The notes under the pieces: generated by a model
The model's database searches: none
Told to the model about the DNA's origin: nothing
Seen by the model: the letters and a program-made list of their open reading frames with translations, nothing else
Source of the DNA: an uncultured Chloroflexia bacterium
GTDB lineage: Bacteria; Chloroflexota; Limnocylindria; Limnocylindrales; CSP1-4
Length of the DNA stretch: 64,000 nt
Direction of reading: 5' to 3'
Assembly: GCA_963741445.1 (NCBI GenBank)
Contig: CAVUIE010000008.1
Span: 6,857-70,856 of the forward strand
Shown: positions 1 through 64,000 of the stretch, piece by piece
Layout: each line of letters opens with the position of its first letter
Numbering within the stretch: the stretch's first letter is position 1
Position numbers and translations under genes: made by a program

Positions 1-1
1 C

Positions 2-836
2 ATCGAGAGCGTCGAGGCCGACGGCTCGCCGCGCGACTTCTACGCGACGCACGCGGTGCTGGTGGGGCCGGACCTCGAGCCGCACGACGTGGCGCTGTCG
101 CAGGTCGCGCCGGGCGAGTACGAGGCGACGCTCGGCGAGGTCGATCCGGGCGCGTACGCGATCCGCGTCACGCAGACCAAGCCCGGGTCGTCGCCGCTGG
201 GGCGGACCGTGGGGCTGGTGGCGCCGACCTCGGCGGAGTACCGGCTGCTCGGGACGGACGAGGCGTTCCTCGGGTCGCTGCGGGCCGCGACCGGCGGGAC
301 GGTCATCACGACCGCCCTCCAGCCGTGGACGCACGACCTGACGGTCACGAGCCACTTCACCGACCTGTGGCCGCTGCTGCTGATCCTGGCGCTGCTGCTG
401 TGGCCGCTCGACATCGCGCTGCGGCGGGTCTCGGTGGGTCGTCGCGAGCTCGCGCTGGCACGCGGGTGGGTCCGCGGGATCGGCGGCACGACGGCGAGCG
501 ACGGCACCGCGGACGTCGACCGGGGCGAGCCTGCTGGCGGCGCGGGAGCGGGCGACCGGGGCGCCGTCGCGCGCGTCGCTGCGCGGAGTCGGGACCGCGA
601 CGGCCGAGCCGACGAGTCGAGGGCGCCGAGCGCGCCGGCGGCAACGACGCCGACCGCAAGCGCCGCGCGACGGCGGCGCCACCACCGAAGCCCGCCGCCC
701 CGGCGGCGAAGGCGATCCGAAGCCGACCCCACCGCGGCACCGCCGCCCCCTCCGCCATCGGCTCCGGCCCCGCCCGCCGAGGCTCACCGACACGCTCACC
801 AAGCTTCGCGACGCGAAGCGCGCCAGGGGCCGCTGA
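2..836 (+). CDS. hypothetical membrane-anchored protein, C-terminal part (5' end outside window; frame-disrupted)
   Basis: The frame is open from the window edge. Ectodomain-like text (GAYAIRVTQTKPGSSPLGRTVGLVAPTSAEYRLLG) is followed by one TM helix, LWPLLLILALLLWPLDIALRR. The tail seems to continue in the +1 frame (ASLLAARERA...LTKLRDAKRARGR) to TGA 834-836. No family recognised. Confidence 0.45.
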
Positions 837-892
837 CCTTCGGCCACGGGCCTCGCCGGACGGGTTCGGCGACCGGTGATACCTTCCCAGCG

Positions 893-1382
893 ATGTCCCC
901 CATCCGCCTGGCTGTCGCCGCCCTGCTGATGAGCGCGCTCGTCGCCGGCTGCGGCGTCGTCAGCACCACGCCGCCGGTCCCGCAGCCCCGGCCGACTTCA
1001 CCGACATCGCCAACGGCCTGTCGCGCCTCGGCGATCCGCATCGACCACGTCGTCTCCGGCGACGCCGGGTGCAGCGACCAGGAGCTGATCCCGACCGCGA
1101 TCGGCTTCGACGCGTCCGGCCTCGACCAGGCGAGCGTCGTCCGGCTGCATCTCTTCATCTTCCGGAACCACGACGTCGTTCGAGAAGCTGCGCGGGACGG
1201 TCGACGGCTGCGCGGCCGGCTTCGTCACCGACCCGCAGACCTTCGAGTCGATCGACGAGTCGCCGTACGTCGTCGCGTCGCAGGGCCCGTGGGGCCAGCA
1301 GTTCGAGGCGGCACTCCGGTCCGGGCTCAAGGTCGCCGCCGGCGACGGCGGGGCCGGCGGCGGAGGCTACGGGGCGTACTAG
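893..1382 (+). CDS. putative lipoprotein, unknown function (frame-disrupted near 1165)
   Basis: ATG at 893, with a signal peptide and lipobox (MSPIRLAVAALLMSALVAGC). The downstream text continues in the +1 frame (FEKLRGTVDGCAAGFVTDPQTFESIDESPYVVASQGPWGQQFEAAL) to TAG 1380-1382. Confidence 0.5.
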
Positions 1383-1526
1383 CGCGCCGCCCGTCGCGGT
1401 GCGGTCCGGATGGGCCGTGTGACGTCCGGTCGGCTCCGGTGAGGTGCCGACGACGCCGTCCTTCCTAGCACTCGTGGGACGTCCGGGTCACGGTCACGAT
1501 GAGGGTCCCGACCCGATGGTTCGGGC

Positions 1527-2261
1527 ATGCCCCTCCCCGACCGCCCGGTGTGGCGTCTGCTCACTTCGACGCTGCTCGCCGTGGTCCTCGGGATCGGGGT
1601 CGTGGCGGGCACCGTCGCCCAGGATTCGGGGCCGGTCGCGCCCCCGGCGCCGGTCGCGACGCCGGCTCCGTCCGTGCCACCCGGCGAGGTCAAGGGCATC
1701 ACGGATCCGCCGTCGGATGTCGGCCCCGTCGTCGAGCCCGGCGACCCGAACGACCTGTCGCCGCACCTCGCCCGAGCCGTCGTCGCCACCGCCGCCGGCT
1801 CCGACGCCCGACCGCCCGACCGAAGCCGGCCAAGGTCGCGGCGACCGCCGCCGCCCCGGCCACCTACAAGGGCCGCAACCACGTCTGGATGCCGGCGCTC
1901 CGGATCGACAAGGCGGTCTCCTGGTACGCCTGCTCGAACTCGTCCTACCCGGGCAACCGCGTCTACCGCTGGGGCTGCGCCGGCGTCGAACAACGTCTAC
2001 CTCTTCGGGCACGCCTCGAGCGTCTTCCAGCCGCTCCACGACGCCTACGTCGACGGCCGGCTCAGGAAGGGCATGAAGCTCTGGTACGCCGACGGCGACG
2101 GCGTCGTCCACGCGTACGCGGTCGCGTGGTGGAAGGTCACGACCCCCACGAAGGGCGTCTGGGCCTACGCGGCGCAGTCGAAGCCGAGCCTGACCCTGCA
2201 GACCTGCCTCGGCTCGCGGAGCCAGTACCGGCTGATCGTCCGGCTCACGCAGGTCGACTGA
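1527..2261 (+). CDS. sortase-like transpeptidase with N-terminal TM anchor (frame-disrupted, about three shifts between 1750 and 1990)
   Basis: N-terminal TM segment LLTSTLLAVVLGIGVVAG and a Pro-rich linker. The C-terminal text LFGHASSVF...SLTLQTCLGSRSQYRLIVR resembles the sortase His / TLxTC / Arg signature. The middle part (YKGRNHVWMPALRIDKAVSWY...RWGCAG) reads in another frame. Confidence 0.5.
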   Translation: MPLPDRPVWRLLTSTLLAVVLGIGVVAGTVAQDSGPVAPPAPVATPAPSVPPGEVKGITDPPSDVGPVVEPGDPNDLSPHLARAVVATAAGSDARPPDRSRPRSRRPPPPRPPTRAATTSGCRRSGSTRRSPGTPARTRPTRATASTAGAAPASNNVYLFGHASSVFQPLHDAYVDGRLRKGMKLWYADGDGVVHAYAVAWWKVTTPTKGVWAYAAQSKPSLTLQTCLGSRSQYRLIVRLTQVD

Positions 2262-2285
2262 CCGCGGGCGCCGCGCCGAGGCGCC

Positions 2286-3453
2286 CTAGACGACCCGCAG
2301 CCCGAGGATCCGCCGCGCGATCACGAGCCGCTGGACCTGGCTGGTCCCCTCGCCGATCTCGGTGAGCTTCGCGTCGCGCATGAAGCGCTCGACCGGGTAG
2401 TCGGTGACGTAGCCGTAGCCGCCGTGGACCTGGATGGCGTTGTTCGTCGCCCGCGAGCTGACCTCCGACGCGAACAGCTTGGCCTCGGCGGCGACCAGCC
2501 CGAAGTCGCGGCCCTGGTCCTTGAGCCACGCGGCGCGCCAGACGAGCGCGCGGGCGGCCTCGATCTCGGTCGCCATGTCGGCGATCATGAACGCGACCCC
2601 CTGGAACGAGCCGATCGGCCGGCCGAACTGCTCGCGCGTCTGCGCGTACGGGATCGCGGCGTCGAGCGCGGCCTGCGCGAGCCCGACCGCCAGCGCCCCG
2701 ATGCTGATCCGGCCGCCGTCGAGGATGGCCAGGAACGTCTTGAAGCCGCTCCCCTGCTCGCCGAGCATGTTCGCCGCCGGGACGCGGGCGCCCTCGAAGT
2801 GCAGCTCGCCGGTCGCCGAGGCGTGCAGGCCGAGCTTGTCCTCGAGCCGTCCGACCGAGAAGCCCGGGCGTGTCCGCGGGGACGATGAACGCGCTGATCT
2901 CCGGGTTGCCGTCGTCGCGGGTGCCGGTCCGCGCCGTGACGATGTACGTGCCGGCCTGGCCGGCGTTGGTGATGAAGCGCTTGCCGCCGTCGATGACCCA
3001 GGTGCCGCCGTCGGGGCCGTCCTCGTGGCGGGCCGTCGTGCGCGTGCCGCCCGAGTCGCTGCCGGCGCCCGGCTCGGTCAGCCCGTACGCGCCGATGACC
3101 TTGCCCTGCGCCATCGGGACGAGGAACTCGTCCTGCTGGGCCTTCGTGCCCGCGAGGTGGAGCGGGCCGCAGCCGAGGCTCGTGTGCGCGGCGACGATCA
3201 GCCCGAGCGAGCCCCAGACCCGGCCGATCTCCTCGATCGCGATGGCGTAGGCGAGCGTGTCGAGGCCGGCGCCGCCCTCGTCCTCGGGGATCGGGATGCC
3301 GAGCCAGCCGAGCTCGCCGAGCCGCCGGACGATCTCGATCGGGAAGCGACGCTCGCGCTCGTGCTCCTCGATGACCGGCGCGACCTCGGTGAGCATGAAG
3401 TCGCGGATGGTGTCCCGCAGCAGCGCGTGCTCCGGGGAGAGGTCGAGGTCCAT
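2286..3453 (-). CDS. acyl-CoA dehydrogenase (one frameshift as assembled)
   Basis: The N-terminal two thirds lie in the frame of ORF 2245..3453 (GAYGLTEPGAGSDSGG, KRFITNAG). The C-terminal third lies in ORF 2286..2768 (QFGRPIGSFQGVAFMIADMATEIEAAR, IQVHGGYGYV). The junction reads TPG|FSVGRLEDKLG, with one extra base in the CCCGGG run at 2863-2868. Confidence 0.85.
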
Positions 3454-3466
3454 GCACCGCCGAGCG

Positions 3467-3502
3467 TAGCACCGGGACAGCGCCGGACGGGCGCCGGTGC
3501 TA
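3467..3502. promoter_or_regulatory. perfect 9-bp inverted repeat, candidate operator in a divergent promoter region
   Basis: TAGCACCGG (3467-3475), an 18-nt spacer, then CCGGTGCTA (3494-3502). It lies in the 44-bp gap between the acyl-CoA dehydrogenase start (3453, minus) and the regulator start (3497, plus). Confidence 0.35.
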
Positions 3503-4236
3503 GCCTTCCGGGATGCCCGATCCGAACGCGTCGGTGCCCGCCACCAGCGTGCACATGCCGAGCGCCGCTCCGGCGCCGTCGGCGGCCCGTCGAGCCTGCG
3601 ACGCGATCTGCTGCTGCGCCTCCGCCTCGACGGCCCGTCCTCGCCCGACCAGCTCGCGACGCGGCTCGGCGCATCGCGGACCGGGGTCCTGCAGCAGCTC
3701 CGGGCACTCGAGGCGGCGCATCTCGTCAGCCGCCAGACCGTGCGCCACGGCGTCGGCCGGCCGCGCCACCTCTACGACGTCACCGCCGGATGCCCAGGAC
3801 CTGTTCCCCGCGACCTACGACGCGCTGGCCGCCGGGCTCCTCGCCGCGATCGGCGCGGTCGGCGGCGACGAGCTGCTCGAGGAGGTCTTCGCGGCGCGGC
3901 GCCGGCAGCTCGGCGACCGCGTCCGCGACCAGCTGGCGGAGCGGGTCGCCGCAGGACGCGCCGCTGGTCGTGCGGGTCCGCGAGCTCGCCGAGATCCAGG
4001 CCGCGCAGGGCTACCTCGCCGAGACCGTGGTCGATGCGGACGGCTCGATCCGCCTGCGCGAGCACAACTGCGCCATCTACCACGTCGCGAAGGGCACGCC
4101 CGCCGCCTGCCAGGCCGAGCTGGAGCTGTTCCGCGAGGTCCTCGGCGCCGACGTGATCCGCGAGACGCACATCGTCTCGGGCGACCGCTGCTGCTCGTAC
4201 CGGGTCGAGGAGAAGACGCCGGACCTCGCCGACTAG
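3497..4236 (+). CDS. winged-helix (ArsR/SufR-like) transcriptional regulator with a C-terminal Cys-rich module (two +1 insertions as assembled)
   Basis: HTH text RRDLLLRLRLDGPSSPDQLATRLGASRTGVLQQLRALEAAHLVSRQ is in the frame of 3497. The middle part DAQDLFPATYDALAAGLLAAIG is in the next frame. The C-terminal part REHNCAIYHVAKGTPAACQAELELFREVLGADVIRETHIVSGDRCCSYRV is in the frame ending at 4236. Shifts occur near 3786 and 3953. The start (GTG 3497) is uncertain. Confidence 0.7.
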
Positions 4237-4260
4237 GCGAAGTGGCGGGGGCGCCGGTCG

Positions 4261-4287
4261 GGTGCCGGTGCGGGCCGTACCGGCACC
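4261..4287 (+). terminator. stem-loop downstream of the regulator gene (possible intrinsic terminator, no clear U-tract)
   Basis: GGTGCCGGT, a 9-nt loop, then ACCGGCACC. It starts 25 nt after the stop at 4236. Confidence 0.35.
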
Positions 4288-4536
4288 CTTGTCCGACCCC
4301 ACAAGACTCCCAGGCTTAGGTTCTGGGCTTCGGAACCCATAGGCGCTCGTCTCGCGCGCGCTGGACGGGTCGGGCACGCACGCTCGAGCGCGTGCTCACG
4401 GTAGATGGCGTTCTGAGAGGCTCCGCACGGCGCCCACGGGCGTCCTTGTGCGTGGGCTAAGACTGGGAGACGTTGCCGAGGGGAGAAGGTGCGGGTGGGC
4501 CTGCACGCGTCACGGCCACGGATCGGCCACGACCGA

Positions 4537-5589
4537 CTACGCCTCTTCGCGCTCCACGACCGCGCGGCGCGCGGGCTCCAGCACCGGCGCCGGCACGTCC
4601 GTGACGTTCGGCACGAACGACGCCGCCAGCGACGTCTCGGCGGCCTGCACCTGGTCCGCGGCGGACAGGATGCCGAGGCGACCCAGCTGGGCCATCTCGT
4701 CGCGGATGTAGGTCTTGAGCATCTCGGGGCCGTCGGTGTTGATCGTGAACCGGACCTCGTTGCGCCGCAGCGTGTCGAAGATCCAGCGGAACTCCTCCCA
4801 GCCGCTGACGACCTTGGTGTTGAGGTTCGAGGTCGGGCAGATCTCGAGGACGATGCCGCGCTCGCGGATCATCGACATCGCCCGCGGGTCGTAGGCCGCC
4901 TTGACGCCGTGGCCGATGCGGTCCGGCTCGAGCAGCTCGACGACCCGCGCGATCTCGTCGATCGGGCCGGACTCGCCGGTGTGCACCGTCAGCCCGAGGC
5001 CGTACTGGCGCGCCCGCCGGAAGAGCCGCCGGTAGTCGGCGACGCGGAAGGTCGTCGCCTCGGGGCCGGCGATGTCGATGCCGACGACGCCGCGGTCCCG
5101 CCAGGCGATCGCCTTCTCCGCGATGATCTCGTTGAGCTCGTACGGGAACGCGCGGTCGAGGCAGAAGATCAGACCCGGCTTGACCGGGTACTCGAGCGTC
5201 GCCTTGTCCATGCCGCGGACCGCCGCCGCGATGATGTGGTCGAGGTCCTGCTCGCCGCCGCGGTTCCGCTTCATCGGGTTGAAGCGGAGCTCCATGGTCG
5301 TGACGTTGTTCTTCCGGTACGCCCCGCCGACGACCTCGTAGACGGCCCGCTCGACGGCGAGCGGCGAGCTCTGGATCAGCTCGGTCCAGTGGAAGAGCTG
5401 GAGATAGCCGTCGAAGCTCTGCGAGCGCTTCGACACGGTGATCATGTCCCGGAACTCCCAGTAGTCCTTGGTCGGGAGCTTGATGCCCTGGGAGTGGGCG
5501 ATCCCCCACATGATCGCCGGGGTCACGGCGCCGCCGAGATGGCAGTGCAGCTCCGCGAGGGCGATCTTGCGGGAGAGCGGTCGGGCCAT
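4537..5589 (-). CDS. add: adenosine deaminase family protein
   Basis: Intact 350-aa ORF with the motifs ELHCHLGG, LTVHTGES and FTINTDGPE, typical of the adenosine/AMP deaminase metal-dependent hydrolase family. Confidence 0.88.
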   Translation of the reverse strand: MARPLSRKIALAELHCHLGGAVTPAIMWGIAHSQGIKLPTKDYWEFRDMITVSKRSQSFDGYLQLFHWTELIQSSPLAVERAVYEVVGGAYRKNNVTTMELRFNPMKRNRGGEQDLDHIIAAAVRGMDKATLEYPVKPGLIFCLDRAFPYELNEIIAEKAIAWRDRGVVGIDIAGPEATTFRVADYRRLFRRARQYGLGLTVHTGESGPIDEIARVVELLEPDRIGHGVKAAYDPRAMSMIRERGIVLEICPTSNLNTKVVSGWEEFRWIFDTLRRNEVRFTINTDGPEMLKTYIRDEMAQLGRLGILSAADQVQAAETSLAASFVPNVTDVPAPVLEPARRAVVEREEA

Positions 5590-5604
5590 ACCGGGAGGAT
5601 AGCG

Positions 5605-7166
5605 TCAGCCCGGGGCGGGCGCCGAGGGGGTCGAAGGTCCAGGGCGCAGCTCGACGTGCCAGGTCTCGACGTGGCGCTCGGCGGCCGTCGCATCCAGGCC
5701 ACGGTCATCGCGTAGACGCCGGGCGGCCACGGCGCGGTCGTCCGGGGCCGCGAACCCGACCCACGGCGCCCCGCCGTGGTTGGACGACACGCCGCCGACG
5801 GACGTGATCGGACCGAGGGGCACGTCCGGCGCCAGGCGCGCGATCCCGGCTCGTCTCGATCCGCGCGTGCGAGGGCAGCATCACGCCGAGCCCGGTCGCC
5901 CGTGGCAGGTAGACGCGGGCGACCGTGGGCCGGGCCGCCGGGTCGAGCCCCGCCAGGCTGGCGGCCCAGGCCCCGGTCTCGTCCAGCGGGTCGACGGGCG
6001 CGGCGCGCAGCGGCACGGCCGACGCCGTCCACCGTCGCGAACGGTCCGACGAGGACTGCGGACGGGTCGCTCGAGGCGAGCGGCACGAGGCGGGTGACGT
6101 CCGGATACGCGGGAACGTTCGGTGGCGGGACCGTGCCGTCGGGCCTGGGATCGCCACGTCGACCCGCCGGATCGTGCCCTCGACGAGGGCGTCCACGCGG
6201 TAGCGCCCGGCAGGGAACGCGATCGCCCGGCCCGGGATCGCGAGCACCAGCGGCCCGCCGACGATCGCGTCGTCGATCGGGTTCGCGTCGACCCACTCCA
6301 GATCGCCGTCGGCCCGCACTCGCCAGATGCGCACGTCCTCGGCGATGGCTCCGGGCTCCGTCGCCACCCCGAGCGCGACGATCGACTGGCCTCGGGTATC
6401 GAGGACGGTCGGGCCATCGGACGCCGGCGTGTGCCAGCCCTCGAAGTAGACGGGGTAGCCGGCGGAACCGGTCGAGGCGGACCAGTCGACCGTGACGACG
6501 TCGACGGCAAAGACCGGGTTCGGGAACCCGGAGCGCTCGACGGCGGCCCATGAGAGGCCCGGGGATGGCGGCGTCGTCGTCCCCAACTGTTCCGGGATCG
6601 TCACGTCCGAGCTGCCGGGTCTCCCCATCGACCACCGCCTCGATCCGGTAGCGGCCCGGCGCGAACGCTGTCAGCTGGCCGGACGGCGCGAGGACGACGG
6701 CTCCGCCCGTCGCCACGCCGCCGACCGGGGCGGCCTCCAGCGACTCCAGGGCGCCGGCCGGTCCGACCCGCCAGATCCGGACCGCCTCGACCACGCCCTC
6801 GGCATGCGGTGCGACGCCGAGCGCGACGATCGATCGGCCTCCTGGATCGAGTTCGGTCGGGCCATCGGGCGACGGCGTCAGGTATTCCGCGGCATAGACC
6901 GGATGGCCGAGCGGGCGCGTCGATGACGAACGGTCGACAGTCACGATGTCGATCCGAAGTCCTGGCGCGACCGACGAGGCAGCATCGGTGGGAGTGGCCG
7001 CAGAGGGGCTCGCGACGGCGACACCGTTCGACTTGTCGTCGCTGCTCTGCCAGGGCTTCAGGACCGCGAGCGCCAGACCGGCGATGATCGCGACGACGAG
7101 GAGCGCGACCGGTTCGATCCGGCGGCGCGGCCGCCCGAGCGGGACCGGATCGAACTCGACGCTCAC
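5605..7166 (-). CDS. hypothetical membrane-anchored protein with three tandem ~150-aa repeats (several frame changes as assembled)
   Basis: N-terminal TM segment VALLVVAIIAGLALAVL. Repeat 1 (VDIVTVDRSSSTRPLGHPVYAAEY...SIVALGVAPHAEG...VRIWRV...GRYRIEAVVDG) is in the frame of 7166. Repeat 2 (VDVVTVDWSASTGSAGYPVYFEGW...SIVALGVATEPG...VRIWRV...GRYRVDALVEG) is in the frame of 6628. A third, degenerate copy is spread over three frames down to the stop at 5605-5607. Confidence 0.55.
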
Positions 7167-7178
7167 GCGTGCCGCCGA

Positions 7179-8243
7179 CTACCCCGCGAGCGGGACGATC
7201 CGGCCCTCGTCGTCGATCGTGGCCTGGCGGCGCAAGCGCTTCAGCTCGGCGCCGGGCACCTGGTCGCGGGCGTGGTAGCTCGAGCGGACGAGCGGCGCCG
7301 ACTCGACGTGCTTGAACCCGAGCCCCAGCGCCTCGACCTTCATCTCGGCGAACTCGTCGGGGTGGTAGTAGCGCTCGAGCGGCAGGTGCTGCAGCGACGG
7401 CCGCAGGTACTGGCCGATGGTCAGGATGTCGACGTCGTTCTCGCGCAGCGCCTCGAACGCCTCGGTCAGCTCGGGCCGCGTCTCGCCGAGGCCGACCATC
7501 AGGCTCGACTTCGTGTGGACGGGGTAGCCGATCTCCTGGGCCATCTCCTTCGCGCGTCGCAGCACGTACAGCGAGCGGTCCCAGCGCGCGCGCTTGCGGA
7601 CCGGCTTCTGGAGCCGTCTCACGGTCTCGAGGTTGTGGTTGAGGATGTCCGGCCGGGCGGCCATGACGGTCTGCAGGCGGGCGTCGGCGCCGTCGAAGTC
7701 GGGGATCAGGACCTCGATGCCCATCCCGGGCGAGTGCTCGCGCATCGCGAGGATGGTCTCGGCGAAGATCCTCGAACCTCCGTCCGGCAGGTCGTCGCGG
7801 GCGACGCTGGTCACGACCACGTGCTCGAGGCGCATCGCCCCGACCGCCTCCGCGACCCGGCGCGGCTCGTCGTCGTCGAACCAGGTGGGCCGGCCGGTCT
7901 TCACCGCGCAGAAGCCGCAGGCCCGCGTGCACGTGTCGCCCAGGATCATGATCGTGGCCGTGCGCTGGTCCCAGCATTCCCCGATGTTGGGGCAGTGGGC
8001 CTCCTCGCAGACCGTGTTGAGCGAGAGGCCACGCAGCAGCCCCTTGAGGTCGTGGTAGTTCTCGCCGGACGGCATGCGGGCGCGGATCCAGTCGGGATGG
8101 CGTCGCGGCGCCATCGAGCCGTCGGCGGCGGGCTGCCCCTCCGCTCCTCCGCCGAGCGCGATCGGGAGGTCCGGGCGGCCGTGGGCGCCGCCATGGCCGG
8201 CATCGTCGTCCGGTGGCTGGAACATCGGAAGGTCGCGCGCCAT
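7179..8243 (-). CDS. lipA: lipoyl synthase
   Basis: Intact 354-aa ORF carrying the cluster motifs CPNIGECW and CTRACGFC, with LipA-type sequence throughout. Confidence 0.95.
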
Positions 8244-8263
8244 GGGCCGGAGTGTACGACCGA

Positions 8264-9250
8264 TCAGCCCGGCGGGCCGGCGGTCTCGGCGAGCACCGCA
8301 GGCAGCCCGACCGCGAGCGATCGCGGGTCGAAGCCGAGCTCGGTGGCGGCGCGCCTAGAGGTCGCCCAATACGTCACCCCGATCGACGCGCTGACGATCT
8401 CGCGGAGGTTCGGGGACAGCCCGAACCACGCCCCGCGGTTCGGGAACAGGAACGCGCCGATGCGCAACGGGAGGTCCGGGATCTCGAGGCGCGGCAGGCG
8501 GTGTCCGCCGGCCCTGGCCGCGATCCGCAGCGCGTCGCGGATCCGCACGGTGTCGCCGCCCAGGACATAGGTCCGGCCCATGACGCCCCGGTCGAGCGCG
8601 GCGAGGATCCCACGGGCCAGGTCCTCGACGTGGACGAAGCCGAGTCCGACCCCGCCGAGCCCGACGAACGGGAGCGTGCCCGCGTAGGCCTGCGCGAGCT
8701 GGTCGCCGAGCGGCGTGTGGTCGCCGGGCCCGTACACCTGCGACGGCATGACGATGATGGCTGGCGCGCCGTCCGCGATGCGCCGCTCCACCTCGACATG
8801 CGCACGCCACTTGGTCTCGTCGTACCAGCTCAGGAAGCCATCGGTCGGGTCGCGCCGGTAGGTCTCGTCGACGATGGCCCCCCTGGTGTTGCCGAAGACG
8901 TTGATCGTCGAGACGTAGACGGTCCTCGGGACCCGCCTCGCGATGGCGGCGTCGAGCGTCCGGGCCGCGGTCCCGACGTTGGCGTCCTCCATCGCGGGGC
9001 GCTCGGATGCGGCGATCCCGATCCGGTACGAGCCGGCGCCGTGGATCAGCGCGTCCGCGCCCTCGAGCGACGCGGCGATCGTCGTCGAGTCGTGCAGGTC
9101 GTCGGCGACGAGCGTCAGACCGAGTGGCTCCGGCGCCGTCCATCGCGCGGGGTCGCGGACGAGGGCGACGACCTCGTCCCCGCGGGCGAGGAGCTGGCGG
9201 ACCACCGCGCCACCGACGAACCCCCCGCCACCGGTGACCGCGACGCGCAT
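8264..9250 (-). CDS. NAD-dependent epimerase/dehydratase (extended SDR) family protein
   Basis: Intact 328-aa ORF with the Rossmann motif TGGGGFVG and a YDETK catalytic-type motif. Its start overlaps the E2 stop (TGATG). Confidence 0.85.
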
Positions 9251-10638
9251 CAGTAGACGGGCGTGTCGGTCCCGACGGCTTCGAGCGCGGCCTTGATCAC
9301 GCGCAAGAAGGCCGCCGCCTGGGCGCCGTCATTCGCGCGATGGTCGATCGCGAGGACCATGTTCATGACCGGGCGGATGGCGATCACGTCGCCCTCGGGT
9401 GTCTCGCGGACGACCGGGCGCTTGGTGATGGCCTCCATCGTCAGGATCGCGACTTCCGGCACGTTGATGATCGGCATCGTGAGGTTCGATCCGAACCAGC
9501 CGGTGTTGTCGATGGTGAAGGTGCTGCCACCGTAGTCGTCGAGGCGGAGCTTGCCGGCCCGGGCACGCGCCGCCACGTCGGCGATCGCGTGGTTGAGGCC
9601 GTTGATCGAGAGCTGGTCAACGTCGCGGACGACCGGCACCAAGAGCCCGTCGTCGACGGCCACGGCCACGCCCATGTTGATGCGGCGCTTGGCGAGGAGG
9701 CCGGCGTCGGTCCAGTGGCTGTTGAAGGTCGGGTACTGCTTCAGCGCATCGACCGCGGCCTTGATGACGAACGGGACGTAGCTGAGCGAGAGCCCCTCGC
9801 GGGCCTGGTAGTCACGCTTGGCCGCCTCGCGCGCCCGGACGAGCCCGCTGGCATCGACCTCCATGTGGACGTAGGCGTGGGGCACGGCCAGGGCGCGGGT
9901 CATCTGCGCCGCGATGCCCTTGCGCATCTGGGTCATCGGCAGCAGGAGCTCGTCCGCGCCGGGCGGGAAGGCGATGGCGCCGCCCGCCGGGGCGCTGGCC
10001 TTCGGGGCTGCGCTCGGGGCGGCGGGGGCTGCCGTCGATCTGCCGTTCGTGGCCGGTGCGGCGCCGCCGGTCCGGATCGACTCGACCACGGCGAGGACAT
10101 CGTCGCGGGTGATCCGGCCGCCACCGCCGGTGCCGGGGACCTGCTCGGGGCTGAGACCGTGCTCTCGCAGGAGCCGCCGGACGGCCGGGGTCATGCGCGC
10201 GTCCGGGTCGCCCGTCGCGGCAAGGGTCGCGGCCGGGGCCAGTGGCGCGGCCGCGGTCGGGGCCGGTGCGGCGATGGGAGCGGATGCGGCGGCCGCGGGC
10301 GCGGGGCGCTCATCGGAGCCCGCGGGACCATGCGCCGGCTCGGGCGCGGCTGTCGGGGCGGACGTCGTGGTCGGCGCGGTGGCCTCGGGTGCGGACGCCT
10401 CATCCGCGGTGTCGATGATCGCGATCTCGGCCTCGTTGGGGACGGTCTCGCCCTCCTGGACCAGGATCTCCTTGAGGATGCCCGCGAACGGCGACGGAAC
10501 CTCGGCGTTGACCTTGTCGGTGATGACCTCGAGCAGCGGCTCGTACTTGTCGACGTGGTCGCCGGGCTGCTTCAGCCATTTGCCGATCGTGCCCTCGGCG
10601 ACGCTCTCGCCGAGCTGGGGCATCGTTACCTTGGCCAC
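9250..10638 (-). CDS. dihydrolipoamide acyltransferase, E2 component of a 2-oxoacid dehydrogenase complex
   Basis: Lipoyl domain (MPQLGESVAEGTIGKWLK...LLEVITDKVNAEVPSP), Ala/Pro linkers, a peripheral subunit-binding domain (TPAVRRLLREHGLSPEQVPGTGGGGRITRDDV) and a catalytic DHRANDG. GGAGGA lies 9 nt upstream of GTG 10638; the alternative start is ATG 10623. Confidence 0.9.
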   Translation of the reverse strand: MAKVTMPQLGESVAEGTIGKWLKQPGDHVDKYEPLLEVITDKVNAEVPSPFAGILKEILVQEGETVPNEAEIAIIDTADEASAPEATAPTTTSAPTAAPEPAHGPAGSDERPAPAAAASAPIAAPAPTAAAPLAPAATLAATGDPDARMTPAVRRLLREHGLSPEQVPGTGGGGRITRDDVLAVVESIRTGGAAPATNGRSTAAPAAPSAAPKASAPAGGAIAFPPGADELLLPMTQMRKGIAAQMTRALAVPHAYVHMEVDASGLVRAREAAKRDYQAREGLSLSYVPFVIKAAVDALKQYPTFNSHWTDAGLLAKRRINMGVAVAVDDGLLVPVVRDVDQLSINGLNHAIADVAARARAGKLRLDDYGGSTFTIDNTGWFGSNLTMPIINVPEVAILTMEAITKRPVVRETPEGDVIAIRPVMNMVLAIDHRANDGAQAAAFLRVIKAALEAVGTDTPVY

Positions 10639-10774
10639 GTTCGCTGGTCCTCCGAGTCGCGTGATCCGATCGAGGCGTGACGCGCCGGTCGTCCCGCGTA
10701 GTGTCCCCCATCCGGGCAACGCGGGTCGAGTGGCCGCGAGGACGCCGACAGGGTCCGCCTCCGCTTCGATCGAA

Positions 10775-11759
10775 CTAGGTCGGGTCGAACCTTCCGCTGA
10801 CGCCGGCGAGATCAAGATGACCACGAGGATCAGGACGATCGCCAGGACCAGGAGGAGCATCACCCGGTTGGCGAGTCCTTGTTCCGGGGTCTGCGGGTCG
10901 GGTGGATACCGGCGGCGGACGTAGCGAACGGCAAGGATCGGCATCACGACGACGCCGATGAGCATGATCACCAGGACGACGCCGCCGACGGGTCCTCGAG
11001 ATGCCTCGGGGCCGAGGACGGCGAGGACGACGCCACCAAGGAAGAGCCACGCGCCGCCCACGATGCAGCCGACGGCCGGCGTCTGGGTGCGAAGGAACTC
11101 ACGGTCCGCGCTCGAAGCGGCGGCTCGCTGTCGCGCGGTCGGCGGGAATCGACGGTAGGCCCACCGGGTCGTGAGGACCCACCCGCCGACCCCGACGAGG
11201 ATCGCGACGATCGCCGGGACCGACGAACCAGGCGCCTCGGGGTTCTCGCCCATCACGCGCGCGACGACGATGGCCGCCGTCACGGCGATCACCGCCCAGG
11301 GCAGGAGCGCGACGATCCCGACACGCTGCCAGCGGACGGCATCGAACAGGACGAACCCACCGATGATGAATGCGGCCTCGGCGACCACTGGCTCAGCGCC
11401 GGCTGATCCGACTGGGCCGCCCGATGAGTGGTGGCTGAAACGGGCTCGCGGTGATGACCGCGCCTCCGCAGACGCGACGGCCACGCGAAGCGCATGCTCG
11501 AGATCCGACCATCCCTCGTCCGTGGCCGCACGGAACGTCGCAACGAATGGCGCACCCGAGAACGCCGGGACGAACACCTCGACCCCGGTCTCGATCGACC
11601 CGCAGCAGGAGGACCGGGACGGGGTGCTCCGGGAGCATGAACCGCACCTGGAACAGGCCCGTCTGCCAATGGCGTCGCCGTGGGCGCGATCGAACGCACC
11701 AACCGATCGACGGCCGTCACGACCTCCTGGAACGCGGGTGGCGGTGATGCAGAACCCAC
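10775..11759 (-). CDS. hypothetical polytopic membrane protein (frame-disrupted; 3' end unresolved)
   Basis: At least five hydrophobic helices, e.g. AAFIIGGFVLFDAV, IVALLPWAVIAVTAAIVVARV, VPAIVAILVGVGGWVL, VGGVVLVIMLIGVVVMPILAV and VMLLLVLAIVLILVVILI. The plus-strand frames here are Asp/Arg-rich antisense noise. The N-terminal part (MGSASPPPAFQEVVTAVDRLV) sits two +1 shifts away. The TM-rich frame has no stop before the E2 start. The nearest out-of-frame stops are TAG 10775-10777 and TAA 10626-10628. Confidence 0.4.
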
Positions 11760-11875
11760 GACGCCTCGAAGGCTTCGGGCTTGGTGCCGTCAGTATGCGG
11801 CGGGCGTCAGGACCCTCTGACGACAGCGTCCGACAATCGGCATCATGCCTCGATGGACGCGCCACGGCTCCCGGT

Positions 11876-14848
11876 ATGACCCGCTGGGGACGAACGTTCG
11901 GGATCCGGCCCGGCGAGGGCCGGACCGTGGTCCTCGTCGCGGCGCTGTTCGCCGCCCTGGAGCTTGGCCGCGGCTTCGGCGAGATCGGCGTCGACACGCT
12001 GGTCGTCAAGCGGTTCGGGGCCGGCTCCCTGCCGTACCTGTTCATCGGGCTCGGGACGGTCAGCCTCGTCGCGTCGCTGTTCTACGGTGGGGCGCTGGGC
12101 CGGCTGCCGCGGATCCGGCTCTTCAGCGGCATCCTCGGCGGGGCCGCGATCGCGCTGGTGATCGAGCGGGTCCTCATCGAGACCGGGCATCCGGCGAGCA
12201 TCGCGCTGGCCTATCTCACGGTCTATGCCGTCGGCGCCATCGCGGTGACCATCGTCTGGACGATGGCCGCGTCGGTGTTCGACGCGCGGCAGGCGAAGCG
12301 CCTCTTCCCGCTCTGCACGGGTGCGGCGATCGCGGGCAGCTTCGTGGGCACGCTGCTGTCCGGGCCGACGGCGCGGGCGCTCGGCACGCCGTCGCTCCTG
12401 GTCATCGAGGCCGTCCTGCTGACCGTGGTCGGGCTGCTCGTGGTCGCGATCGCCCGGACGACCACGGTCCGGGTGCCGCCGCGCCGGCGCGGCGGGTCGA
12501 TCGCCGCGGACCTGCGCATGGGCTTCGATTCGGTCGCGCGCTCGCCGCTGATGCGGCTGGTCGCGGTGGCGTATGTGCTGCTGGCGATCCTCGGCTCGTC
12601 GGTCACCTACCCGTTCTTCCAGGTCGCCTCGAGCACGTTCACCACCGAGGCCGACCTCGCGACCGCCCTCGGGCTCCTGTCGGCGAGCGTGACCGCCACC
12701 TCGTTCGTGGTCTCGTTGCTGGTCGCCAACCGCGTCTACGCGCGGTTCGGCGTCGCCGGCGCGGCGCTGCTCCTGCCGCTGGTCTACCTCGGCGGGTTCG
12801 GCATCTGGATCGTCGCCTTCTCGATGACCACCGCGGCGCTCTTCCGGTTCACGCAGCAGACCACCCAACGCGGCCTTTCGAACGCGGCGTGGAGCGCGTT
12901 CTACAACGTCGTGCCCTCGGAGCGGCGCGCGCAGGTCCTCGCCTTCAACGACGGCGTGCCCGGCCAGATCGGGACGATCCTGTCCGGCCTGCTGCTGATC
13001 GCGGCCGGCTCCGTGCTCGCGCGGGACCAGGTCTTCTGGCTCGGCGCGGTGACGGCGATCGCCTGCACGATCGTCGTCGTCGGGATCCGGCGCCGATATG
13101 CGGGGAGCCTGCTCCAGACGCTCCGGGCCGGGCTCGGCGAGCAGGTCCTCGAGGGCGGGCCGGGGCTCGCCGCGCTCACCCGCGATCCCGCAGTGGCAGG
13201 TGCCCTCGTGAAAGCCCTGGGCGCCCCCGAGCCCGGGGTGCGCCGGATGGCGGCGACGTTGCTCGCCCAGACCTCGTCACCCGGCGCTGCGGCCGACCTT
13301 GCCGGCGCCCTCGCTGATGACGATCCCGGCGTCCGTGTCGCCCTGCTCGACGCGATCGCCGCGCTCGGCGGGGACGCCACGGTCACCGACGCAGTCCGAG
13401 CGCACCTGTCGGACCCGGAGCCGGCGGTCCGGGCCGCGGCCGTCCGGTCATTGACCGCGATCGCCGTCCTCGCCGACGACCCTGCCGGCGCCATCCCGGC
13501 GGTGACCGGGCTCGCCGAAGACGACAGCCCGGCGGTGCGGGCCGCGGTCGCCAGCTCGATGCTGGCCGGCGGCCCCGACGACGCCGCCGTGCGCGTGATC
13601 GAGGAGCTGCTCGAGGACCCCGACGACGCGTGCCGGATCGCCGGTCTCGACGCCGTACGGCGGCTCGGCGACCCTGTCCCGCTCGAGCGCGTGCGACCAC
13701 TCCTGGCCGACCGGGCGTTCCCGGTCCGCGTGGCCGCGCTCGAGGCGCTCGCCGTCGCCCGCGACCCCGGGGCGATCGTGCCCGACCTCATCGTCGCGCT
13801 GAACGACCCGGTCTCCGATGTCCGGGTCGCGGCGGCACGGATCCTCGCCGCCTTCGACACGGCCCCGCCTGGGGTCGTGCAGGTCCTGGCCACCGATTCC
13901 GCGCGGGCCCAGGCGGCCGCTCTGACCGCGCTCGTCGGGCACGGCCCGGAGGTGCGCGTACAAGTCATCGACTGGGCCGGCGGACGGCTGACCCGGGCGA
14001 ACGACCTGCGGCGCGCCCGTCTCGCGCTCGGCGATGGCGGCGGCCCGGGTCCCGGCGGTGATGGCGTGGCCACGCAAGAGACCGCGTTCCTCGCCTCGAT
14101 CCTCGAACATCGCGAGTACGACCTCTCCAACCTCGCGCTCGGCGCCTTGGTCGTGCTCGGCGCACCGGAGGCCGGTGGCGTGATCCGCCGCTGCCTGCGG
14201 TCCCGTGACACCGAGACCCGGGCGCAGGCCATCGAGGCCCTCGAATCGATCGGCGATCCGAGGCTGAGCGGGGCGCTGGTCGGGCTGCTCGAGGAGGCCC
14301 CGGCCGAGCCGCAGGACCGCGCTGACGCCCTGCGCCGACTGGCCGATGATGACGACCCGTGGATCGCGCGCATGGCGCGCGGGATCTCGACAGGAGACGC
14401 GAACATGCCGGAGACCAGTCGGACGCTCGGCGACCTCGAGACCATGCTCTGCCTGCGCCGCGTGCCGCTCTTCGAGGGTCTCGACCCGGAGGACCTGCAG
14501 CGGATCGCGTCGACCGCCGTCGAGCACGTCTACCCGGCGGGCGAGGCCCTGGTCCGCGAAGGGGACCTCGGCGACACCCTTATCGTCATCGTCGAGGGCT
14601 CGGTCCGCGTGGTGAAGGCCGAGCCGGACGGCTCCGAGCGCCTGATCCGCACCTATGCCGCGGGCGACCACATCGGCGAGCTGGCGGTCCTGCGCGAGGC
14701 GCCGCGTGCAGCGACAGTCCTGGCCGAGGACGACGGCGTCCGCGGGCTCGTGATCGGCGGCGACGGCCTCAAGGCCATCCTGCGCGAGCGCCCGGACGCC
14801 GCGATGGCGATGCTCGCAACGCTCTCGGAGCGGATCAGCAGGCAATAG
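11876..14848 (+). CDS. TLC (ATP/ADP-translocase-like) / MFS-type transporter domain fused to HEAT repeats and a C-terminal cyclic-nucleotide-binding domain
   Basis: Intact. Starts at ATG 11876 (MTRWGRTFGIRPGEG). About 11-12 TM helices with a TLC-like loop, FDARQAKRLFPLCTGAAIAGSF. Repeated HEAT/PBS-lyase pattern (DDPGVRVALLDAIAALG, DPEPAVRAAAVRSL, DDSPAVRAAVASSM, FPVRVAALEALA, VSDVRVAAARILA, DTETRAQAIEALESIGDP). The C-terminal CNB domain reads LRRVPLFEGLDPEDL...GEALVREGD...GELAVLREAPRAATVLA. Confidence 0.85.
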   Translation: MTRWGRTFGIRPGEGRTVVLVAALFAALELGRGFGEIGVDTLVVKRFGAGSLPYLFIGLGTVSLVASLFYGGALGRLPRIRLFSGILGGAAIALVIERVLIETGHPASIALAYLTVYAVGAIAVTIVWTMAASVFDARQAKRLFPLCTGAAIAGSFVGTLLSGPTARALGTPSLLVIEAVLLTVVGLLVVAIARTTTVRVPPRRRGGSIAADLRMGFDSVARSPLMRLVAVAYVLLAILGSSVTYPFFQVASSTFTTEADLATALGLLSASVTATSFVVSLLVANRVYARFGVAGAALLLPLVYLGGFGIWIVAFSMTTAALFRFTQQTTQRGLSNAAWSAFYNVVPSERRAQVLAFNDGVPGQIGTILSGLLLIAAGSVLARDQVFWLGAVTAIACTIVVVGIRRRYAGSLLQTLRAGLGEQVLEGGPGLAALTRDPAVAGALVKALGAPEPGVRRMAATLLAQTSSPGAAADLAGALADDDPGVRVALLDAIAALGGDATVTDAVRAHLSDPEPAVRAAAVRSLTAIAVLADDPAGAIPAVTGLAEDDSPAVRAAVASSMLAGGPDDAAVRVIEELLEDPDDACRIAGLDAVRRLGDPVPLERVRPLLADRAFPVRVAALEALAVARDPGAIVPDLIVALNDPVSDVRVAAARILAAFDTAPPGVVQVLATDSARAQAAALTALVGHGPEVRVQVIDWAGGRLTRANDLRRARLALGDGGGPGPGGDGVATQETAFLASILEHREYDLSNLALGALVVLGAPEAGGVIRRCLRSRDTETRAQAIEALESIGDPRLSGALVGLLEEAPAEPQDRADALRRLADDDDPWIARMARGISTGDANMPETSRTLGDLETMLCLRRVPLFEGLDPEDLQRIASTAVEHVYPAGEALVREGDLGDTLIVIVEGSVRVVKAEPDGSERLIRTYAAGDHIGELAVLREAPRAATVLAEDDGVRGLVIGGDGLKAILRERPDAAMAMLATLSERISRQ

Positions 14849-14858
14849 CATTCCGTCG

Positions 14859-17534
14859 ATGACCGCGACCGACCGCTCCAAGGATCCCGCCGGGCGCCGG
14901 CCGCTGCCGATCGGCACGGTCACGTTCCTGCGCACCGACGTCGAGGGGTCCATGGCCCTCGCCCGAACGCTCGGCTCCGGATGGGACGCTGTCAACGACA
15001 CCCACATGGGCCTCCTCCGCGCGGCCGTGGAGGGGCAGGATGGCGTTGTCGTCCGGACCGAGGGGGACGCGCTCTTCGCCGTATTTCCGGAGGCCGGCGC
15101 GGCGGTGCGGGCGGCGGTCGAGGCGCAGCGGGCGATCGGTGGGCACGACTGGCCGGCGACGGCCCCGGTCCGCGTCCGCATCGGGCTCCACAGCGGCGAG
15201 GCGCACCTTGCCGGCGACGACTACGGCGGCTTCGACGTCAACCGGGCCTCCCGCATCGCGGCGGCCGGGCACGGCGGCCAGATCGTCGTGTCCGAGACGA
15301 CTCGCGCCCTCACCGCAGATGGCCTCCCGGCCGGGGCGACATTGCGCGATCTCGGGGAGCATGTCCTGCGCGACCTACCCCGGCCGGAGCGCCTCTGGCA
15401 GCTGGACGTGGCCGGCCTGCCGTCCGCGTTCCCACCGCTCCGGACCCTCGGCGCAGTCAGCGGTAATCTGCCGATCCGGCTATCGACCTTCATCGGCCGC
15501 GATCGCGAGCTCGACGACGTGGTCGCCCAGCTGGGCCGGGCGAGACTGGTCACGCTCACCGGCCCCGGTGGGATCGGCAAGTCGAGCCTCGCGATCGAAG
15601 GCGCCCGGCGGGTCGGTGTCGAGTACGACGATGGGGCGTGGTTCGTCCCGCTCGACACGCTCGCCGATCCCGAGGGGCTGGGCGGCGCCATCGCCCGCGC
15701 CATCGGCCTGTATGACGGCCCCGAACGGGCCGCCGCGGACGCCCTGCGGCCGTACCTGGCGCCGCGGTCCATGCTCCTCGTGCTCGACAACTTCGAGCAG
15801 CTGCTCGACGCGGCCCCGACCGTCAGCGCCATCCTCACCGCCTCGCCAGGGACCCGGGTCGTGGTGACCAGCCGCGCCCCACTACGCGTCACCGGGGAGC
15901 AGGAATACCCGGTCCCGCCGCTGACCGCAAGCGGTCCGGCCCTGTTCGCCGAACGGGCTCGAGCGGTGCACCCCGACTGGCAGGCCGGGGACGATGCCGA
16001 CGCCGTCGACGCGATCTGCGCCGTGCTGGACGGGCTCCCGCTGGGGATCGAGCTGGCGGCGGCGCGCGTGGCCATCCTCCCGGTCACGGCCATCCGCGAC
16101 CGGCTCATCGCCCATCTGCCGCTCCCCGGCCACGGCCCACGGGACGTCCCGGCCCGCCAGCGGACGCTCGACGCCGCCGTCGCCTGGAGCCACGACCTGT
16201 TGACGCGCGACCGGCAGGTCACGCTCGAGTGCCTGGCCGTGTTCGAGGGCGGCTTCGGCGCCGAGCAGGCCGCGGCAGTCGCTCGGCCGGGTGCCACGAC
16301 GGACGGGATGCTCGACGACCTGGTGGAGCTGGCCGAGCAGAGCCTCATCGCGCGTGACGCGTCATCCGGACCCGAGGTCCGCTTCCGGATGCTCCAGACC
16401 ATCGTGACCTTCGGACTTGCACGGCTGGCGGCAAGCGGCCTGGAGCACGAGGTTCGCCGTCGGCACGCCGTCGCCTACCTCGAGCTGGCCGAACGGGCGA
16501 TGACCCACATGTCGACCGTGACCCAGGGCCGCTGGCTGGCGCGCCTCCGGCCGGACAGCGCCAATCTCCGCGAAGCCGTCCGCTGGGCGATCGACGCCGG
16601 CGAGACGGAGCTGGCCCTGCGGCTCGTCGGCACCCTCTGGCGCTTCTGGCACTCGGAGGGCACGCTCGTCCAGGGCCGTGAGCTGACGGAGCACGCCCTC
16701 GCGATGCCAGGGGCGGACGCCCCGACGCCGGCAAGGATGTGGGCAACGGCCGCCGCCGGGAGCATCGCCTACTGGCAGAGCGATCCGGCGGAGGCCGGCG
16801 TCTGGTACCGCGAGCAGATGGCCATCGCGACGGCGTTGTCCGACACGGCCGCCATCGCGGATGCCCAATTCAACCTGGGCCACGTGGCCTTCATCGAGCT
16901 GGAGGACCCCGTCGTCCAGATGGCCCACCTACGGGACGGCATCGAGCGCTTCCGGGCGATCGGCGACGAGCGCGGTGTCGCGCGGATCGAATGGGCCACG
17001 GCCAACCTCATGCTCAGGTCGGGGGATGTCCCGGGGGCGACCGCCGTGTTCGAGCGGTCACTCGGCACCTTCGAGACCCTCGGCGACGCCCAGTACCACG
17101 CGATGACCTGCGGGAGCCTCGGCTGGGCGCGGTTCGTGGCGGGCGACCTCGCGGCCGCATGCCGGTGGTCCGTGCAGGCTATCCGCGAGAGCCACGCCAT
17201 GGGCGACCTGGGCACGACCACGATCTCGCTCCACGTCGGCGTGCTGATGGCCGTGCTCCTCGGCCATCCCGAGGATGGCGCCCGCCTGACGGGCGCCTTC
17301 GAGACGCTGTGCGAACGCCATGGCGTCCGCCCACCGATCGCGCTCCGCCGGTTCCTCCAGCACATGGATCCGTTCGCGATGGCCCGCAACGCCCTCCCCG
17401 AGGATGAATGGAAGGCGCGCTTCGCGGAGGGCAGCCGGATGACGCTGGACGAGGCCGTCGCGCTGATCGTCGAGCTCGGCGCCGAGGTCGACGAGGCCCG
17501 GTTCCCGGTCGCTGGACCGCCGCCGGCTCAGTAG
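14859..17534 (+). CDS. class III adenylate/guanylate cyclase domain fused to a STAND (NB-ARC/AAA_16-like) ATPase and TPR-like repeats
   Basis: Intact 891-aa ORF, 10 nt after the preceding gene. Cyclase motifs FLRTDVEGS, VVRTEGDALFAVF and DDYGGFDVNRASRIAAAGHGGQIVVS. P-loop LTGPGGIGKSSLA (about 15561-15590). The long helical-repeat C-terminus has no recognisable HTH. Confidence 0.9.
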   Translation: MTATDRSKDPAGRRPLPIGTVTFLRTDVEGSMALARTLGSGWDAVNDTHMGLLRAAVEGQDGVVVRTEGDALFAVFPEAGAAVRAAVEAQRAIGGHDWPATAPVRVRIGLHSGEAHLAGDDYGGFDVNRASRIAAAGHGGQIVVSETTRALTADGLPAGATLRDLGEHVLRDLPRPERLWQLDVAGLPSAFPPLRTLGAVSGNLPIRLSTFIGRDRELDDVVAQLGRARLVTLTGPGGIGKSSLAIEGARRVGVEYDDGAWFVPLDTLADPEGLGGAIARAIGLYDGPERAAADALRPYLAPRSMLLVLDNFEQLLDAAPTVSAILTASPGTRVVVTSRAPLRVTGEQEYPVPPLTASGPALFAERARAVHPDWQAGDDADAVDAICAVLDGLPLGIELAAARVAILPVTAIRDRLIAHLPLPGHGPRDVPARQRTLDAAVAWSHDLLTRDRQVTLECLAVFEGGFGAEQAAAVARPGATTDGMLDDLVELAEQSLIARDASSGPEVRFRMLQTIVTFGLARLAASGLEHEVRRRHAVAYLELAERAMTHMSTVTQGRWLARLRPDSANLREAVRWAIDAGETELALRLVGTLWRFWHSEGTLVQGRELTEHALAMPGADAPTPARMWATAAAGSIAYWQSDPAEAGVWYREQMAIATALSDTAAIADAQFNLGHVAFIELEDPVVQMAHLRDGIERFRAIGDERGVARIEWATANLMLRSGDVPGATAVFERSLGTFETLGDAQYHAMTCGSLGWARFVAGDLAAACRWSVQAIRESHAMGDLGTTTISLHVGVLMAVLLGHPEDGARLTGAFETLCERHGVRPPIALRRFLQHMDPFAMARNALPEDEWKARFAEGSRMTLDEAVALIVELGAEVDEARFPVAGPPPAQ

Positions 17535-18511
17535 GCCGCGAGCTTGCGGATCCCCTCGGCGATCTTCTCGGGGCTGACCATGAACCAGTCCTCGAGGACG
17601 TGGTTGTACGGGACGCCCGGGACCTCCGGGCCGGCAATGCGCGTCACCGGGCCGTCGAGGTAGTCGAAGGCCTCCTCCGCGACGATCGCGGCCACTTCCG
17701 CGCCATAGCCGCCGAACTTGTTGTCCTCGTACACGATCAGGCACTTCCCGGTCTTGCGGACGCTGTCGAGCACGGTCTCGCGGTCGAGCGGGCGGAGCGT
17801 CCGCAGGTCGATGACCTCGACGCTGATGCCGTCCTCCGCCACGCGGTCGGCCGCCTCCAGCGCGTAATGGGCCATCAGCCCGTACGCGACCACGGTGACC
17901 TGCGAGCCGGGATGGGTCACAGCCGCCTTGCCCAGCGGGACGACGTAGTCCGTGTCCGGGACCTCGCCGCGGACCGAGCGGTACATCTTCTTGTGCTCGA
18001 AGAAGAGCACCGGATCGTCGTCGCGGATGGACGCGCGCAGCAGGCCGCGGGCGTCATACGGCGTGGACGGCACGACCACCTTCAGGCCCGGAACGTGCGT
18101 GAAGAACGCCTCGACGCTCTGCGAGTGGTAGAGGGCCCCGTGGACACCGCCGCCATACGGGGCGCGGATCGTCATCGGCACGCTGTACCCGTTGTTCGAG
18201 CGATAGCGCATCCGGGCCGCCTCGGACACGATCTGGTTGAAGGCCGGGTGGATGAAGTCCGCGAACTGGATCTCGGCCACCGGCCGGAGCCCGTTCACGG
18301 CCGCCCCGATCGACGCGCCGACGATCATCGACTCGGTCAGCGGCGTGTCGATGACCCGCTCCTCGCCGAACTCGGCCCACAACCCGTCGGTCGCCAGGAA
18401 CACGCCGCCCTTCTTGCCGACGTCCTCGCCGAGCACGATGACCGACTCGTCGCGGCGCATCTCCTCGGCGAGCGTCTCGCGGATGGCGTCGATGAACGTG
18501 CGGGTCGGCAT
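17528..18511 (-). CDS. 2-oxoacid dehydrogenase E1 component, beta subunit
   Basis: Intact 327-aa ORF with transketolase-like pyrimidine-binding and C-terminal domains (VIVLGEDVGKKGGVF, VIDTPLTESMIVGASIGAA, VVVPSTPYDARGLL). Its stop overlaps the convergent cyclase stop. Confidence 0.92.
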   Translation of the reverse strand: MPTRTFIDAIRETLAEEMRRDESVIVLGEDVGKKGGVFLATDGLWAEFGEERVIDTPLTESMIVGASIGAAVNGLRPVAEIQFADFIHPAFNQIVSEAARMRYRSNNGYSVPMTIRAPYGGGVHGALYHSQSVEAFFTHVPGLKVVVPSTPYDARGLLRASIRDDDPVLFFEHKKMYRSVRGEVPDTDYVVPLGKAAVTHPGSQVTVVAYGLMAHYALEAADRVAEDGISVEVIDLRTLRPLDRETVLDSVRKTGKCLIVYEDNKFGGYGAEVAAIVAEEAFDYLDGPVTRIAGPEVPGVPYNHVLEDWFMVSPEKIAEGIRKLAAY

Positions 18512-19542
18512 CAGGAGGACGCCAGCTCGTCGGGGTCGTCGGCGTAGACGTAGCGCATCGCGGTCGCGGGGTCCGGGTCGGGCTCGGCCTCGGCGTAGTC
18601 GGTGGCGTCATCCACCGACGCCTTGAGCTCGGCTGCGATCCGCTCCTCGATCTCGTCGGTCAGCACCCCGCCATCGCGGAGCTGCTCGCGGAAGCGCGGC
18701 AGCGGGTCGCGCTCGCGCTCCGACGTCAGCTCCTCGGCGGACCGGTACTTGGTCTGCTGGTCGTCGGACGAGTGCGCGGTCAGACGCGTCACCTTCGCCT
18801 CGATGAGGGTCGGCCCGTCGCCGGCGCGCGCCCGGGCGACCGCGTCGCGCGCCGCCGCGTAGCAGCCCAGGACGTCGACGCCGTCCACGACGACGCCCGG
18901 GATGCCGTAGCCCGCGGCCCGGTCCGCGACGTCCTCGACGGAGACCTCCATCGCGGCCGGGACGCTGATCGCGTACCCGTTGTTCTCGACCACGAACACG
19001 AATGGCAGCTTGTGGATCGCGGCGAAGTTGAGGCCCTCGTGGACGTCGCCCTGGTTCGACGAGCCCTCCCCCATCGAGGTCATCGCGACCTGGCCCGTCT
19101 TTCGGATCTTGGCGGCGAGGGCGATCCCGACCGCATGGAGCAGCTGCGTCGCCACCGGTGAGCTGACCGAGACCAGGTTGTGCTCGCGCGAGCCGTAGTG
19201 GCCGGGCATCTGGCGCCCGCCCGACGACGGGTCGCTGGCGGTGGCGTACTGCGCGGTCATGATGTCGCGGGCGCTCATCCCGAACGTGAGGCAGGTCGCG
19301 ATCGAGCGGTAGAACGGCGCGATCCAGTCGTGCCCCTTCTCGAACGCCATCGCGATCCCGACCTGGGCGCCCTCGTGGCCCTGCCCGCTGATCACGAACG
19401 GGATGCGACCGGCGCGGTTGAGGATCCACATCCGCTCGTCGACCGCGCGCGCCAGCGCGACGAGCCGGTACATCTCGACCAGGTCGGCATCGGTCAGGCC
19501 GACCGAGGCGGCGAGCGCGGTTGCTCCCCGGGTCACCGCCAT
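18511..19542 (-). CDS. 2-oxoacid dehydrogenase E1 component, alpha subunit (TPP-dependent)
   Basis: Intact 343-aa ORF with the TPP motif region GEGSSNQGDVHEGLNFAA...VVENNGYAIS. ATGA overlap with the E1beta start. Confidence 0.92.
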   Translation of the reverse strand: MAVTRGATALAASVGLTDADLVEMYRLVALARAVDERMWILNRAGRIPFVISGQGHEGAQVGIAMAFEKGHDWIAPFYRSIATCLTFGMSARDIMTAQYATASDPSSGGRQMPGHYGSREHNLVSVSSPVATQLLHAVGIALAAKIRKTGQVAMTSMGEGSSNQGDVHEGLNFAAIHKLPFVFVVENNGYAISVPAAMEVSVEDVADRAAGYGIPGVVVDGVDVLGCYAAARDAVARARAGDGPTLIEAKVTRLTAHSSDDQQTKYRSAEELTSERERDPLPRFREQLRDGGVLTDEIEERIAAELKASVDDATDYAEAEPDPDPATAMRYVYADDPDELASS

Positions 19543-19606
19543 CGGACCGATGGGCCTCCTAGTGTTCTCGACGGTGGGGGCGCCGGTGCTCGCGACGCCG
19601 TTCGCA

Positions 19607-21049
19607 TCAGAAGTTGATCGACCGTCCGTCGACGGCCATCGCGGCTTCGCCGATGACCTCGGACAGCGTCGGGTGCGGGTGCGTCGCGAGGCCGATCTCC
19701 CACGGGGCGGCCTCGAGCGTGAACCCGAGGCTGGCCTCGGCGATGAGGTCGGTCGCGTGCGGGCCGATGACGTGGACGCCGATGGTGTCGCCGGTCGTGG
19801 TATCGGTGATGACCTTGGCGAAGCCCTCGTACTCGCCCCCGATGAGCGCCTTGGCGATCGCCTGGAACGGGACCTTGCCCACCTTGTAGGGCGTCCCGGC
19901 CGCCTTGACCTGCTCCTCGGTCAGCCCGATCGAGGCGATCTCCGGGCGGCAGTACGTCGCCCGCGGCTGGCTCGCGTAGTCCATCTCGTGGACGCCGGCC
20001 TCGCCGGCGATGGTGTGGGCGGCGGTGATCCCCTCGTGTGCCGCCGTGTGCGCGAGCCACAGCCCGCCGATCGCGTCGCCGATGGCGTAGACGTGCGGCT
20101 CCTTCGTCCGCATGTGGCCGTTCGTCCTGATCACGCCGCGGTCGGTCTCGACCTTGGTGGTCTCCAGGCCGATGTCCTCGATGTTGGCGGCACGACCGGT
20201 CGCCACGAGCATCAGCTCCGCCCGGAGCTCGGCCGGCTCCTTGCCCTCGGGCCCGACCATCACGCAGATGCCGTCCTTGTCGGTGGTCACCGACGCGGGA
20301 TCGAAGCGGGCGTTGGTCATGACGGTGATGCCGCGCTTGGTGAAGCTCCGCTCGAGCGTCTTGCTGACCTCGCCGTCCTCGAGCGGGACGATCCCGGGCA
20401 GGTACTCGAGCACGGTGACCTTCACGCCGACGTCGTGGAACATCGAGGCGAACTCGACCCCGACCGCGCCGGCGCCGACGATGACGATGTCCTTCGGCAG
20501 CGTGTCCATCCGGAGGACGTCGTCGCTGGTCACGATGCGCTTGCCGTCCGGCTCGAGGCCCGGGAGCGACTTCACCCGCGACCCGGTCGCGATGATGACG
20601 TCCGTGGCGTTCAGGACACGATCGCCGCCCTTGCCGGGCGTCCCGTCCTCGCCTGGCTGGCTGACCCGGATCTTGCCCGGCCCGTCCAGGCGTCCGCGAC
20701 CCTCGATCCATGTGACCTTGTTCTTGTCGATCAGCGTCTTGAGCCCGGTCCACAGGCGCTTGACCACGGCATCGCGGCGGGCCGCCACGGCGGCGTAGTC
20801 GACGACGGCCTCGCCCGGGAGGACCAGGCCGTAGTCCTTGGCGTGTCGGACCCGGTCGGCGAACGCCGCCGATTCGAGGAGCGCCTTGGTCGGGATGCAC
20901 CCGCGGTGAAGGCACGTCCCGCCGATCTTGTCCTGGTCGACGAGCGCGACCTTCAGGCCAAGCTGGGCGGCACGGAACGCAGCGGTGTAGCCGCCCGTGC
21001 CCGCGCCGAGCACGACGAGGTCGAAGTCATTGGAGGAGCCGACGGCCAT
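19607..21049 (-). CDS. lpd: dihydrolipoyl dehydrogenase (E3)
   Basis: Intact 480-aa ORF with the FAD motif VVLGAGTGGY, the redox-active disulfide GGTCLHRGCIPTK and a C-terminal HPHPTLSE. Confidence 0.93.
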   Translation of the reverse strand: MAVGSSNDFDLVVLGAGTGGYTAAFRAAQLGLKVALVDQDKIGGTCLHRGCIPTKALLESAAFADRVRHAKDYGLVLPGEAVVDYAAVAARRDAVVKRLWTGLKTLIDKNKVTWIEGRGRLDGPGKIRVSQPGEDGTPGKGGDRVLNATDVIIATGSRVKSLPGLEPDGKRIVTSDDVLRMDTLPKDIVIVGAGAVGVEFASMFHDVGVKVTVLEYLPGIVPLEDGEVSKTLERSFTKRGITVMTNARFDPASVTTDKDGICVMVGPEGKEPAELRAELMLVATGRAANIEDIGLETTKVETDRGVIRTNGHMRTKEPHVYAIGDAIGGLWLAHTAAHEGITAAHTIAGEAGVHEMDYASQPRATYCRPEIASIGLTEEQVKAAGTPYKVGKVPFQAIAKALIGGEYEGFAKVITDTTTGDTIGVHVIGPHATDLIAEASLGFTLEAAPWEIGLATHPHPTLSEVIGEAAMAVDGRSINF

Positions 21050-21258
21050 GGGTCAGGGTGCCTCGGATAGCCGACGGTCCAGCGGCCCCGATCGGTCGTC
21101 GACGGGCCGGACGGTCGGAAGGATCATGGAGGTCGATGGTACGCGTGCCGTCGAGCGTCCCGCAACCGAGGGGCAGTCCGGTCGTGGCGCGTGGAGACGG
21201 CCCGACCCGGTGCTAGACTCCGGCCTTCGGGCGCCCGCCCCCACGAACAGGAGCCTCG

Positions 21259-21903
21259 ATGGATCCGGCGATCCTCCGCCTCGTCGTCCTGATGCTCACC
21301 TCATACCTCATCGGCTCCATCCCGATGGGCGTCCTTGCGGCCCGGTTCTCGGGCGGCCCGGACCCGCGAACGATCGGGTCGGGGCGGACCGGTGGGACCA
21401 ACACGCTTCGCGCCCTCGGGCGCGGATGGGCCGCCGTCGTCGTGGTGGGCGATCTGCTCAAGGGCGTGATCCCGGTCCTGCTCGCCAGGGTCGTCACCGG
21501 CGGCGACCCGCTCGCCGAGGTCCTGTGTGGCGGCGCGGCCGTGGCCGGTGCCATCTGGTCGGTCTTCGTCGGGTTCCGGAGCGGCCGCGGGGTCGGGACC
21601 GGTGTCGGCACGATGCTCGTCATCCAGCCCGTGGCGGTCCTCCTGGCCGCACCGGTGTTCGTGGTCGTGATCCTGCTGACCCACTACGTGTCACTCGGCT
21701 CGCTCCTGGGATCGGCCGCGATGTTCCCCGCGATGCTGCTCGTCCTGATGCTCGTCCCCGAGACGCCGCTCCCCTACGTGCTGTACTCGGCGGTCGGCGC
21801 GGCGCTGATCTGGCTCGCCCACGCCGACAACATCGACCGCCTGCTGCACGGCACCGAGCGCAAGTTCGACCTGGGCCTGCTCGCCGGGAAACGGCCAGGC
21901 TGA
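21259..21903 (+). CDS. plsY: glycerol-3-phosphate acyltransferase PlsY
   Basis: Intact 214-aa polytopic protein with SYLIGSIPMG and GSGRTGGTNTLRALG motifs. AGGAG lies upstream of ATG 21259. Confidence 0.9.
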   Translation: MDPAILRLVVLMLTSYLIGSIPMGVLAARFSGGPDPRTIGSGRTGGTNTLRALGRGWAAVVVVGDLLKGVIPVLLARVVTGGDPLAEVLCGGAAVAGAIWSVFVGFRSGRGVGTGVGTMLVIQPVAVLLAAPVFVVVILLTHYVSLGSLLGSAAMFPAMLLVLMLVPETPLPYVLYSAVGAALIWLAHADNIDRLLHGTERKFDLGLLAGKRPG

Positions 21904-22026
21904 ATCGGACGATCACGCTGGTTCGGCGGGCCGTCGGTCGGCCTGCACCGAGAGGATGAGGACTAGCCCCGCTGGCTGCGGACCGGCGGTTGCCTAGCCC
22001 CGACTTTCGGCCGTTCGTACGTGACG

Positions 22027-22776
22027 TCAGGCGTCGGCGAGCGGTGCGGTCGCGAACAGGTGGCTGAACTGCTTGCACCAGACGACCGCGCTGGCGAAGT
22101 CCCCCGGATCCGTGCCGGCAGGCAGGTCGTAGCCGAAGGCGCCATCGGTGGCCTTCAACCGGCCGAGCTCGAGCGATCCATCGGCGTACCCGTCGGCCGA
22201 CGGCGAGAGGTAGACGTAGAGGTCGGGGCCGTTGCGGACCGAGAAGTCCGCGAATCGGAGGCGGTAGCGGCCCGGCGCCGTCTCGACGATCGTCGCGGTC
22301 CCCCGCCCGAAATGGAAGTCGTCGGAGCCGTGGAACGATCCGGTCGCCACGACGGTGGGCCGGGATGCCGTGGGTTCGGCCGTCGGGGTCGCGGTCGGGA
22401 CGTCGCTCGGACCGGCGGTCGCAGGCGTCGATGCGGCCAGTGTCGGGGTCGGGGCAGGCGTGCGATCGGGCGACGGCGGCGGCGCCAGGATCGGCACCGC
22501 GTCGTCGGCCTCCACGAGCGACGTCCGCAGGAAGATCGGTGATGCCAGGTACCACGTGAGTGGCAGCCCGATCGCGAGCACGACCGCGCCGATGGCTCCG
22601 GTCCGGCCCGGATGGCGGCGAGCAGCCGAGAACCAGCCGCGACGAATGGCGAGCCCGAGGATCGCCACCCCGGCGACGATCGAGCCGGCGAGGACGACCA
22701 GGCGCCAGTCGTAGAGGGCGCCGAAGAAGGCGCGACCGAAGTCGTCGAGGAGCTGCATCGGGGCGAACGATGGCAT
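22027..22776 (-). CDS. DM13 domain-containing membrane protein
   Basis: Two N-terminal TM helices and a Pro/Thr linker. The C-terminal text GSFHGSDDFHFGRGTATIVE...YRLRFADFSVRNGPDLYVYLS matches DM13-type domains. Confidence 0.8.
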   Translation of the reverse strand: MPSFAPMQLLDDFGRAFFGALYDWRLVVLAGSIVAGVAILGLAIRRGWFSAARRHPGRTGAIGAVVLAIGLPLTWYLASPIFLRTSLVEADDAVPILAPPPSPDRTPAPTPTLAASTPATAGPSDVPTATPTAEPTASRPTVVATGSFHGSDDFHFGRGTATIVETAPGRYRLRFADFSVRNGPDLYVYLSPSADGYADGSLELGRLKATDGAFGYDLPAGTDPGDFASAVVWCKQFSHLFATAPLADA

Positions 22777-22812
22777 GACCGCGTGACGGCGCGATGACGG
22801 ACGCGGTGCCGG

Positions 22813-24477
22813 TCAGGCGGACGCGGGCGCAGGATCCTCGGGCGGGGCCACCGAGAACTGCCGCCGCGCCGACTCGAGATAGGTCTCGACCTCCCACCCG
22901 CGCCGCGCCTCGTCCCAGCCGAGGACGTCGCCGAGGAGATCGGCGACGCGTGGCGCCACCGCTGCGCCGCGATCCGGCAGCTCCTGGGAGAGCCGGGTCC
23001 GTCGTGTGAGGACATCGTCGACCGAGAGCGCGAGCTCGCGCCGGGCGGCCCACGGCACCTCGGCCTCGATGAACGGCCGACCGTCGACCAGCGGCCTGAC
23101 GAGGTCGAGCGAGCGCCCGAGGTCGAGCACGTCCGGGGCTTCGGTCCCGTGGCGCGCGACGAGCCGCTCGGCCGTCCCAGGCGAGACCGCCGCGAGGTCG
23201 GCGCGGGAACCGAGGTCCGCGGCCAGGCGGTCCAGCTGATCCCGGTCCGCCGCGCCGACCAGTCGAAGGTCCGCGGTCCGGCTGGGCCGGCCCTTCGCGA
23301 GGTCGGTGCCCAGGACCGCGTCGATGACGTCGCCGGCCATCACCCGGTAGGTCGTGTACTTGCCGCCGCCGATGCGCACGACGCCGTTCGCCTCCGTCGA
23401 GACCCGGTGCTCGCGCGACGCCTTGACCGTCGGGCCGTCGGACGGCGCGATCAGCGGCCGCAGCCCGGCGTAGGTGCCGACCACGTCCTCGCGTCGCAGG
23501 TCGACGTCCATCGTCTCGTTCACGGTGTCGAGGAGATGGGTGACCTCCCACCCGGCCGCGGCGGGGTTCTCGGTCGGGCCCTCGTATGGCGCGTCGGTGG
23601 TGCCGATGAGCCAGTGCTCCGGCCACGGCACGAGGAACACGATCTTGCCGGGCACGCGGATGGTCAGCCCGACGGTGTTCGGGATCCGGTGGCGCGGCAC
23701 GACGAGATGCGCGCCGCGGCTCGGCAGGATGCGCAGCGAGCCGCCGCCGAACGGATGGTCGGCGTTCGCCTCCCACACGCCGGTCGCGTCCACGACGGCG
23801 GCCGTCCGGATCTCGACGTCGGCGCCGGTCAGGACGTCGCGGGCGAGGACCGCCTCGATGGAGCCGGCGCTCGCCCCGGCGCGAAGTCCGGTGGCGCGGA
23901 CCCTGGTCACCGCCGTCCCACCCGCGGCGATCGCCGTGCGAGCCACCGCGAGCGTGTAGCGGGCGTCGTCCTCGACGCCGTCGTGATACAGCAGCCCGCC
24001 GCGCAGGCCGTCCGTCCGGAGGGTCGGGGCCATCTCGAGGGTGGCGTCGCGCGAGAGGCGCCGGTGCCAGCCGCCGTCGTGCCGCGCACCGAGGATGTCG
24101 TAGAGCGTCAGGCCGGCGTCGTAGAACGCCTTCGTGGCGAACGGGATCCCGTAGATCGGGAACAGCAGCGGTTCCAGGCGGACGAGATGCGGCGCCAGGT
24201 CGAGCAGACGGGACCGTTCGGCGAGCGCCTCGCGGACCAGCCCGAACCGGAACTGCTCCAGGTAGCGGAGACCGCCGTGGATGAGCCGCGACGAGCGCGA
24301 CGACGTCCCCGAGGCGATGTCGTCCTGCTCGATGAGCGCGGCGCGCATCCCGCGCGACACGGCATCGAGGAGCGCGCCGCTGCCGACGATGCCGCCGCCG
24401 ACGATGACGACGTCCCAGGTGACGTCGGCGAGGGTCTCGAGATCGGAGCGGCGACCGGCGACCGGGTCGGCCGCCAT
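22813..24477 (-). CDS. glpD: FAD-dependent glycerol-3-phosphate dehydrogenase
   Basis: Starts at ATG 24477 (MAADPVAGRRSD), with VVIVGGGIVGSG and SSRSSRLIHGGLRYLEQ, plus the C-terminal GlpD alpha-helical domain. The longer ORF back to 24720 is an off-target extension. Confidence 0.9.
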   Translation of the reverse strand: MAADPVAGRRSDLETLADVTWDVVIVGGGIVGSGALLDAVSRGMRAALIEQDDIASGTSSRSSRLIHGGLRYLEQFRFGLVREALAERSRLLDLAPHLVRLEPLLFPIYGIPFATKAFYDAGLTLYDILGARHDGGWHRRLSRDATLEMAPTLRTDGLRGGLLYHDGVEDDARYTLAVARTAIAAGGTAVTRVRATGLRAGASAGSIEAVLARDVLTGADVEIRTAAVVDATGVWEANADHPFGGGSLRILPSRGAHLVVPRHRIPNTVGLTIRVPGKIVFLVPWPEHWLIGTTDAPYEGPTENPAAAGWEVTHLLDTVNETMDVDLRREDVVGTYAGLRPLIAPSDGPTVKASREHRVSTEANGVVRIGGGKYTTYRVMAGDVIDAVLGTDLAKGRPSRTADLRLVGAADRDQLDRLAADLGSRADLAAVSPGTAERLVARHGTEAPDVLDLGRSLDLVRPLVDGRPFIEAEVPWAARRELALSVDDVLTRRTRLSQELPDRGAAVAPRVADLLGDVLGWDEARRGWEVETYLESARRQFSVAPPEDPAPASA

Positions 24478-24716
24478 CACGTCCGCGGCTCGTCCCCCCG
24501 CCCGTCGACCGGTCGGCGCGAGATCCGCCAGAGCAGCCAGCCCGTGCCGACGATCAGGACGAGGATCGCGAGCGGCGTGTGGAAGACGATCTCCTGGACG
24601 GTCGTCGGCAGCAGGCTCGTGAGCACCGCGAGGCCGAGGACCACCGCGACCACGACCAGCGCGACGATGGCGACCTCGCGCCAGCCCGGCTGGCGGCCGG
24701 ACGCGCCCGGGCTCAG
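24477..24716 (-). CDS. small two-TM membrane protein (start uncertain)
   Basis: The text VAIVALVVVAVVLGLAVLTSLL...TPLAILVLIVGTGWLLWRISRRP is in a frame whose TGA overlaps the glpD ATG (TGATG). No canonical ATG/GTG precedes the first helix. Confidence 0.35.
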   Translation of the reverse strand: MSPGASGRQPGWREVAIVALVVVAVVLGLAVLTSLLPTTVQEIVFHTPLAILVLIVGTGWLLWRISRRPVDGRGDEPRT

Positions 24717-25510
24717 CCACGGTCGGCCTCGGGCGGGATGCCGATCGGTGCGACGAGCACCTTGCCCGCGTGCGCGACGCCGCGGCGGGTCGCGAGACCC
24801 GTCTTCGGCCGGTGGAAGGTGATCGTCAGGTCCGCCCGGACGGCCGGCTCGGACGGCTCGCCGCTCGAGAGGTCGATCGCCGTCGGGGTGTCGACGGCCA
24901 CGACCGGGATGCCACCCGCCCGCGCCTTGACGATCAGTTCCACCGCGGACCGGATGGGATCGCGCAACGGCCCGCTGACCCCGGTGCCGAGCAGCGCGTC
25001 GACGATGACCGCGGCCTTGTCGATCCCGGTCCCGAAGATCGCGACGTCGCGGGCGACCGGCAGGTGGACCTTGCGGATCCCGGTGTCGCGCGCGATGCGG
25101 TCCCAGTTCCGGGCGCTGACCACCCCGGACGGTCGGGCTTCGGGTGCGACCAGCCCGACGATGACCGAGGCGCCGGCGAGTGCGAGCCGGCGCGCGGCCA
25201 CGAGCCCGTCGCCGCCGTTGTTGCCGGGACCGCACAGGATCACGATCGGGCCGGTGCCCCAGCGGTCGAGGTCCACGGCGAGCGCCCGGACCGCGGCGGC
25301 CACGGCCGTGCCGGCATGCTCCATGAGGCGCTCCTGAGGGATCCCGAGCGCCTGCGCCCGGAGGTCGGTGCCGGTCATCGCCTCGCCGGTGATCGGCGGC
25401 AGTGCCGCCTGCGCCGCCCAATGCGCGCGGAGCCCGCGCAGGTCCGCCTCGAAGATCGACGGGTCGTTGGCGGGGAGGGCGGGACCGACGGGATCGGCGG
25501 TGGTGGGCAT
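24713..25510 (-). CDS. nnrE: NAD(P)H-hydrate epimerase (YjeF N-terminal domain only)
   Basis: Starts at ATG 25510 (MPTTADPVG). Carries the motif ILCGPGNNGGDGLVAARRL and DALLGTGVSGPLRDP. No fused dehydratase domain is present. Confidence 0.8.
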   Translation of the reverse strand: MPTTADPVGPALPANDPSIFEADLRGLRAHWAAQAALPPITGEAMTGTDLRAQALGIPQERLMEHAGTAVAAAVRALAVDLDRWGTGPIVILCGPGNNGGDGLVAARRLALAGASVIVGLVAPEARPSGVVSARNWDRIARDTGIRKVHLPVARDVAIFGTGIDKAAVIVDALLGTGVSGPLRDPIRSAVELIVKARAGGIPVVAVDTPTAIDLSSGEPSEPAVRADLTITFHRPKTGLATRRGVAHAGKVLVAPIGIPPEADRG

Positions 25511-25538
25511 CGCGCGGCCAAGCGTAGCCGAACGGTCG

Positions 25539-26460
25539 TCAGTCCATCCGCAGCCGGGCCGACCGGTCCGCTCGAAGCTCGACGAGGCCGTCGTGGGCCA
25601 GTCCGTCGAGCGCGCGATCCACCGCCCGCGGTCGTGGACGCCGATCGGGGCTTCGATCACGATGAACGCGTCGCCGTCCGCCGCCCGGAGACGGTCGAGC
25701 ACGCGGCCGCGCAGCCAGCGGGTGGTCGAGGGGAACGGGACGGCCGGTCGCCGCGCGACCGCCGGGCTGCGTGCGCGGTGGACCGCGGACGGGCGGCCGT
25801 CGGCTCGGACGACGCCGACCGGCACCACGGTCGGGCCGGGCACGATCCGCAGTCCGTCCGTCGCGGCCCGGCAGATCGTCGCCCCGAGGTCCATCAGCGC
25901 GTGCGTCCAGGCGGCCGGCGCGTCGGGCGGGACCGAGGCGTCGGCGAGCGCCTGGACCTGCTCGGGCGGTCGGCGCCGCGCCGTCGTCGGCGGTGATCCG
26001 GGTCAGCACCCGGCGGACGTTGGTGTCGACGGCGCCGACCGGGATGCCGAAGGCGATCGCCGCCACCGCGCGGGCCGTGTACGGGCCGATGCCCGGGAGC
26101 GCCTCGAGGGCGGCGACGTCCGAAGGCACGCGTCCGCCGTGGTCGCGGACGATGATCCGCGCGGCGCGCCACAGGTTCATGCCGCGGCGGTCGTAGCCGA
26201 GGCCCTGCCACTCGCGCAGGACGTCGGCGAGGGTCGCGGCCGCGAGCGACTCGACGGTCGGGAACCGCGCCATGAAGCGCTCCCATCGATCGGCCGCGCG
26301 GGTCGCCTGGGTCTGCTGGGCGATCGCCTCCGAGACGAGCACGGCGTACGGATCGGAGGTCCGCCGGAAGGCGAGCGGCCGGCCCCGAGGCGGCGTACCA
26401 GTCGAGGATCGCGCGCTGCGCGTCGAGCGGGACCACGCGCGGTTCGTCCATCGAGCGCAT
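25539..26460 (-). CDS. HhH-GPD family DNA glycosylase (MutY/Nth-like), frame-disrupted about four times
   Basis: MRSMDEPRVVPLDAQRAILDWYAASG is in the frame of 26529. YAVLVSEAIAQQTQATRA...LPGIGPYTARAVAAIAFG...VDTNVRRVL is in the frame of 26342. ALMDLGATICRA... is in the frame of 25894. The tail AVDRALDGLAHDGLVELRADR ends at 25539. Confidence 0.7.
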
Positions 26461-26546
26461 TATCGCGACGGCGTGCGCCGGTGATCCCCGGGTGAGCCGC
26501 TCGGCGTAGAGTCGTCGTCGCGCATCCAAGCGACCAGGAGTCCGCC

Positions 26547-27265
26547 ATGACCATCGCCGCGTCCACGTTCGCCGGGTTCTCGCCCGACGCGATCGACTTC
26601 CTCGCGGAGCTCGCCCAGAACAACGACCGGGCGTGGTTCCAGCCGCGCAAGGCCGACTACGAGCGGCTCCTGAAGGAACCGATGGAGCAGCTCTGCGTCG
26701 CGCTCGGCGAGTCGTTCCGGGCGAACGGCATCCCGTTGTCGGCGGACCCGGCGAGGTCGCCGTTCCGGATCTACCGGGACGTCCGCTTCTCCAAGGACAA
26801 GCGACCGTACAAGACCGCGGTGGCGGCGAGCTTCGGCTGGTCGGGCGACGGCAACGAGACGCCCGGGCGCTCCCACGCGGACAACGTCCACGCGAGCGGC
26901 GGCTACTTCCACTTCCAGCCCGGCGAGATCTACGTCGGCGGCGGGGTCTGGCATCCGGAGCCGAGCTGGCTCAAGGGCTTCCGCGACCGGATCGTGGACG
27001 ACCAGGACGGCTTCCTGGCGATCGTCGAGGCCCCGGCGTTCGCGCGAGATGTTCGGCATCGATCGGCGACGACGGCGAGTCCCTGAAGCGGGTGCCGACC
27101 GGCTACCCGCCGGACCACCCGGCGGCCGACCTGCTCCGGAAGAAGAACGTCACCTTCGGACGGCGGCTGTCGGATGCGGAGGCGACGAGCCCCGACCTGC
27201 CGTCGGTCATCACGGAGTCGTTCGCGGTGGGCACCCCGCTCCTGCGCTACCTGGCGACCATCTGA
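26547..27265 (+). CDS. DUF2461 (TIGR02453-like) family protein (frame-disrupted near 27040-27060)
   Basis: NNDRAWFQPRKADYERLL and FRIYRDVRFSKDKRPYKT lie in ORF 26547..27086. The C-terminal text SIGDDGESLKRVPTGYPPDHPAADLLRKKNVTF lies in the frame ending at 27265. Confidence 0.75.
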
Positions 27266-27304
27266 GTGCCGGGTCGTTCCGGATGCTCGCGACGATCCGC
27301 GGGC

Positions 27305-28263
27305 ATGACGCCGCGGCTGCGCTTCGGGGCCGCGTTCTGGATCAACCGGACGGACTGGCCGTCGCTCCGCGACGCGTGCCTGGCCGTCGAGCGGGCCGGC
27401 TGGGACAGCCTGTGGGTGGACGACCACCTGCTCGCCGACGAGGGCGACCCGACCGACGCCAAGCTCGAGGGCTGGGCGACGCTCGTCGGCGCTCGCGGTC
27501 CTGACCGAGCGCGTCCGGCTCGGCCTGCTCGTCGGCGCGAACACGTTCCGGAACCCGGGCCTGACCGCGAAGCTCGCGACCACCGTCGACCACCTGTCCG
27601 ACGGGCGCCTCGTCCTCGGGCTCGGCGGCGGCTGGTTCGAGCGCGAGCACGACGCGTTCGGGATCGATTTCGGCAGCGGGTTCGGCGAGCGGCTCGACCG
27701 GCTCGACGAGGCAGTCCGGTCTCATCCGACGGCTGCTCGACGGCGAGCGGGTCACGCACGAGGGCCGCTTCTACCGGATGCACGACGCGCTCTGCGAGCC
27801 GCGCCCGGTCCAGGCGCGGCTCCCGATCCTGATCGGCGGGTCCGGCCCGACCAAGACGCTCCGGACGACGGCGCGCGACGCGGACCTGTGGAACGCCTAC
27901 GGCTCGCCCGAGCGCGTCGCCGAGACCAGCGAGATCCTGCGCGAGCGCTGCGCGGAGATCGGCCGGCCGTTCGAGGCGATCGAGCGGACCGTGACGATCC
28001 ACGCCGTCGTCCGCGACGATGCCGCGACGCGCGACCGAGGCGCCTGGGACGAGATCTCGCGGATCCACGACCTCGCGGACCGCAAGGGCTCCGACGGCAG
28101 CGACCGGGGCCTGTCGGTCGGCGGCAGCCCGCAGGAGGTGGCCGCCTACGTCGACGGCTACCGCCGGATCGGCGTCGAGGAGGTCATCGTCGTGTTCCGG
28201 TCGCCGTTCGACCACGAGACCATCGAGCGGATCGGCGAGGTGCGAGCCGCGCTCGGCGGCTGA
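27305..28263 (+). CDS. LLM-class (luciferase-like) F420-dependent oxidoreductase (two +1 insertions as assembled)
   Basis: MTPRLRFGAAFW...SLWVDDHLL (first frame), then LGLLVGANTFRNPGLTAKLATTVDHLSDGRLVLGLGGGWFEREHDAFG (second frame), then RRLLDGERVTHEGRFYRM...PILIGGSGPTKTLRTTAR (third frame, ending at 28263). Shifts occur near 27485 and 27720. Confidence 0.8.
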
Positions 28264-28266
28264 CCG

Positions 28267-29690
28267 TCAGCCGTCGTCCCGGCCGCAGCAGCCGGCGGAT
28301 CCCCTCGGTCGGCGCCCACAGCCACGACGGCATGTACGTCGCGGCGTACGCGAACTCGGCGGTCTCCTTGTCGATCTCGAACGCCCGGAGGAGCGCCGCG
28401 TCGATCGCCGACGGCTCGCCCGCCTCGCGCAGGCCGTCGCGATACGCGCCGAGGAAGCGCTCGCGCGCTCGCGGGACCCAGCCGGCCAGGTCGAGGCCGG
28501 GCTGCTCGAGCGGGCCGCCGTTGCCGCGCCTCGGCCCGCCGACCGGCGCTGCCCGCCACGTGGTCGAGCGAGCAGCAGCATCGACGCGACGTCGCGCAGC
28601 GGCGAGCGATGGGCGCGCCGCGCCTCGATCGGATCGAGCGGGTCGCCCTCGAAGTCGACGACGCGATAGCCGTCGGGCGCGACCAGGATCTGGCCGAGAT
28701 GCAGGTCGCCGTGCGCCCGGATCACGCGCGGCACCGACGACAGCCCGTCGAAGACCGTGAACGACTCGGCGATCCGCGGCGCGAGGTCGCGCAGCAGCGC
28801 CCGCGTCTCGCCGCTGGTCGCGGCGATCGCCTCGTCGAGGTGCGCTCGGGCCGCCGTCGCCCAGCCGCGGATCTCGGCCCGGGTCGCGTCGCGCGGCGCG
28901 AGCTCGGGGATGTCCGGGCGCGACGCGAGCGCGACGTGGAGACCGGCCGTGAGCGCGCCGACGTCCGCCGCGACCTCGGTCGCGAACTCGAGGCTGACCT
29001 CGCCCGGCGCGAGCAGCCACGCGACCAGCGCCTCGGCCAGCGACTCGTACAGGTCGGCGCCGTCGGCGACGAACGCCTGGGCGACGGCGACCGTCGCCAG
29101 TCCCGTCGCTCGCCGAGACCAGCTCGGCGTAGCCGGCGAGCGGCGGGACGGCCGGGAACCCGACCTCCTCGGACAGGAACGCGACGAGCTCCAGCTCCGG
29201 GTTCAGCCCGGCGTGCAGCCGGCGGTACGCCTTGAGGAGCACGGCCTCGCCGAGGACGACCGACGTGTTGGACTGGTCCGCGCCGAGACGCCCGTTCCGT
29301 GGCGTCGGCGATCGCCGCGGTCATCGCCGGCCCCGGCCGGCAGACCAGGGCGGCCGTCGGCGCGGACGCCGGCCTCGCCGTCGGCCGGGATCGCCCCGAT
29401 CGACGCGCCCGTCGGCCATCGCGGCCGCCAGCGCCCGCCACGCCCCGTCGCCGGGCTCGGCCGGCCGCAGCGGCCGCCCGGTCAGCGCGAACGTGTACCG
29501 CTGCGACGACCGGTCGTCGAGCCCGAGCCGCGCGATCGGCGAGGACGTGCGGCGCGCCGGCATCGAGCTCGAAGGCGTCCTCGAGCTCGATGGAGACGAT
29601 CGTCCGGCCCTTGGCCGCGAACCAGCGCTCGGCGGCGAGCGCGTCCCGGTCGAGGCGCCCGAGGGCGGCCTCGACGGCCGCCCGGGTCAC
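28267..29690 (-). CDS. mak: maltokinase (Mak/Pep2-like) phosphotransferase, frame-disrupted several times
   Basis: N-terminal ERWFAAKGR cap-domain text. The kinase core RVIRAHGDLHLGQILVAPDGYRVVDFEGDPLDPIEARRAHRSPLRDVASML closely resembles the mycobacterial maltokinase catalytic loop. The C-terminal text is LLRAFEIDKETAEFAYAATYMPSWL. The pieces lie in ORFs 28722..29690, 28184..29242 and 28267..28734. Confidence 0.75.
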
Positions 29691-29697
29691 GCCCGCG

Positions 29698-31151
29698 TCA
29701 GACGCCAGTGTTGATCATCACGTGCTTGACGAACGTGTAGTCCTCGAGCGCGTACTTCGAGCCGTCCTTGCCCCAGCCGGACTGCTTGACGCCGCCGTGC
29801 GGCGTCTCGGACGTGAGCGTGAAGTGCTCGTTGATCCAGACGTGGCCGAATTCGAGCGCCTTCGCGACGCGCATCGCCCGGCCGATGTCGCTGGTGAAGA
29901 TCGAGGACGCGAGCCCGTAGGGCGTGTCGTTCGCCCAGGCGACCGCCTGCTCCTCGTCGCTGAAGCGCTGGACCGTGACGACCGGGCCGAAGATCTCGTC
30001 CTGGATGATCTCCGACTTCTGGTCCGGGCCGGCGATGACGGTCGGGGCGTAGTAGGCGCCGGCGCGGTCCGGGCGCTCGCCGCCGACGACGATCTCGGCG
30101 CGAGCCGCGCGCCCGGTCGACCATGCCCTGGACCTTGTCGGCCTGGGCCTGCGCGATGAGCGAGCCCATCTCGATGTCGTCGCCCTCGGCCGGGTCGCCC
30201 CACTTGATGGTCTTGACCTGGTCGGCCAGCGCCGAGACGAACTGGTCGTAGACGGCCGGGCCGGCGATCACGCGGGTCGCCGCGGTGCAGTCCTGGCCGG
30301 CGTTCCAGTAGCCGGCGAAGCGCAGGGTCTCGGCCGCGAGGTTCACGTCCGCGTCGTCGAAGACGATGATCGGGGCCTTGCCGCCGAGCTCGAGGTGGAG
30401 CCGCTTGACGCTCTCGGAGGCGATCCGCGCGATGCGCTTGCCGGTCGACCGTGTCGCCGGTGATCGAGACCATCCGGACCTTCGGATGCCCGACGAGCGC
30501 GTCGCCGATCTCGCCGCCGGCGCCCGACAGGACGTTGACGACGCCCGGGGGCAGGATCTCGTTGAGGATCTCGGCGAACGCGAGGGCGGTCAGCGGGGTC
30601 CGCGCCGAGGGCTTGAGCACGACCGTGTTCCCGGTCGCCAGCGCCGGGCCGAGCTTCCACGAGGCCATGTACAGCGGGTAGTTCCACGGCGCGATCGAGG
30701 CGACGACGCCGATCGGGTCGCGCCGGATGATCGAGGTGTGCCCGGCCGCGAACTCGTTGGCGGCGAGGCCGTCCATCACGCGGCTCGCGCCCGCGAAGAA
30801 GCGGAAGAGGTCGGCGCAGACGGCCATCTCGTCGATGGCGGCGCCGACCGGCTTGCCGGCGTTCGCGCTCTCGAGCCGGCCGAGCTCGTCGCCGCGCGCC
30901 TCGAGGGCGTCGGCGATCTTGAGCAGGAGCAGCGAGCGGTCCTGCGGGGTCGTCTTCTTCCAGGTCTGGAACGCCGTGTCGGCGGCCTCGACCGCGCGGT
31001 CGACGTCCTCGTTCGAGCTGGCCGGGACGTTCGCGATCGCCTGGTCGTTGGCCGGGTTGATGACCTCGGCCGTGCGGCCGTCGGCGGCATCGACGAACTC
31101 GCCGCCGATGAGCTGCTTGTAGGTCTTGACGCGCTCGGCGACGTCGGTCAT
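29698..31151 (-). CDS. NAD-dependent aldehyde dehydrogenase (aminobutyraldehyde/betaine-aldehyde DH-like), two +1 insertions as assembled
   Basis: The N-terminal 240 aa are intact ([28 protein letters not shown]). The middle part is [16 protein letters not shown]...[11 protein letters not shown] in the next frame. The C-terminal part is [12 protein letters not shown]...[10 protein letters not shown]...[12 protein letters not shown], ending at TGA 29698-29700. AGGAGG lies upstream of ATG 31151. Confidence 0.85.
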
Positions 31152-31259
31152 CGGGGTGTCCTCCTGGAAGGTGACGGGGTCGTGTCAGTCCACGGGATGG
31201 TGGCGCCATCGTAGACCGCGGCCGGTAGCCCGTCCCGCCACGTGGGGCGCGCTGGGCTC

Positions 31260-31630
31260 CTAGTCCGTCGTCCGGATCTTCCAGAACGAGTCCTTCTTCA
31301 CGATCTTGCCGTCACGGAGCCGCCACAGGTCGCAGCCGCGGATCTCCAGGCGGACGCCATCGGTCGTGGTCCCGGTCAGCGTCCATTCGGAGGCGCCCGA
31401 TCCCCGTCGCGAAATGCTCGGCGTCGAGGTAGCGGACGTCCGGGATGCCGGCGAACCGACCCTCGAACGCCGCGCACCTCGTCCTTGCCGACGAATCGCC
31501 GCCCCATGGTCCGGGCCCGCGGGGCATCGAAGACCGCGTCGTCGGCGAACGCCTCGAGGATCGTCGAGGTCGTGCGTGTCGAAGCCGTCGCGATCGACTC
31601 GAGCAGGCGCAGCGTGTCGTCGCGTCCCAT
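31260..31630 (-). CDS. SnoaL/NTF2-like domain protein (two +1 insertions); possibly fused to the upstream glycosyltransferase
   Basis: MGRDDTLRLLESI...AVFDAPR...GRRFVGKDEVR | AFEGRFAGIPDVRYLDAEHFATG | SEWTLTGTTTDGVRLEIRGCDLWRLRDGKIVKKDSFWKIRTTD, with the stop at 31260-31262. No stop codon in any frame separates it from the GT1 gene. Confidence 0.55.
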
Positions 31631-31632
31631 CG

Positions 31633-32938
31633 ACCCTCCACGCTGCCCCGAGGCACCCTTCGATGAGGTCCGCGGCGCGCACCGTGCCGGACCCGACTTG
31701 ATGCGCGACGACATCTCGGACAGCCGGCGCGCCAGGGCGCGGTCGTCGAGCAGCTCGTCGATCGCGTCCGACAGCTCCTCGTCGCGGAAGTCGTAGGTCG
31801 CCAGCCGCCGCCCGAACCCGGTCTCGTCGACCCGCTGGGCGTTGTCGACCTGGTCCCAGAACAGCGGCAGCACGATCATCGGCTTGCCGTGGTGGAACGC
31901 CTCGGTGACGGTGTTGTTGCCGCCGTGCGTGATCACGAGGTCCACCTGCGGCAGGATCGCCGGCTGCGGCAGGAACCCCTCCCCCGTCTGGTTGTCGTGG
32001 AGCGTGATCTGGTCCGCGAGCGGGCCCTTCGAGACGATGACCCGGTGCTCGGTCGTGGCGAGCAGGTCGACCAGGCGCTGCATCAGCCCGACGTCCGCGG
32101 ACCCGAGCGAGCCCAGCGACAGGTAGATCAGCGCGCCGTCGCGCTCCTGGAGGTGGTCCGGCAGCTCCCAGGTCGTGTCCGCGGCGCGGACCGACGAATC
32201 CACGCGGTGCCAGGTCGGGCCGAGCGGCGCGCTCGCGAGGGTAGTCGGCCTCGGCCGGGTAGCCGTAGAGGTTGAGCCACGGGGATTCGGCCGTGAAGTC
32301 GGGGCCGAGCGGGCCGTACGACAGGCCCGGCTCGCCGTGGTCGCGGCAGAACGCGTCGAAGTCGGCCCACATGTCGCCGTGCGTGCGGCGGACCTCCTCG
32401 AGGAAGCGCCGGCCAGTCGCGCCGGTCCGCCGCCGGATAGCCCGAGGAGAACGGCGCGATGGCCGGGTCCTTGATCTCGGCCGGGTTGCACGACACGATG
32501 CGGACCCACGGCCGCCCCGACGCGCCGAGCGCCGGGAACGACGACCACGTTGTCCTCGACGATGACGTCCGGGCCGACCTCGTCGAAGATCTCGAGCAGC
32601 CGCGAGTCGACGTACTTCGCGCCGTCGATCAGCGCCTGGAAGGTCGGGGCGATGAACTCGCCGAGCTGCTCGATCGTCGGCTTGCGGAAGACCGGCGCCG
32701 TGTCGCGGATGAAGTCGATCCAGAACTGGCCGGGGACCTCGGGCTCGGCCGGCGGCGGCCCGAGCCGCATCAGCCGCTCCTCGAAGCCCTTCGCCTCGAG
32801 CGTCCCGGCGAACGATTCCTCGACCACGAACACGACCCGATGGCCGCGCGCGCGCAGCACCTGGCCGATGCCGACGCAGTTGTTGGTCGGTCCGTAGGCG
32901 CCCTCGGGAAAGAAGACGACGGTGCGGGCGTCGGTCAC
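31633..32938 (-). CDS. GT1-family (MGT/UDP-glycosyltransferase-like) glycosyltransferase, frame-disrupted about four times
   Basis: N-terminal text MTDARTVVFFPEGAYGPTNNCVGIGQVLRARGHRVVFVV. The C-terminal nucleotide-sugar motif is VDLVITHGGNNTVTEAFHHGKPMIVLPLFWDQVDNAQR. Intermediate pieces lie in ORFs 32128..32496 and 31260..32372. Confidence 0.75.
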
Positions 32939-32954
32939 GCTCGCGCGGGTCCGC

Positions 32955-33188
32955 TCAATGGCCGTGCAGCACGGTACGGAGCCGCTCGTACTCGGGCTCG
33001 TCGATCTCGCCCTTGGCGAGGCGGGTCCGGAGCGCGTCCATCGCCGGGTCGCGGCGTCCGTCCGACGCGCTCCCGTGGAGCGCGCGCGCCAGCCGCACGA
33101 TCAGGGCGTAGGACGCGGCGACGATGAGGACCATGACGGCGATGGTCGCGATGATCACCAGGATCTCGGCACCACCGACGTTCGGCAT
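32955..33188 (-). CDS. SHOCT domain-containing small membrane protein
   Basis: Intact 77-aa ORF with one TM helix (ILVIIATIAVMVLIVAASYALIV) and a C-terminal LAKGEIDEPEYERLRTVL. Confidence 0.7.
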   Translation of the reverse strand: MPNVGGAEILVIIATIAVMVLIVAASYALIVRLARALHGSASDGRRDPAMDALRTRLAKGEIDEPEYERLRTVLHGH

Positions 33189-33290
33189 GCGACCCCTCCA
33201 GGCTTCGGGAGTGTGCCCATCGAGAGAGTAGCGTCCCGGCGACCGAGCGCAAGCGCGATGACGAGCGCCGGCGCCGGCCGTGGCGAGCGG

Positions 33291-34082
33291 CTATCCGCCC
33301 CGGCTCGCGTCCATGCGCGCGACGCTTCGGCGCCCAGGGCACGACGACGCGCTCGATGACCCCGACGAGGGCGTACAGGAGCAGCGAGATGACGGCGGTC
33401 AGCAGCATGGCCGCGAAGACCAGGTCGGTCCGGAAGCTGTTCTGCGAGAGCTGCATCCAGATCCCGAGCCCGCTGGTGGCACCGACGTACTCGCCGAAGA
33501 TCGCCCCGATGACCGCGTAGACGACGCTGATCCGAAGACCCGTGAAGAGATATGGCAGCGCCGCCGGCCAGCGCAGGCGACGGAACGCCTGGGACGACGT
33601 GGCGCCCATCGAGCGCATCAGGTCCATCGCGGCCGGCTCGACCCGCCCGAACCCGTCGAGCAGCACGATCGTCACCGGGAAGAACGTCACGAGCACGACG
33701 ATGACGACCTTCGGCAGCAGGCCGAACCCGAACCAGATCACGAACAGCGGGGCGATGGCGACGATCGGGATGGTCTGGCTGGCGACGAGCAGCGGCTCGA
33801 CCGCCCGTCGGATCGGCGACCAGCGGTCGAGCGCGATGGCCGCGGCGATCGCGAGGGCCACCGAGACGGCGATGCCGACGATGGTCTCGACCAGCGTCGG
33901 GACGAGGTGCGACGCGGCCGCGTCCGGAAGTCCCAGAGCGCGGTGAGCACGCGGGACGGAGCCGGGAGCGTGACCGGATCGAGCCCGGCGAGCCGGACGT
34001 AGGCCTCCCAGAGCGCGACCAGCGCGAGGACGAGGAGTGCCGGCGGCAGCCATCGCCTCGAGCGGTCGCCGCCATCGGTCAT
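33291..34082 (-). CDS. ABC transporter permease, NitT/TauT (ThiX-like) family (frame-disrupted; 3' end uncertain)
   Basis: Starts at ATG 34082, overlapping the SBP stop (ATGA). WLPPALLVLALVALWEAYV comes first, then a -1 shift near 33930. The core is QTIPIVAIAPLFVIWFGFGLLPKVVIVVLVTFFPV...MRSMGATSSQAFRRLRWPAALPYLFTGLRISV. The core frame has no stop before 32935; TAG 33291-33293 is in the neighbouring frame. Confidence 0.72.
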
Positions 34083-35218
34083 GGCAGGTACGCGTTCGAG
34101 AACAGCCCGGCGTAGTCGGGCGGGGCGGCCAGCGGCTTCCCGTTCGCGTCCGCGAGCAATCCCTGGTCGTAGAGGAAGCCCGAGTAGCCCTGCCAGCGTT
34201 CGAGCGTCTGGCGCCCGACGATGCCCTGGGCGTCGCGCAGGTAGCCGCCATCGGCGAGGAACCGCTGGCTGGCGGCCGGCAGGTCGGGACTGCCGTCGAA
34301 GACCCCGGGGTTCTGGGCGACCAGGATGGCCGCGGCGTCATCGGGATGGTCGGCCGCGAACTCGAACCCGCGTGCGGACGCCGAGACGAACGCCTTCGCG
34401 AGGTCGGGCTCCCGATCGAGCCAGCGCCGGTCGCAGGCGAGGACCACCTGGTAGAAGTCCGGGAAGCCGTAGTCGGTGAAGGCGAAGGTCCGGAGCGGGA
34501 TGCCGCGCTGGCCGGCCTCGATGCCCTCCCAGGCCGAGAACGTGATCACGAAGTCCGCGCGCTTCGCGTACAGGGCCTCATAGGCGGCCGTGTCGAGGGT
34601 CACCGTCGTGAAGTCGCCCTTGCCCCCGTCGGCCTTGATCACCGCCTTCAGCGTCGGGTCCTCGTTCGGGTAGCCGAACCCGGCGTACGTCTTCCCGTCG
34701 AGGTCGCGGGGCCGCTTGATGGCGGACGAGTCGAGGACGGCGATCTCCTGGGCGGTGTGCTGGAGGATGGCCATGACCGAGACGATCGGCGCCCCCGCGG
34801 CCGCCGCGAAGGTCATCGCGTCCTGGAAGCTGATCCCGCACTCGGCCTGGCCGGCCGCGATGAGCGCCTCGGGGGTCGCGCTCGAATACGGGAGCACCTG
34901 GAGATCCACGCCGGCGTCGCGGTACCAGTCCTTCGCCTGGGCGACGAAGAACCCGGTGTGGTTCGTGTTCGGGGTCCAGTCGAGGGCGAGGCGGACCGGC
35001 CGGGCGGGGCCGGCATATGCGGATGCCGAAGGCGACGATGCGGCTGACGGCGACGCCGACGGGCTCGAACCGGCGACGTCGGTGGCGGACGGCGACGGCG
35101 ATGACGCGCCCGATCCGGTCGTGGCGGGACCGCATGCGGCCAGCCCGAGGAGCAGCGCGCTGAGGAGGGTCGCGCGCAGGCCCGGATGCCGGCGGGCGCG
35201 CTCGGAGCTCAAGGTCAT
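34079..35218 (-). CDS. ABC transporter substrate-binding lipoprotein, NMT1/THI5 (ThiY-like) family
   Basis: Intact. Starts at ATG 35218 with GGAG upstream. Lipoprotein signal LSALLLGLAAC. The core text is LALDWTPNTNHTGFFVAQAKDWYRDAGVDLQVLPY. Preceded by a TPP riboswitch. Confidence 0.88.
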   Translation of the reverse strand: MTLSSERARRHPGLRATLLSALLLGLAACGPATTGSGASSPSPSATDVAGSSPSASPSAASSPSASAYAGPARPVRLALDWTPNTNHTGFFVAQAKDWYRDAGVDLQVLPYSSATPEALIAAGQAECGISFQDAMTFAAAAGAPIVSVMAILQHTAQEIAVLDSSAIKRPRDLDGKTYAGFGYPNEDPTLKAVIKADGGKGDFTTVTLDTAAYEALYAKRADFVITFSAWEGIEAGQRGIPLRTFAFTDYGFPDFYQVVLACDRRWLDREPDLAKAFVSASARGFEFAADHPDDAAAILVAQNPGVFDGSPDLPAASQRFLADGGYLRDAQGIVGRQTLERWQGYSGFLYDQGLLADANGKPLAAPPDYAGLFSNAYLP

Positions 35219-35290
35219 CGATGGTCTCCAGTCGCGAGAGACAGGAACGCCGCCTCCGGGTGCCGGGGACGGCGTCATCGATGACGTTCG

Positions 35291-35382
35291 GCCTGCTTCC
35301 TTCGCCGGTACGAGCCGGATCAGGTTCGGCGGGTCTGCGGCCTTTCGGCCGCACTCTCAGCGCGATCGCGCTCCCCGGAGGC
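35291..35382 (-). promoter_or_regulatory. TPP (THI-box) riboswitch
   Basis: The minus strand reads GCCUCCGGGGAGCGCGAUCGCGCUGAGAGUGCGGCCGAAAGGCCGCAGACCCGCCGAACCUGAUCCGGCUCGUACCGGCGAAGGAAGCAGGC. The conserved GGGG.GC / CUGAGA / ACCC / GAACCUGAUCCGG..UACCGGCG.AGGAA blocks appear in the canonical order, about 70 nt upstream of the ThiY-like start. Confidence 0.9.
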
Positions 35383-35439
35383 ATATCAAGTTGGTGGCAC
35401 CGTAGCACGGCGGCCCACTTGGCGGCGCCGACCTGATGT

Positions 35440-35814
35440 CTAGCCGACCTCGTGACCGGCAGCCGTCAGCGCCTCGACGGCGGCGGCGAAGTCGGGCTCG
35501 TGGACCAGGACGTAGTCCGTGTCGAACGAGGAGATCGCGAAGATCGCGATGCCGGCATCGCGGAGCGGGTCGGCGATCGCGGCCACGACGCCGATCAGCG
35601 TCATCACCAGGGGTCCCTGCACCTTGAACGCCCGCCAGGGACCCTCCGCCGGCAAGTCGGCCGGGATGGCATCGCTGGCGGCCACGATCGACAGCTCGTC
35701 GGGCGTGCGCGTGATCGCGACGAACTCCCCCGCATCGTCGACCCAGGCCGGGATCGGGCTGTCGGCCGGCAGGCGACAGACGGTCAGCCGCGTCTCGAGG
35801 ACGGTCAGCCGCAC
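35440..35814 (-). CDS. ACT domain-containing protein (ACT_7/CASTOR-like)
   Basis: GTG 35814 overlaps the stop of the upstream hydrolase gene. The text is RLTVLETRLTVCRLPADSPIPAW...FVAITRTPDELSIV...WRAFKVQGPL...GIAIFAISSFDTDYVLV. Confidence 0.7.
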   Translation of the reverse strand: MRLTVLETRLTVCRLPADSPIPAWVDDAGEFVAITRTPDELSIVAASDAIPADLPAEGPWRAFKVQGPLVMTLIGVVAAIADPLRDAGIAIFAISSFDTDYVLVHEPDFAAAVEALTAAGHEVG

Positions 35815-36656
35815 CGCTGTCGCAGCCAGGCGATGACGTCGTCGACGATCGCCGGCCCCTCGGGCTCGTTGTGCAGTTCGTGGCGGAGCTCCGGGAAGGT
35901 CCGCCGCTCGACGTCCGGCACCGTCGCGAGGACCGCCGACGCGTCCGTCGGGACGAGGTGGTCGTCCTCGCCGTGGAGGACCAGCGTCGGCACCCCGAAC
36001 CCGCCGGACACGGCGCCGAGGACCCGCTCCTGCTCGTGGAACGCCGCGACCGCGAACCGGGCGGTGTTGGTCTGGACGCACAGCGGGTCGTCGACGGTCT
36101 TCGCCGCGACCGACGGGTCCCGCGACAGGGTCGAGCCGTCGAGGCCGCTGGGGATGTCAAACGTCGGGCGGACCCGGGCGACCACGCCGACGAGCGATCG
36201 CTTCCATGCCGGGATCGCGTCTCCCAGCGCTGGCGCGCTCAGGACCGCGAGGTCCGGCTTCGGCCGGTCCGTGAGGAGATAGCCCGCGGCGATGAGGCCG
36301 CCGAGCGAGTGCCCGTAGATCACGACCGGCCGCCCGATCGACGCGCCCCGGACGGCTGCCAGCCGCTCGGCGAGGTCGTCGTGGAGCTGCGACCACCGTT
36401 CGATGTCGCCGCGCCGTCCGCCCGAACCGCCCATCCCGCGGTGGTCGTAGGCCCAGGTCTCGAGGCCGGCCGCGCTCAGCTGGTCGCCGACGTGCTCGTA
36501 CCGGCCGGAGTGCTCCCAGATGCCGTGGACCAGCAGCACCGAGCCCCACGGCGCGCCCGCCCACGCGCCCCCGGCCTCGGCCTCGTCGGCCGGCCAGTGC
36601 CGGACGAGCAGGTCCGTGCCGTCGGCGGCGGCGACGTGGCTGACGATGGACGGCAT
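35805..36656 (-). CDS. alpha/beta hydrolase (lysophospholipase / monoacylglycerol lipase-like)
   Basis: Starts at ATG 36656 (MPSIVSHVAAADG). Carries LLVHGIWEHSGRYEHV, the nucleophile elbow GHSLGG, and a C-terminal HGEDDHLVP...LRHELHNE. Only the last 283 codons of the 1211-aa ORF 35805..39440 are credible. Confidence 0.85.
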   Translation of the reverse strand: MPSIVSHVAAADGTDLLVRHWPADEAEAGGAWAGAPWGSVLLVHGIWEHSGRYEHVGDQLSAAGLETWAYDHRGMGGSGGRRGDIERWSQLHDDLAERLAAVRGASIGRPVVIYGHSLGGLIAAGYLLTDRPKPDLAVLSAPALGDAIPAWKRSLVGVVARVRPTFDIPSGLDGSTLSRDPSVAAKTVDDPLCVQTNTARFAVAAFHEQERVLGAVSGGFGVPTLVLHGEDDHLVPTDASAVLATVPDVERRTFPELRHELHNEPEGPAIVDDVIAWLRQRCG

Positions 36657-36716
36657 CGGCGCAGCGTACGCGACCGGGCGAGGGCCGCGATGGGACGCGG
36701 CCGCTAGCATCGGACG

Positions 36717-37547
36717 ATGGGCGTTGACGACGGCTGGGTCGAGATCGGCGATCGGGTCTTCGTCCGCCGCTATGCGTTCTACGACCAGAACATCGGGGTG
36801 ATCCTCGGCGGCGGCGAGGCGCTCGTCATCGACACCCGCTCCACCCACGAGCAGGCGCGCGAGATCCTCGCCGACCTTCGAGAACTGACCCGTGACCCCG
36901 TCACGGTCGTCGTGGACACGCATGGCCACTTCGATCACGCGTACGGGAACCGGGTCTTCCGCCCCGCGACGATCTGGGGCCATGACGGCTGCGTGACCTT
37001 CATGGAGCGCACCGGCGAGCAGCGGCGGGAGCGGATCGCCCGCGAGGAGCCGGCCCTGGCCGAGGGCCTTCGCGAGGTCGTCATCGACCCGCCGGACCGG
37101 ACCTTCTCGGATCACGCGACCATCGAGGTCGGCGGCCGGGCCGTCGAGCTCGCCTACCTCGGCCGCGGCCACACCGACCACGACATCGTCATCGACGTGC
37201 CCGGCGCTGACGTCCTGTTCGCGGGCGACCTCATCGAGCAGGGCAACGTGCCGTTCTTCGGCGACGCCTACCCGCTCGACTGGGTCGCGACGGCCGCCGC
37301 CCTGGTCCCGGCCGTGAGCGGCGTGGTGGTGCCGGGCCACGGCGACCACGCCGGCCGCGCGTTCGCCGCCTCGCAGGCCGCGTCGTTCGCCGCGCTCGCG
37401 GACCTCGCCCGCCGCGTCAACGACGGCGTCCTGACCCTCGACGAGGCGATCGCGGCGCACCCGTTCCCGGACCAGCCGCCCGAGGACGCCAGGAGCGGGT
37501 TCAAGCGGGCGCTCGCGCAGCTCCGGAGCGAGCTCGACGAGCCCTAG
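36717..37547 (+). CDS. MBL-fold metallo-hydrolase
   Basis: Intact 276-aa ORF with VVDTHGHFDHAYGN (HxHxDH), GRGHTDHD and PGHGD motifs. Confidence 0.85.
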   Translation: MGVDDGWVEIGDRVFVRRYAFYDQNIGVILGGGEALVIDTRSTHEQAREILADLRELTRDPVTVVVDTHGHFDHAYGNRVFRPATIWGHDGCVTFMERTGEQRRERIAREEPALAEGLREVVIDPPDRTFSDHATIEVGGRAVELAYLGRGHTDHDIVIDVPGADVLFAGDLIEQGNVPFFGDAYPLDWVATAAALVPAVSGVVVPGHGDHAGRAFAASQAASFAALADLARRVNDGVLTLDEAIAAHPFPDQPPEDARSGFKRALAQLRSELDEP

Positions 37548-38557
37548 TCGGCGATCCGCACGATCCAGCGCCCGCGCGCCTGACCGGCCACGATCGCATC
37601 GAGGGCGGGGTCGAGCGTGTCGAGCGTGACCTCCTGGCAATGCACGCCGAGGTCGCGCGGCCGGAGGTCCGTCGCGAGGCGGTCCCAGGTCCACCGCCGA
37701 CGCTCGATCGGCATGTTGACCGAGTCCATGCCGAGCAGGGCCACGCCGCGCAGGATGAACGGGAAGACCGTCGTCGCGAGCGCCGGGCCCCCGGCATTCC
37801 CACTGGACGCGACGGCCCCGCCGATCCGAAGCGTGCGGAGGACGTACGGGAGCGTGACCCCGCCGACCGCGTCCACGGCCCCGGCCCAGCGCTCCGACTC
37901 GAGCGGCTTGCCCTCGGCGGTCACCTCGTCCCGGGTCAGGATCCCGGAGGCGCCGAGCGCGGTCAGCCGCGCGGCCTCCTCCGGTTTCCCGGTCGCGGCC
38001 CAGACCTCGTAGCCGCGCTCGGCCAGGATCGCGAGCGCGGTCCCGCCGACCCCGCCACTGGCCCCCGTCACGAGGACCGGCCCGTCCGCCGGGGACAGGC
38101 CGCGCTCCTCGAGCGCGATCACGGACATCGCCGCGGTGAACCCCGCCGTCCCGATGCTCATCGCGTCGCGCGTCGTCAGGCCGGGTGCCAGCGGCACGAC
38201 CCAGCCTGCCGGCACGCGCTGGTAGGGCGTGTACCCACCATGCCGCGACACGCCGATCTCGTAGCCATGGGCCAGGACCTTCGCGCCGACCTCGACCGCC
38301 GGGTCCTCGCTCGCGATCACCTCGCCGGCAAGGTCGATGCCGGGGATCAGCGGGCTGATGCGGGCGACCTTGCCGTCGACCCGGGTGGCCAGACCGTCCT
38401 TGTAGTTGACGCTCGACCATTCGACCCGGATCTCGACCTCGCCTGCCGGCAGGTCCGACTCGCGCACCACGCGGACGCCGCGCTCGACCGTGGGGGCGCC
38501 GTCGAGGTCGACCTTCTCGGCGACGTAGGCGGGGAACTCGGCCGGGATCGCGGTCAT
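37544..38557 (-). CDS. MDR-family quinone oxidoreductase / acrylyl-CoA reductase (YhdH/AcuI-like)
   Basis: Starts at ATG 38557 (MTAIPAEFPAYV). Carries SSVNYKDGLA, PLIPGIDLAGEV and VTGASGGVGGTA. The stop overlaps the convergent MBL stop. Confidence 0.88.
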   Translation of the reverse strand: MTAIPAEFPAYVAEKVDLDGAPTVERGVRVVRESDLPAGEVEIRVEWSSVNYKDGLATRVDGKVARISPLIPGIDLAGEVIASEDPAVEVGAKVLAHGYEIGVSRHGGYTPYQRVPAGWVVPLAPGLTTRDAMSIGTAGFTAAMSVIALEERGLSPADGPVLVTGASGGVGGTALAILAERGYEVWAATGKPEEAARLTALGASGILTRDEVTAEGKPLESERWAGAVDAVGGVTLPYVLRTLRIGGAVASSGNAGGPALATTVFPFILRGVALLGMDSVNMPIERRRWTWDRLATDLRPRDLGVHCQEVTLDTLDPALDAIVAGQARGRWIVRIAD

Positions 38558-38978
38558 GATCCGAATCGTACGTCGCGGGCCGCGTGGCGCGCGCCAGCGT
38601 TGCGTTTCGGTCGCGACCGGCCCGATGGCCGTCGCCTGGAACCACATCCAGGTCGCGCTCATCGACCGGCTCGGCGACGACGGCCTCGCGCTCGCGCGCC
38701 AGCTGGGACCAGCTCACCGTGTTGCTGGCCGAGGCGCTCGGCCGGAGGTAGCGTCGCCGCCCCGAAGGGCGCCTGTCATCGGGCCCTCGAGCGGCGCCTG
38801 TCATGGAGCCGACACTTGGGTCCGGGAACGAAACATTCCCGATGGTCAGGCGTCCCCTCTTGTGTCGCGCCGCTCGGCCGACCACCGTCATGAGGGCCCA
38901 GGGATGCTCCGGTCCGCGAGTCCGCGATGAGTGGCGCGACCAGGCTTCGTTCCGATCGAGAACGGCCTGGTGCACGGC

Positions 38979-39527
38979 ATGGATGACCTCGAGGCCCTGC
39001 CGGCCACCGTGGCGATGTCGACTGCTCGGAGCCATGAGGTCGTGGGAGCCATCTACGACGACCACCAGCGCGAGCTCTTTTCCTTCGCGCTGCACGCCTG
39101 CCGCGACCGTGAGGCGGCCGAGGACCTCGTCCAGGAGTCGTTCGTCCGGCTGATGATCGAGATCGACGCGGGGCGGATGCCGACCAACGTCCGCGGGTGG
39201 CTCTACCGGGTCGTCGCCAATCTCGCCGTCTCCCGGGGCCGGCGGGCGACCGTGGCCAGGCGGGGACTCCACGCGGTCGCAGAGCCCGAGGACGACCAGG
39301 GCCCGGAGCCCACCTATCTCGAGGGTGAGCGGCGATCGGACCTGGAGACCGTGCTCGGGGAGCTCGGCGCCGATGCGCGGACCGCCCTGCTCATGGCCGC
39401 GAACGGATTCAGCGGCCTCGAGATCGCCGACGCCATCCACCGGAGCCCGAGCGCGACCCGGACCCTCATGTGCCGATCACGGATCCAGCTCCGCGAGCGC
39501 CTGGTCGCGCTGGAGACCAGCGCATGA
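38979..39527 (+). CDS. ECF-type RNA polymerase sigma factor
   Basis: Region 2 (YDDHQRELFSFALHACRDREAAEDLVQESFVRL, WLYRVVANLAV) and region 4 (ALLMAANGFSGLEIADAIHRSPSATRTLMCRSR). The maximal ORF starts at GTG 38931. ATG 38979 and ATG 39015 are alternatives. The stop overlaps the anti-sigma start (ATGA). Confidence 0.85.
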   Translation: MDDLEALPATVAMSTARSHEVVGAIYDDHQRELFSFALHACRDREAAEDLVQESFVRLMIEIDAGRMPTNVRGWLYRVVANLAVSRGRRATVARRGLHAVAEPEDDQGPEPTYLEGERRSDLETVLGELGADARTALLMAANGFSGLEIADAIHRSPSATRTLMCRSRIQLRERLVALETSA

Positions 39528-42500
39528 CCGACCACGATCGAGCCCGCGAACTGGCGGCGGCCGCCTTCGACTTCGAGCTGTCGGCAGACGATCGGGCCGA
39601 GCTGCGCGCCCACCTCGCCGGCTGCGCCCAGTGTCGCGCCTTCAACGAGGGGCTCGAGGCGGATGCCCGGGCCATCGCGGTGATGCCGGCCGCAGACGCG
39701 CCGGACGCCCTCCGCTCGCGGATCGTGGATGGCGAGCCCTCCCTCGGTGACACGCCGATCGCCGCGGCCGGGACGACGGCGCCCAGACGCCCCGCCCCGT
39801 TCGTGCCGATCCGCTACCGCCGGCCGGCCGCCCTCGTCGCGAGCGCCGCGGTCGTGGTGGCCCTCGTCGGCGGGATGCTCGTCTGGGGGTCGCAGCCGGG
39901 CGACGGCGGTGTCGCCGCCATCAGCCCATCACCCGACGCCCCCATCGCCTCGGGCTGGCGGTCGCTCGGCCCGGGCGCGTCACCAGGCGCATCCGGCGTG
40001 CCCGGCGGTCCAGGACCGGTCGAGGCCACTGGCGATTGGCACGCGGTCGCGGCGCTGGTCCCGGACGGCTCCGACACCGCGGCCGTCGATCTCGACGGCA
40101 GCTTCCGGCTCACCAGCCTCGACGGCACGCCGCCGGCTGAGCTCGCGGCCCGCATCCGCGTCGATCCGCCGGTCGCCCTCACCGTGACGCCCGAGCCGGA
40201 CGGCAACGGCGTCCGGCTGACACCGAGCGAGCCCCTGCTCCCGGGGACGGTCTATCGCTTCACGCTCGAGGGCCCGGACGGCGAGACCGTGGACTCGTGG
40301 GCCTTCCAGACGACCGCCCCGGTCAAGGTCGTCTCCACGCTGCCCGGAGGACCACGAGACCCAGGTCCCGCTGAAGACCGGCATCGAGGTCACGTTCGAC
40401 CAGGACGGCGTCACCGATGCGCGCCTCGCACGTGACGATCGAGCCGAAGACGGCGGGCCGGTTCGAGCAGCACGGCCGGGTCCTCGCCTTCGTCCCGGAC
40501 GCGCTCAAGCCGGGCACGATCTACACCGTCACGGTCGCGCGCGGCATCACCGCCGGGTCGGGCGGGAAGCCGATGGCGGACGACCTTCGCTTCCAGTTCG
40601 AGACCGACAAGAGCCGGATCGAGCGTGCCGGCACCGACCTCGAGTTCGCGGACGTCCTGCTTCGAATCGGGCACGACGCAGTCGACCGATCATCTCGATG
40701 TGGGCGAGCGCCGACGAGGACACGCCCCAGCCGAAGTCCGCCAAGCTGGACATCTATCGCCTCGGGTCCCTCGATGCCGCGATCGGCGCCTACCGACAGC
40801 TCCAGGCGTTCCCGGCGTGGGCGCAACTGGTCCAACGAGCACCCGATCGACACCGGCCCGCTGACGAAGGTCGTGACGCTCGATGCGCGGTTCGCCGACC
40901 GTCCGGACGGACTCGGTGCCTTGTGGACCGCCCTGCCGGAGCCGCTGCCGGCGGGCTGGTACGTCGTCGAGCACCCGTCGACGCCCTATCCCGATCCAGG
41001 CCATCCTCCAGGTGACCGACATCGCCTCGTACCTGCTGGTCACCGACACGAAGACCCTGCTCTGGGCGAACGACCTCGCCACGGGCGGCCCGCTCGCAGG
41101 GCGCCACGGTCGCGGTGGCCGGCGCCGGCTCCGATCTCGGGCCGACCGACGCCGATGGCGTCCTGACGGTCGCGACCCCGGCGAGCCTGCAGCCGCCGAC
41201 CGATCAGAGGCGGGTGCGGACTGGACTGCGTCCAGGTCATCAGCGTGACCAAGGGCGGCCGATCGTGCCTTCGTCCCCGCGTCCGACCCGCGCCCCGAAG
41301 GGCAAGGGTGGATACGACGGCCGGACCGGGCCACCAGTGGCTGACGTTCGCGACCGACCGGAGCCTCTACCGCCGCACGGACACGGTGAACCTGTGGGGG
41401 ATGATCCGCGACCGGACCACGGGCAAGGTTCCGGCTCGAGGCCTCGTGGTCCGGCTCCAGGCGATGGACGAGGACTTCGTCGCGACCGGGGCACCGATCT
41501 CGACCCTCAGCCTGGACCCCGGGTCGACCGGCACGTTCAGCGGCATCCGTCGACGCTCGACAGACGTCCCGGAGGGCTGGTACGAGCTCGAGCTGGTCGT
41601 CGGGACCGAGATCGTCCGGACCGTGCCGATTTCCAGGTCGACCGGATCCTCAAGCCGGCGTACCGCCTCGAGGTCGACGACCGGCCATCGCGCCTATGTC
41701 GTCGGCGAGCGGATCAAGGCCACGATCCAGGCATCGTTCTTCGAGGGCTCGCCGGTCCCCGGCGTGCCACTCCGGGTCGTCGCAGGGTGGCGACCGGTCG
41801 GTCACGACCGACAAGTCCGGCACGGCGGTCGTCCGCACCACAGCCCGGCTCGAAGAGCCGTCGAACACGGAGCGACCGCGAGGTCCAGTCCGTGTCCGTC
41901 TCGCCGCGGCGGGCGGAGGAAGGGCAGATCCAGGGCGCGTCGCGCGACTTCCTGGTGTTCCCCAGCAGCCGGACGATCACGGCCGAGTCGAGGATCGCGA
42001 CCGGTCGGGTCCGCGTCGCCGGCACGATCAACGCCCTCGATCGCGCTGGACTCGAGCGCGACCTGGCCGCCGGCGTGTCACCGTGGGAGGTCGATCCACG
42101 CGGCGCTCCGGTCGGCCGGAGCCAGCGTGACCGCGACGTTCATCGAGCTGATCCCGGTCAAGACGCGGATCGGCACCGACTACGACTTCATCGAGAAGCG
42201 GACCGTGCCCGGTCTACGAGTACTCGACGCGGCAGCGCAGCGCCGGATCGGTCCGGGTCCGGACGGACGCCAAGGGACGGTTCACGGCATCGGTCCCGGC
42301 CGGCAGCGGCCACCACGACTACAGCGTGATCGCTCCGTGTCGCCGATGCCGACGGCCACGTGACGGAGCTGGACGACCTATGCCAGCGACGTCACGGCGC
42401 CCGCGTACGACGGATCCCGCGAGCCGATCGCTGGTGCCGTCGACGGGCGTCGAGCCGACCGACGGGTACAGCGTCGGCACCCCGATCGACCTGACCCTGC

Positions 42501-44892
42501 GGGACCCGGCGCACCCGGCCGACGAGACGAGTCGGTACCTCTTCCACCTGACCCAGCTCGGGCTGCGCGACGTGGTCGTCCAGCGGTCGCCCCGGTTACG
42601 TCGGCGCATTCGAGTCCTGGGCGGTCCCGAACATGCTCGTCAGCGGCCGTCCGGTTCACCGGCACGGCGTACACCTCGGCCGACGTACTCGGCGTGGTTC
42701 CGGACGCAGGACCGCCGCATCGACGTCCAGCTGACGCTCGGACAAGGCACGCTACGCCCGCGCGACCAGGTGACGGTCACCGTGCGCACCACGAATGCGG
42801 CGGGCAAGCCGATCGCCGCGAGCGTCGTCCTCCGGGCGATCGACGAGAAGCTGTTCGTCCTCGGCGGCGCCCAGCTCGACGACCCGCTGATCGATATCTA
42901 CACCTCGCCTCGACTCGGGCATCATCAGCAGCTACACCTCGCATCGCGGGCCTCCGGTCGAAGGCGGCGGTGGCGGCGACACGACCGGCGGCGGCGGGGA
43001 CGACTTCGCCGGGACCAGTTCCGCGACAGCCTGCTGTTCAGGACCGTCGATCACCGGCGCGGACGGCCGAGCCTCGGCGTCGTTCCGCCTCTCGGACGAT
43101 CTCACGTCCTGGCGGATCCTCGGGTCGGCGTTCAGCGCCGACGTCAAGGCCGGGACCGGGTCGACCGAGGTCGCCGTCGGGCTGCCGTTCTTCGTCGATG
43201 CCTCGATCGCGCCGGAGTATCTCGTCACCGACCGCCCGACGATCGTCGCGCGCGCATACGGGACCGCGCTCCCGCCGGCGCGCCAGGTGAAGATCTCCGC
43301 GATCTCGCAGAGCCTCGGGCTCAAGGGCGACCCATCACGGCCGCCGCCTTCGCCGACGTCCCGATCCGGCTCCCGGCGCTGACGCTCGGCCGCACTCGGT
43401 GACGATCATCGCGACCTACGGGAGCGGTGCGTCCGCCCGCACGGACCGGCTGGTCCGCACGTTCACGCGTCGTGCGGTCGCGCCTCGCCACGACCAGGAC
43501 GTCCTACGTCGACCTGACCGGGACGGTCCACCCCGACGGCGGCACCGGGCGGACGCGGGTGGTCGTCGCCGACCGCTCCGCCGGTCGATACCTGCCGCTG
43601 CTGACCGAGCTGGCCGCCGGCGACGGCGTCCGCCTCGAGCGCGCATTCGCGGCCGCGGCCGCGAGGGACCTGCTGACCGGCCGATACGGCGAGTCGGAGG
43701 CCGAGTCCCGGCCGGCGACTTCACGGGCGCCCGCTACCAGCAGGAGGACGGCGGCATCTCGCTCGTCCCGGCTGGCAGCAGCGACCTCCAGGTCTCGGCG
43801 CTCGTCGCGCTCACCGACCCGGATGCGTTCTCCAAGTCGATGCTCACCGGCGTACTTCGCGGCCATCCGGCCGACCCGAAGGCCACCCGCGAGCGTCAGG
43901 TCTACGCGTTGGCCGGACTGGCGGGCCTCCACGCCGACGGTCCTGCCCCAGATCCGGGCGGCGGCGGCCGACGACGGCCTGACCATCCGCGAACGGCTGA
44001 TGCTCGGCCTGGGCGCGGCCGCCCTGGGCGACGCGAAGACCGCCCGGACCATCGCCGACTCGCTGATCTCCGGCTACGGCGAGGCAGCAAGGCGGATGGG
44101 CCCGGCTGCGGGTCGGCACGACCGTCGCCGACGGCGTCGAGGGCACCGCGCTGATGGCCATCCTGGCGGCGGCCACGGGCGAGCCGCTCGCCCCGGCGTT
44201 CTGGGCCTACGTCGAGGCGAACCCGATGCCCGACCTGGTGGTGGACCTCCACGCGATCGCATACGTCGAACGACTCCTCGAACGTCTGCCGCCGCGGGCC
44301 GCCAGCTTCGCCTACACGGTCGGACGGGACGCGCACGGTCGTCGACCTCAAGCCGGGCGAGACGTTCTCGATGGTCGTCACCGCACCGCAGCTGACGTCC
44401 CTCGCCATCGAGCGCCTGGCCGGGTCGATCGGCGTGACCACGGACTGGCGCGAGCCGGTCAAGGCCTCCACCATCGAGCGCGATCCCGGACATCACCGTC
44501 ACCCGCTCGGCGCGCCCGAGCGGCGCGTCGGGTCGGGTGACCTCGTCATCGTGAGCCTCAAGGTCCGGTTCGGGACCGCAGGCACCGCTCGGCTGCCACC
44601 TCGTCACCGAGCTCGTGCCGTCGGGCCTGGTCGCGGTCGGCGAGCATCGAGGGCGTCGCGTACGGACGACAGCGAGGAGCCGCCGGCGGGCTTCACGTTC
44701 CCGTTCGACCAGACCGCGCAGCGCGTGTCGTTCTGCGCCGACAACGAGACCAAGGACCACGTCGCCGACCTGCGCTACGTGGCCCGGGTCGTCACGCCGG
44801 GCACCTACACGTGGGAGCCGGCGGTCGTGGAGTCGCGGACGAGCACGAACCACGCCGCGCTGACCGGCTCGGACACGGTCACGATCCGCTGA
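39524..44892 (+). CDS. zf-HC2 anti-sigma factor fused through one TM helix to a Big_5/alpha-2-macroglobulin-like ectodomain (about 1,790 aa; many frame changes after 40330)
   Basis: N-terminal text MTDHDRARELAAAAFDFELSADDRAELRAHLAGCAQCRAF (H-x3-C-x2-C), then the TM helix AALVASAAVVVALVGGMLVWG. In the same uninterrupted frame comes VRLTPSEPLLPGTVYRFTLEG (Ig-like). A2M-family blocks then follow in changing frames:
- ILQVTDIASYLLVTDTKTLLWANDLATGGPLAG
- WLTFATDRSLYRRTDTVNLWGMIRD
- FQVDRILKPAYRLEV
- LRPRDQVTVTVRTTNAAGKPIAASVVLRAIDEKLFVL
- LSDDLTSWRILGSAFSADVKAGTGSTEVAVGLPFFVD
- a helical TED-like region
- final text VARVVTPGTYTWEPAVVESR, stop at 44892. Confidence 0.75.
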
Positions 44893-44902
44893 CCCGCCGG
44901 GC

Positions 44903-45744
44903 CTATCCCTCGGCGGGCGGCGTCGGGGTCGGGGTGGGCGTCGGCGTCGGTGTCGGGGTCGGGGTGGGTCGGCGTCGGGGCCGGCCACTCCTGCTGGCGC
45001 CACAGGTACTCGCGCAGCGTGAGCCCGCTGGCGCGGACCTTCGCGGCGACGTCCCGCCCGACGTAGCGGTAGTGCCACGGCTCGTACATGTAGCAGGTGA
45101 CGGCGTGGTCTTGCCCTTCGGGTAGCTCATGATGAAGCCGTACTTCCAGGCGTTCGCCGCCAGCCACTTGCCCTGCTTGCTGATGCCCCCAGTCCGTCCA
45201 GTCCCACGGGATCGAGCCGCCGTAGGCGCGGAAGTCGATCGAGGTGCCCGAGCTGGTGCTCGCTGTGCCCCGCCCGGGCGCTCTCCTTGAGCGCGTACGC
45301 GTAGCCGTGGACGCGGACCCAGTAGGCGAAGGTCGACTTCTGGGTGGCGTAGCTCCGGTAGCCGGACTGGACGACGAGCCGCGCGCCGGCGGCCCGTGCC
45401 GCCGTCGCCAGTGGCGGCCAGGTCCGGCGATCACGAAGCCGCCGGACGTACTGGCCGCTGTTGAGCCCGGCCGTCGAGGTGTTCTGGAGGTCCGTCGGGA
45501 CATAGCCCGACCCCAGCCGGAGCGCGGAGTCGAGGATCGTCCGCTGCCACTGCGCCGAGCGAGCGCTGCTTCGGTGAGCGTGTCGGCGACCTTGCAGGCG
45601 GGCAGCTTCGGGTGCCGCCGCGGCGCGTGGTCGGCGAGCCCGGTCGCGAGCGCCACGACGATCGCGAGGGCGATCAGCGACGCAGCGGACGAGCGGCCAC
45701 GGGAGCGGGCGCGAGGCCCGGCGATGGTCGGCAGGAAGCGGCAT
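44903..45744 (-). CDS. M15B (VanY-like) D-alanyl-D-alanine carboxypeptidase with TM anchor and C-terminal (PT)n tail (frame-disrupted)
   Basis: Motifs VVQSGYRSYATQ, GHSEHQLGTSIDF, FIMSYPKGK and CYMYEPWHYRYVGRDVAAKV are spread over three frames. The TM text is AASLIALAIVVALATGL. The tail PTPTPTPTPTPTPTPPAEG ends at 44903. Confidence 0.7.
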
Positions 45745-45828
45745 GACGCGGGAATCGTACGACGGGGCGCCCGCGTCGGCCACTCCCCCGAACGTACCGG
45801 CGGGCGTCGGCGGTCGCGTGCGGAGCGC

Positions 45829-47412
45829 CTACGGCGCCGCGCTGGGGCTCGGTCCGCTCGGGCGTCGGGGTCGGCGTCGGGGTCGCCGTGGGCTTCGCGG
45901 TGGGCTTCTTCGTGGGCTTCGGGGTCGGCTTCGGCCGCGGGGTCGTCGCGGGTACCGCAGCCGCTCACGCCGCTGCCGCTCGGCCGCCTTCGTCGCCCCT
46001 TCGGGACCGCGTAGGTCTTCTTCGGGCAGCGAGCCGTCGGTCGGGAAGAGGTCGTCCGCGAGCGCACGGATCTTCTTGAGGTTCGGGATCTGGATCGAGC
46101 CGCGCGCGTCGTTCCCGGAGCCGACCAGCGGGTGGCTGATCACCGCCCGGTAGGTCCCGTCGCGGCCGATCTTCGCGGCCGCGTCGGCCAGGTCGGGAAG
46201 CAGCTTGCGGGGGACGTTGGTCGTGACCGTCTTGCCGACCGCCTTGAGCAGCCCGATCGGGTCGTTGAGGAAGCCGCCCTTGACCACGCGGTCGCGGATG
46301 CCGGACAGGACCTCCTGCTGGCGGGCGGCCCGGGTGAAGTCGCTCTCGCCGGCGGCCTTGCGGACGCGCGCGTACGCGAGGGCCTGGTTCCCGGTGAGAT
46401 GGTGCTTGCCGGCGGTGATCGAGAACCCGCGCGTGAACCCGTATTCGTCGTAGCGCGGGTCGCAGAAGGCGCGGGCGACGTTCACGTCCACGCCGCCAAG
46501 GGTGTTGACGACCTGCACGAAGCCACCGAGGGTGACCGCTGCGTAGTAGTCGACCTTGACGCCGAGCAGCTTGCCGAGCGCGCCCATCAGGACGTCGAAC
46601 CCGGACCCGTCGTTATTGGGGAACTGCTTCGGGTGGTGGCGGACGTACGAGACCAGCCCGTTGATCTTGCCGCGGTACTTGCGGCCGTCCGCGAGCGGCA
46701 CGTCGACCATGTCGCGCGGCACCGACACCATCGAGACGGTCTCGGTCGCCGGGTCCATCGAGACCACGATCATCGTGTCGGTGCGGTAGGTGTTGCGACC
46801 CACACCGGCATCGACCCCGACGATGACGCCGGTCAGGCGAGGGTCCACCGGGACGGGCGTCGGCGAGGGCGACGCGCTGGGCAGGCCGGACGGCGAGGGC
46901 GCGGCGGGGATCAGGTTGCTCGGGTCGGGCTCCGGCTCCTGCGACGGCAGGATCGCGGTGGGCGATGGCTCGACGAAGACCTCGTCGGCGGTCTCGCGCG
47001 CGACCTCGGTCGCGTAGCCCGCATAGGCCTGCGGCACGATGATCACGAGCAGGAGCAGGATGACCGGCAGAACGTCGCCCTTGCCCATCCGCGGCAGGCC
47101 GGAGGCGAACAGGCTGGACCCGACCGCCAGGAGGCGCCACACGAGCAGCCCGCCCTGGAAGGCCAGCAGGCCCCAGATGACCTCCGACTCGAGGAGCGTG
47201 GCCACGAGTCGCGGGCCGGAGGTCGTCAGCACGATGTAGACGACGGCGAGCAGCGCCAGGATCGTCGGGGTCAGGAAGATCACGCCGAGCAGCCGCCGGC
47301 CGGCCACGACGTGGCCGAGGCCGGGGACGATGGCGTCGAGGATGGCGGGGACGTAGCGCGAGCGGCGGCTCGGCGTGGCGGACACAACAGTGTCCGCGGC
47401 GTCGTCTGTCAC
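45829..47412 (-). CDS. LCP (LytR-CpsA-Psr) family cell-wall glycopolymer transferase
   Basis: The 527-aa ORF is in one frame. It has three or four N-terminal TM helices and the LCP core TDTMIVVSMDPATETVSMVSVPRDMVDVPL...GNQALAYARVRK. The basic low-complexity C-terminal tail may actually be a PKPT-type linker in another frame. Confidence 0.85.
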   Translation of the reverse strand: MTDDAADTVVSATPSRRSRYVPAILDAIVPGLGHVVAGRRLLGVIFLTPTILALLAVVYIVLTTSGPRLVATLLESEVIWGLLAFQGGLLVWRLLAVGSSLFASGLPRMGKGDVLPVILLLLVIIVPQAYAGYATEVARETADEVFVEPSPTAILPSQEPEPDPSNLIPAAPSPSGLPSASPSPTPVPVDPRLTGVIVGVDAGVGRNTYRTDTMIVVSMDPATETVSMVSVPRDMVDVPLADGRKYRGKINGLVSYVRHHPKQFPNNDGSGFDVLMGALGKLLGVKVDYYAAVTLGGFVQVVNTLGGVDVNVARAFCDPRYDEYGFTRGFSITAGKHHLTGNQALAYARVRKAAGESDFTRAARQQEVLSGIRDRVVKGGFLNDPIGLLKAVGKTVTTNVPRKLLPDLADAAAKIGRDGTYRAVISHPLVGSGNDARGSIQIPNLKKIRALADDLFPTDGSLPEEDLRGPEGATKAAERQRRERLRYPRRPRGRSRPRSPRRSPPRSPRRPRRRPRRPSGPSPSAAP

Positions 47413-47556
47413 CGGCGCAGGGTAGCAGCGTTCGCTCGGACAGGCGCCGGGGACTCCGACTGGTCGCTACGCACACCTAGTACGGTCGGGCGGGGCGCCG
47501 ACCCCGTCCGGGTGCGGTACTGTGCGGTCCGACGGGGGTTGGACACATCTTCATCG

Positions 47557-50500
47557 ATGCCGCCTCCAGAGGGAACCTTGACCTCACGAGCCAGACCCGC
47601 GTCCCACCGGTTCATGGTGTTCTGTCAGGTCATCGCGGTGATCTCGTGGCTCGCGAGCCCGGTCGCCGGGCTTGCCGCAAGCCCCGTCGCCACCCCCGAC
47701 CCGTCGCCGACTGCGACCCAGCCTGCCGCCGAACCGACCGCCGAGCCCGACCCCTGAGCCCACCGCCGAGCCCACGCCGAGCCGACCGCCGAGCCGACCG
47801 CCGAGCCCACCGCCGAGCCGACCGCCGAGCCCACGCGCCGAGCCGAGCGCCGAGCCGACGCGCCGAGCCCACCGCCGAGCCCGACCGCCGAGCCGACCCC
47901 TGCGGCGACGCCCGCCCCGGCCACCGACACCTTCATCGTCACCTTCGCCCCGGGCACCTCCGCCGCCGCGCAGGCCGCCAGTCCTCGCCGCCGCCGGCGC
48001 CGACGTCGTCGACTCCATCCCGGTCCTGCGCATGCACGTCGTCGAGGTCGCCCGCGGCTCCGACACGGTCGCCGACCCTCCGCGCCGACGGCAACGTCTC
48101 GCGCGTCGACCCCGACCGCGTCCGCGACGCCGAGGCCGACCCCCGACGACCCGCGCTACGACGACCAGTGGTCGCTGCCACGCATCGGCTGGGACCAGGT
48201 CTACGGCACGCGTCGACCCGCCGGCACCGCGGTCGTCGCCGTCCTCGACACCGGCGTCGACGGCGGCCACCCCGACCTCGCCGGCCAGCTCGTGGCCGGC
48301 ACCACGCATCCTCGACGGCTCGGCCGGCACGACCGACCCCAACGGCCACGGCACCGCCATGGCCGGCATCATCGCCGCCGCGACCGACAACGGCACGCGG
48401 CATCGCCGGCATCGGCTACGCGGGCGTCAAGGTCATGCCGGTCACCGTCCTCGAGCGCGACCGGCCACGGCCAGGACAGCGACATCATCGAGGGCATCGT
48501 CTGGGCCGTCGAGCCACGGCGCCGACGTCATCAACATGTCCTTCAGCAACCCCGGCTACTCGCCCGGCCCTCCAGGCCGCGATCGACTACGCCTGGGCCA
48601 ACGACGTCGTCGTCGTCGCCGCGACCGGCAACGACGGCTCGCAGCACCGCCACCTTCCCGGCCGGCGACCGCGGCGTCATCGGCGTCTCCAACACCGACC
48701 AGTCCGACGCCCTCGACCGCGTCGTCCAACTACGGCGACGACGTCTTCCTCGGCGCCCCCGGCACCGACATCGTCACGCTCGCTCGCCGGCGGCGGCACC
48801 ACCAGCGTCACCGGCACCTCGGCCTCCTCGGCCGCGGTCGCCGCTGCGGCCGCCCTGCTGCGCGCCATCGACCCGGCCGCCTCCAACGGCGTCATCGTCT
48901 ACCGCCTCGCGCGCCACCGCCGACGCGGCCGGCACCGTGGCCGAGACCGGCAACGGCCGGCTCAACCTGGCGCGCGCCATCGCCGACACCGGGACCGACT
49001 TCGTCCAGCCCGCCGGCGCCACGCCGGTCGGCAGCGGCGGCCCGTTCGTCGGGCCGTACCAGATCGCCACGGCGACGGTGAACGCGACCTCGAGCCTGAA
49101 CGGCTCGGTCGGCACGATCTCGGTCGCACCCGGTGCCACGATCTTGCTGGTCATGAGCGTGACGACGACGGGGGTCGGAACGGCCAACGACTGGGACTCC
49201 TCCCGCTGGGCGCTCGCGACGTCCCCGCCTGGGGCCGCGGCGATGACCTGCGTCAACCACGCGGACCATGACGGTCCCGGCACCTTCCTCGAGATCATCC
49301 CCATCACGGCGCCGGCCGCCGCCGGAACCTACAACCTGTACCTGTACGCGTACAACGGGAGCGATTGCGCGACCGGCCAGAGCGTCCTCTTCACCCGCGC
49401 GAACGCCCTCGATAACCTCGCACCAACGGCCACGATCGATCTGCGAGCAGCCTCCGATACCGGCGCATCGAATTCGGACGACCTCACCAACGCCGCAAGC
49501 CCCATCTTCGACGTGACCTTCAGCGAGACGGTGGCCGGGCTGGCCGCGGGCGACTTCTCCAACGTCGGAACGGCCACCGGCTGCGTCTTCGGCGCCCCGA
49601 CCGGCGCGGCCGCCGCATACAACGTCACGGTCACCGGCTGTTCGGCGGGCACCCTGATCGTGCGCCTCGCCGCCAGCGCGGTCCTCGACCCCGCCGGCAA
49701 CGGCAACGCCGTCACGAACGGGCCGACCGTCACGATCGATCGGACCGGGCCGAGCGTCACGATCAACCAGGCGGCGGCGCAGGCCGATCCGACGAACGCG
49801 AGCCCGATCAACTACACGGTCGTGTTCAGCGAGCCGGTCACCGGCTTCATCACCGGCGACGTGACCTTCGCCGGCACCGCGGGCGGCGGCAAGACCGGGA
49901 CCGTGACCGGCGGCCCGACCACGTACAACGTGGCGGTCACCGGGATGACCACCTCGGGCACCGTCATCGCCACCATCGTGGCGGCGCGGGCGACCGACCT
50001 CGCCGGCAACAACAACGCCGCCTCCACCTCGACCGACAACACGGTGACCTGGGACGTGACCGCGCCGACGGTCACGATCAACCAGGCGGCGGGCCAGGCC
50101 GACCCGACCAACGCCAGCCCGATCAACTTCACGGTCGTGTTCAGCGAGGCGGTCACCGGCTTCGCCACCGGCGACGTGACCGTCGGCGGAACCTCCGGCG
50201 GGGTCAAGACCGGGACGGTCACCGGCGGCCCGACCACCTACAACGTGGCGGTCACGCGGGATGACCGGCATCGGGCACGGTGATCGCCACCATCGCCGCC
50301 GGGGTGGCCGTCGACGGCGCCGGCAACAACAACGCCGCCTCCACGTCGACCGACAACACGGTGACGTGGGACGTGACCGCCCCGACCGTCACGATCAACC
50401 AGGCGGCCGCGCAGGCTGATCCGACCAACGCGGCGACCATCAACTTCACGGTCGTGTTCAGCGAGATCGGTCACCGACTTCGCCACCGGCGACGTGTCCT

Positions 50501-53500
50501 TCGCCGGCAGCACGGCCGGCGGCACCCTGGTCGGCACGGTCAGCGGCGCCGGCACGACCTACAACGTGGCGGTCACCGGGATGACCAGCGCTGGCACGGT
50601 CGTCGCTTCGATCGGCGCCGGCGTGGCGGCCGATACGGCCGGCAACGCCAGCCTCGCCTCCACGTCGACCGACAACACCGTCACCTGGGACAACGTCGCG
50701 CCGACGGTGACGATCAACCAGGCGGCCGCCCAGGCCGACCCGACGAGGACCAGCCCGATCAACTTCACGGTGGTGTTCAGCGAGCCGGTCACCGGGTTCG
50801 CCACTGGCGACGTCACCGTCGGCGGCACGTCGGGCGGGACCAAGACCGGGACCGTCACGGGCTCGGGCACGACCTACAACGTCGCCGTGACCGGGATGAC
50901 CACCTCGGGCACGGTCATCGCGACGATCGCCGCGAATCGCGCGATCGACCTGGCCGGCAACAACAACCTGGTCTCCACCTCCACCGACAACACGGTCACG
51001 TGGGACGTGACCGCGCCCGACCGTGACGATCAACCAGGCGGCGGGACAGGCGGACCCGACCAACGGCGCGACCGATCAACTTCACGGTCGTCTTCAGCGA
51101 AGCGGTCACCGGGTTCGCCACGGGCGACGTGACGATCGCCGGCACGTCGGGCGGGACCAAGACCGGCACGGTCACGGGCTCGGGCACGACCTACAACGTC
51201 GCGGTGACCGGCATGACCTCGTCGGGCACGGTCATCGCCACGATCGTCGCCGGCGTGGCCACCGACGTCGCCGGCAACAACAACACGGCCTCGACCTCGA
51301 CCGACAACACCGTGACCTGGGACAACGTCGCGCCGACGGTCACGATCAACCAGGCGGCCGGCGCAGGCCGACCCGACCAACGGCGCGACGATCAACTTCA
51401 CGGTCGTGTTCAGCGAGGCGGTCACCGGGTTCGCCACCGGCGACGTGACGTTCGGCGGGACCGCCGGCGGGGCACGCTCGTCGGCACCGTGACCGGCGGT
51501 CCGACCACGTACAACGTGGCGGTCACGGGCATGACCAGCGCCGGCACGGTCATCGCGACGCTCGGCGCCGGCGTCGCGACCGATCTCGGCCGGCAACGCC
51601 AACGCGGCCTCGACCTCGACCGACAACACCGTGACCTGGGACAACGTCGCCCCGACGGCCGTCATCGACCTCCGGGCGGCGTCGGACAGCGGCGTCTCGA
51701 ACTCGGACGACATCACCAACGCCGCGAGCCTGGTCTTCGACGTGACCTTCAGCGAGACCGTCACCGGGCTTGCCGCGAACGACTTCTCGAACGTCGGGAC
51801 GGCGACCGGTTGCGTGCCGGGGCACCGGCCGGCAGTGGCGCGGCCTATTCGGTGACGCTCACCCTCTGCTCGCAGGGTACGGTCATCCTTCAGCTGCGGG
51901 CGGCTGCGGTGACCGACACGGCGACCAATGCCAATGCTGTCACCAACGGTCCGACCGTCACCGTCGACCGGACCGGCCCGACCGTCACGATCAACCAGGC
52001 CGCGGCGCAAGCCGATCCGACCGGCGTCGAGCCGATCAACTTCACGGTCGTGTTCAACGAATCGGTGCTCGACTTCGCCACGGGCGACGTCACGCTCAGC
52101 GGACACGGCCGGCGCCACGACCGCGACCGTCACCGGCAGCGGCACCACCTACAACGTGGCGGTCAGCGGGATGACCAACAGTCGGCACGGTGATCGCGAC
52201 CATCGCGGCCGGGGTCGCGACCGACATCGCCGGCAACACCAACGCGGCAGTCGACAGTCACCGACAACACCGTGACCTGCGACAATCGTTCGGCCCGACC
52301 GTCACGATCAACCAGGCGGCCGCGCAGGCCGATCCGACCAACGCGCGCCGATCAACTTCACGGTGGTCTTCAGCGAGACCGGTGATCGGCTTCGCCACGG
52401 GCGACGTGACGCTCAGCGGCACGGCCGGCGGGACGCTCACGGCGATCGTCAGCGGCAGCGGCACCACCTACAACGTGGCGGTCAGCGGCATGACCGCAGC
52501 GGCACGGTGATCGCCAACGCGTCGGCGCCGGGGTCGCGACCGACCTCGCTGGCAACCCCAATGCGGCAGCGACCCGACGGACAACACGGTGACCTTTGAC
52601 AACGTCGCGCCGACGGTCACGATCAACCAGGCCGCCGCGCAGGCCGATCCGACCGACTCTCGCCCGATCAACTTCACGGTCGTGTTCAGCGAGCCGGTGA
52701 CCGGCTTCGCCACCGGCGACGTGACGCTCAGCGGCACCGCCGGCGGCGCTACGACGGCGACCGTCAGCGGGCAGCGGCACGACCTACAACGTCGCGGTCA
52801 GCGGCATGACACGTCAGCGGCACGGTCGATCGCCGCAATCGCGTCGGCCAGTGGCCGTCGACCTCGCCGGCAACGCCAATGTCGGCCTCGACCAGACCGA
52901 CAACACAGTGACCTTCGACAACGTCGCTCCGACGGTCACGATCAACCAGGCCGCCGCGCAGGCCGATCCGACCACGCGACTCGCCGATCAACTTCACGGT
53001 CGTGTTCAGCGAGCCGGTGATCGGCTTCGCCACAGGCGACGTGACGCTCGGCGGGACACGGCCGGCGCCACGACGGCGATCGTCAGCGGCAGCGGCGACG
53101 ACCTACAACGTGGCGGTCAGCGGGATGACCACCTCGGGCACCGTCGTGGCCACGATCGCCGCGAGTCGCGCGACCGACCTCGCCGGCAACAACAACGCCG
53201 CCTCCACCTCGACCGACAACACGGTGACCTGGGATCGGGCGACCCATCTGGCCTTCCAGCAGGAGCCGACCGACACCGTCCACGGGAACCTGATCAGCCC
53301 GACCGTGACGGTCGCGATCCTCGATGACAACGGCCTGGTCGTCACCGAGCGCGCCGGGTCCATCACCTTGACCCCGTCGGCGCCGGGCGCGTTGCAGGTC
53401 TCGCCTGTGACCGTCGCTGTGGTCAACGGCGTGGCGACGTTCACCGGGTTGACCGCCGATCAGGTCGGCACGTACACCCTGGACGCGACGAGCGCCGGTC

Positions 53501-56500
53501 TCGTCGGGGCCACGAGCGCGTCGTTCGACGTCACCGCGGCCGGCCTGCTGATCACGGCGACCAATCGGTTCAAGGTCTACGGCCAGACGGTCGTGTTCGC
53601 CGGGACCGAGTTCACCACGAGCGGCCTGCTCGGGACCGACACGGTCGACAGCGTGACCCTGACGAGCGCGGGTGCCGCTCCGACGGCGACCGTGGCCGGC
53701 CCGTACCTCATCATCCCGTCGGCTGCCGTCGGCAGCGGGCTTGGCAACTACGCCATCACGTATGTCGACGGCGCCCTGACCGTGACCCCCGCCCCGCTGA
53801 CCGTGACCGCCGACGACCGGACCAAGACGTACGGCCAGACGGTCGTGTTCGCCGGGTCCGAGTTCTCGACGACGGGCCTGCTCAACGCCGATAGCGTGAC
53901 GAGCGTCACGCTGGCCAGTCCGGGTGCCGCACCGACAGCGACCGTGGGCGGCAGCCCGTACGCCATCACCCCGTCGAACGCGACCGGCACAGGGGTATCG
54001 AACTACACGATCGCGTACGTCGACGGCGAACTGACGGTCGATCCCGCCCCGCTCGCGATCACGGCTGACGACCGCTCGAAGGTGTACGGCCAGACGGTCG
54101 TCTTCGCGGGCACGGAGTTCAGCACGGCCGGCCTGCTCAACGCCGACACGATCGACAGCGTGACCTTGACCAGCCCCGGCGCCCTCGCCGACCGCGACGG
54201 TCGCCGGCAGCCCGTACGCCATCACCCCGTCGGCCGCGGTCGGCACGGGCCTCGGCAACTACACGATCACCTATGTCGACGGCGAGCTGACGGTCGATCC
54301 CGCCCCGCTCGCGATCACGGCTGACGACCGCTCGAAGGTGTACGGCCAGACGGTCGTGTTCGCGGGCACCGAGTTCTCGACGACGGGCCTGCTCAACGCC
54401 GATAGCGTGACGAGCGTCACGCTGGCCAGCCCCGGCTCCCCGGCGACGGCGACCGTGGCCGGCAGCCCCTACGCCATCACCCCGTCGGCCGCGGTCGGCA
54501 CCGGCCTCGTCGAACTACGCGATCACCTACGTCGACGGCGAGCTGACCGTGACGCCCGCCCTGCTGACCGTGACCGCCGACGACCGCTCGAAGGTGTACG
54601 GCCAGACGGTCGTCTTCGCGGGCACGGAGTTCACGACTTCAGGTCTCCTCAACAGCGACGACGTGACCAGCGTGACCCTCGCGAGCCCGGGCGCCCCCGC
54701 GACCGCGACCGTCGCCGGCAGCCCGTACGCCATCACCCCGAGCGCGGCGGTCGGCACCGGCCTCGGCAACTACACGATCACCTACGTCGACGGCGATCTG
54801 ACCGTCACCGCGGCCCCGCTGACCGTGACCGCCGATACTACGCGATCACCTACCTCGACGGCGAGCTGACGGTGGACCCGGCCGGCCTCACGATGACCGC
54901 CGACGACGTGACCAAGACCTACGGAGACGTGTCGTCTTCGCCGGCACCGAGTTCTCGACCACCGGCCTGCTCAACGCCGACACGGTCGACAGCGTGACGC
55001 TGACCAGCCCGGGCGCCCTCGCCACGGCCACGGTCGCGGGCAGCCCGTACGCCATCACCCCGCAGCGCCGCCGTCGGCACGGGCCTCGGCAACTACACGA
55101 TCACCTACGTCGACGGCGAGCTGACGGTGACCCAGGCCACGGCGGTCATCGCCGTGACCGGCTACTCGGTCGTCTACGACGCGCTCCCCCATACCGCCAC
55201 GGGCACGGCCACGGGCGTCCTCGGCGAGGACCTCTCGGCCGGGCTCGACCTGACGGCCACGACGCACACCGCGGTCGGCGCCTCGACCGACCCGTGGACC
55301 TTCAGCGACCCGGCCGGCAACTACGCGCCGGCGTCCGGCACGGTCGACACCGAGATCACCCCCGCCCCGCTGACGGTCACCGCCGACGACCGCTCGCAAG
55401 GTGTACGGCCAGACGGTCGTCTTCGCGGGCACCGAGTTCAGCGACGAGCGGCCTGCTCGGGACCGACGACGTCGACCAGCGTGACCCTCACGAGCCCGGG
55501 GCGGCGCCGACCGCGACGGTCGCCGGCAGCCCGTACGCCATCACCCCGAGCGCCGCGGTCGGCACCGGCCTCGGCAACTACGCGATCACCTACGTCGACG
55601 GCGAGCTGACGGTCGATCCCTCGGCGCTGACGATCACCGCCGACGACCGGACCAAGACCTACGGCCAGACGGTCGTGTTCGCCGGGACCGAGTTCACGCT
55701 ACGGCGGCCTGCTCAACAGCGACACGGTCGACAGCGTGACCCTGACCAGCCCGGGTGCACCGCGCCGACCGCCACGGTCGCGGGCAGCCCGTACGCCATC
55801 ACCCCGAGCGCCGCGGTCGGCACGGGCCTCGGCAACTACACGATCACCTATGTCGACGGCGAGCTGACGGTCGATCCCGCCACCGCTCACGATCACCGCC
55901 GACGACCGCTCGAAGATGTACGGCCAGACGGTCGTGTTCGCGGGCACCGAGTTCATCGCGACCGGCCTGCTCAACGCCGACAGCGTCACGAGCGTCACGC
56001 TGACCAGCCCCGGCGCCGCGGCGACGGCGACCGTGGCCGGCAGCCCGTACGCCATCACCCCGACCGCCGCGGTCGGGACCGGGCTCGGCAACTACGCCAT
56101 CACCTACGTCGACGGCGAGCTGACCGTCGACGCCAGCCGCCCTGCTCGATCGTGACCGCCGACGACCGCTCGAAGGTGTACGGCCAGACGGTCGTCTTCG
56201 CGGGCACGGAGTTCACGACTCAGCGTCCTGCTCAACAGCGACGACCGTGACCAGCGTGACCCTCGCGAGCCCGGGCGCGCCTCGCGACCGCGACCGTCGC
56301 CGGCAGCCCGTACGCCATCACCCCGAGCGCCGCGGTCGGCACCGGCCTCGGCAACTACGCGATCACCTACGTCGACGGCGAGCTGACCGTCACCCGGCCG
56401 ACCCTGACGGTGACCGCCGATGACCGCGTCCAAGACGTACGGCGATCGTCGTCGACCTTCGCGGGCACCGAGTTCACGACCACCGGCCTGCTCAACGCCG

Positions 56501-58068
56501 ACAGCGTGACGAGCGTCACGCTCACCAGCCCGGGCGCCCTCGCCACGGCCACGGTCGCGGGCAGCCCGTACGCCATCACCCCGTCAGCGCCGCCGTCGGC
56601 ACGGGCCTCGGCAACTACACGATCACCTACGTCGACGGCGAGCTGACCGTGACCCAGGCCACGGCGGTCATCGCCGTGACCGGCTACTCGGTCGTCTACG
56701 ACGCGCTCCCGCACACCGCCACGGGCACGGCCACGGGCGTCCTCGGCGAGGACCTCTCGGCCGGCCTCGACCTGACGGCCACGACGCACACCGCGGTGGG
56801 CGCCTCGACCGACCCGTGGACCTTCAGCGACCCGGCCGGCAACTACGCGCCCGCCAGCGGCACGGTCGACACCGAGATCACCCCCGCCCCGCTGACCATG
56901 ACGGCCGACGACCGCTCGAAGGTGTACGGCCAGACGGTCGTGTTCGCGGGCACCGAGTTCAGCACGAGCGGCCTGCTCGGGACCGACGACGTGACCAGCG
57001 TGACCCTCACGAGCCCGGGTGCGGCGCCGACCGCGACGGTGGCCGGCAGCCCGTACGCCATCACCCCGAGCGCGGCGGTCGGCACCGGCCTCGGCAACTA
57101 CGCGATCACCTACGTCGACGGTGAGCTGACGGTGGATCTCGCCTCCCTGACCATCACCGCGGACGACATCTCGAAGCTGCCGGGGCTCACCTACACATTC
57201 GCCGGCACCGAGTTCTCGACCGTGGGACTCCAGAATGCCGACACCGTCAATTCGGCAACCCTCGTGAGCGCGGGAGCGCCGGCATTGGCACCACCCGGCA
57301 CCTACCCGATCTTCATCTCCACCGCCATCGGAACGGGCCTCGCGAACTACACCATCACGTACGTGCAGGGCACCTTCACCGTCGGGAACGTGACTCCGGA
57401 CGTCGGGGACGCGGCGATCACCACGACGGCGACGGCCGCGGTAGACGGCGCGGTCTCGATCGTCGATCCGGACCCCGGTCAGACCTTGACGCTGACGATC
57501 ACGGTCGCGCCGACCCACGGGACCGCGACGGTCGCCGCCGATGGGACGTTCACCTACACGCCGACCGGCATGTATACGGGCGACGACACCTTCACGATCC
57601 AGGGATGCGATGACTTCGCGCCGCCCGCCTGCGACACCGGCACGGTGACGATCTCGGTCTATCCGGTCGCCGTTCCCGACGCCGGGGTGACAAGCGAGGG
57701 CAAGACGGTGGAAGTCGATGTCGAGGCGAACGACATCGGGGACGCCGGGCTACCGCAGATCGTCAGTGGACCGGCCCATGGCACGGCGACGGTCGGCTCC
57801 ATCATCTACACGCCCGAATGCCGGCTTCAGCGGGACGGACCACGTCGTCTACCGGATCTGCAGCCCCAACGACCCGGCCCTGTGCGACGACGCGACCCTG
57901 ACGATCACGGTCGCCGAGGCCCCGCCCGCCACCGACGGCGACCCGTTCATCGCGTCGCCGCTCGTTCCGATCCGATCGACGACGATCTGGCTGGCGATCA
58001 CGTTCGGCCTGATCGCTGCCGGCGCCGGCGCCATCTTCGTCACCACCCGGCGGCGTCGGCGGGCCTGA
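47557..58068 (+). CDS. giant secreted/anchored subtilisin-like (S8) protease-repeat protein, about 3,500 aa (dozens of frame changes as assembled)
   Basis: Domain order:
- Signal-like N-terminus (MPPPEGTLTSRARPASHRFMVFCQVIAVISWLASPVAGLAA), with ATG 47614 as the alternative start.
- AEPT repeat linker.
- I9-like propeptide and S8 domain.
- 12 Ig-like 105-aa repeats.
- About 15 MBG-like 85-aa repeats.
- HGTATV...FTYTP cadherin/VCBS-like modules.
- C-terminal TM helix WLAITFGLIAAGAGAIFV plus RRRRRA, stop at 58066-58068. Confidence 0.8.
47728..47900 (+). repeat. 12-nt tandem repeat GCCGAGCCSACC (Ala-Glu-Pro-Thr linker), about 14 units including 11- and 13-nt units
   Basis: Direct reading gives gccgagccgacc / gccgagcccacc units repeated head to tail. 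Off-length units (gccgagcccac, gccgagcccacgc, gccgagccgacgc) and an in-frame TGA at 47755-47757 break the reading frame. Confidence 0.8.
47926..48990 (+). other. inhibitor-I9-like propeptide plus peptidase S8 (subtilase) catalytic domain of the giant protein
   Basis: DTFIVTFAPGTS...RMHVVEV is the propeptide. The catalytic Asp is in AVLDTGVDGGHPDL, the His in DPNGHGTAMAGIIAA and the Ser in SVTGTSASSAAVAAAAALL. These are read across several frames between 48.0 and 48.9 kb. Confidence 0.8.
49431..53235 (+). repeat. tandem coding repeats of about 315 bp (105 aa, Ig-like), arranged B-A6-B-A4
   Basis: A-type units start with GTSACGATCAACCAGGC at 49756, 50071, 50388, 50707, 51023, 51339, 51984, 52301, 52616 and 52935 (TVTINQAA.QADPTN..PINFTVVFSE.VTGFATGDVT..GT.GG...GTVTG...TYNVAVTGMT.SGTVIATI......D.AGNNN.AST.STDNTVTWD). 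B-type units are at 49431 and 51661 (IDLRAASD.G.SNSDD.TNAAS..FDVTFSETV.GLAA.DFSNVGTATGC). Confidence 0.85.
53560..57400 (+). repeat. tandem coding repeats of about 252-256 bp (84-85 aa, MBG-domain-like), about 15 units plus two copies of a variant unit
   Basis: Unit text: TADDRSKVYGQTVVFAGTEF.T.GLLN.D.V.SVTL.SPGA...ATVAGSPYAITPSAAVGTGLGNY.ITYVDGELTV.PA.L. TACGGCCAGACGG recurs at 53578, 53830, 54085, 54341 and 54597, and so on. The variant unit QATAVIAVTGYSVVYDALPHTATGTATGVLGEDLSAGLDL starts at 55127 and again at 56649. Confidence 0.8.
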
Positions 58069-58136
58069 CATCGCGCCCGCGGGAGTGCCGCGAGCCTGCG
58101 CCTGAGCGGCATGCGGTATCATCGCCGCCGCTCCAC

Positions 58137-58211
58137 TGGCGAGTGGCCAAGCGGTAAGGCGCCTGACTCTGGATCAGGAGATCGAAGGTTCGAATCCTTC
58201 CTCGCCAGCCA
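58137..58211 (+). tRNA. tRNA-Gln (anticodon CUG), CCA encoded
   Basis: Cloverleaf read by hand. Acceptor stem UGGCGAG/CUCGCCA, D arm GCC-AAGCGGUAA-GGC, anticodon stem CCUGA/UCAGG with loop CUCUGGA, T arm GAAGG-UUCGAAU-CCUUC, discriminator G, then CCA. It closely resembles canonical bacterial tRNA-Gln. Confidence 0.95.
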
Positions 58212-58266
58212 ACCTACAACGACCGGTTTGTGCGCTTCGATTCGCGGGTCAGCGAGACCGGGGTGT

Positions 58267-59010
58267 CTACGCTGCTGACGCAACGGCCCTCGGGGTCGAC
58301 GTGCGTCCGGCAGGCTCGGGAGCGCTGGCAGATGGATCGAACCCCTTCGCGATCAGCCACACCGCCATGACCATCTCCTGCAGGGCGAGCGGCGCCATGA
58401 AGAAGCCCAGCGAGAGCTCGAACATGCTTCCAAGCGGCGCCACGATGTACAGCGTGGCCCCCGCGAGCCCCCAGATGGACAGCCACCGAGGCACCAGCCG
58501 CGACTGGAAGAGCACGACGTAGAACATCAGCGCGCCGAGGACGAACGGGATGGCGAGCAGCTGGTCCCAGATCACGGTCTCGGTCGTCCGCACGAAGCCG
58601 GCGAGCGGTCCCGCATCCGGCTCCTTGCTGAGTGCGATCAGCAGCAGCCACCCGAGCGCGATGACGACGTAGAAGATCGTCTCGATCGCTCCGCGGAAGA
58701 CGACGTAGCCCATGGCCAGCGTCTCGTCGTACCGCTTGCCGACCGGCCAGAACACGACCGGAACCATCGCGAGCGCGAGACCCGCCACCAGGAGGAGGAG
58801 GACGCCGACGGCCACCTGGTTCGACTGCGCCGCGACCTGGGCCAGGTACGCGGGACCTGACAGGATTTCGGCCGTGACGACGGCGCTGAGGACGATACCC
58901 ACCGTTCCGATGATGTACAGCACGCCGATCCAGACGGCGGCCTTCCGATCCGCGCTCATCCGCGGCTCCGCCGTCGCGACGGCGACGTCTCGATTCGTGT
59001 CCATCTCCAT
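58267..59010 (-). CDS. DUF4386-like polytopic membrane protein
   Basis: Intact 247-aa ORF with six hydrophobic helices (AAVWIGVLYIIGTVGIVLSAVV, VAVGVLLLLVAGLALAMVPVVFW, IFYVVIALGWLLLIAL, ...PRWLSIWGLAGATLYIV...), typical of that family. Confidence 0.75.
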   Translation of the reverse strand: MEMDTNRDVAVATAEPRMSADRKAAVWIGVLYIIGTVGIVLSAVVTAEILSGPAYLAQVAAQSNQVAVGVLLLLVAGLALAMVPVVFWPVGKRYDETLAMGYVVFRGAIETIFYVVIALGWLLLIALSKEPDAGPLAGFVRTTETVIWDQLLAIPFVLGALMFYVVLFQSRLVPRWLSIWGLAGATLYIVAPLGSMFELSLGFFMAPLALQEMVMAVWLIAKGFDPSASAPEPAGRTSTPRAVASAA

Positions 59011-59019
59011 TTCTCCCGA

Positions 59020-59492
59020 CTACTCGGGTCGGGGCGACAGGATCACGACCGCTGTCTCCCGCGAGCGACGCGCGACGTAGGCGTCGAGGTCCTTGTCGAA
59101 GCCGGCCCACCTGGCCCACAGGCGCGGTCGCTCGTCCTTGTCGGCCGCACGGCCGTGGACGGCGCGCGACCCGCCGGGCACGTCGACGGTGACGTCGGGG
59201 TGGGCCTGCAGGTTGAGCCACCACGCGGGCTCGGCATCGGCCCAGCCGTTCATGGCCAAGGTGACCAGGTCGGGGCCGTCCTCGAAGTAGGCCAGGATGG
59301 CCTTCCGCTCCTCCCGCTGCGACGCCCGATGGTCCGGAGTCGCAGCATGCCCTGGCGGTCGGCCCTCGCGGTCAAGAGGCCGAGCCGGCCGCCCGTGATC
59401 GAATAAACGGCACGCTGCATCACCCAGAACGAACGGATGAACCAGCGCGGCGGCAGATGCGCAGACTGCTCGTGCTGTCCGGTCACATGCAT
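59020..59492 (-). CDS. deazaflavin (F420H2)-dependent nitroreductase family (DDN-like) protein (one frameshift near 59310)
   Basis: Starts at ATG 59492 (MHVTGQHEQSAHLPPRWFIRSFWVMQRAVYSITGGRLG...LRLRTIGRRSG). It then continues in the next frame (RKAILAYFEDGPDLVTLAMNGWADAEPAWWLNLQAHPDVTVDV...RLWARW) to the stop at 59020. Confidence 0.75.
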
Positions 59493-59732
59493 CGCTCTTC
59501 CTCCGGTCCTTCGTCGGCAGACCCAGGCGTCGCACGAGCGACGGGTCTGCTCCCCTCCGCCCGTATCGTCGCCCGGCGTGCTCCGTCGAGGTAAGTGCTG
59601 GACGGCTTGATTGTCATCCCGATCCAGCGCGCGCCGATCGCGGCTCGGGCGGTCCACGAGGCGCTCGCGGACGGGCGAGTCGGCACTGTGATTCCCCGCC
59701 GCACCTGCCACGCTGCCGACGAGGAGGCTCCG

Positions 59733-60201
59733 ATGGGTTCTGCAACCGGATCGATCCACGCGTCGCCACCTGAGCTCATCCAGCTGCCCGCCCGCCCCGC
59801 CGCGGTCGTCCGTGTGGAGGGTCCCGTCGATCGACTGCCCAGCCTCCTCGGGGAGGCGTTCGCCCTGACGGCTGGAGCGATCACCGGCAGCGGCGCGGCG
59901 TTTGCCGGGCCACCGTTCGCCCGTTACCTCTCCTTCGGCGACGCCATCTCGGCGGAGGTCGGATTCCCGTACGCCGGCGAGCTCTTCGCCAGCGGGCGGG
60001 TCATCGAACCGAGCTCCCCGGCGGCCGGGCCGTCATGGCGACCCACGTGGGACCGTACGAGAAGCTCGCTGACACCTGGGCCGCGACCCGGGCGTGGCTC
60101 GATGCGCACGACCTCGTGCCATCGGGGCGCCGTGGGAGTCGTACCTGACCGAGCCGAACGCCATGCCGCCCGTGACGGAGGTCGTCTTTTCTGTCCTGTG
60201 A
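59733..60201 (+). CDS. GyrI-like small-molecule-binding domain protein (two -1 deletions as assembled)
   Basis: GAGGAGG lies 6 nt upstream of ATG 59733. The text PELIQLPARPAAVVRVEGPVDRLPSLLGEAFALTAGAI...FARYLSFGDAISAEVGFPY comes first, followed by TELPGGRAVMATHVGPYEKLADTWAATRAWLDAHDLVPSG and then APWESYLTEPNAMPPVTEVVFSVL, ending at TGA 60199-60201. Confidence 0.7.
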
Positions 60202-60243
60202 GGAGTGGCCGCACTAAAGGCCGGGGAGACGCCACCCATCGGA

Positions 60244-60369
60244 TCATGAGATCAACAGCTCGTCGAGGTTGACGAGCGCGAAGCCCGCGTCCCGGAGGCC
60301 GCTCACGATCCGCGGCAATGCCTCGTAGGTCTGGTAGCCACCGAGATGCATCAGAGACCGACCTCCAGG
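60244..60369 (-). pseudogene. 3'-terminal remnant of a polysaccharide deacetylase-like gene (about 40 codons)
   Basis: The minus strand reads PGGRSLMHLGGYQTYEALPRIVSGLRDAGFALVNLDELLIS, then a stop (60244-60246). There is no upstream catalytic domain; upstream DNA switches to a histidine-kinase fragment on the other strand. Confidence 0.5.
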
Positions 60370-60371
60370 CC

Positions 60372-60693
60372 GCGCGGCCGCTAGCCAGGCTCGAGGCCGC
60401 CGCCTCGTCCCTCGCGGCTGGTCGGCTCGACGAGCGCTCCGGGCTGGCCGACCGCACGGACGAGCTCGGCTCCCTCGGCAGGTCCTTCGACGCGATGGCC
60501 GGCAGGCTCCAGGCCGACGAGGCCGCGCGCCGGCGGTTCTTCCAGGACGCGGCGCACGAGCTCAAGACGCCCCTCTCGGTCATCGACGCGACGACGGCCG
60601 CCATCCTCGACGGGGTGTATCCGCACGACGCCAAGCACCTTGAGACGATCCGGGGCCAGAAGCGGCTCCTCACCCGGATCGTCGATGACCTGC
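60372..60693 (+). pseudogene. internal fragment of a sensor histidine kinase (end of HAMP plus HisKA H-box only)
   Basis: RPLARLEAAASSLAAGRLDERSGLADRTDELGSLGRSFDAMAGRLQADEAARRRFFQDAAHELKTPLSVIDATTAAILDGVYPHD...LLTRIVDDL. No TM/sensor part and no HATPase_c domain. The text degenerates right after 60693. Confidence 0.6.
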
Positions 60694-61123
60694 AGCCCGA
60701 TACGGCGGGCCTCCGGGTCGTCGCTGTACAACGTAAAGCCGAGCTCGCCATCGCTCTCACGCTCGAATTCCGAGCACGGCAGTCAGGTCACCGTCCACGA
60801 CGGCCCGCCGTGCGGCGGTCAGGTCGGGGACTCGGGTCACGGTGAAGGCGCCTGGCCCGGCATCTGCGGGCCGGTCGGCGGTCGGCGCGTTCAGCAGGGC
60901 CTCGAGGGCCGCGGCCGGGTCGGTGGTGAGGTCGTTCGCGGCGACCCAGACACCGATCGTCTGCGTCGACGTCCGGTCGGAGGTAGCGGACGATGACGGG
61001 CAGCATCGCGACGGCGACGACGGCGGCGACGAGCAAGGCCGTGCCGAGGATGAAGCTTCGGGTCCTGACCCGGACGAGGTATTCGCGTCGGGCGACGGCG
61101 AAGGCGTTCGAGAGGTCGTTCAT
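60694..61123 (-). pseudogene. 5' fragment (about 145 codons, itself frame-disrupted) of an ABC-2/NatB-like permease
   Basis: ATG 61123 overlaps the ATPase stop (ATGA). The text MNDLSNAFAVARREYLVRVRTRSFILGTALLVAAVVAVAMLPVIVRYL is followed by RTSTQTIGVWVAANDLTTDPAAALEALL...VDGDLTAVLG and then ESDGELGFTLYSDDPEARRIG. The gene stops abruptly at 60694 with no further TM helices. Confidence 0.6.
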
Positions 61124-62062
61124 GTTCGCGCTCCGGGAGCTGCCAGCGTCTCCTCCTCGCGGTCGAGCGCGCCGACACGCTCGACGAAGACCTCCTCGAG
61201 GGATGGATCGGCTACTTCGAACCGGAGGACGTCGCCGCCGTGAGCGACGGCCGCGCGCAGGACCTCCTGCGGGTCGCCGCCGCTCTCCACGCGCAGCTCC
61301 GTGTAGTCCTCGCCGGGCCGGGTCACGACGACGTGGGGAAGGGACCGCAGCCAGCGGCCATCCCCGTCTCGACTCGTCGCGAGCCGGACGGTCTGGCGTC
61401 CCGTGGATCGCTTGACCTCGCGGGTTGGCCCGGCGGCGACGATCCGCCCGTGGTCGATGATCGCGACGGACTCGCACAGCTCCTCGGCCATCTCGAGCTG
61501 GTGGGTGCTGAAGATCGAGGGTCTTGCCCCGATCGCGCAGCTCCAGGAAGGCGGCCTTCAGGAGCGCGACGTTGACCGGGTCCAGCCCGACGAACGGCTC
61601 GTCCATGAAGATGACGTCCGGGTCGTGCAGGACGGTGGCGATGAACTGGACCTTCTGCTGATTGCCCTTCGACAGGCTCTCGGCCCGCCGGTCGGCGTAG
61701 TCCTGGATCCGGAACCGCGCCAGCCAGTCGAGCGCTGACGTCCGGGCCGTGGCGCGGGACACGCCGTACAGCGAGGCATAGAAGATGAGCTGCTCGAGGA
61801 CCGGCATCCGGAGATACAGCCCCCGCTCCTCCGGCATGTAGCCCCAGGTTCGCCGGGGCCACGCCCGCGCCTCGCGCTCGAGCCAGGTGACGCTGCCCTC
61901 ATCGGCATGCAGGAAGCCGAGCGCGATCCGCATCGTGGTCGTCTTGCCGGCGCCGTTCGCGCCGAGGAAGCCGAAGACCTCGCCCGGGGAGACGGCGAAT
62001 GTCACGCCATCGAGTGCCTGGACCTCGCCGAAGCGCTTGCGCAAGCCGTCGACGCTGAGCAT
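61120..62062 (-). CDS. ABC transporter ATP-binding protein (NatA/ABC-2 type, with C-terminal accessory domain), one +1 insertion near 61515
   Basis: Starts at ATG 62062 (MLSVDGLRKRFG). Walker A is GANGAGKTT, the signature is LSKGNQQK and Walker B is VIFMDEPFVGLD. After GKTL the frame shifts to (IFSTHQLE)MAEELCESVAIIDHGRIVAAG...DPSLEEVFVERVG. Confidence 0.85.
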
Positions 62063-62273
62063 GACGGGATGGTGTCGCCGCTCCCCGGTCGCCCGCAAGG
62101 TCCGAACGACCCGATCCGACGGGGCCGGCAGGACCGTCGCGCCGGCCGGTCCCGTCCGTCTCCCCCGCCGAGGAAGCGAGCGGACCGCCGTCGGCCGAAC
62201 GGCCCTCGGGATCGCGCCATTCGGCACTCACCCGGCCGCGGCCGCCAGCCTACGGTTCGACCGGAGGTAGTCG

Positions 62274-62546
62274 ATGACGGTCGCCACCCATCCGTCCCGA
62301 TCCGGGATGCGCGCGCTCGAGGCGTTCGAGCCGCTGGCCATCGCCGTGGATCGGTGCAAAGGCTGCGGGCTGTGTGTGGCGGTCTGCCCGAAGGGCGTCC
62401 TCGAGCTGGACTCGTCGCTCGTGAACGAGCTGGGCTACCACCCCGTCCGCTTGACCGACGCCGCCGCATGCACGAGCTGCGCGCTGTGTGCCCGGATCTG
62501 TCCCGACGCGGTGTTCGCCGTCTATTCCCGACCCAGGACGAGCTGA
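62274..62546 (+). CDS. 4Fe-4S ferredoxin-type delta subunit of a 2-oxoacid:ferredoxin oxidoreductase
   Basis: Intact 90-aa ORF with two cluster motifs, [12 protein letters not shown] and [12 protein letters not shown]. Confidence 0.8.
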
Positions 62547-62547
62547 C

Positions 62548-63774
62548 GTGCCCACCATGGTCGACGCCCAGGTCGCCGGTCCCGTCGGTGACGTGGTGCG
62601 TCCGATCCTCATGAAGGGCAATGAGGCGATCGCCGAAGCGGCGATCCAGACCGGCTGCGACGCGTACTTCGGCTACCCAATCACCCCCCAGGCCGAGCTC
62701 CTCGAGTGGATGGCGCGCCGGATGCCTGAGCTCGGGCGAGTCTTCGTCCAGGCGGAGAGCGAGCTCGGTGCGATCAACATGGCCCTCGGTGCGGCGGCGA
62801 CCGGCGCCCGCGTCCTCGTCTCTTCCTCGAGCCCGGGCATCAGCCTGATGGCCGAAGGGATGAGCTACCTGGCCGGCTCCGAGCTGCCGATGGTCCTCGT
62901 CAACGTGATGCGCGGCGGACCGGGGCTGGGCAGCATCGGGCCGTCGCAGTCCGACTACTTCCAGGCGACCAAGGGCCACGGCCACGGCGACTACCGCGTG
63001 CCGGTGCTCGCACCGTCCTCGATCGCCGAGGCCGTCGAGCTGACCGCGGATGCGTTCGAGATCGCGGAACGTTACCGGACGCCGGTTCTCATCCTCGCCG
63101 ACGGCGTCATGGGCCAGGCGATGGAGCCGGTCCTGCCGGTCTATCGGATGCCGGCTCGCGAACCGGCCGGCTGGGAGCTGACCGGGGCCGACGGCCGCCC
63201 GCCGCGCGTCGTTCGCTCGCTCCATCTCCGAAGCGAGGACCTCGAGTCGCACAACCAGCACCTGCAGTCGAAGTTCGGCGCGATCGCCGATCGCGAGGTC
63301 CGCTGGGCCGGCGAGCTCCTCGAGGACGCCGAGATCGTCGTCGTCGCCTACGGCACGGCGGCGCGCGTCGCGCGAACCGCGATCGAGCGGGCGCGCGAGG
63401 GGGGCCTGCGCGCCGGTCTGTTCCGGCCGATCAGCCTCTGGCCGTTCCCGTCGAGCGCGCTGGCCGGCGTCGCCGCCGGTGTGCGCGCCATCGTCGTCGT
63501 CGAGATGTCGGCCGGGCAGATGGTCGAGGATGTGCGCCTGGCCGTCGAGGGGCGCAGCCCGGTCCTCTTCCACGGCCGGACGGGCGGCATGGTCCCGACG
63601 CCGCGCGAGGTCACAGATGTCCTGCGCCGGGCCTGGGCGCTGACGCCGTCGATGGGACCGTCGTCCATCCGGGACGAGAACGAAGCCGATGAGGAAGCAG
63701 ACCCGCTCAGCCTGATCGAGCTCGGCGCCTGGGAGGCTGCCCGGCACGGCACGAACCTTGGGAAGGCCGGGTGA
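62548..63774 (+). CDS. 2-oxoacid:ferredoxin oxidoreductase, alpha subunit (KorA/PorA-like)
   Basis: Intact. Starts at GTG 62548 or ATG 62557. Carries [59 protein letters not shown] and [20 protein letters not shown]. Confidence 0.88.
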
Positions 63775-63799
63775 CGCCGTGGTGATCCAGACCGCCGAC

Positions 63800-64000
63800 A
63801 TGAGACGCGTCGTCTATCTACGACCCGGGCCCGCTGGCCGACGTGTCCACCCACTACTGCCCCGGCTGCGGCCACGGCATCGTCCACCGCCTCGTCGCCG
63901 AGCTGCTCGACGAGATGCACCTCGGACCCACGACGATCGCGGTCGCCTCGGTCGGGTGCAGCGTCTTCGCCTACGACTACCTGGCGGTCGACTTCGTCGA
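63800..64000 (+). CDS. 2-oxoacid:ferredoxin oxidoreductase, beta (TPP-binding) subunit, 5' part (runs off the window; +1 insertion near 63824-63832)
   Basis: MRRVVYLRPGP is followed, after an extra C in the GGGCCC run, by LADVSTHYCPGCGHGIVHRLVAELLDEMHLGPTTIAVASVGCSVFAYDYLAVDFV. Confidence 0.75.
   Translation, partial: MRRVVYLRPGPAGRRVHPLLPRLRPRHRPPPRRRAARRDAPRTHDDRGRLGRVQRLRLRLPGGRLRR

Follow-up and report, generated by a model that had tools for sequence, protein, structure and literature searches.

One very large gene for an S8 protease on a long, length-variable repeat stalk in an uncultured Chloroflexota lineage

The 64,000-nucleotide stretch of DNA analysed here (the window) carries a continuous coding signal on the forward strand from 47557 to 58068. 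With ~53 frame corrections, it is read as one protein of ~3,500 aa. The features of this giant gene, its flanks and a sortase-domain gene are listed below.

1573..2258, + strand: sortase-domain gene, a candidate tail-processing enzyme (PF04203, 31.6 bits, cut-off 26.6; LFGH, TLQTC and R motifs)
46024..47406, - strand: divergent LytR-CpsA-Psr (LCP) gene, intact (PF03816 at 3.4e-35)
47557..47679, + strand: start and putative signal peptide, from direct reading (n-region RARPASHR, hydrophobic core FMVFCQVIAVISWLASPVAGLAA, cleavage likely after GLAA)
47680..47930, + strand: AEPT (Pro/Thr/Glu/Ala-rich) low-complexity linker between signal peptide and prodomain (TRF, Pfam)
47931..48150, + strand: subtilase N-terminal prodomain of the fervidolysin type, with a predicted I9-like role (Fervidolysin_NPro-like, PF22148)
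48151..48975, + strand: Peptidase_S8 catalytic domain, thermitase-like (PF00082, E = 7e-32)
48976..49422, + strand: D130, an unannotated ~130-aa beta-sandwich module directly after the S8 domain (AF2 model)
49423..53235, + strand: first stalk array, 12 Ig-like domains of ~105 aa (Pfam, TRF, repeat parsing, tblastn)
53236..53544, + strand: BigX, a single-copy Ig-like junction domain between the two arrays (weak Invasin_D3 match)
53545..57400, + strand: second stalk array, 13 MBG_2 domains of ~85 aa (PF18676 at 2e-34)
54837-54904, + strand: truncated MBG repeat, a 23-aa remnant missing ~187 nt (not a multiple of 3)
55139-55369 and 56661-56891, + strand: two 77-aa inserts in the MBG array (repeat parsing)
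57414..57921, + strand: two Big_9/cadherin-like (VCBS-like) modules (PF17963, 4.7e-22; Cadherin_4 and Cadherin_5 also match)
57922..58068, + strand: C-terminal tail (translation; P-P-A-T-D at 57922-57936, then SPLVPIRS, TM helix, TTRRRRRA and stop)
57985-58041, + strand: TM helix IWLAITFGLIAAGAGAIFV (translation)
58137..58211, + strand: tRNA-Gln (CTG), 69 nt past the stop of the giant gene (ARAGORN)

No single ORF spans the region from 47557 to 58068, and the longest stop-free piece is 841 codons. All along the region, GC3 is 0.8-1.0 in exactly one forward frame at each point, and the favoured frame hops. Frame tracking with the Viterbi algorithm counted ~53 switches, ~5 per kb. The stitched reading contains no nonsense codons and ends at the stop codon 58066-58068. 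The true start is likely to be TTG at 47578. It is preferred over ATG at 47557 because of the conserved TLT and the AGAGGGA upstream.

The search with tblastn revealed the same domain order in 12 related loci, which come from Nanopore MAGs of Limnocylindrales-like Chloroflexota. In three of these loci the gene is an intact single ORF: L003 (3,341 aa), L007 (2,801 aa) and L011 (2,118 aa). Their N-terminus is conserved with that of the giant protein. It is scarcely credible that the region consists of several independent genes, for a protease, an Ig-repeat protein, an MBG-repeat protein and a cadherin-like anchored protein, although gene callers divide it in that way both in the window and in L001, where five genes are called. 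The whole architecture is covered by the intact ORFs of L003, L007 and L011, so the division into several genes with their own starts, which the earlier note had named as the result that would overturn its reading, is not what the relatives show. The coding signal has no gap, internal starts or signal-peptide features were not found within it, and the frame breaks are located inside domains. The region is thus one very large gene for an S8 protease on a variable-length stalk of ~30 repeat domains with a C-terminal anchor.

The length of the stalk varies among relatives. At the syntenic locus, the protein of L004 is ~1,760 aa, against ~3,300-3,500 aa for those of L002 and the window. Recent unit duplications are shown in relatives by tandem units of 738-948 nt that are 100% identical. 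The repeat counts of the syntenic ortholog in L002 are equal to those of the window; an expansion of the array by assembly is therefore argued against. Inside the window the repeat copies are only 60-90% identical to each other as DNA, with the exception of one 300-nt pair at 96-97%.

Both flanks proposed from the sequence, the LCP gene and a tRNA gene, were confirmed by PF03816 and ARAGORN. The tRNA-Gln also follows the orthologs in L002 and L004. Synteny including the LCP gene is seen only with L001/L002 and L004. As the LCP and giant genes are neighbours only in the closest relatives, their adjacency does not lend functional support. Upstream of the giant gene, three syntenic genomes have a gene for an alpha-2-macroglobulin protease trap.

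The domain list and order proposed in the earlier note were borne out by the Pfam search of the stitched translation as well as by the 12 related loci. In the AEPT linker, TRF detected 14 copies with a period of 12 nt at 47726-47898. The linker also has a match to the Pfam PT repeat under the cut-off (24.3 bits), and a P/S/T/E-rich linker occupies the same place in relatives. The next domain had been called an I9 propeptide. A prodomain is indeed present, but it matches the fervidolysin-type PF22148 (E = 1.4e-4, 22.6 bits, cut-off 21), not I9 itself. The prodomain in the intact ORF of L003 scores 26.7 bits against the same model.

The catalytic domain retains the Asp (VLDTGVD), His (NGHGTAMAG) and Ser (TGTSASS) motifs, and the triad is intact as proposed. 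The oxyanion Asn (ATGNDGS) is also kept. Of the solved structures, Ak.1 protease (1dbi, 1.7e-43), thermitase and subtilisin Carlsberg match the domain best. Judging from these motifs and from Ak.1 protease and thermitase as the best PDB matches, the S8 head is probably catalytically competent. Within the family it is conserved better than any other part: its identity is 71-77% in relatives with a two-fold difference in stalk length.

D130 has no match in Pfam or NCBIfam, no sequence match to any solved structure, and no significant fold match in PDB. Its AF2 model has seven strands with a mean pLDDT of 64. Homologs were found in 394 representative proteins at E<=1e-3, often as a module close to the N-terminal end of another large surface protein.

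The first stalk array starts with a Big_13-like domain, followed by six Big_12, another Big_13-like and four Big_12. These 10 Big_12 and two Big_13-like domains agree with the 12 Ig-like repeats of 105 aa counted earlier. Big_12 was matched at 3.6e-11 and Big_13 at 2e-4, the latter under the Pfam cut-off. TRF detected a period of 317 nt with 11 copies. BigX, whose match to Invasin_D3 (8e-4) is under the cut-off, is present once and at the same position in 12/12 related loci. The MBG array has a period of 255-258 nt (TRF). Its 13 MBG_2, one remnant and two 77-aa inserts are near to the earlier count of about 15 repeats; the inserts have no Pfam match and no significant match to the YDG domain. 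In the homolog P0124, the VCBS_repeat model TIGR01965 scores over its cut-off. If extended, the ~30-domain rod would have a length of the order of 100 nm, an estimate based on MpAFP, in which four Ig-like repeats of 104 aa span ~190 Å (PMC4083281).

As deposited, the giant gene in the window is not translatable. Its copy could be a true pseudogene, formerly functional and now decaying in this strain by accumulated frameshifts. This reading is very improbable. It is consistent with the ~53 frame switches, with the MBG repeat that has lost ~187 nt, and with the intact LCP gene next to it, which indicates that some genes of the same stretch are clean. The window copy, however, contains no nonsense codons, and its GC3 is still 0.9-1.0. 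The dN/dS against orthologs is 0.16-0.25, close to the 0.15 of the intact LCP gene, and the giant gene is under purifying selection. Bacterial pseudogenes show a deletion bias. The bias here is the opposite one: net +1 and net -1 switches are 37:16 in the giant gene, and the neighbouring alpha-2-macroglobulin stretch shows the same bias at 24:8.

The density of breaks is not specific to the giant gene, either. The claim that it is the most indel-dense region did not hold, as the non-repetitive sigma/anti-sigma/alpha-2-macroglobulin stretch at 38945-44886 has 5.4 switches per kb against 5.0 in the giant gene. Elsewhere in the window, the density reaches 5.3-6.3 per kb, and housekeeping-type genes are frame-shifted as well. 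Near-identical repeats, which had been suggested as the cause, do not explain the breaks: the copies are too diverged, the densest run is in the non-repetitive S8 domain, and the equally non-repetitive alpha-2-macroglobulin stretch is hit to the same extent. In the S8 domain there are 10 single-base insertions in ~800 nt. The alignment shows all 10 in the window alone, at columns with agreement among four relatives. Only one short excursion, at 47755, passes over a stop, and since it restores the AEPT period it is considered a double indel. The related MAG catalogue was built from Nanopore reads alone, with Flye as assembler and one round of Medaka polishing, and indel errors are acknowledged (PMC12313526). 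It is most likely that the ~50 frame breaks are sequencing or consensus errors. The breaks are unevenly spread, which a uniform error process does not account for: the LCP gene has none in 1.4 kb, with a heavily broken stretch on either side. The loss of ~187 nt in one MBG repeat could be a genuine lesion.

The C-terminus had been described as a membrane anchor. The TM helix and the RRRRRA cluster are there, but the membrane is only one reading, as the tail also resembles a three-part sorting signal. The anchor may be in the membrane or in the cell wall, because the tail has a conserved P-x-T-D and the window has a sortase gene. All family members keep the tail motif, the hydrophobic stretch and the Arg cluster. 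It is possible, although the less favored option, that the tail is a sorting signal ([LIVAMP]-P-x-T-D, spacer, hydrophobic helix, Arg cluster) instead of a permanent anchor; the lineage's conserved sortase or another sorting enzyme would cut it and link the stalk covalently to the cell wall, all else being as in the preferred reading. P-x-T-D is present throughout the family and also in a paralogous Big_9 protein, and one member has VPDTG. The sortase-domain protein, over the Pfam cut-off, belongs to a highly conserved 243-aa family, and in the closest relative (L001) its ortholog precedes the giant gene on the same contig by a similar distance. All sub-threshold NCBIfam matches of the tail are sortase-type or other C-terminal sorting domains.

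Several points argue against processing by a sortase. The motif is neither LPXTG nor LAXTG, and no curated sorting-signal model attains its cut-off on the tail; TIGR01167 reaches 13.5 bits (cut-off 15.9), on the hydrophobic and basic part only. The spacer from T-D to the helix, 13-20 residues, is longer than in classical signals. No second protein with such a tail was found in ~460 kb of the window and related loci. The sortase gene, which no NCBIfam class model matches, is 46 kb away from the tail and absent from the other loci. The conservation of the tail could be mere co-inheritance with the adjacent Big_9 domain.

The best explanation, to which we give a probability of about 0.62, is one functional gene whose public consensus contains many single-base errors and which encodes a ~3,500-aa surface-tethered subtilase on a long stalk. 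The protein would be exported by its N-terminal signal peptide. The prodomain would serve as folding chaperone and inhibitor and then be removed autocatalytically, together with the AEPT linker. The C-terminus would be retained at the surface through the TM helix and Arg cluster, or through a processed derivative of the tail. An active thermitase-like subtilase and the small beta-sandwich module would thus be held at the distal end of a rod of ~30 beta-sandwich/MBG domains. We infer that the tethered enzyme digests proteinaceous material away from the cell while staying attached, as the cell-envelope proteinases of lactic acid bacteria do; its substrate and physiological role are only suggested by this analogy. 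Stalk length may be tuned over evolution by gain and loss of multi-domain DNA units.

Another role is conceivable but rather unlikely: the protein may be mainly a fibrillar adhesin or part of a surface fibril, with an S8 domain directed at itself, for maturation, shedding or remodelling of the fibre or neighbouring surface proteins, not at nutrients. Big_12/13, MBG_2 and Big_9 are stalk-type domains; MBG has been termed a stalk domain (PMC9210967), and the tandem-repeat folds illustrated for Periscope Proteins include BIg_13 and Invasin_D3 (PMC9704523). Other giant surface proteins, with VWA/SpaA or LamG/DUF6701, carry D130 homologs at their N-terminal tips, a position typical of binding modules. 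PrtP itself is reported to promote adhesion (PMC1876236), and the protease-trap gene upstream would also fit. On the other hand, no recognised adhesive domain was found in the giant protein, all catalytic residues are retained, and the head is the best-conserved part despite the two-fold difference in stalk length. Both a nutritional and a self-directed role are compatible with the data.

The tethered subtilase, which is the preferred reading, had been considered an unusual design. Its size and stalk composition are unusual, but the plan itself is known from lactococcal PrtP (1,942 aa) and streptococcal C5a peptidase, in which a subtilase at the N-terminus is followed by a beta-sandwich stalk and then a C-terminal anchor (PMC7783315). 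In PrtP, the S8 domain is joined to Fn/Ig-like domains, a variable W repeat and an anchor (PMC7783315). PrtP/lactocepin and C5a peptidase share with the giant protein the signal peptide, prodomain, N-terminal S8 domain and subsequent series of beta-sandwich (Fn/Ig-like) domains, as well as length-variable repeats near the wall, C-terminal retention and tethered extracellular proteolysis (PMC7783315). In contrast, the giant protein lacks the PA insert, the Fn3_5 domain, the helical H domain and the LPXTG motif. Its catalytic domain is nearest to thermitase and Ak.1 protease, and its host is an uncultured Chloroflexota, not a Firmicute. Its stalk of Big_12/Big_13-like, MBG_2 and Big_9 domains is ~3,000 aa, longer than PrtP in total.

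Periscope proteins and fibrillar adhesins (SasG, Rib, Sgo0707; the extender region of MpAFP/MpIBP) resemble it in the long tandem beta-sandwich chain, N-terminal head and C-terminal attachment (PMC9704523; PMC4083281). They are also alike in the repeat number that varies between related genomes and in the identical tandem DNA units of relatives, consistent with recombinational expansion and contraction. The head of the giant protein is, however, an enzyme and not a ligand-binding domain. The periscope class is defined by high repeat identity, unlike the diverged repeats of the window, and the length differences of the giant gene are between species-level genomes (dS ~0.3-0.9), not strains.

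Thermitase, Ak.1 protease and subtilisin Carlsberg (S8A) align end to end with the catalytic domain (E = 1e-39 to 1e-43) with conserved triad and oxyanion Asn, but they are free secreted proteins of ~280 aa. The Ser motif is GTSASSA in the giant-protein family and usually GTSMA(S/T)P in subtilisins. Fervidolysin, a cell-associated subtilase of Fervidobacterium, likewise has a prodomain matching PF22148, and beta-sandwich domains follow its catalytic domain. Fervidolysin is not known to have a long repeat stalk, and D130 matches no solved structure. The tetrabrachion-STABLE complex of Staphylothermus marinus, in which a long stalk lifts a subtilisin-like protease tens of nanometres off the cell, is a functional analogy only: there the protease and the coiled-coil S-layer stalk are two proteins joined non-covalently, whereas the giant protein is one polypeptide of beta-sandwich domains. 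The design, found here in an uncultured lineage of soil Chloroflexota, is not a new principle; it is that of the cell-envelope proteinases and of fibrillar "periscope" stalks on a much larger scale.

The window has a G+C content of 70-75%, and the giant gene at 47557-58068 (+) contains no single ORF. Overlapping plus-strand ORFs of 100-840 codons occupy all three frames. At every point GC3 is 0.8-1.0 in one plus frame and approximately 0.55-0.65 in the other two, and the favoured frame keeps shifting. A Viterbi frame tracker with a stop penalty, whose training used positional base composition, threaded the gene as 56 segments; the 53 switches tallied were 37 net +1 and 16 net -1. The stitched translation is ~3,500 aa long and shows repeats or domain-like character from end to end. 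An earlier note, made from the sequence alone, had listed the domains and proposed searches for them. These searches, with Pfam, NCBIfam, TRF, and repeat parsing, recovered the full ordered domain set in the stitched protein, and the list proved correct nearly item by item. The parts between and around the prodomain and the S8 domain are as follows.

Signal-peptide-like N-terminus: RARPASHR, then FMVFCQVIAVISWLASPVAGLAA
AEPT linker: ~85 aa, 12-nt period
D130 (48976-49422): follows the S8 domain directly, without Pfam or NCBIfam model
Ig array: one Big_13-like, six Big_12, one Big_13-like, four Big_12
BigX: single-copy Ig-like domain after the Ig array, weak Invasin_D3 match
MBG array: thirteen MBG_2, one 23-aa remnant, two identical-looking 77-aa inserts
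Two Big_9/Cadherin_4/5 modules: between the MBG array and the tail
Tail: PPATDGDPFIASPLVPIRSTT-IWLAITFGLIAAGAGAIFV-TTRRRRRA-stop

The search with the head region yielded hundreds of S8 proteins, and the best of them (76% identity) is encoded on a 1.16-Mb contig, where it is fragmented too. The genome scan, for which the conserved C-terminal module served as the seed, found 19 loci, the close ones belonging to "uncultured Chloroflexia bacterium MFD..." MAGs and one "Candidatus Limnocylindrales" MAG. The tblastn comparison with each window domain showed an order common to 12 loci: prodomain, S8, D130 (in most loci), Ig array, BigX, MBG array with inserts, Big_9a, Big_9b, and tail. In three loci, a single uninterrupted ORF encodes the complete architecture.

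L003, 404-10429: 3,341 aa
L007, 2300-10705: 2,801 aa
L011, 4346-10702: 2,118 aa

These intact ORFs rule out a division of the region into several independent genes and bear out the single continuous gene proposed earlier. All homologs obtained by two of the searches with parts of the giant protein are ~1,000 aa or less. The indel-rich consensus of long-read MAGs splits the giant gene into many "hypothetical" fragments, and thus protein catalogues under-report such architectures.

The gene is flanked by an LCP (LytR-CpsA-Psr) gene and a tRNA gene, as had been read from the sequence. The neighbouring features are listed below.

38945-44886 (+): ECF sigma, anti-sigma, and large bacterial alpha-2-macroglobulin (A2M) genes, upstream of the giant gene
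44916-45676 (-): VanY-type D-Ala-D-Ala carboxypeptidase gene (PF02557, 3.9e-28), between the A2M and LCP genes, with about four frameshifts
46024-47406 (-): LCP gene, flank of the giant gene
58137-58211: tRNA-Gln, flank of the giant gene
58337-59314 (-): F420H2-dependent quinone-reductase-like and DUF4386 membrane segments, head to tail

In L001/L002, the closest related loci, the order is fully syntenic: ECF sigma, anti-sigma, alpha-2-macroglobulin, VanY, LCP, giant gene, and tRNA-Gln. The repeat counts in this syntenic locus are those of the window, which argues against an assembly expansion of the repeat array. The gene order of 38945-44886 is conserved in L001 and L004. A protease trap (A2M) beside a giant tethered protease may represent a functional pairing. 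LCP was rejected as a functional partner, as its adjacency is seen only in the two closest genomes; in L007-L013 there is no LCP gene within 2.5-5 kb upstream of the giant gene. Neither promoter nor terminator sites were detected in scans of the two giant-gene flanks, a result that is uninformative for this phylum. The frame tracker joins the two segments at 58337-59314 over two switches, as either a fused gene or two adjacent genes.

It is most likely that the frame breaks of the giant gene are sequencing or consensus errors. In a five-way DNA alignment, the non-repetitive S8 domain has ten single-base insertions, mostly C or G, that are present in the window only and fall at columns where the four relatives agree. 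The bias of switches to insertions is 37:16 in the giant gene and 24:8 among the 32 switches of the adjoining, unrelated sigma/anti-sigma/A2M stretch, and the switch densities are 5.0 and 5.4 per kb, respectively. Many further window genes are also frame-shifted. The related MAG catalogue, whose authors address the Nanopore errors that remain at low coverage, was built from Nanopore reads only, with Flye assembly and one Medaka round (PMC12313526).

The giant gene contains no nonsense codons; the lone short excursion across a stop (47755) restores the AEPT period and is therefore a paired indel. For a decaying pseudogene, stops, relaxed dN/dS, and a deletion bias are expected. The dN/dS of in-frame giant-gene segments against orthologs is 0.16-0.25, and that of the intact LCP gene is 0.15. 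The giant gene is under purifying selection. Two observations are awkward for an origin by error: the LCP gene has zero shifts in 1.4 kb between two badly affected stretches, and one MBG repeat is short by ~187 nt, a length not divisible by three.

The indel density is patchy. There are no indels in the LCP region (46022-47406) and 0.2 per kb in 11898-17511, and about 5 per kb in the stretches flanking LCP (38945-45676 and 47557-58068). Local coverage, strain mixture, and polishing are possible causes. The earlier attribution of the indels to near-identical repeats does not fit, as the copies are 60-90% identical, with the best pair reaching 96-97% over 300 nt, and the worst-hit segment of the giant gene is entirely non-repetitive. 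A homopolymer-only error model was also rejected, since most insertions add one C or G where the GC context is mixed rather than in long runs. Programmed frameshifting and phase variation were likewise rejected, given ~53 sites that have no common motif and neighbouring genes that show the same pattern.

At the N-terminus, TTG 47578 is preferable to ATG 47557 as the start codon, because the TLT tripeptide and the subsequent leader are conserved in relatives and AGAGGGA lies upstream. A prodomain is present as had been suggested, but its assignment to I9 was not upheld: the I9 model of Pfam has no match in it, and PF22148 (Fervidolysin_NPro-like) matches instead, just over the cut-off (22.6 bits against 21 in the window; 26.7 in L003). 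PF00082 (Peptidase_S8) scores 111 bits on the stitched protein (cut-off 21.8, 7e-32) and 126-134 bits on intact relatives. The domain aligns in full length to Ak.1 protease (1.7e-43), thermitase, and subtilisin Carlsberg. After frame correction, the catalytic motifs are VLDTGVD, NGHGTAMAG, ATGNDGS, and TGTSASS. Asp, His, Ser, and the oxyanion Asn align with the catalytic positions of Ak.1 protease and are kept in the family consensus, in agreement with the intact triad that the earlier note had described. The profile match, the triad with the oxyanion Asn, and the prodomain all point to the giant protein as a probable member of peptidase family S8 (S8A).

D130, the ~130-aa module after the S8 domain, is an unannotated, mobile surface-protein module and a candidate for a new domain family. 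The NCBIfam scan of D130, BigX, the 77-aa insert, and the tail gave sub-threshold matches only, which map to the hydrophobic, basic portion of sorting domains. DUF7035, listed for some homologs, was rejected as an identity of D130 as it maps to the start of Big_12. The AF2 model of D130, built on a 17-sequence alignment, is a seven-stranded beta-sandwich of moderate confidence (pLDDT 64). Foldseek of this model against PDB found nothing at E<=0.001; the best TM-scores, ~0.3, were to CBM16 and TNF-like jelly rolls. An exhaustive phmmer search with D130 found 394 representative proteins. It often lies near the N-terminus of other 1,000-3,400-aa proteins with VWA/SpaA or LamG/DUF6701 domains, the hosts including VWA proteins with SpaA-type stalks and LamG/pentaxin proteins with DUF6701, and at times it is present in 2-3 copies in unrelated giant surface proteins (P0264, P0287, P0320, and P0384). 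D130 may be a binding element. Within the family, no D130 is detectable after S8 and ahead of the first Ig-like domain in L009 and L010, and L003 and L006 have only a partial and divergent match; thus, the accessory module beside the catalytic domain is variable.

In the stalk, the 12 repeats of ~105 aa reported earlier were found as ten Big_12 and two Big_13-like domains, the latter assignments being below the Pfam threshold. The ~15 repeats of ~85 aa correspond, by TRF and parsing, to the 13 MBG_2 domains with the remnant and the two inserts, and the two cadherin- or VCBS-like modules to Big_9/Cadherin_4/5. The 77-aa inserts were left unnamed, as BLASTP against a true YDG domain was not significant. 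The MBG remnant, with ~187 nt of the repeat's interior lost, is seen at 54769-54904 as a 68-nt unit repeated at 78% identity. This truncated repeat is not present in the syntenic ortholog L002, and the 187-nt loss may reflect either a genuine deletion or a local assembly error.

Across the family there are 4-14 Ig-like and 5-15 MBG-type domains. The orthologous locus encodes ~1,760 aa in L004 (4 Ig-like and 5 MBG-type domains) and ~3,300-3,500 aa in L002 and the window (12 and ~15), these being distinct genomes (dS 0.3-0.9) represented by one consensus assembly each. Multi-domain tandem units were observed in three loci.

L003, in 2630-4519: 945-nt unit (three Big_12), two copies, 100% identity
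L003, in 7040-9253: 738-nt unit (MBG-MBG-insert), three copies, 100% identity
L007, in 4166-7000: 948-nt unit, 99.7-100% identity
L013, in 8369-9850: 738-nt unit, 100% identity

Given these perfectly identical units in relatives, the family has expanded its arrays recently by duplicating units and is still doing so; the repeats of the window itself are older. Alternatively, the near-identical units in L003, L007, and L013 possibly stem from consensus homogenisation during assembly. Each 104-aa Ig-like repeat of the MpAFP tetra-tandemer spans ~4.75 nm (PMC4083281). By this analogy, ~30 domains, if extended, would reach roughly 100 nm or more.

The C-terminal TM helix and RRRRRA described earlier are present in the translation: the hydrophobic IWLAITFGLIAAGAGAIFV is followed by TTRRRRRA and a stop, and this feature is kept in all relatives. 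All members share four tail elements, namely [LIVAMP]-P-x-T-D (with G in place of D only in L013), a 13-20-residue spacer often with [ST]P[LFI]G[PT][VI], a hydrophobic helix of ~20 residues, and three to five arginines. TM anchoring is taken as the default, and it is possible, though less likely, that the tail is a processed sorting signal. The layout matches the three-part shape of sortase-type signals (PMC4617865), and the window encodes a sortase-domain protein at 1573-2258 (+) with the motifs LFGH, TLQTC, and R (PF04203, 31.6 bits, above the cut-off of 26.6). Its gene has one frameshift; the 243-aa family to which it belongs numbers 341 homologs and is highly conserved in the lineage. In the closest relative, one contig carries both the giant gene and the sortase ortholog, the latter upstream at a similar distance. 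However, the tail has no LPXTG-type pentapeptide (TIGR01167, 13.5 bits against a cut-off of 15.9), and no curated sorting-signal model of NCBIfam reaches its cut-off on it. NCBIfam models also gave no match to the window sortase, no sortase was found in the 20-kb family loci, and in L021 the sortase has no obvious substrate candidate next to it. When the window and all loci were scanned with a regular expression, the same tail turned up only in this family and one Big_9 paralog. A sorting-like tail and a sortase, with neither a model match nor tight linkage, leave TM anchoring as the default and the sorting signal as the alternative.

The many-Big_9 paralog was observed at L014 ~8395-10588 and L015 ~7603-10270, in MAGs that carry the giant protease, and the L014 copy closes with the same tail, PPPTD...TM...RRR. 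There is no S8 domain within 10 kb upstream of either paralog. In L021, a 612-aa FG-GAP protein that the window does not have is inserted beside the sortase.

Beyond the domain assignments, the mechanism is drawn by analogy with cell-envelope proteinases (PMC7783315) and stalked adhesins (PMC9704523, PMC9210967). The giant protein would be exported by Sec. The prodomain would assist S8 folding and then be removed autocatalytically, with the upstream AEPT linker lost together with it. The protein would be retained via its C-terminus, and a long stalk, possibly stiffened by Ca2+, would carry the active head and D130 at its tip; the head may digest external proteins or remodel surface material away from the cell. 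The most complete reading, to which we give a probability of roughly one in five as a whole, is that the family is a length-variable periscope enzyme that holds a subtilase ~50-130 nm off a monoderm Chloroflexota cell, with a stalk tuned as multi-domain units are gained and lost, a hitherto undescribed Phi-P-x-T-D/spacer/TM/Arg signal cut by a divergent, unclassified sortase of the lineage, and D130 as a substrate- or surface-binding tip common to other giant surface proteins.

The giant protein overturns no expectation. Its noteworthy traits are its size, a conserved enzyme head combined with a stalk that varies, a P-x-T-D tail that existing models do not cover, and the D130 module, which has no annotation. 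Should the corrected gene be expressed, its product would be larger than any subtilase named in the cited literature. It would then offer a route by which an abundant uncultured soil Chloroflexota lineage may obtain peptides, with the enzyme acting far from the envelope while the cell keeps enzyme and products close. The natural series of stalk lengths, from ~1,760 to ~3,500 aa with one conserved catalytic head, could serve to test the role of stalk length. The conserved P-x-T-D tail motif lies outside current sorting-signal models.

The literature on subtilisin in Limnocylindria yielded no paper on this giant-protease family. Among known systems, the lactocepin-type PrtP/ScpA proteinases have a PA insert in S8, Fn3_5 directly after S8, and a C-terminal LPXTG wall anchor. 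In the giant protein, by contrast, Pfam finds no PA (PF02225) match in the window, L003, or L007 heads, and alignment of the S8 domain with subtilisins of 275-280 aa shows no large insert. Likewise, there is no Pfam match to Fn3_5 (PF06280) after S8, where D130 occupies the position, and the C-terminus is PPATD...TM...RRRRRA. As PA insert, Fn3_5, and LPXTG are all absent, it falls outside the PrtP/ScpA group, and it is almost twice as long as PrtP. With sortase substrates, it shares the C-terminal hydrophobic stretch and positive tail but not the LPXTG-type pentapeptide; a putative sortase gene in the same genome is another likeness. With periscope proteins, it shares a stalk of >50-residue tandem repeats between the head and the C-terminal attachment. 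The high DNA identity between periscope repeats is not seen in the window (60-90%, with one 300-nt pair at 96-97%), whereas L003, L007, and L013 have it in their 99-100%-identical units of 738-948 nt. By analogy, the giant protein would work like a cell-envelope proteinase set on a fibrillar-adhesin stalk.
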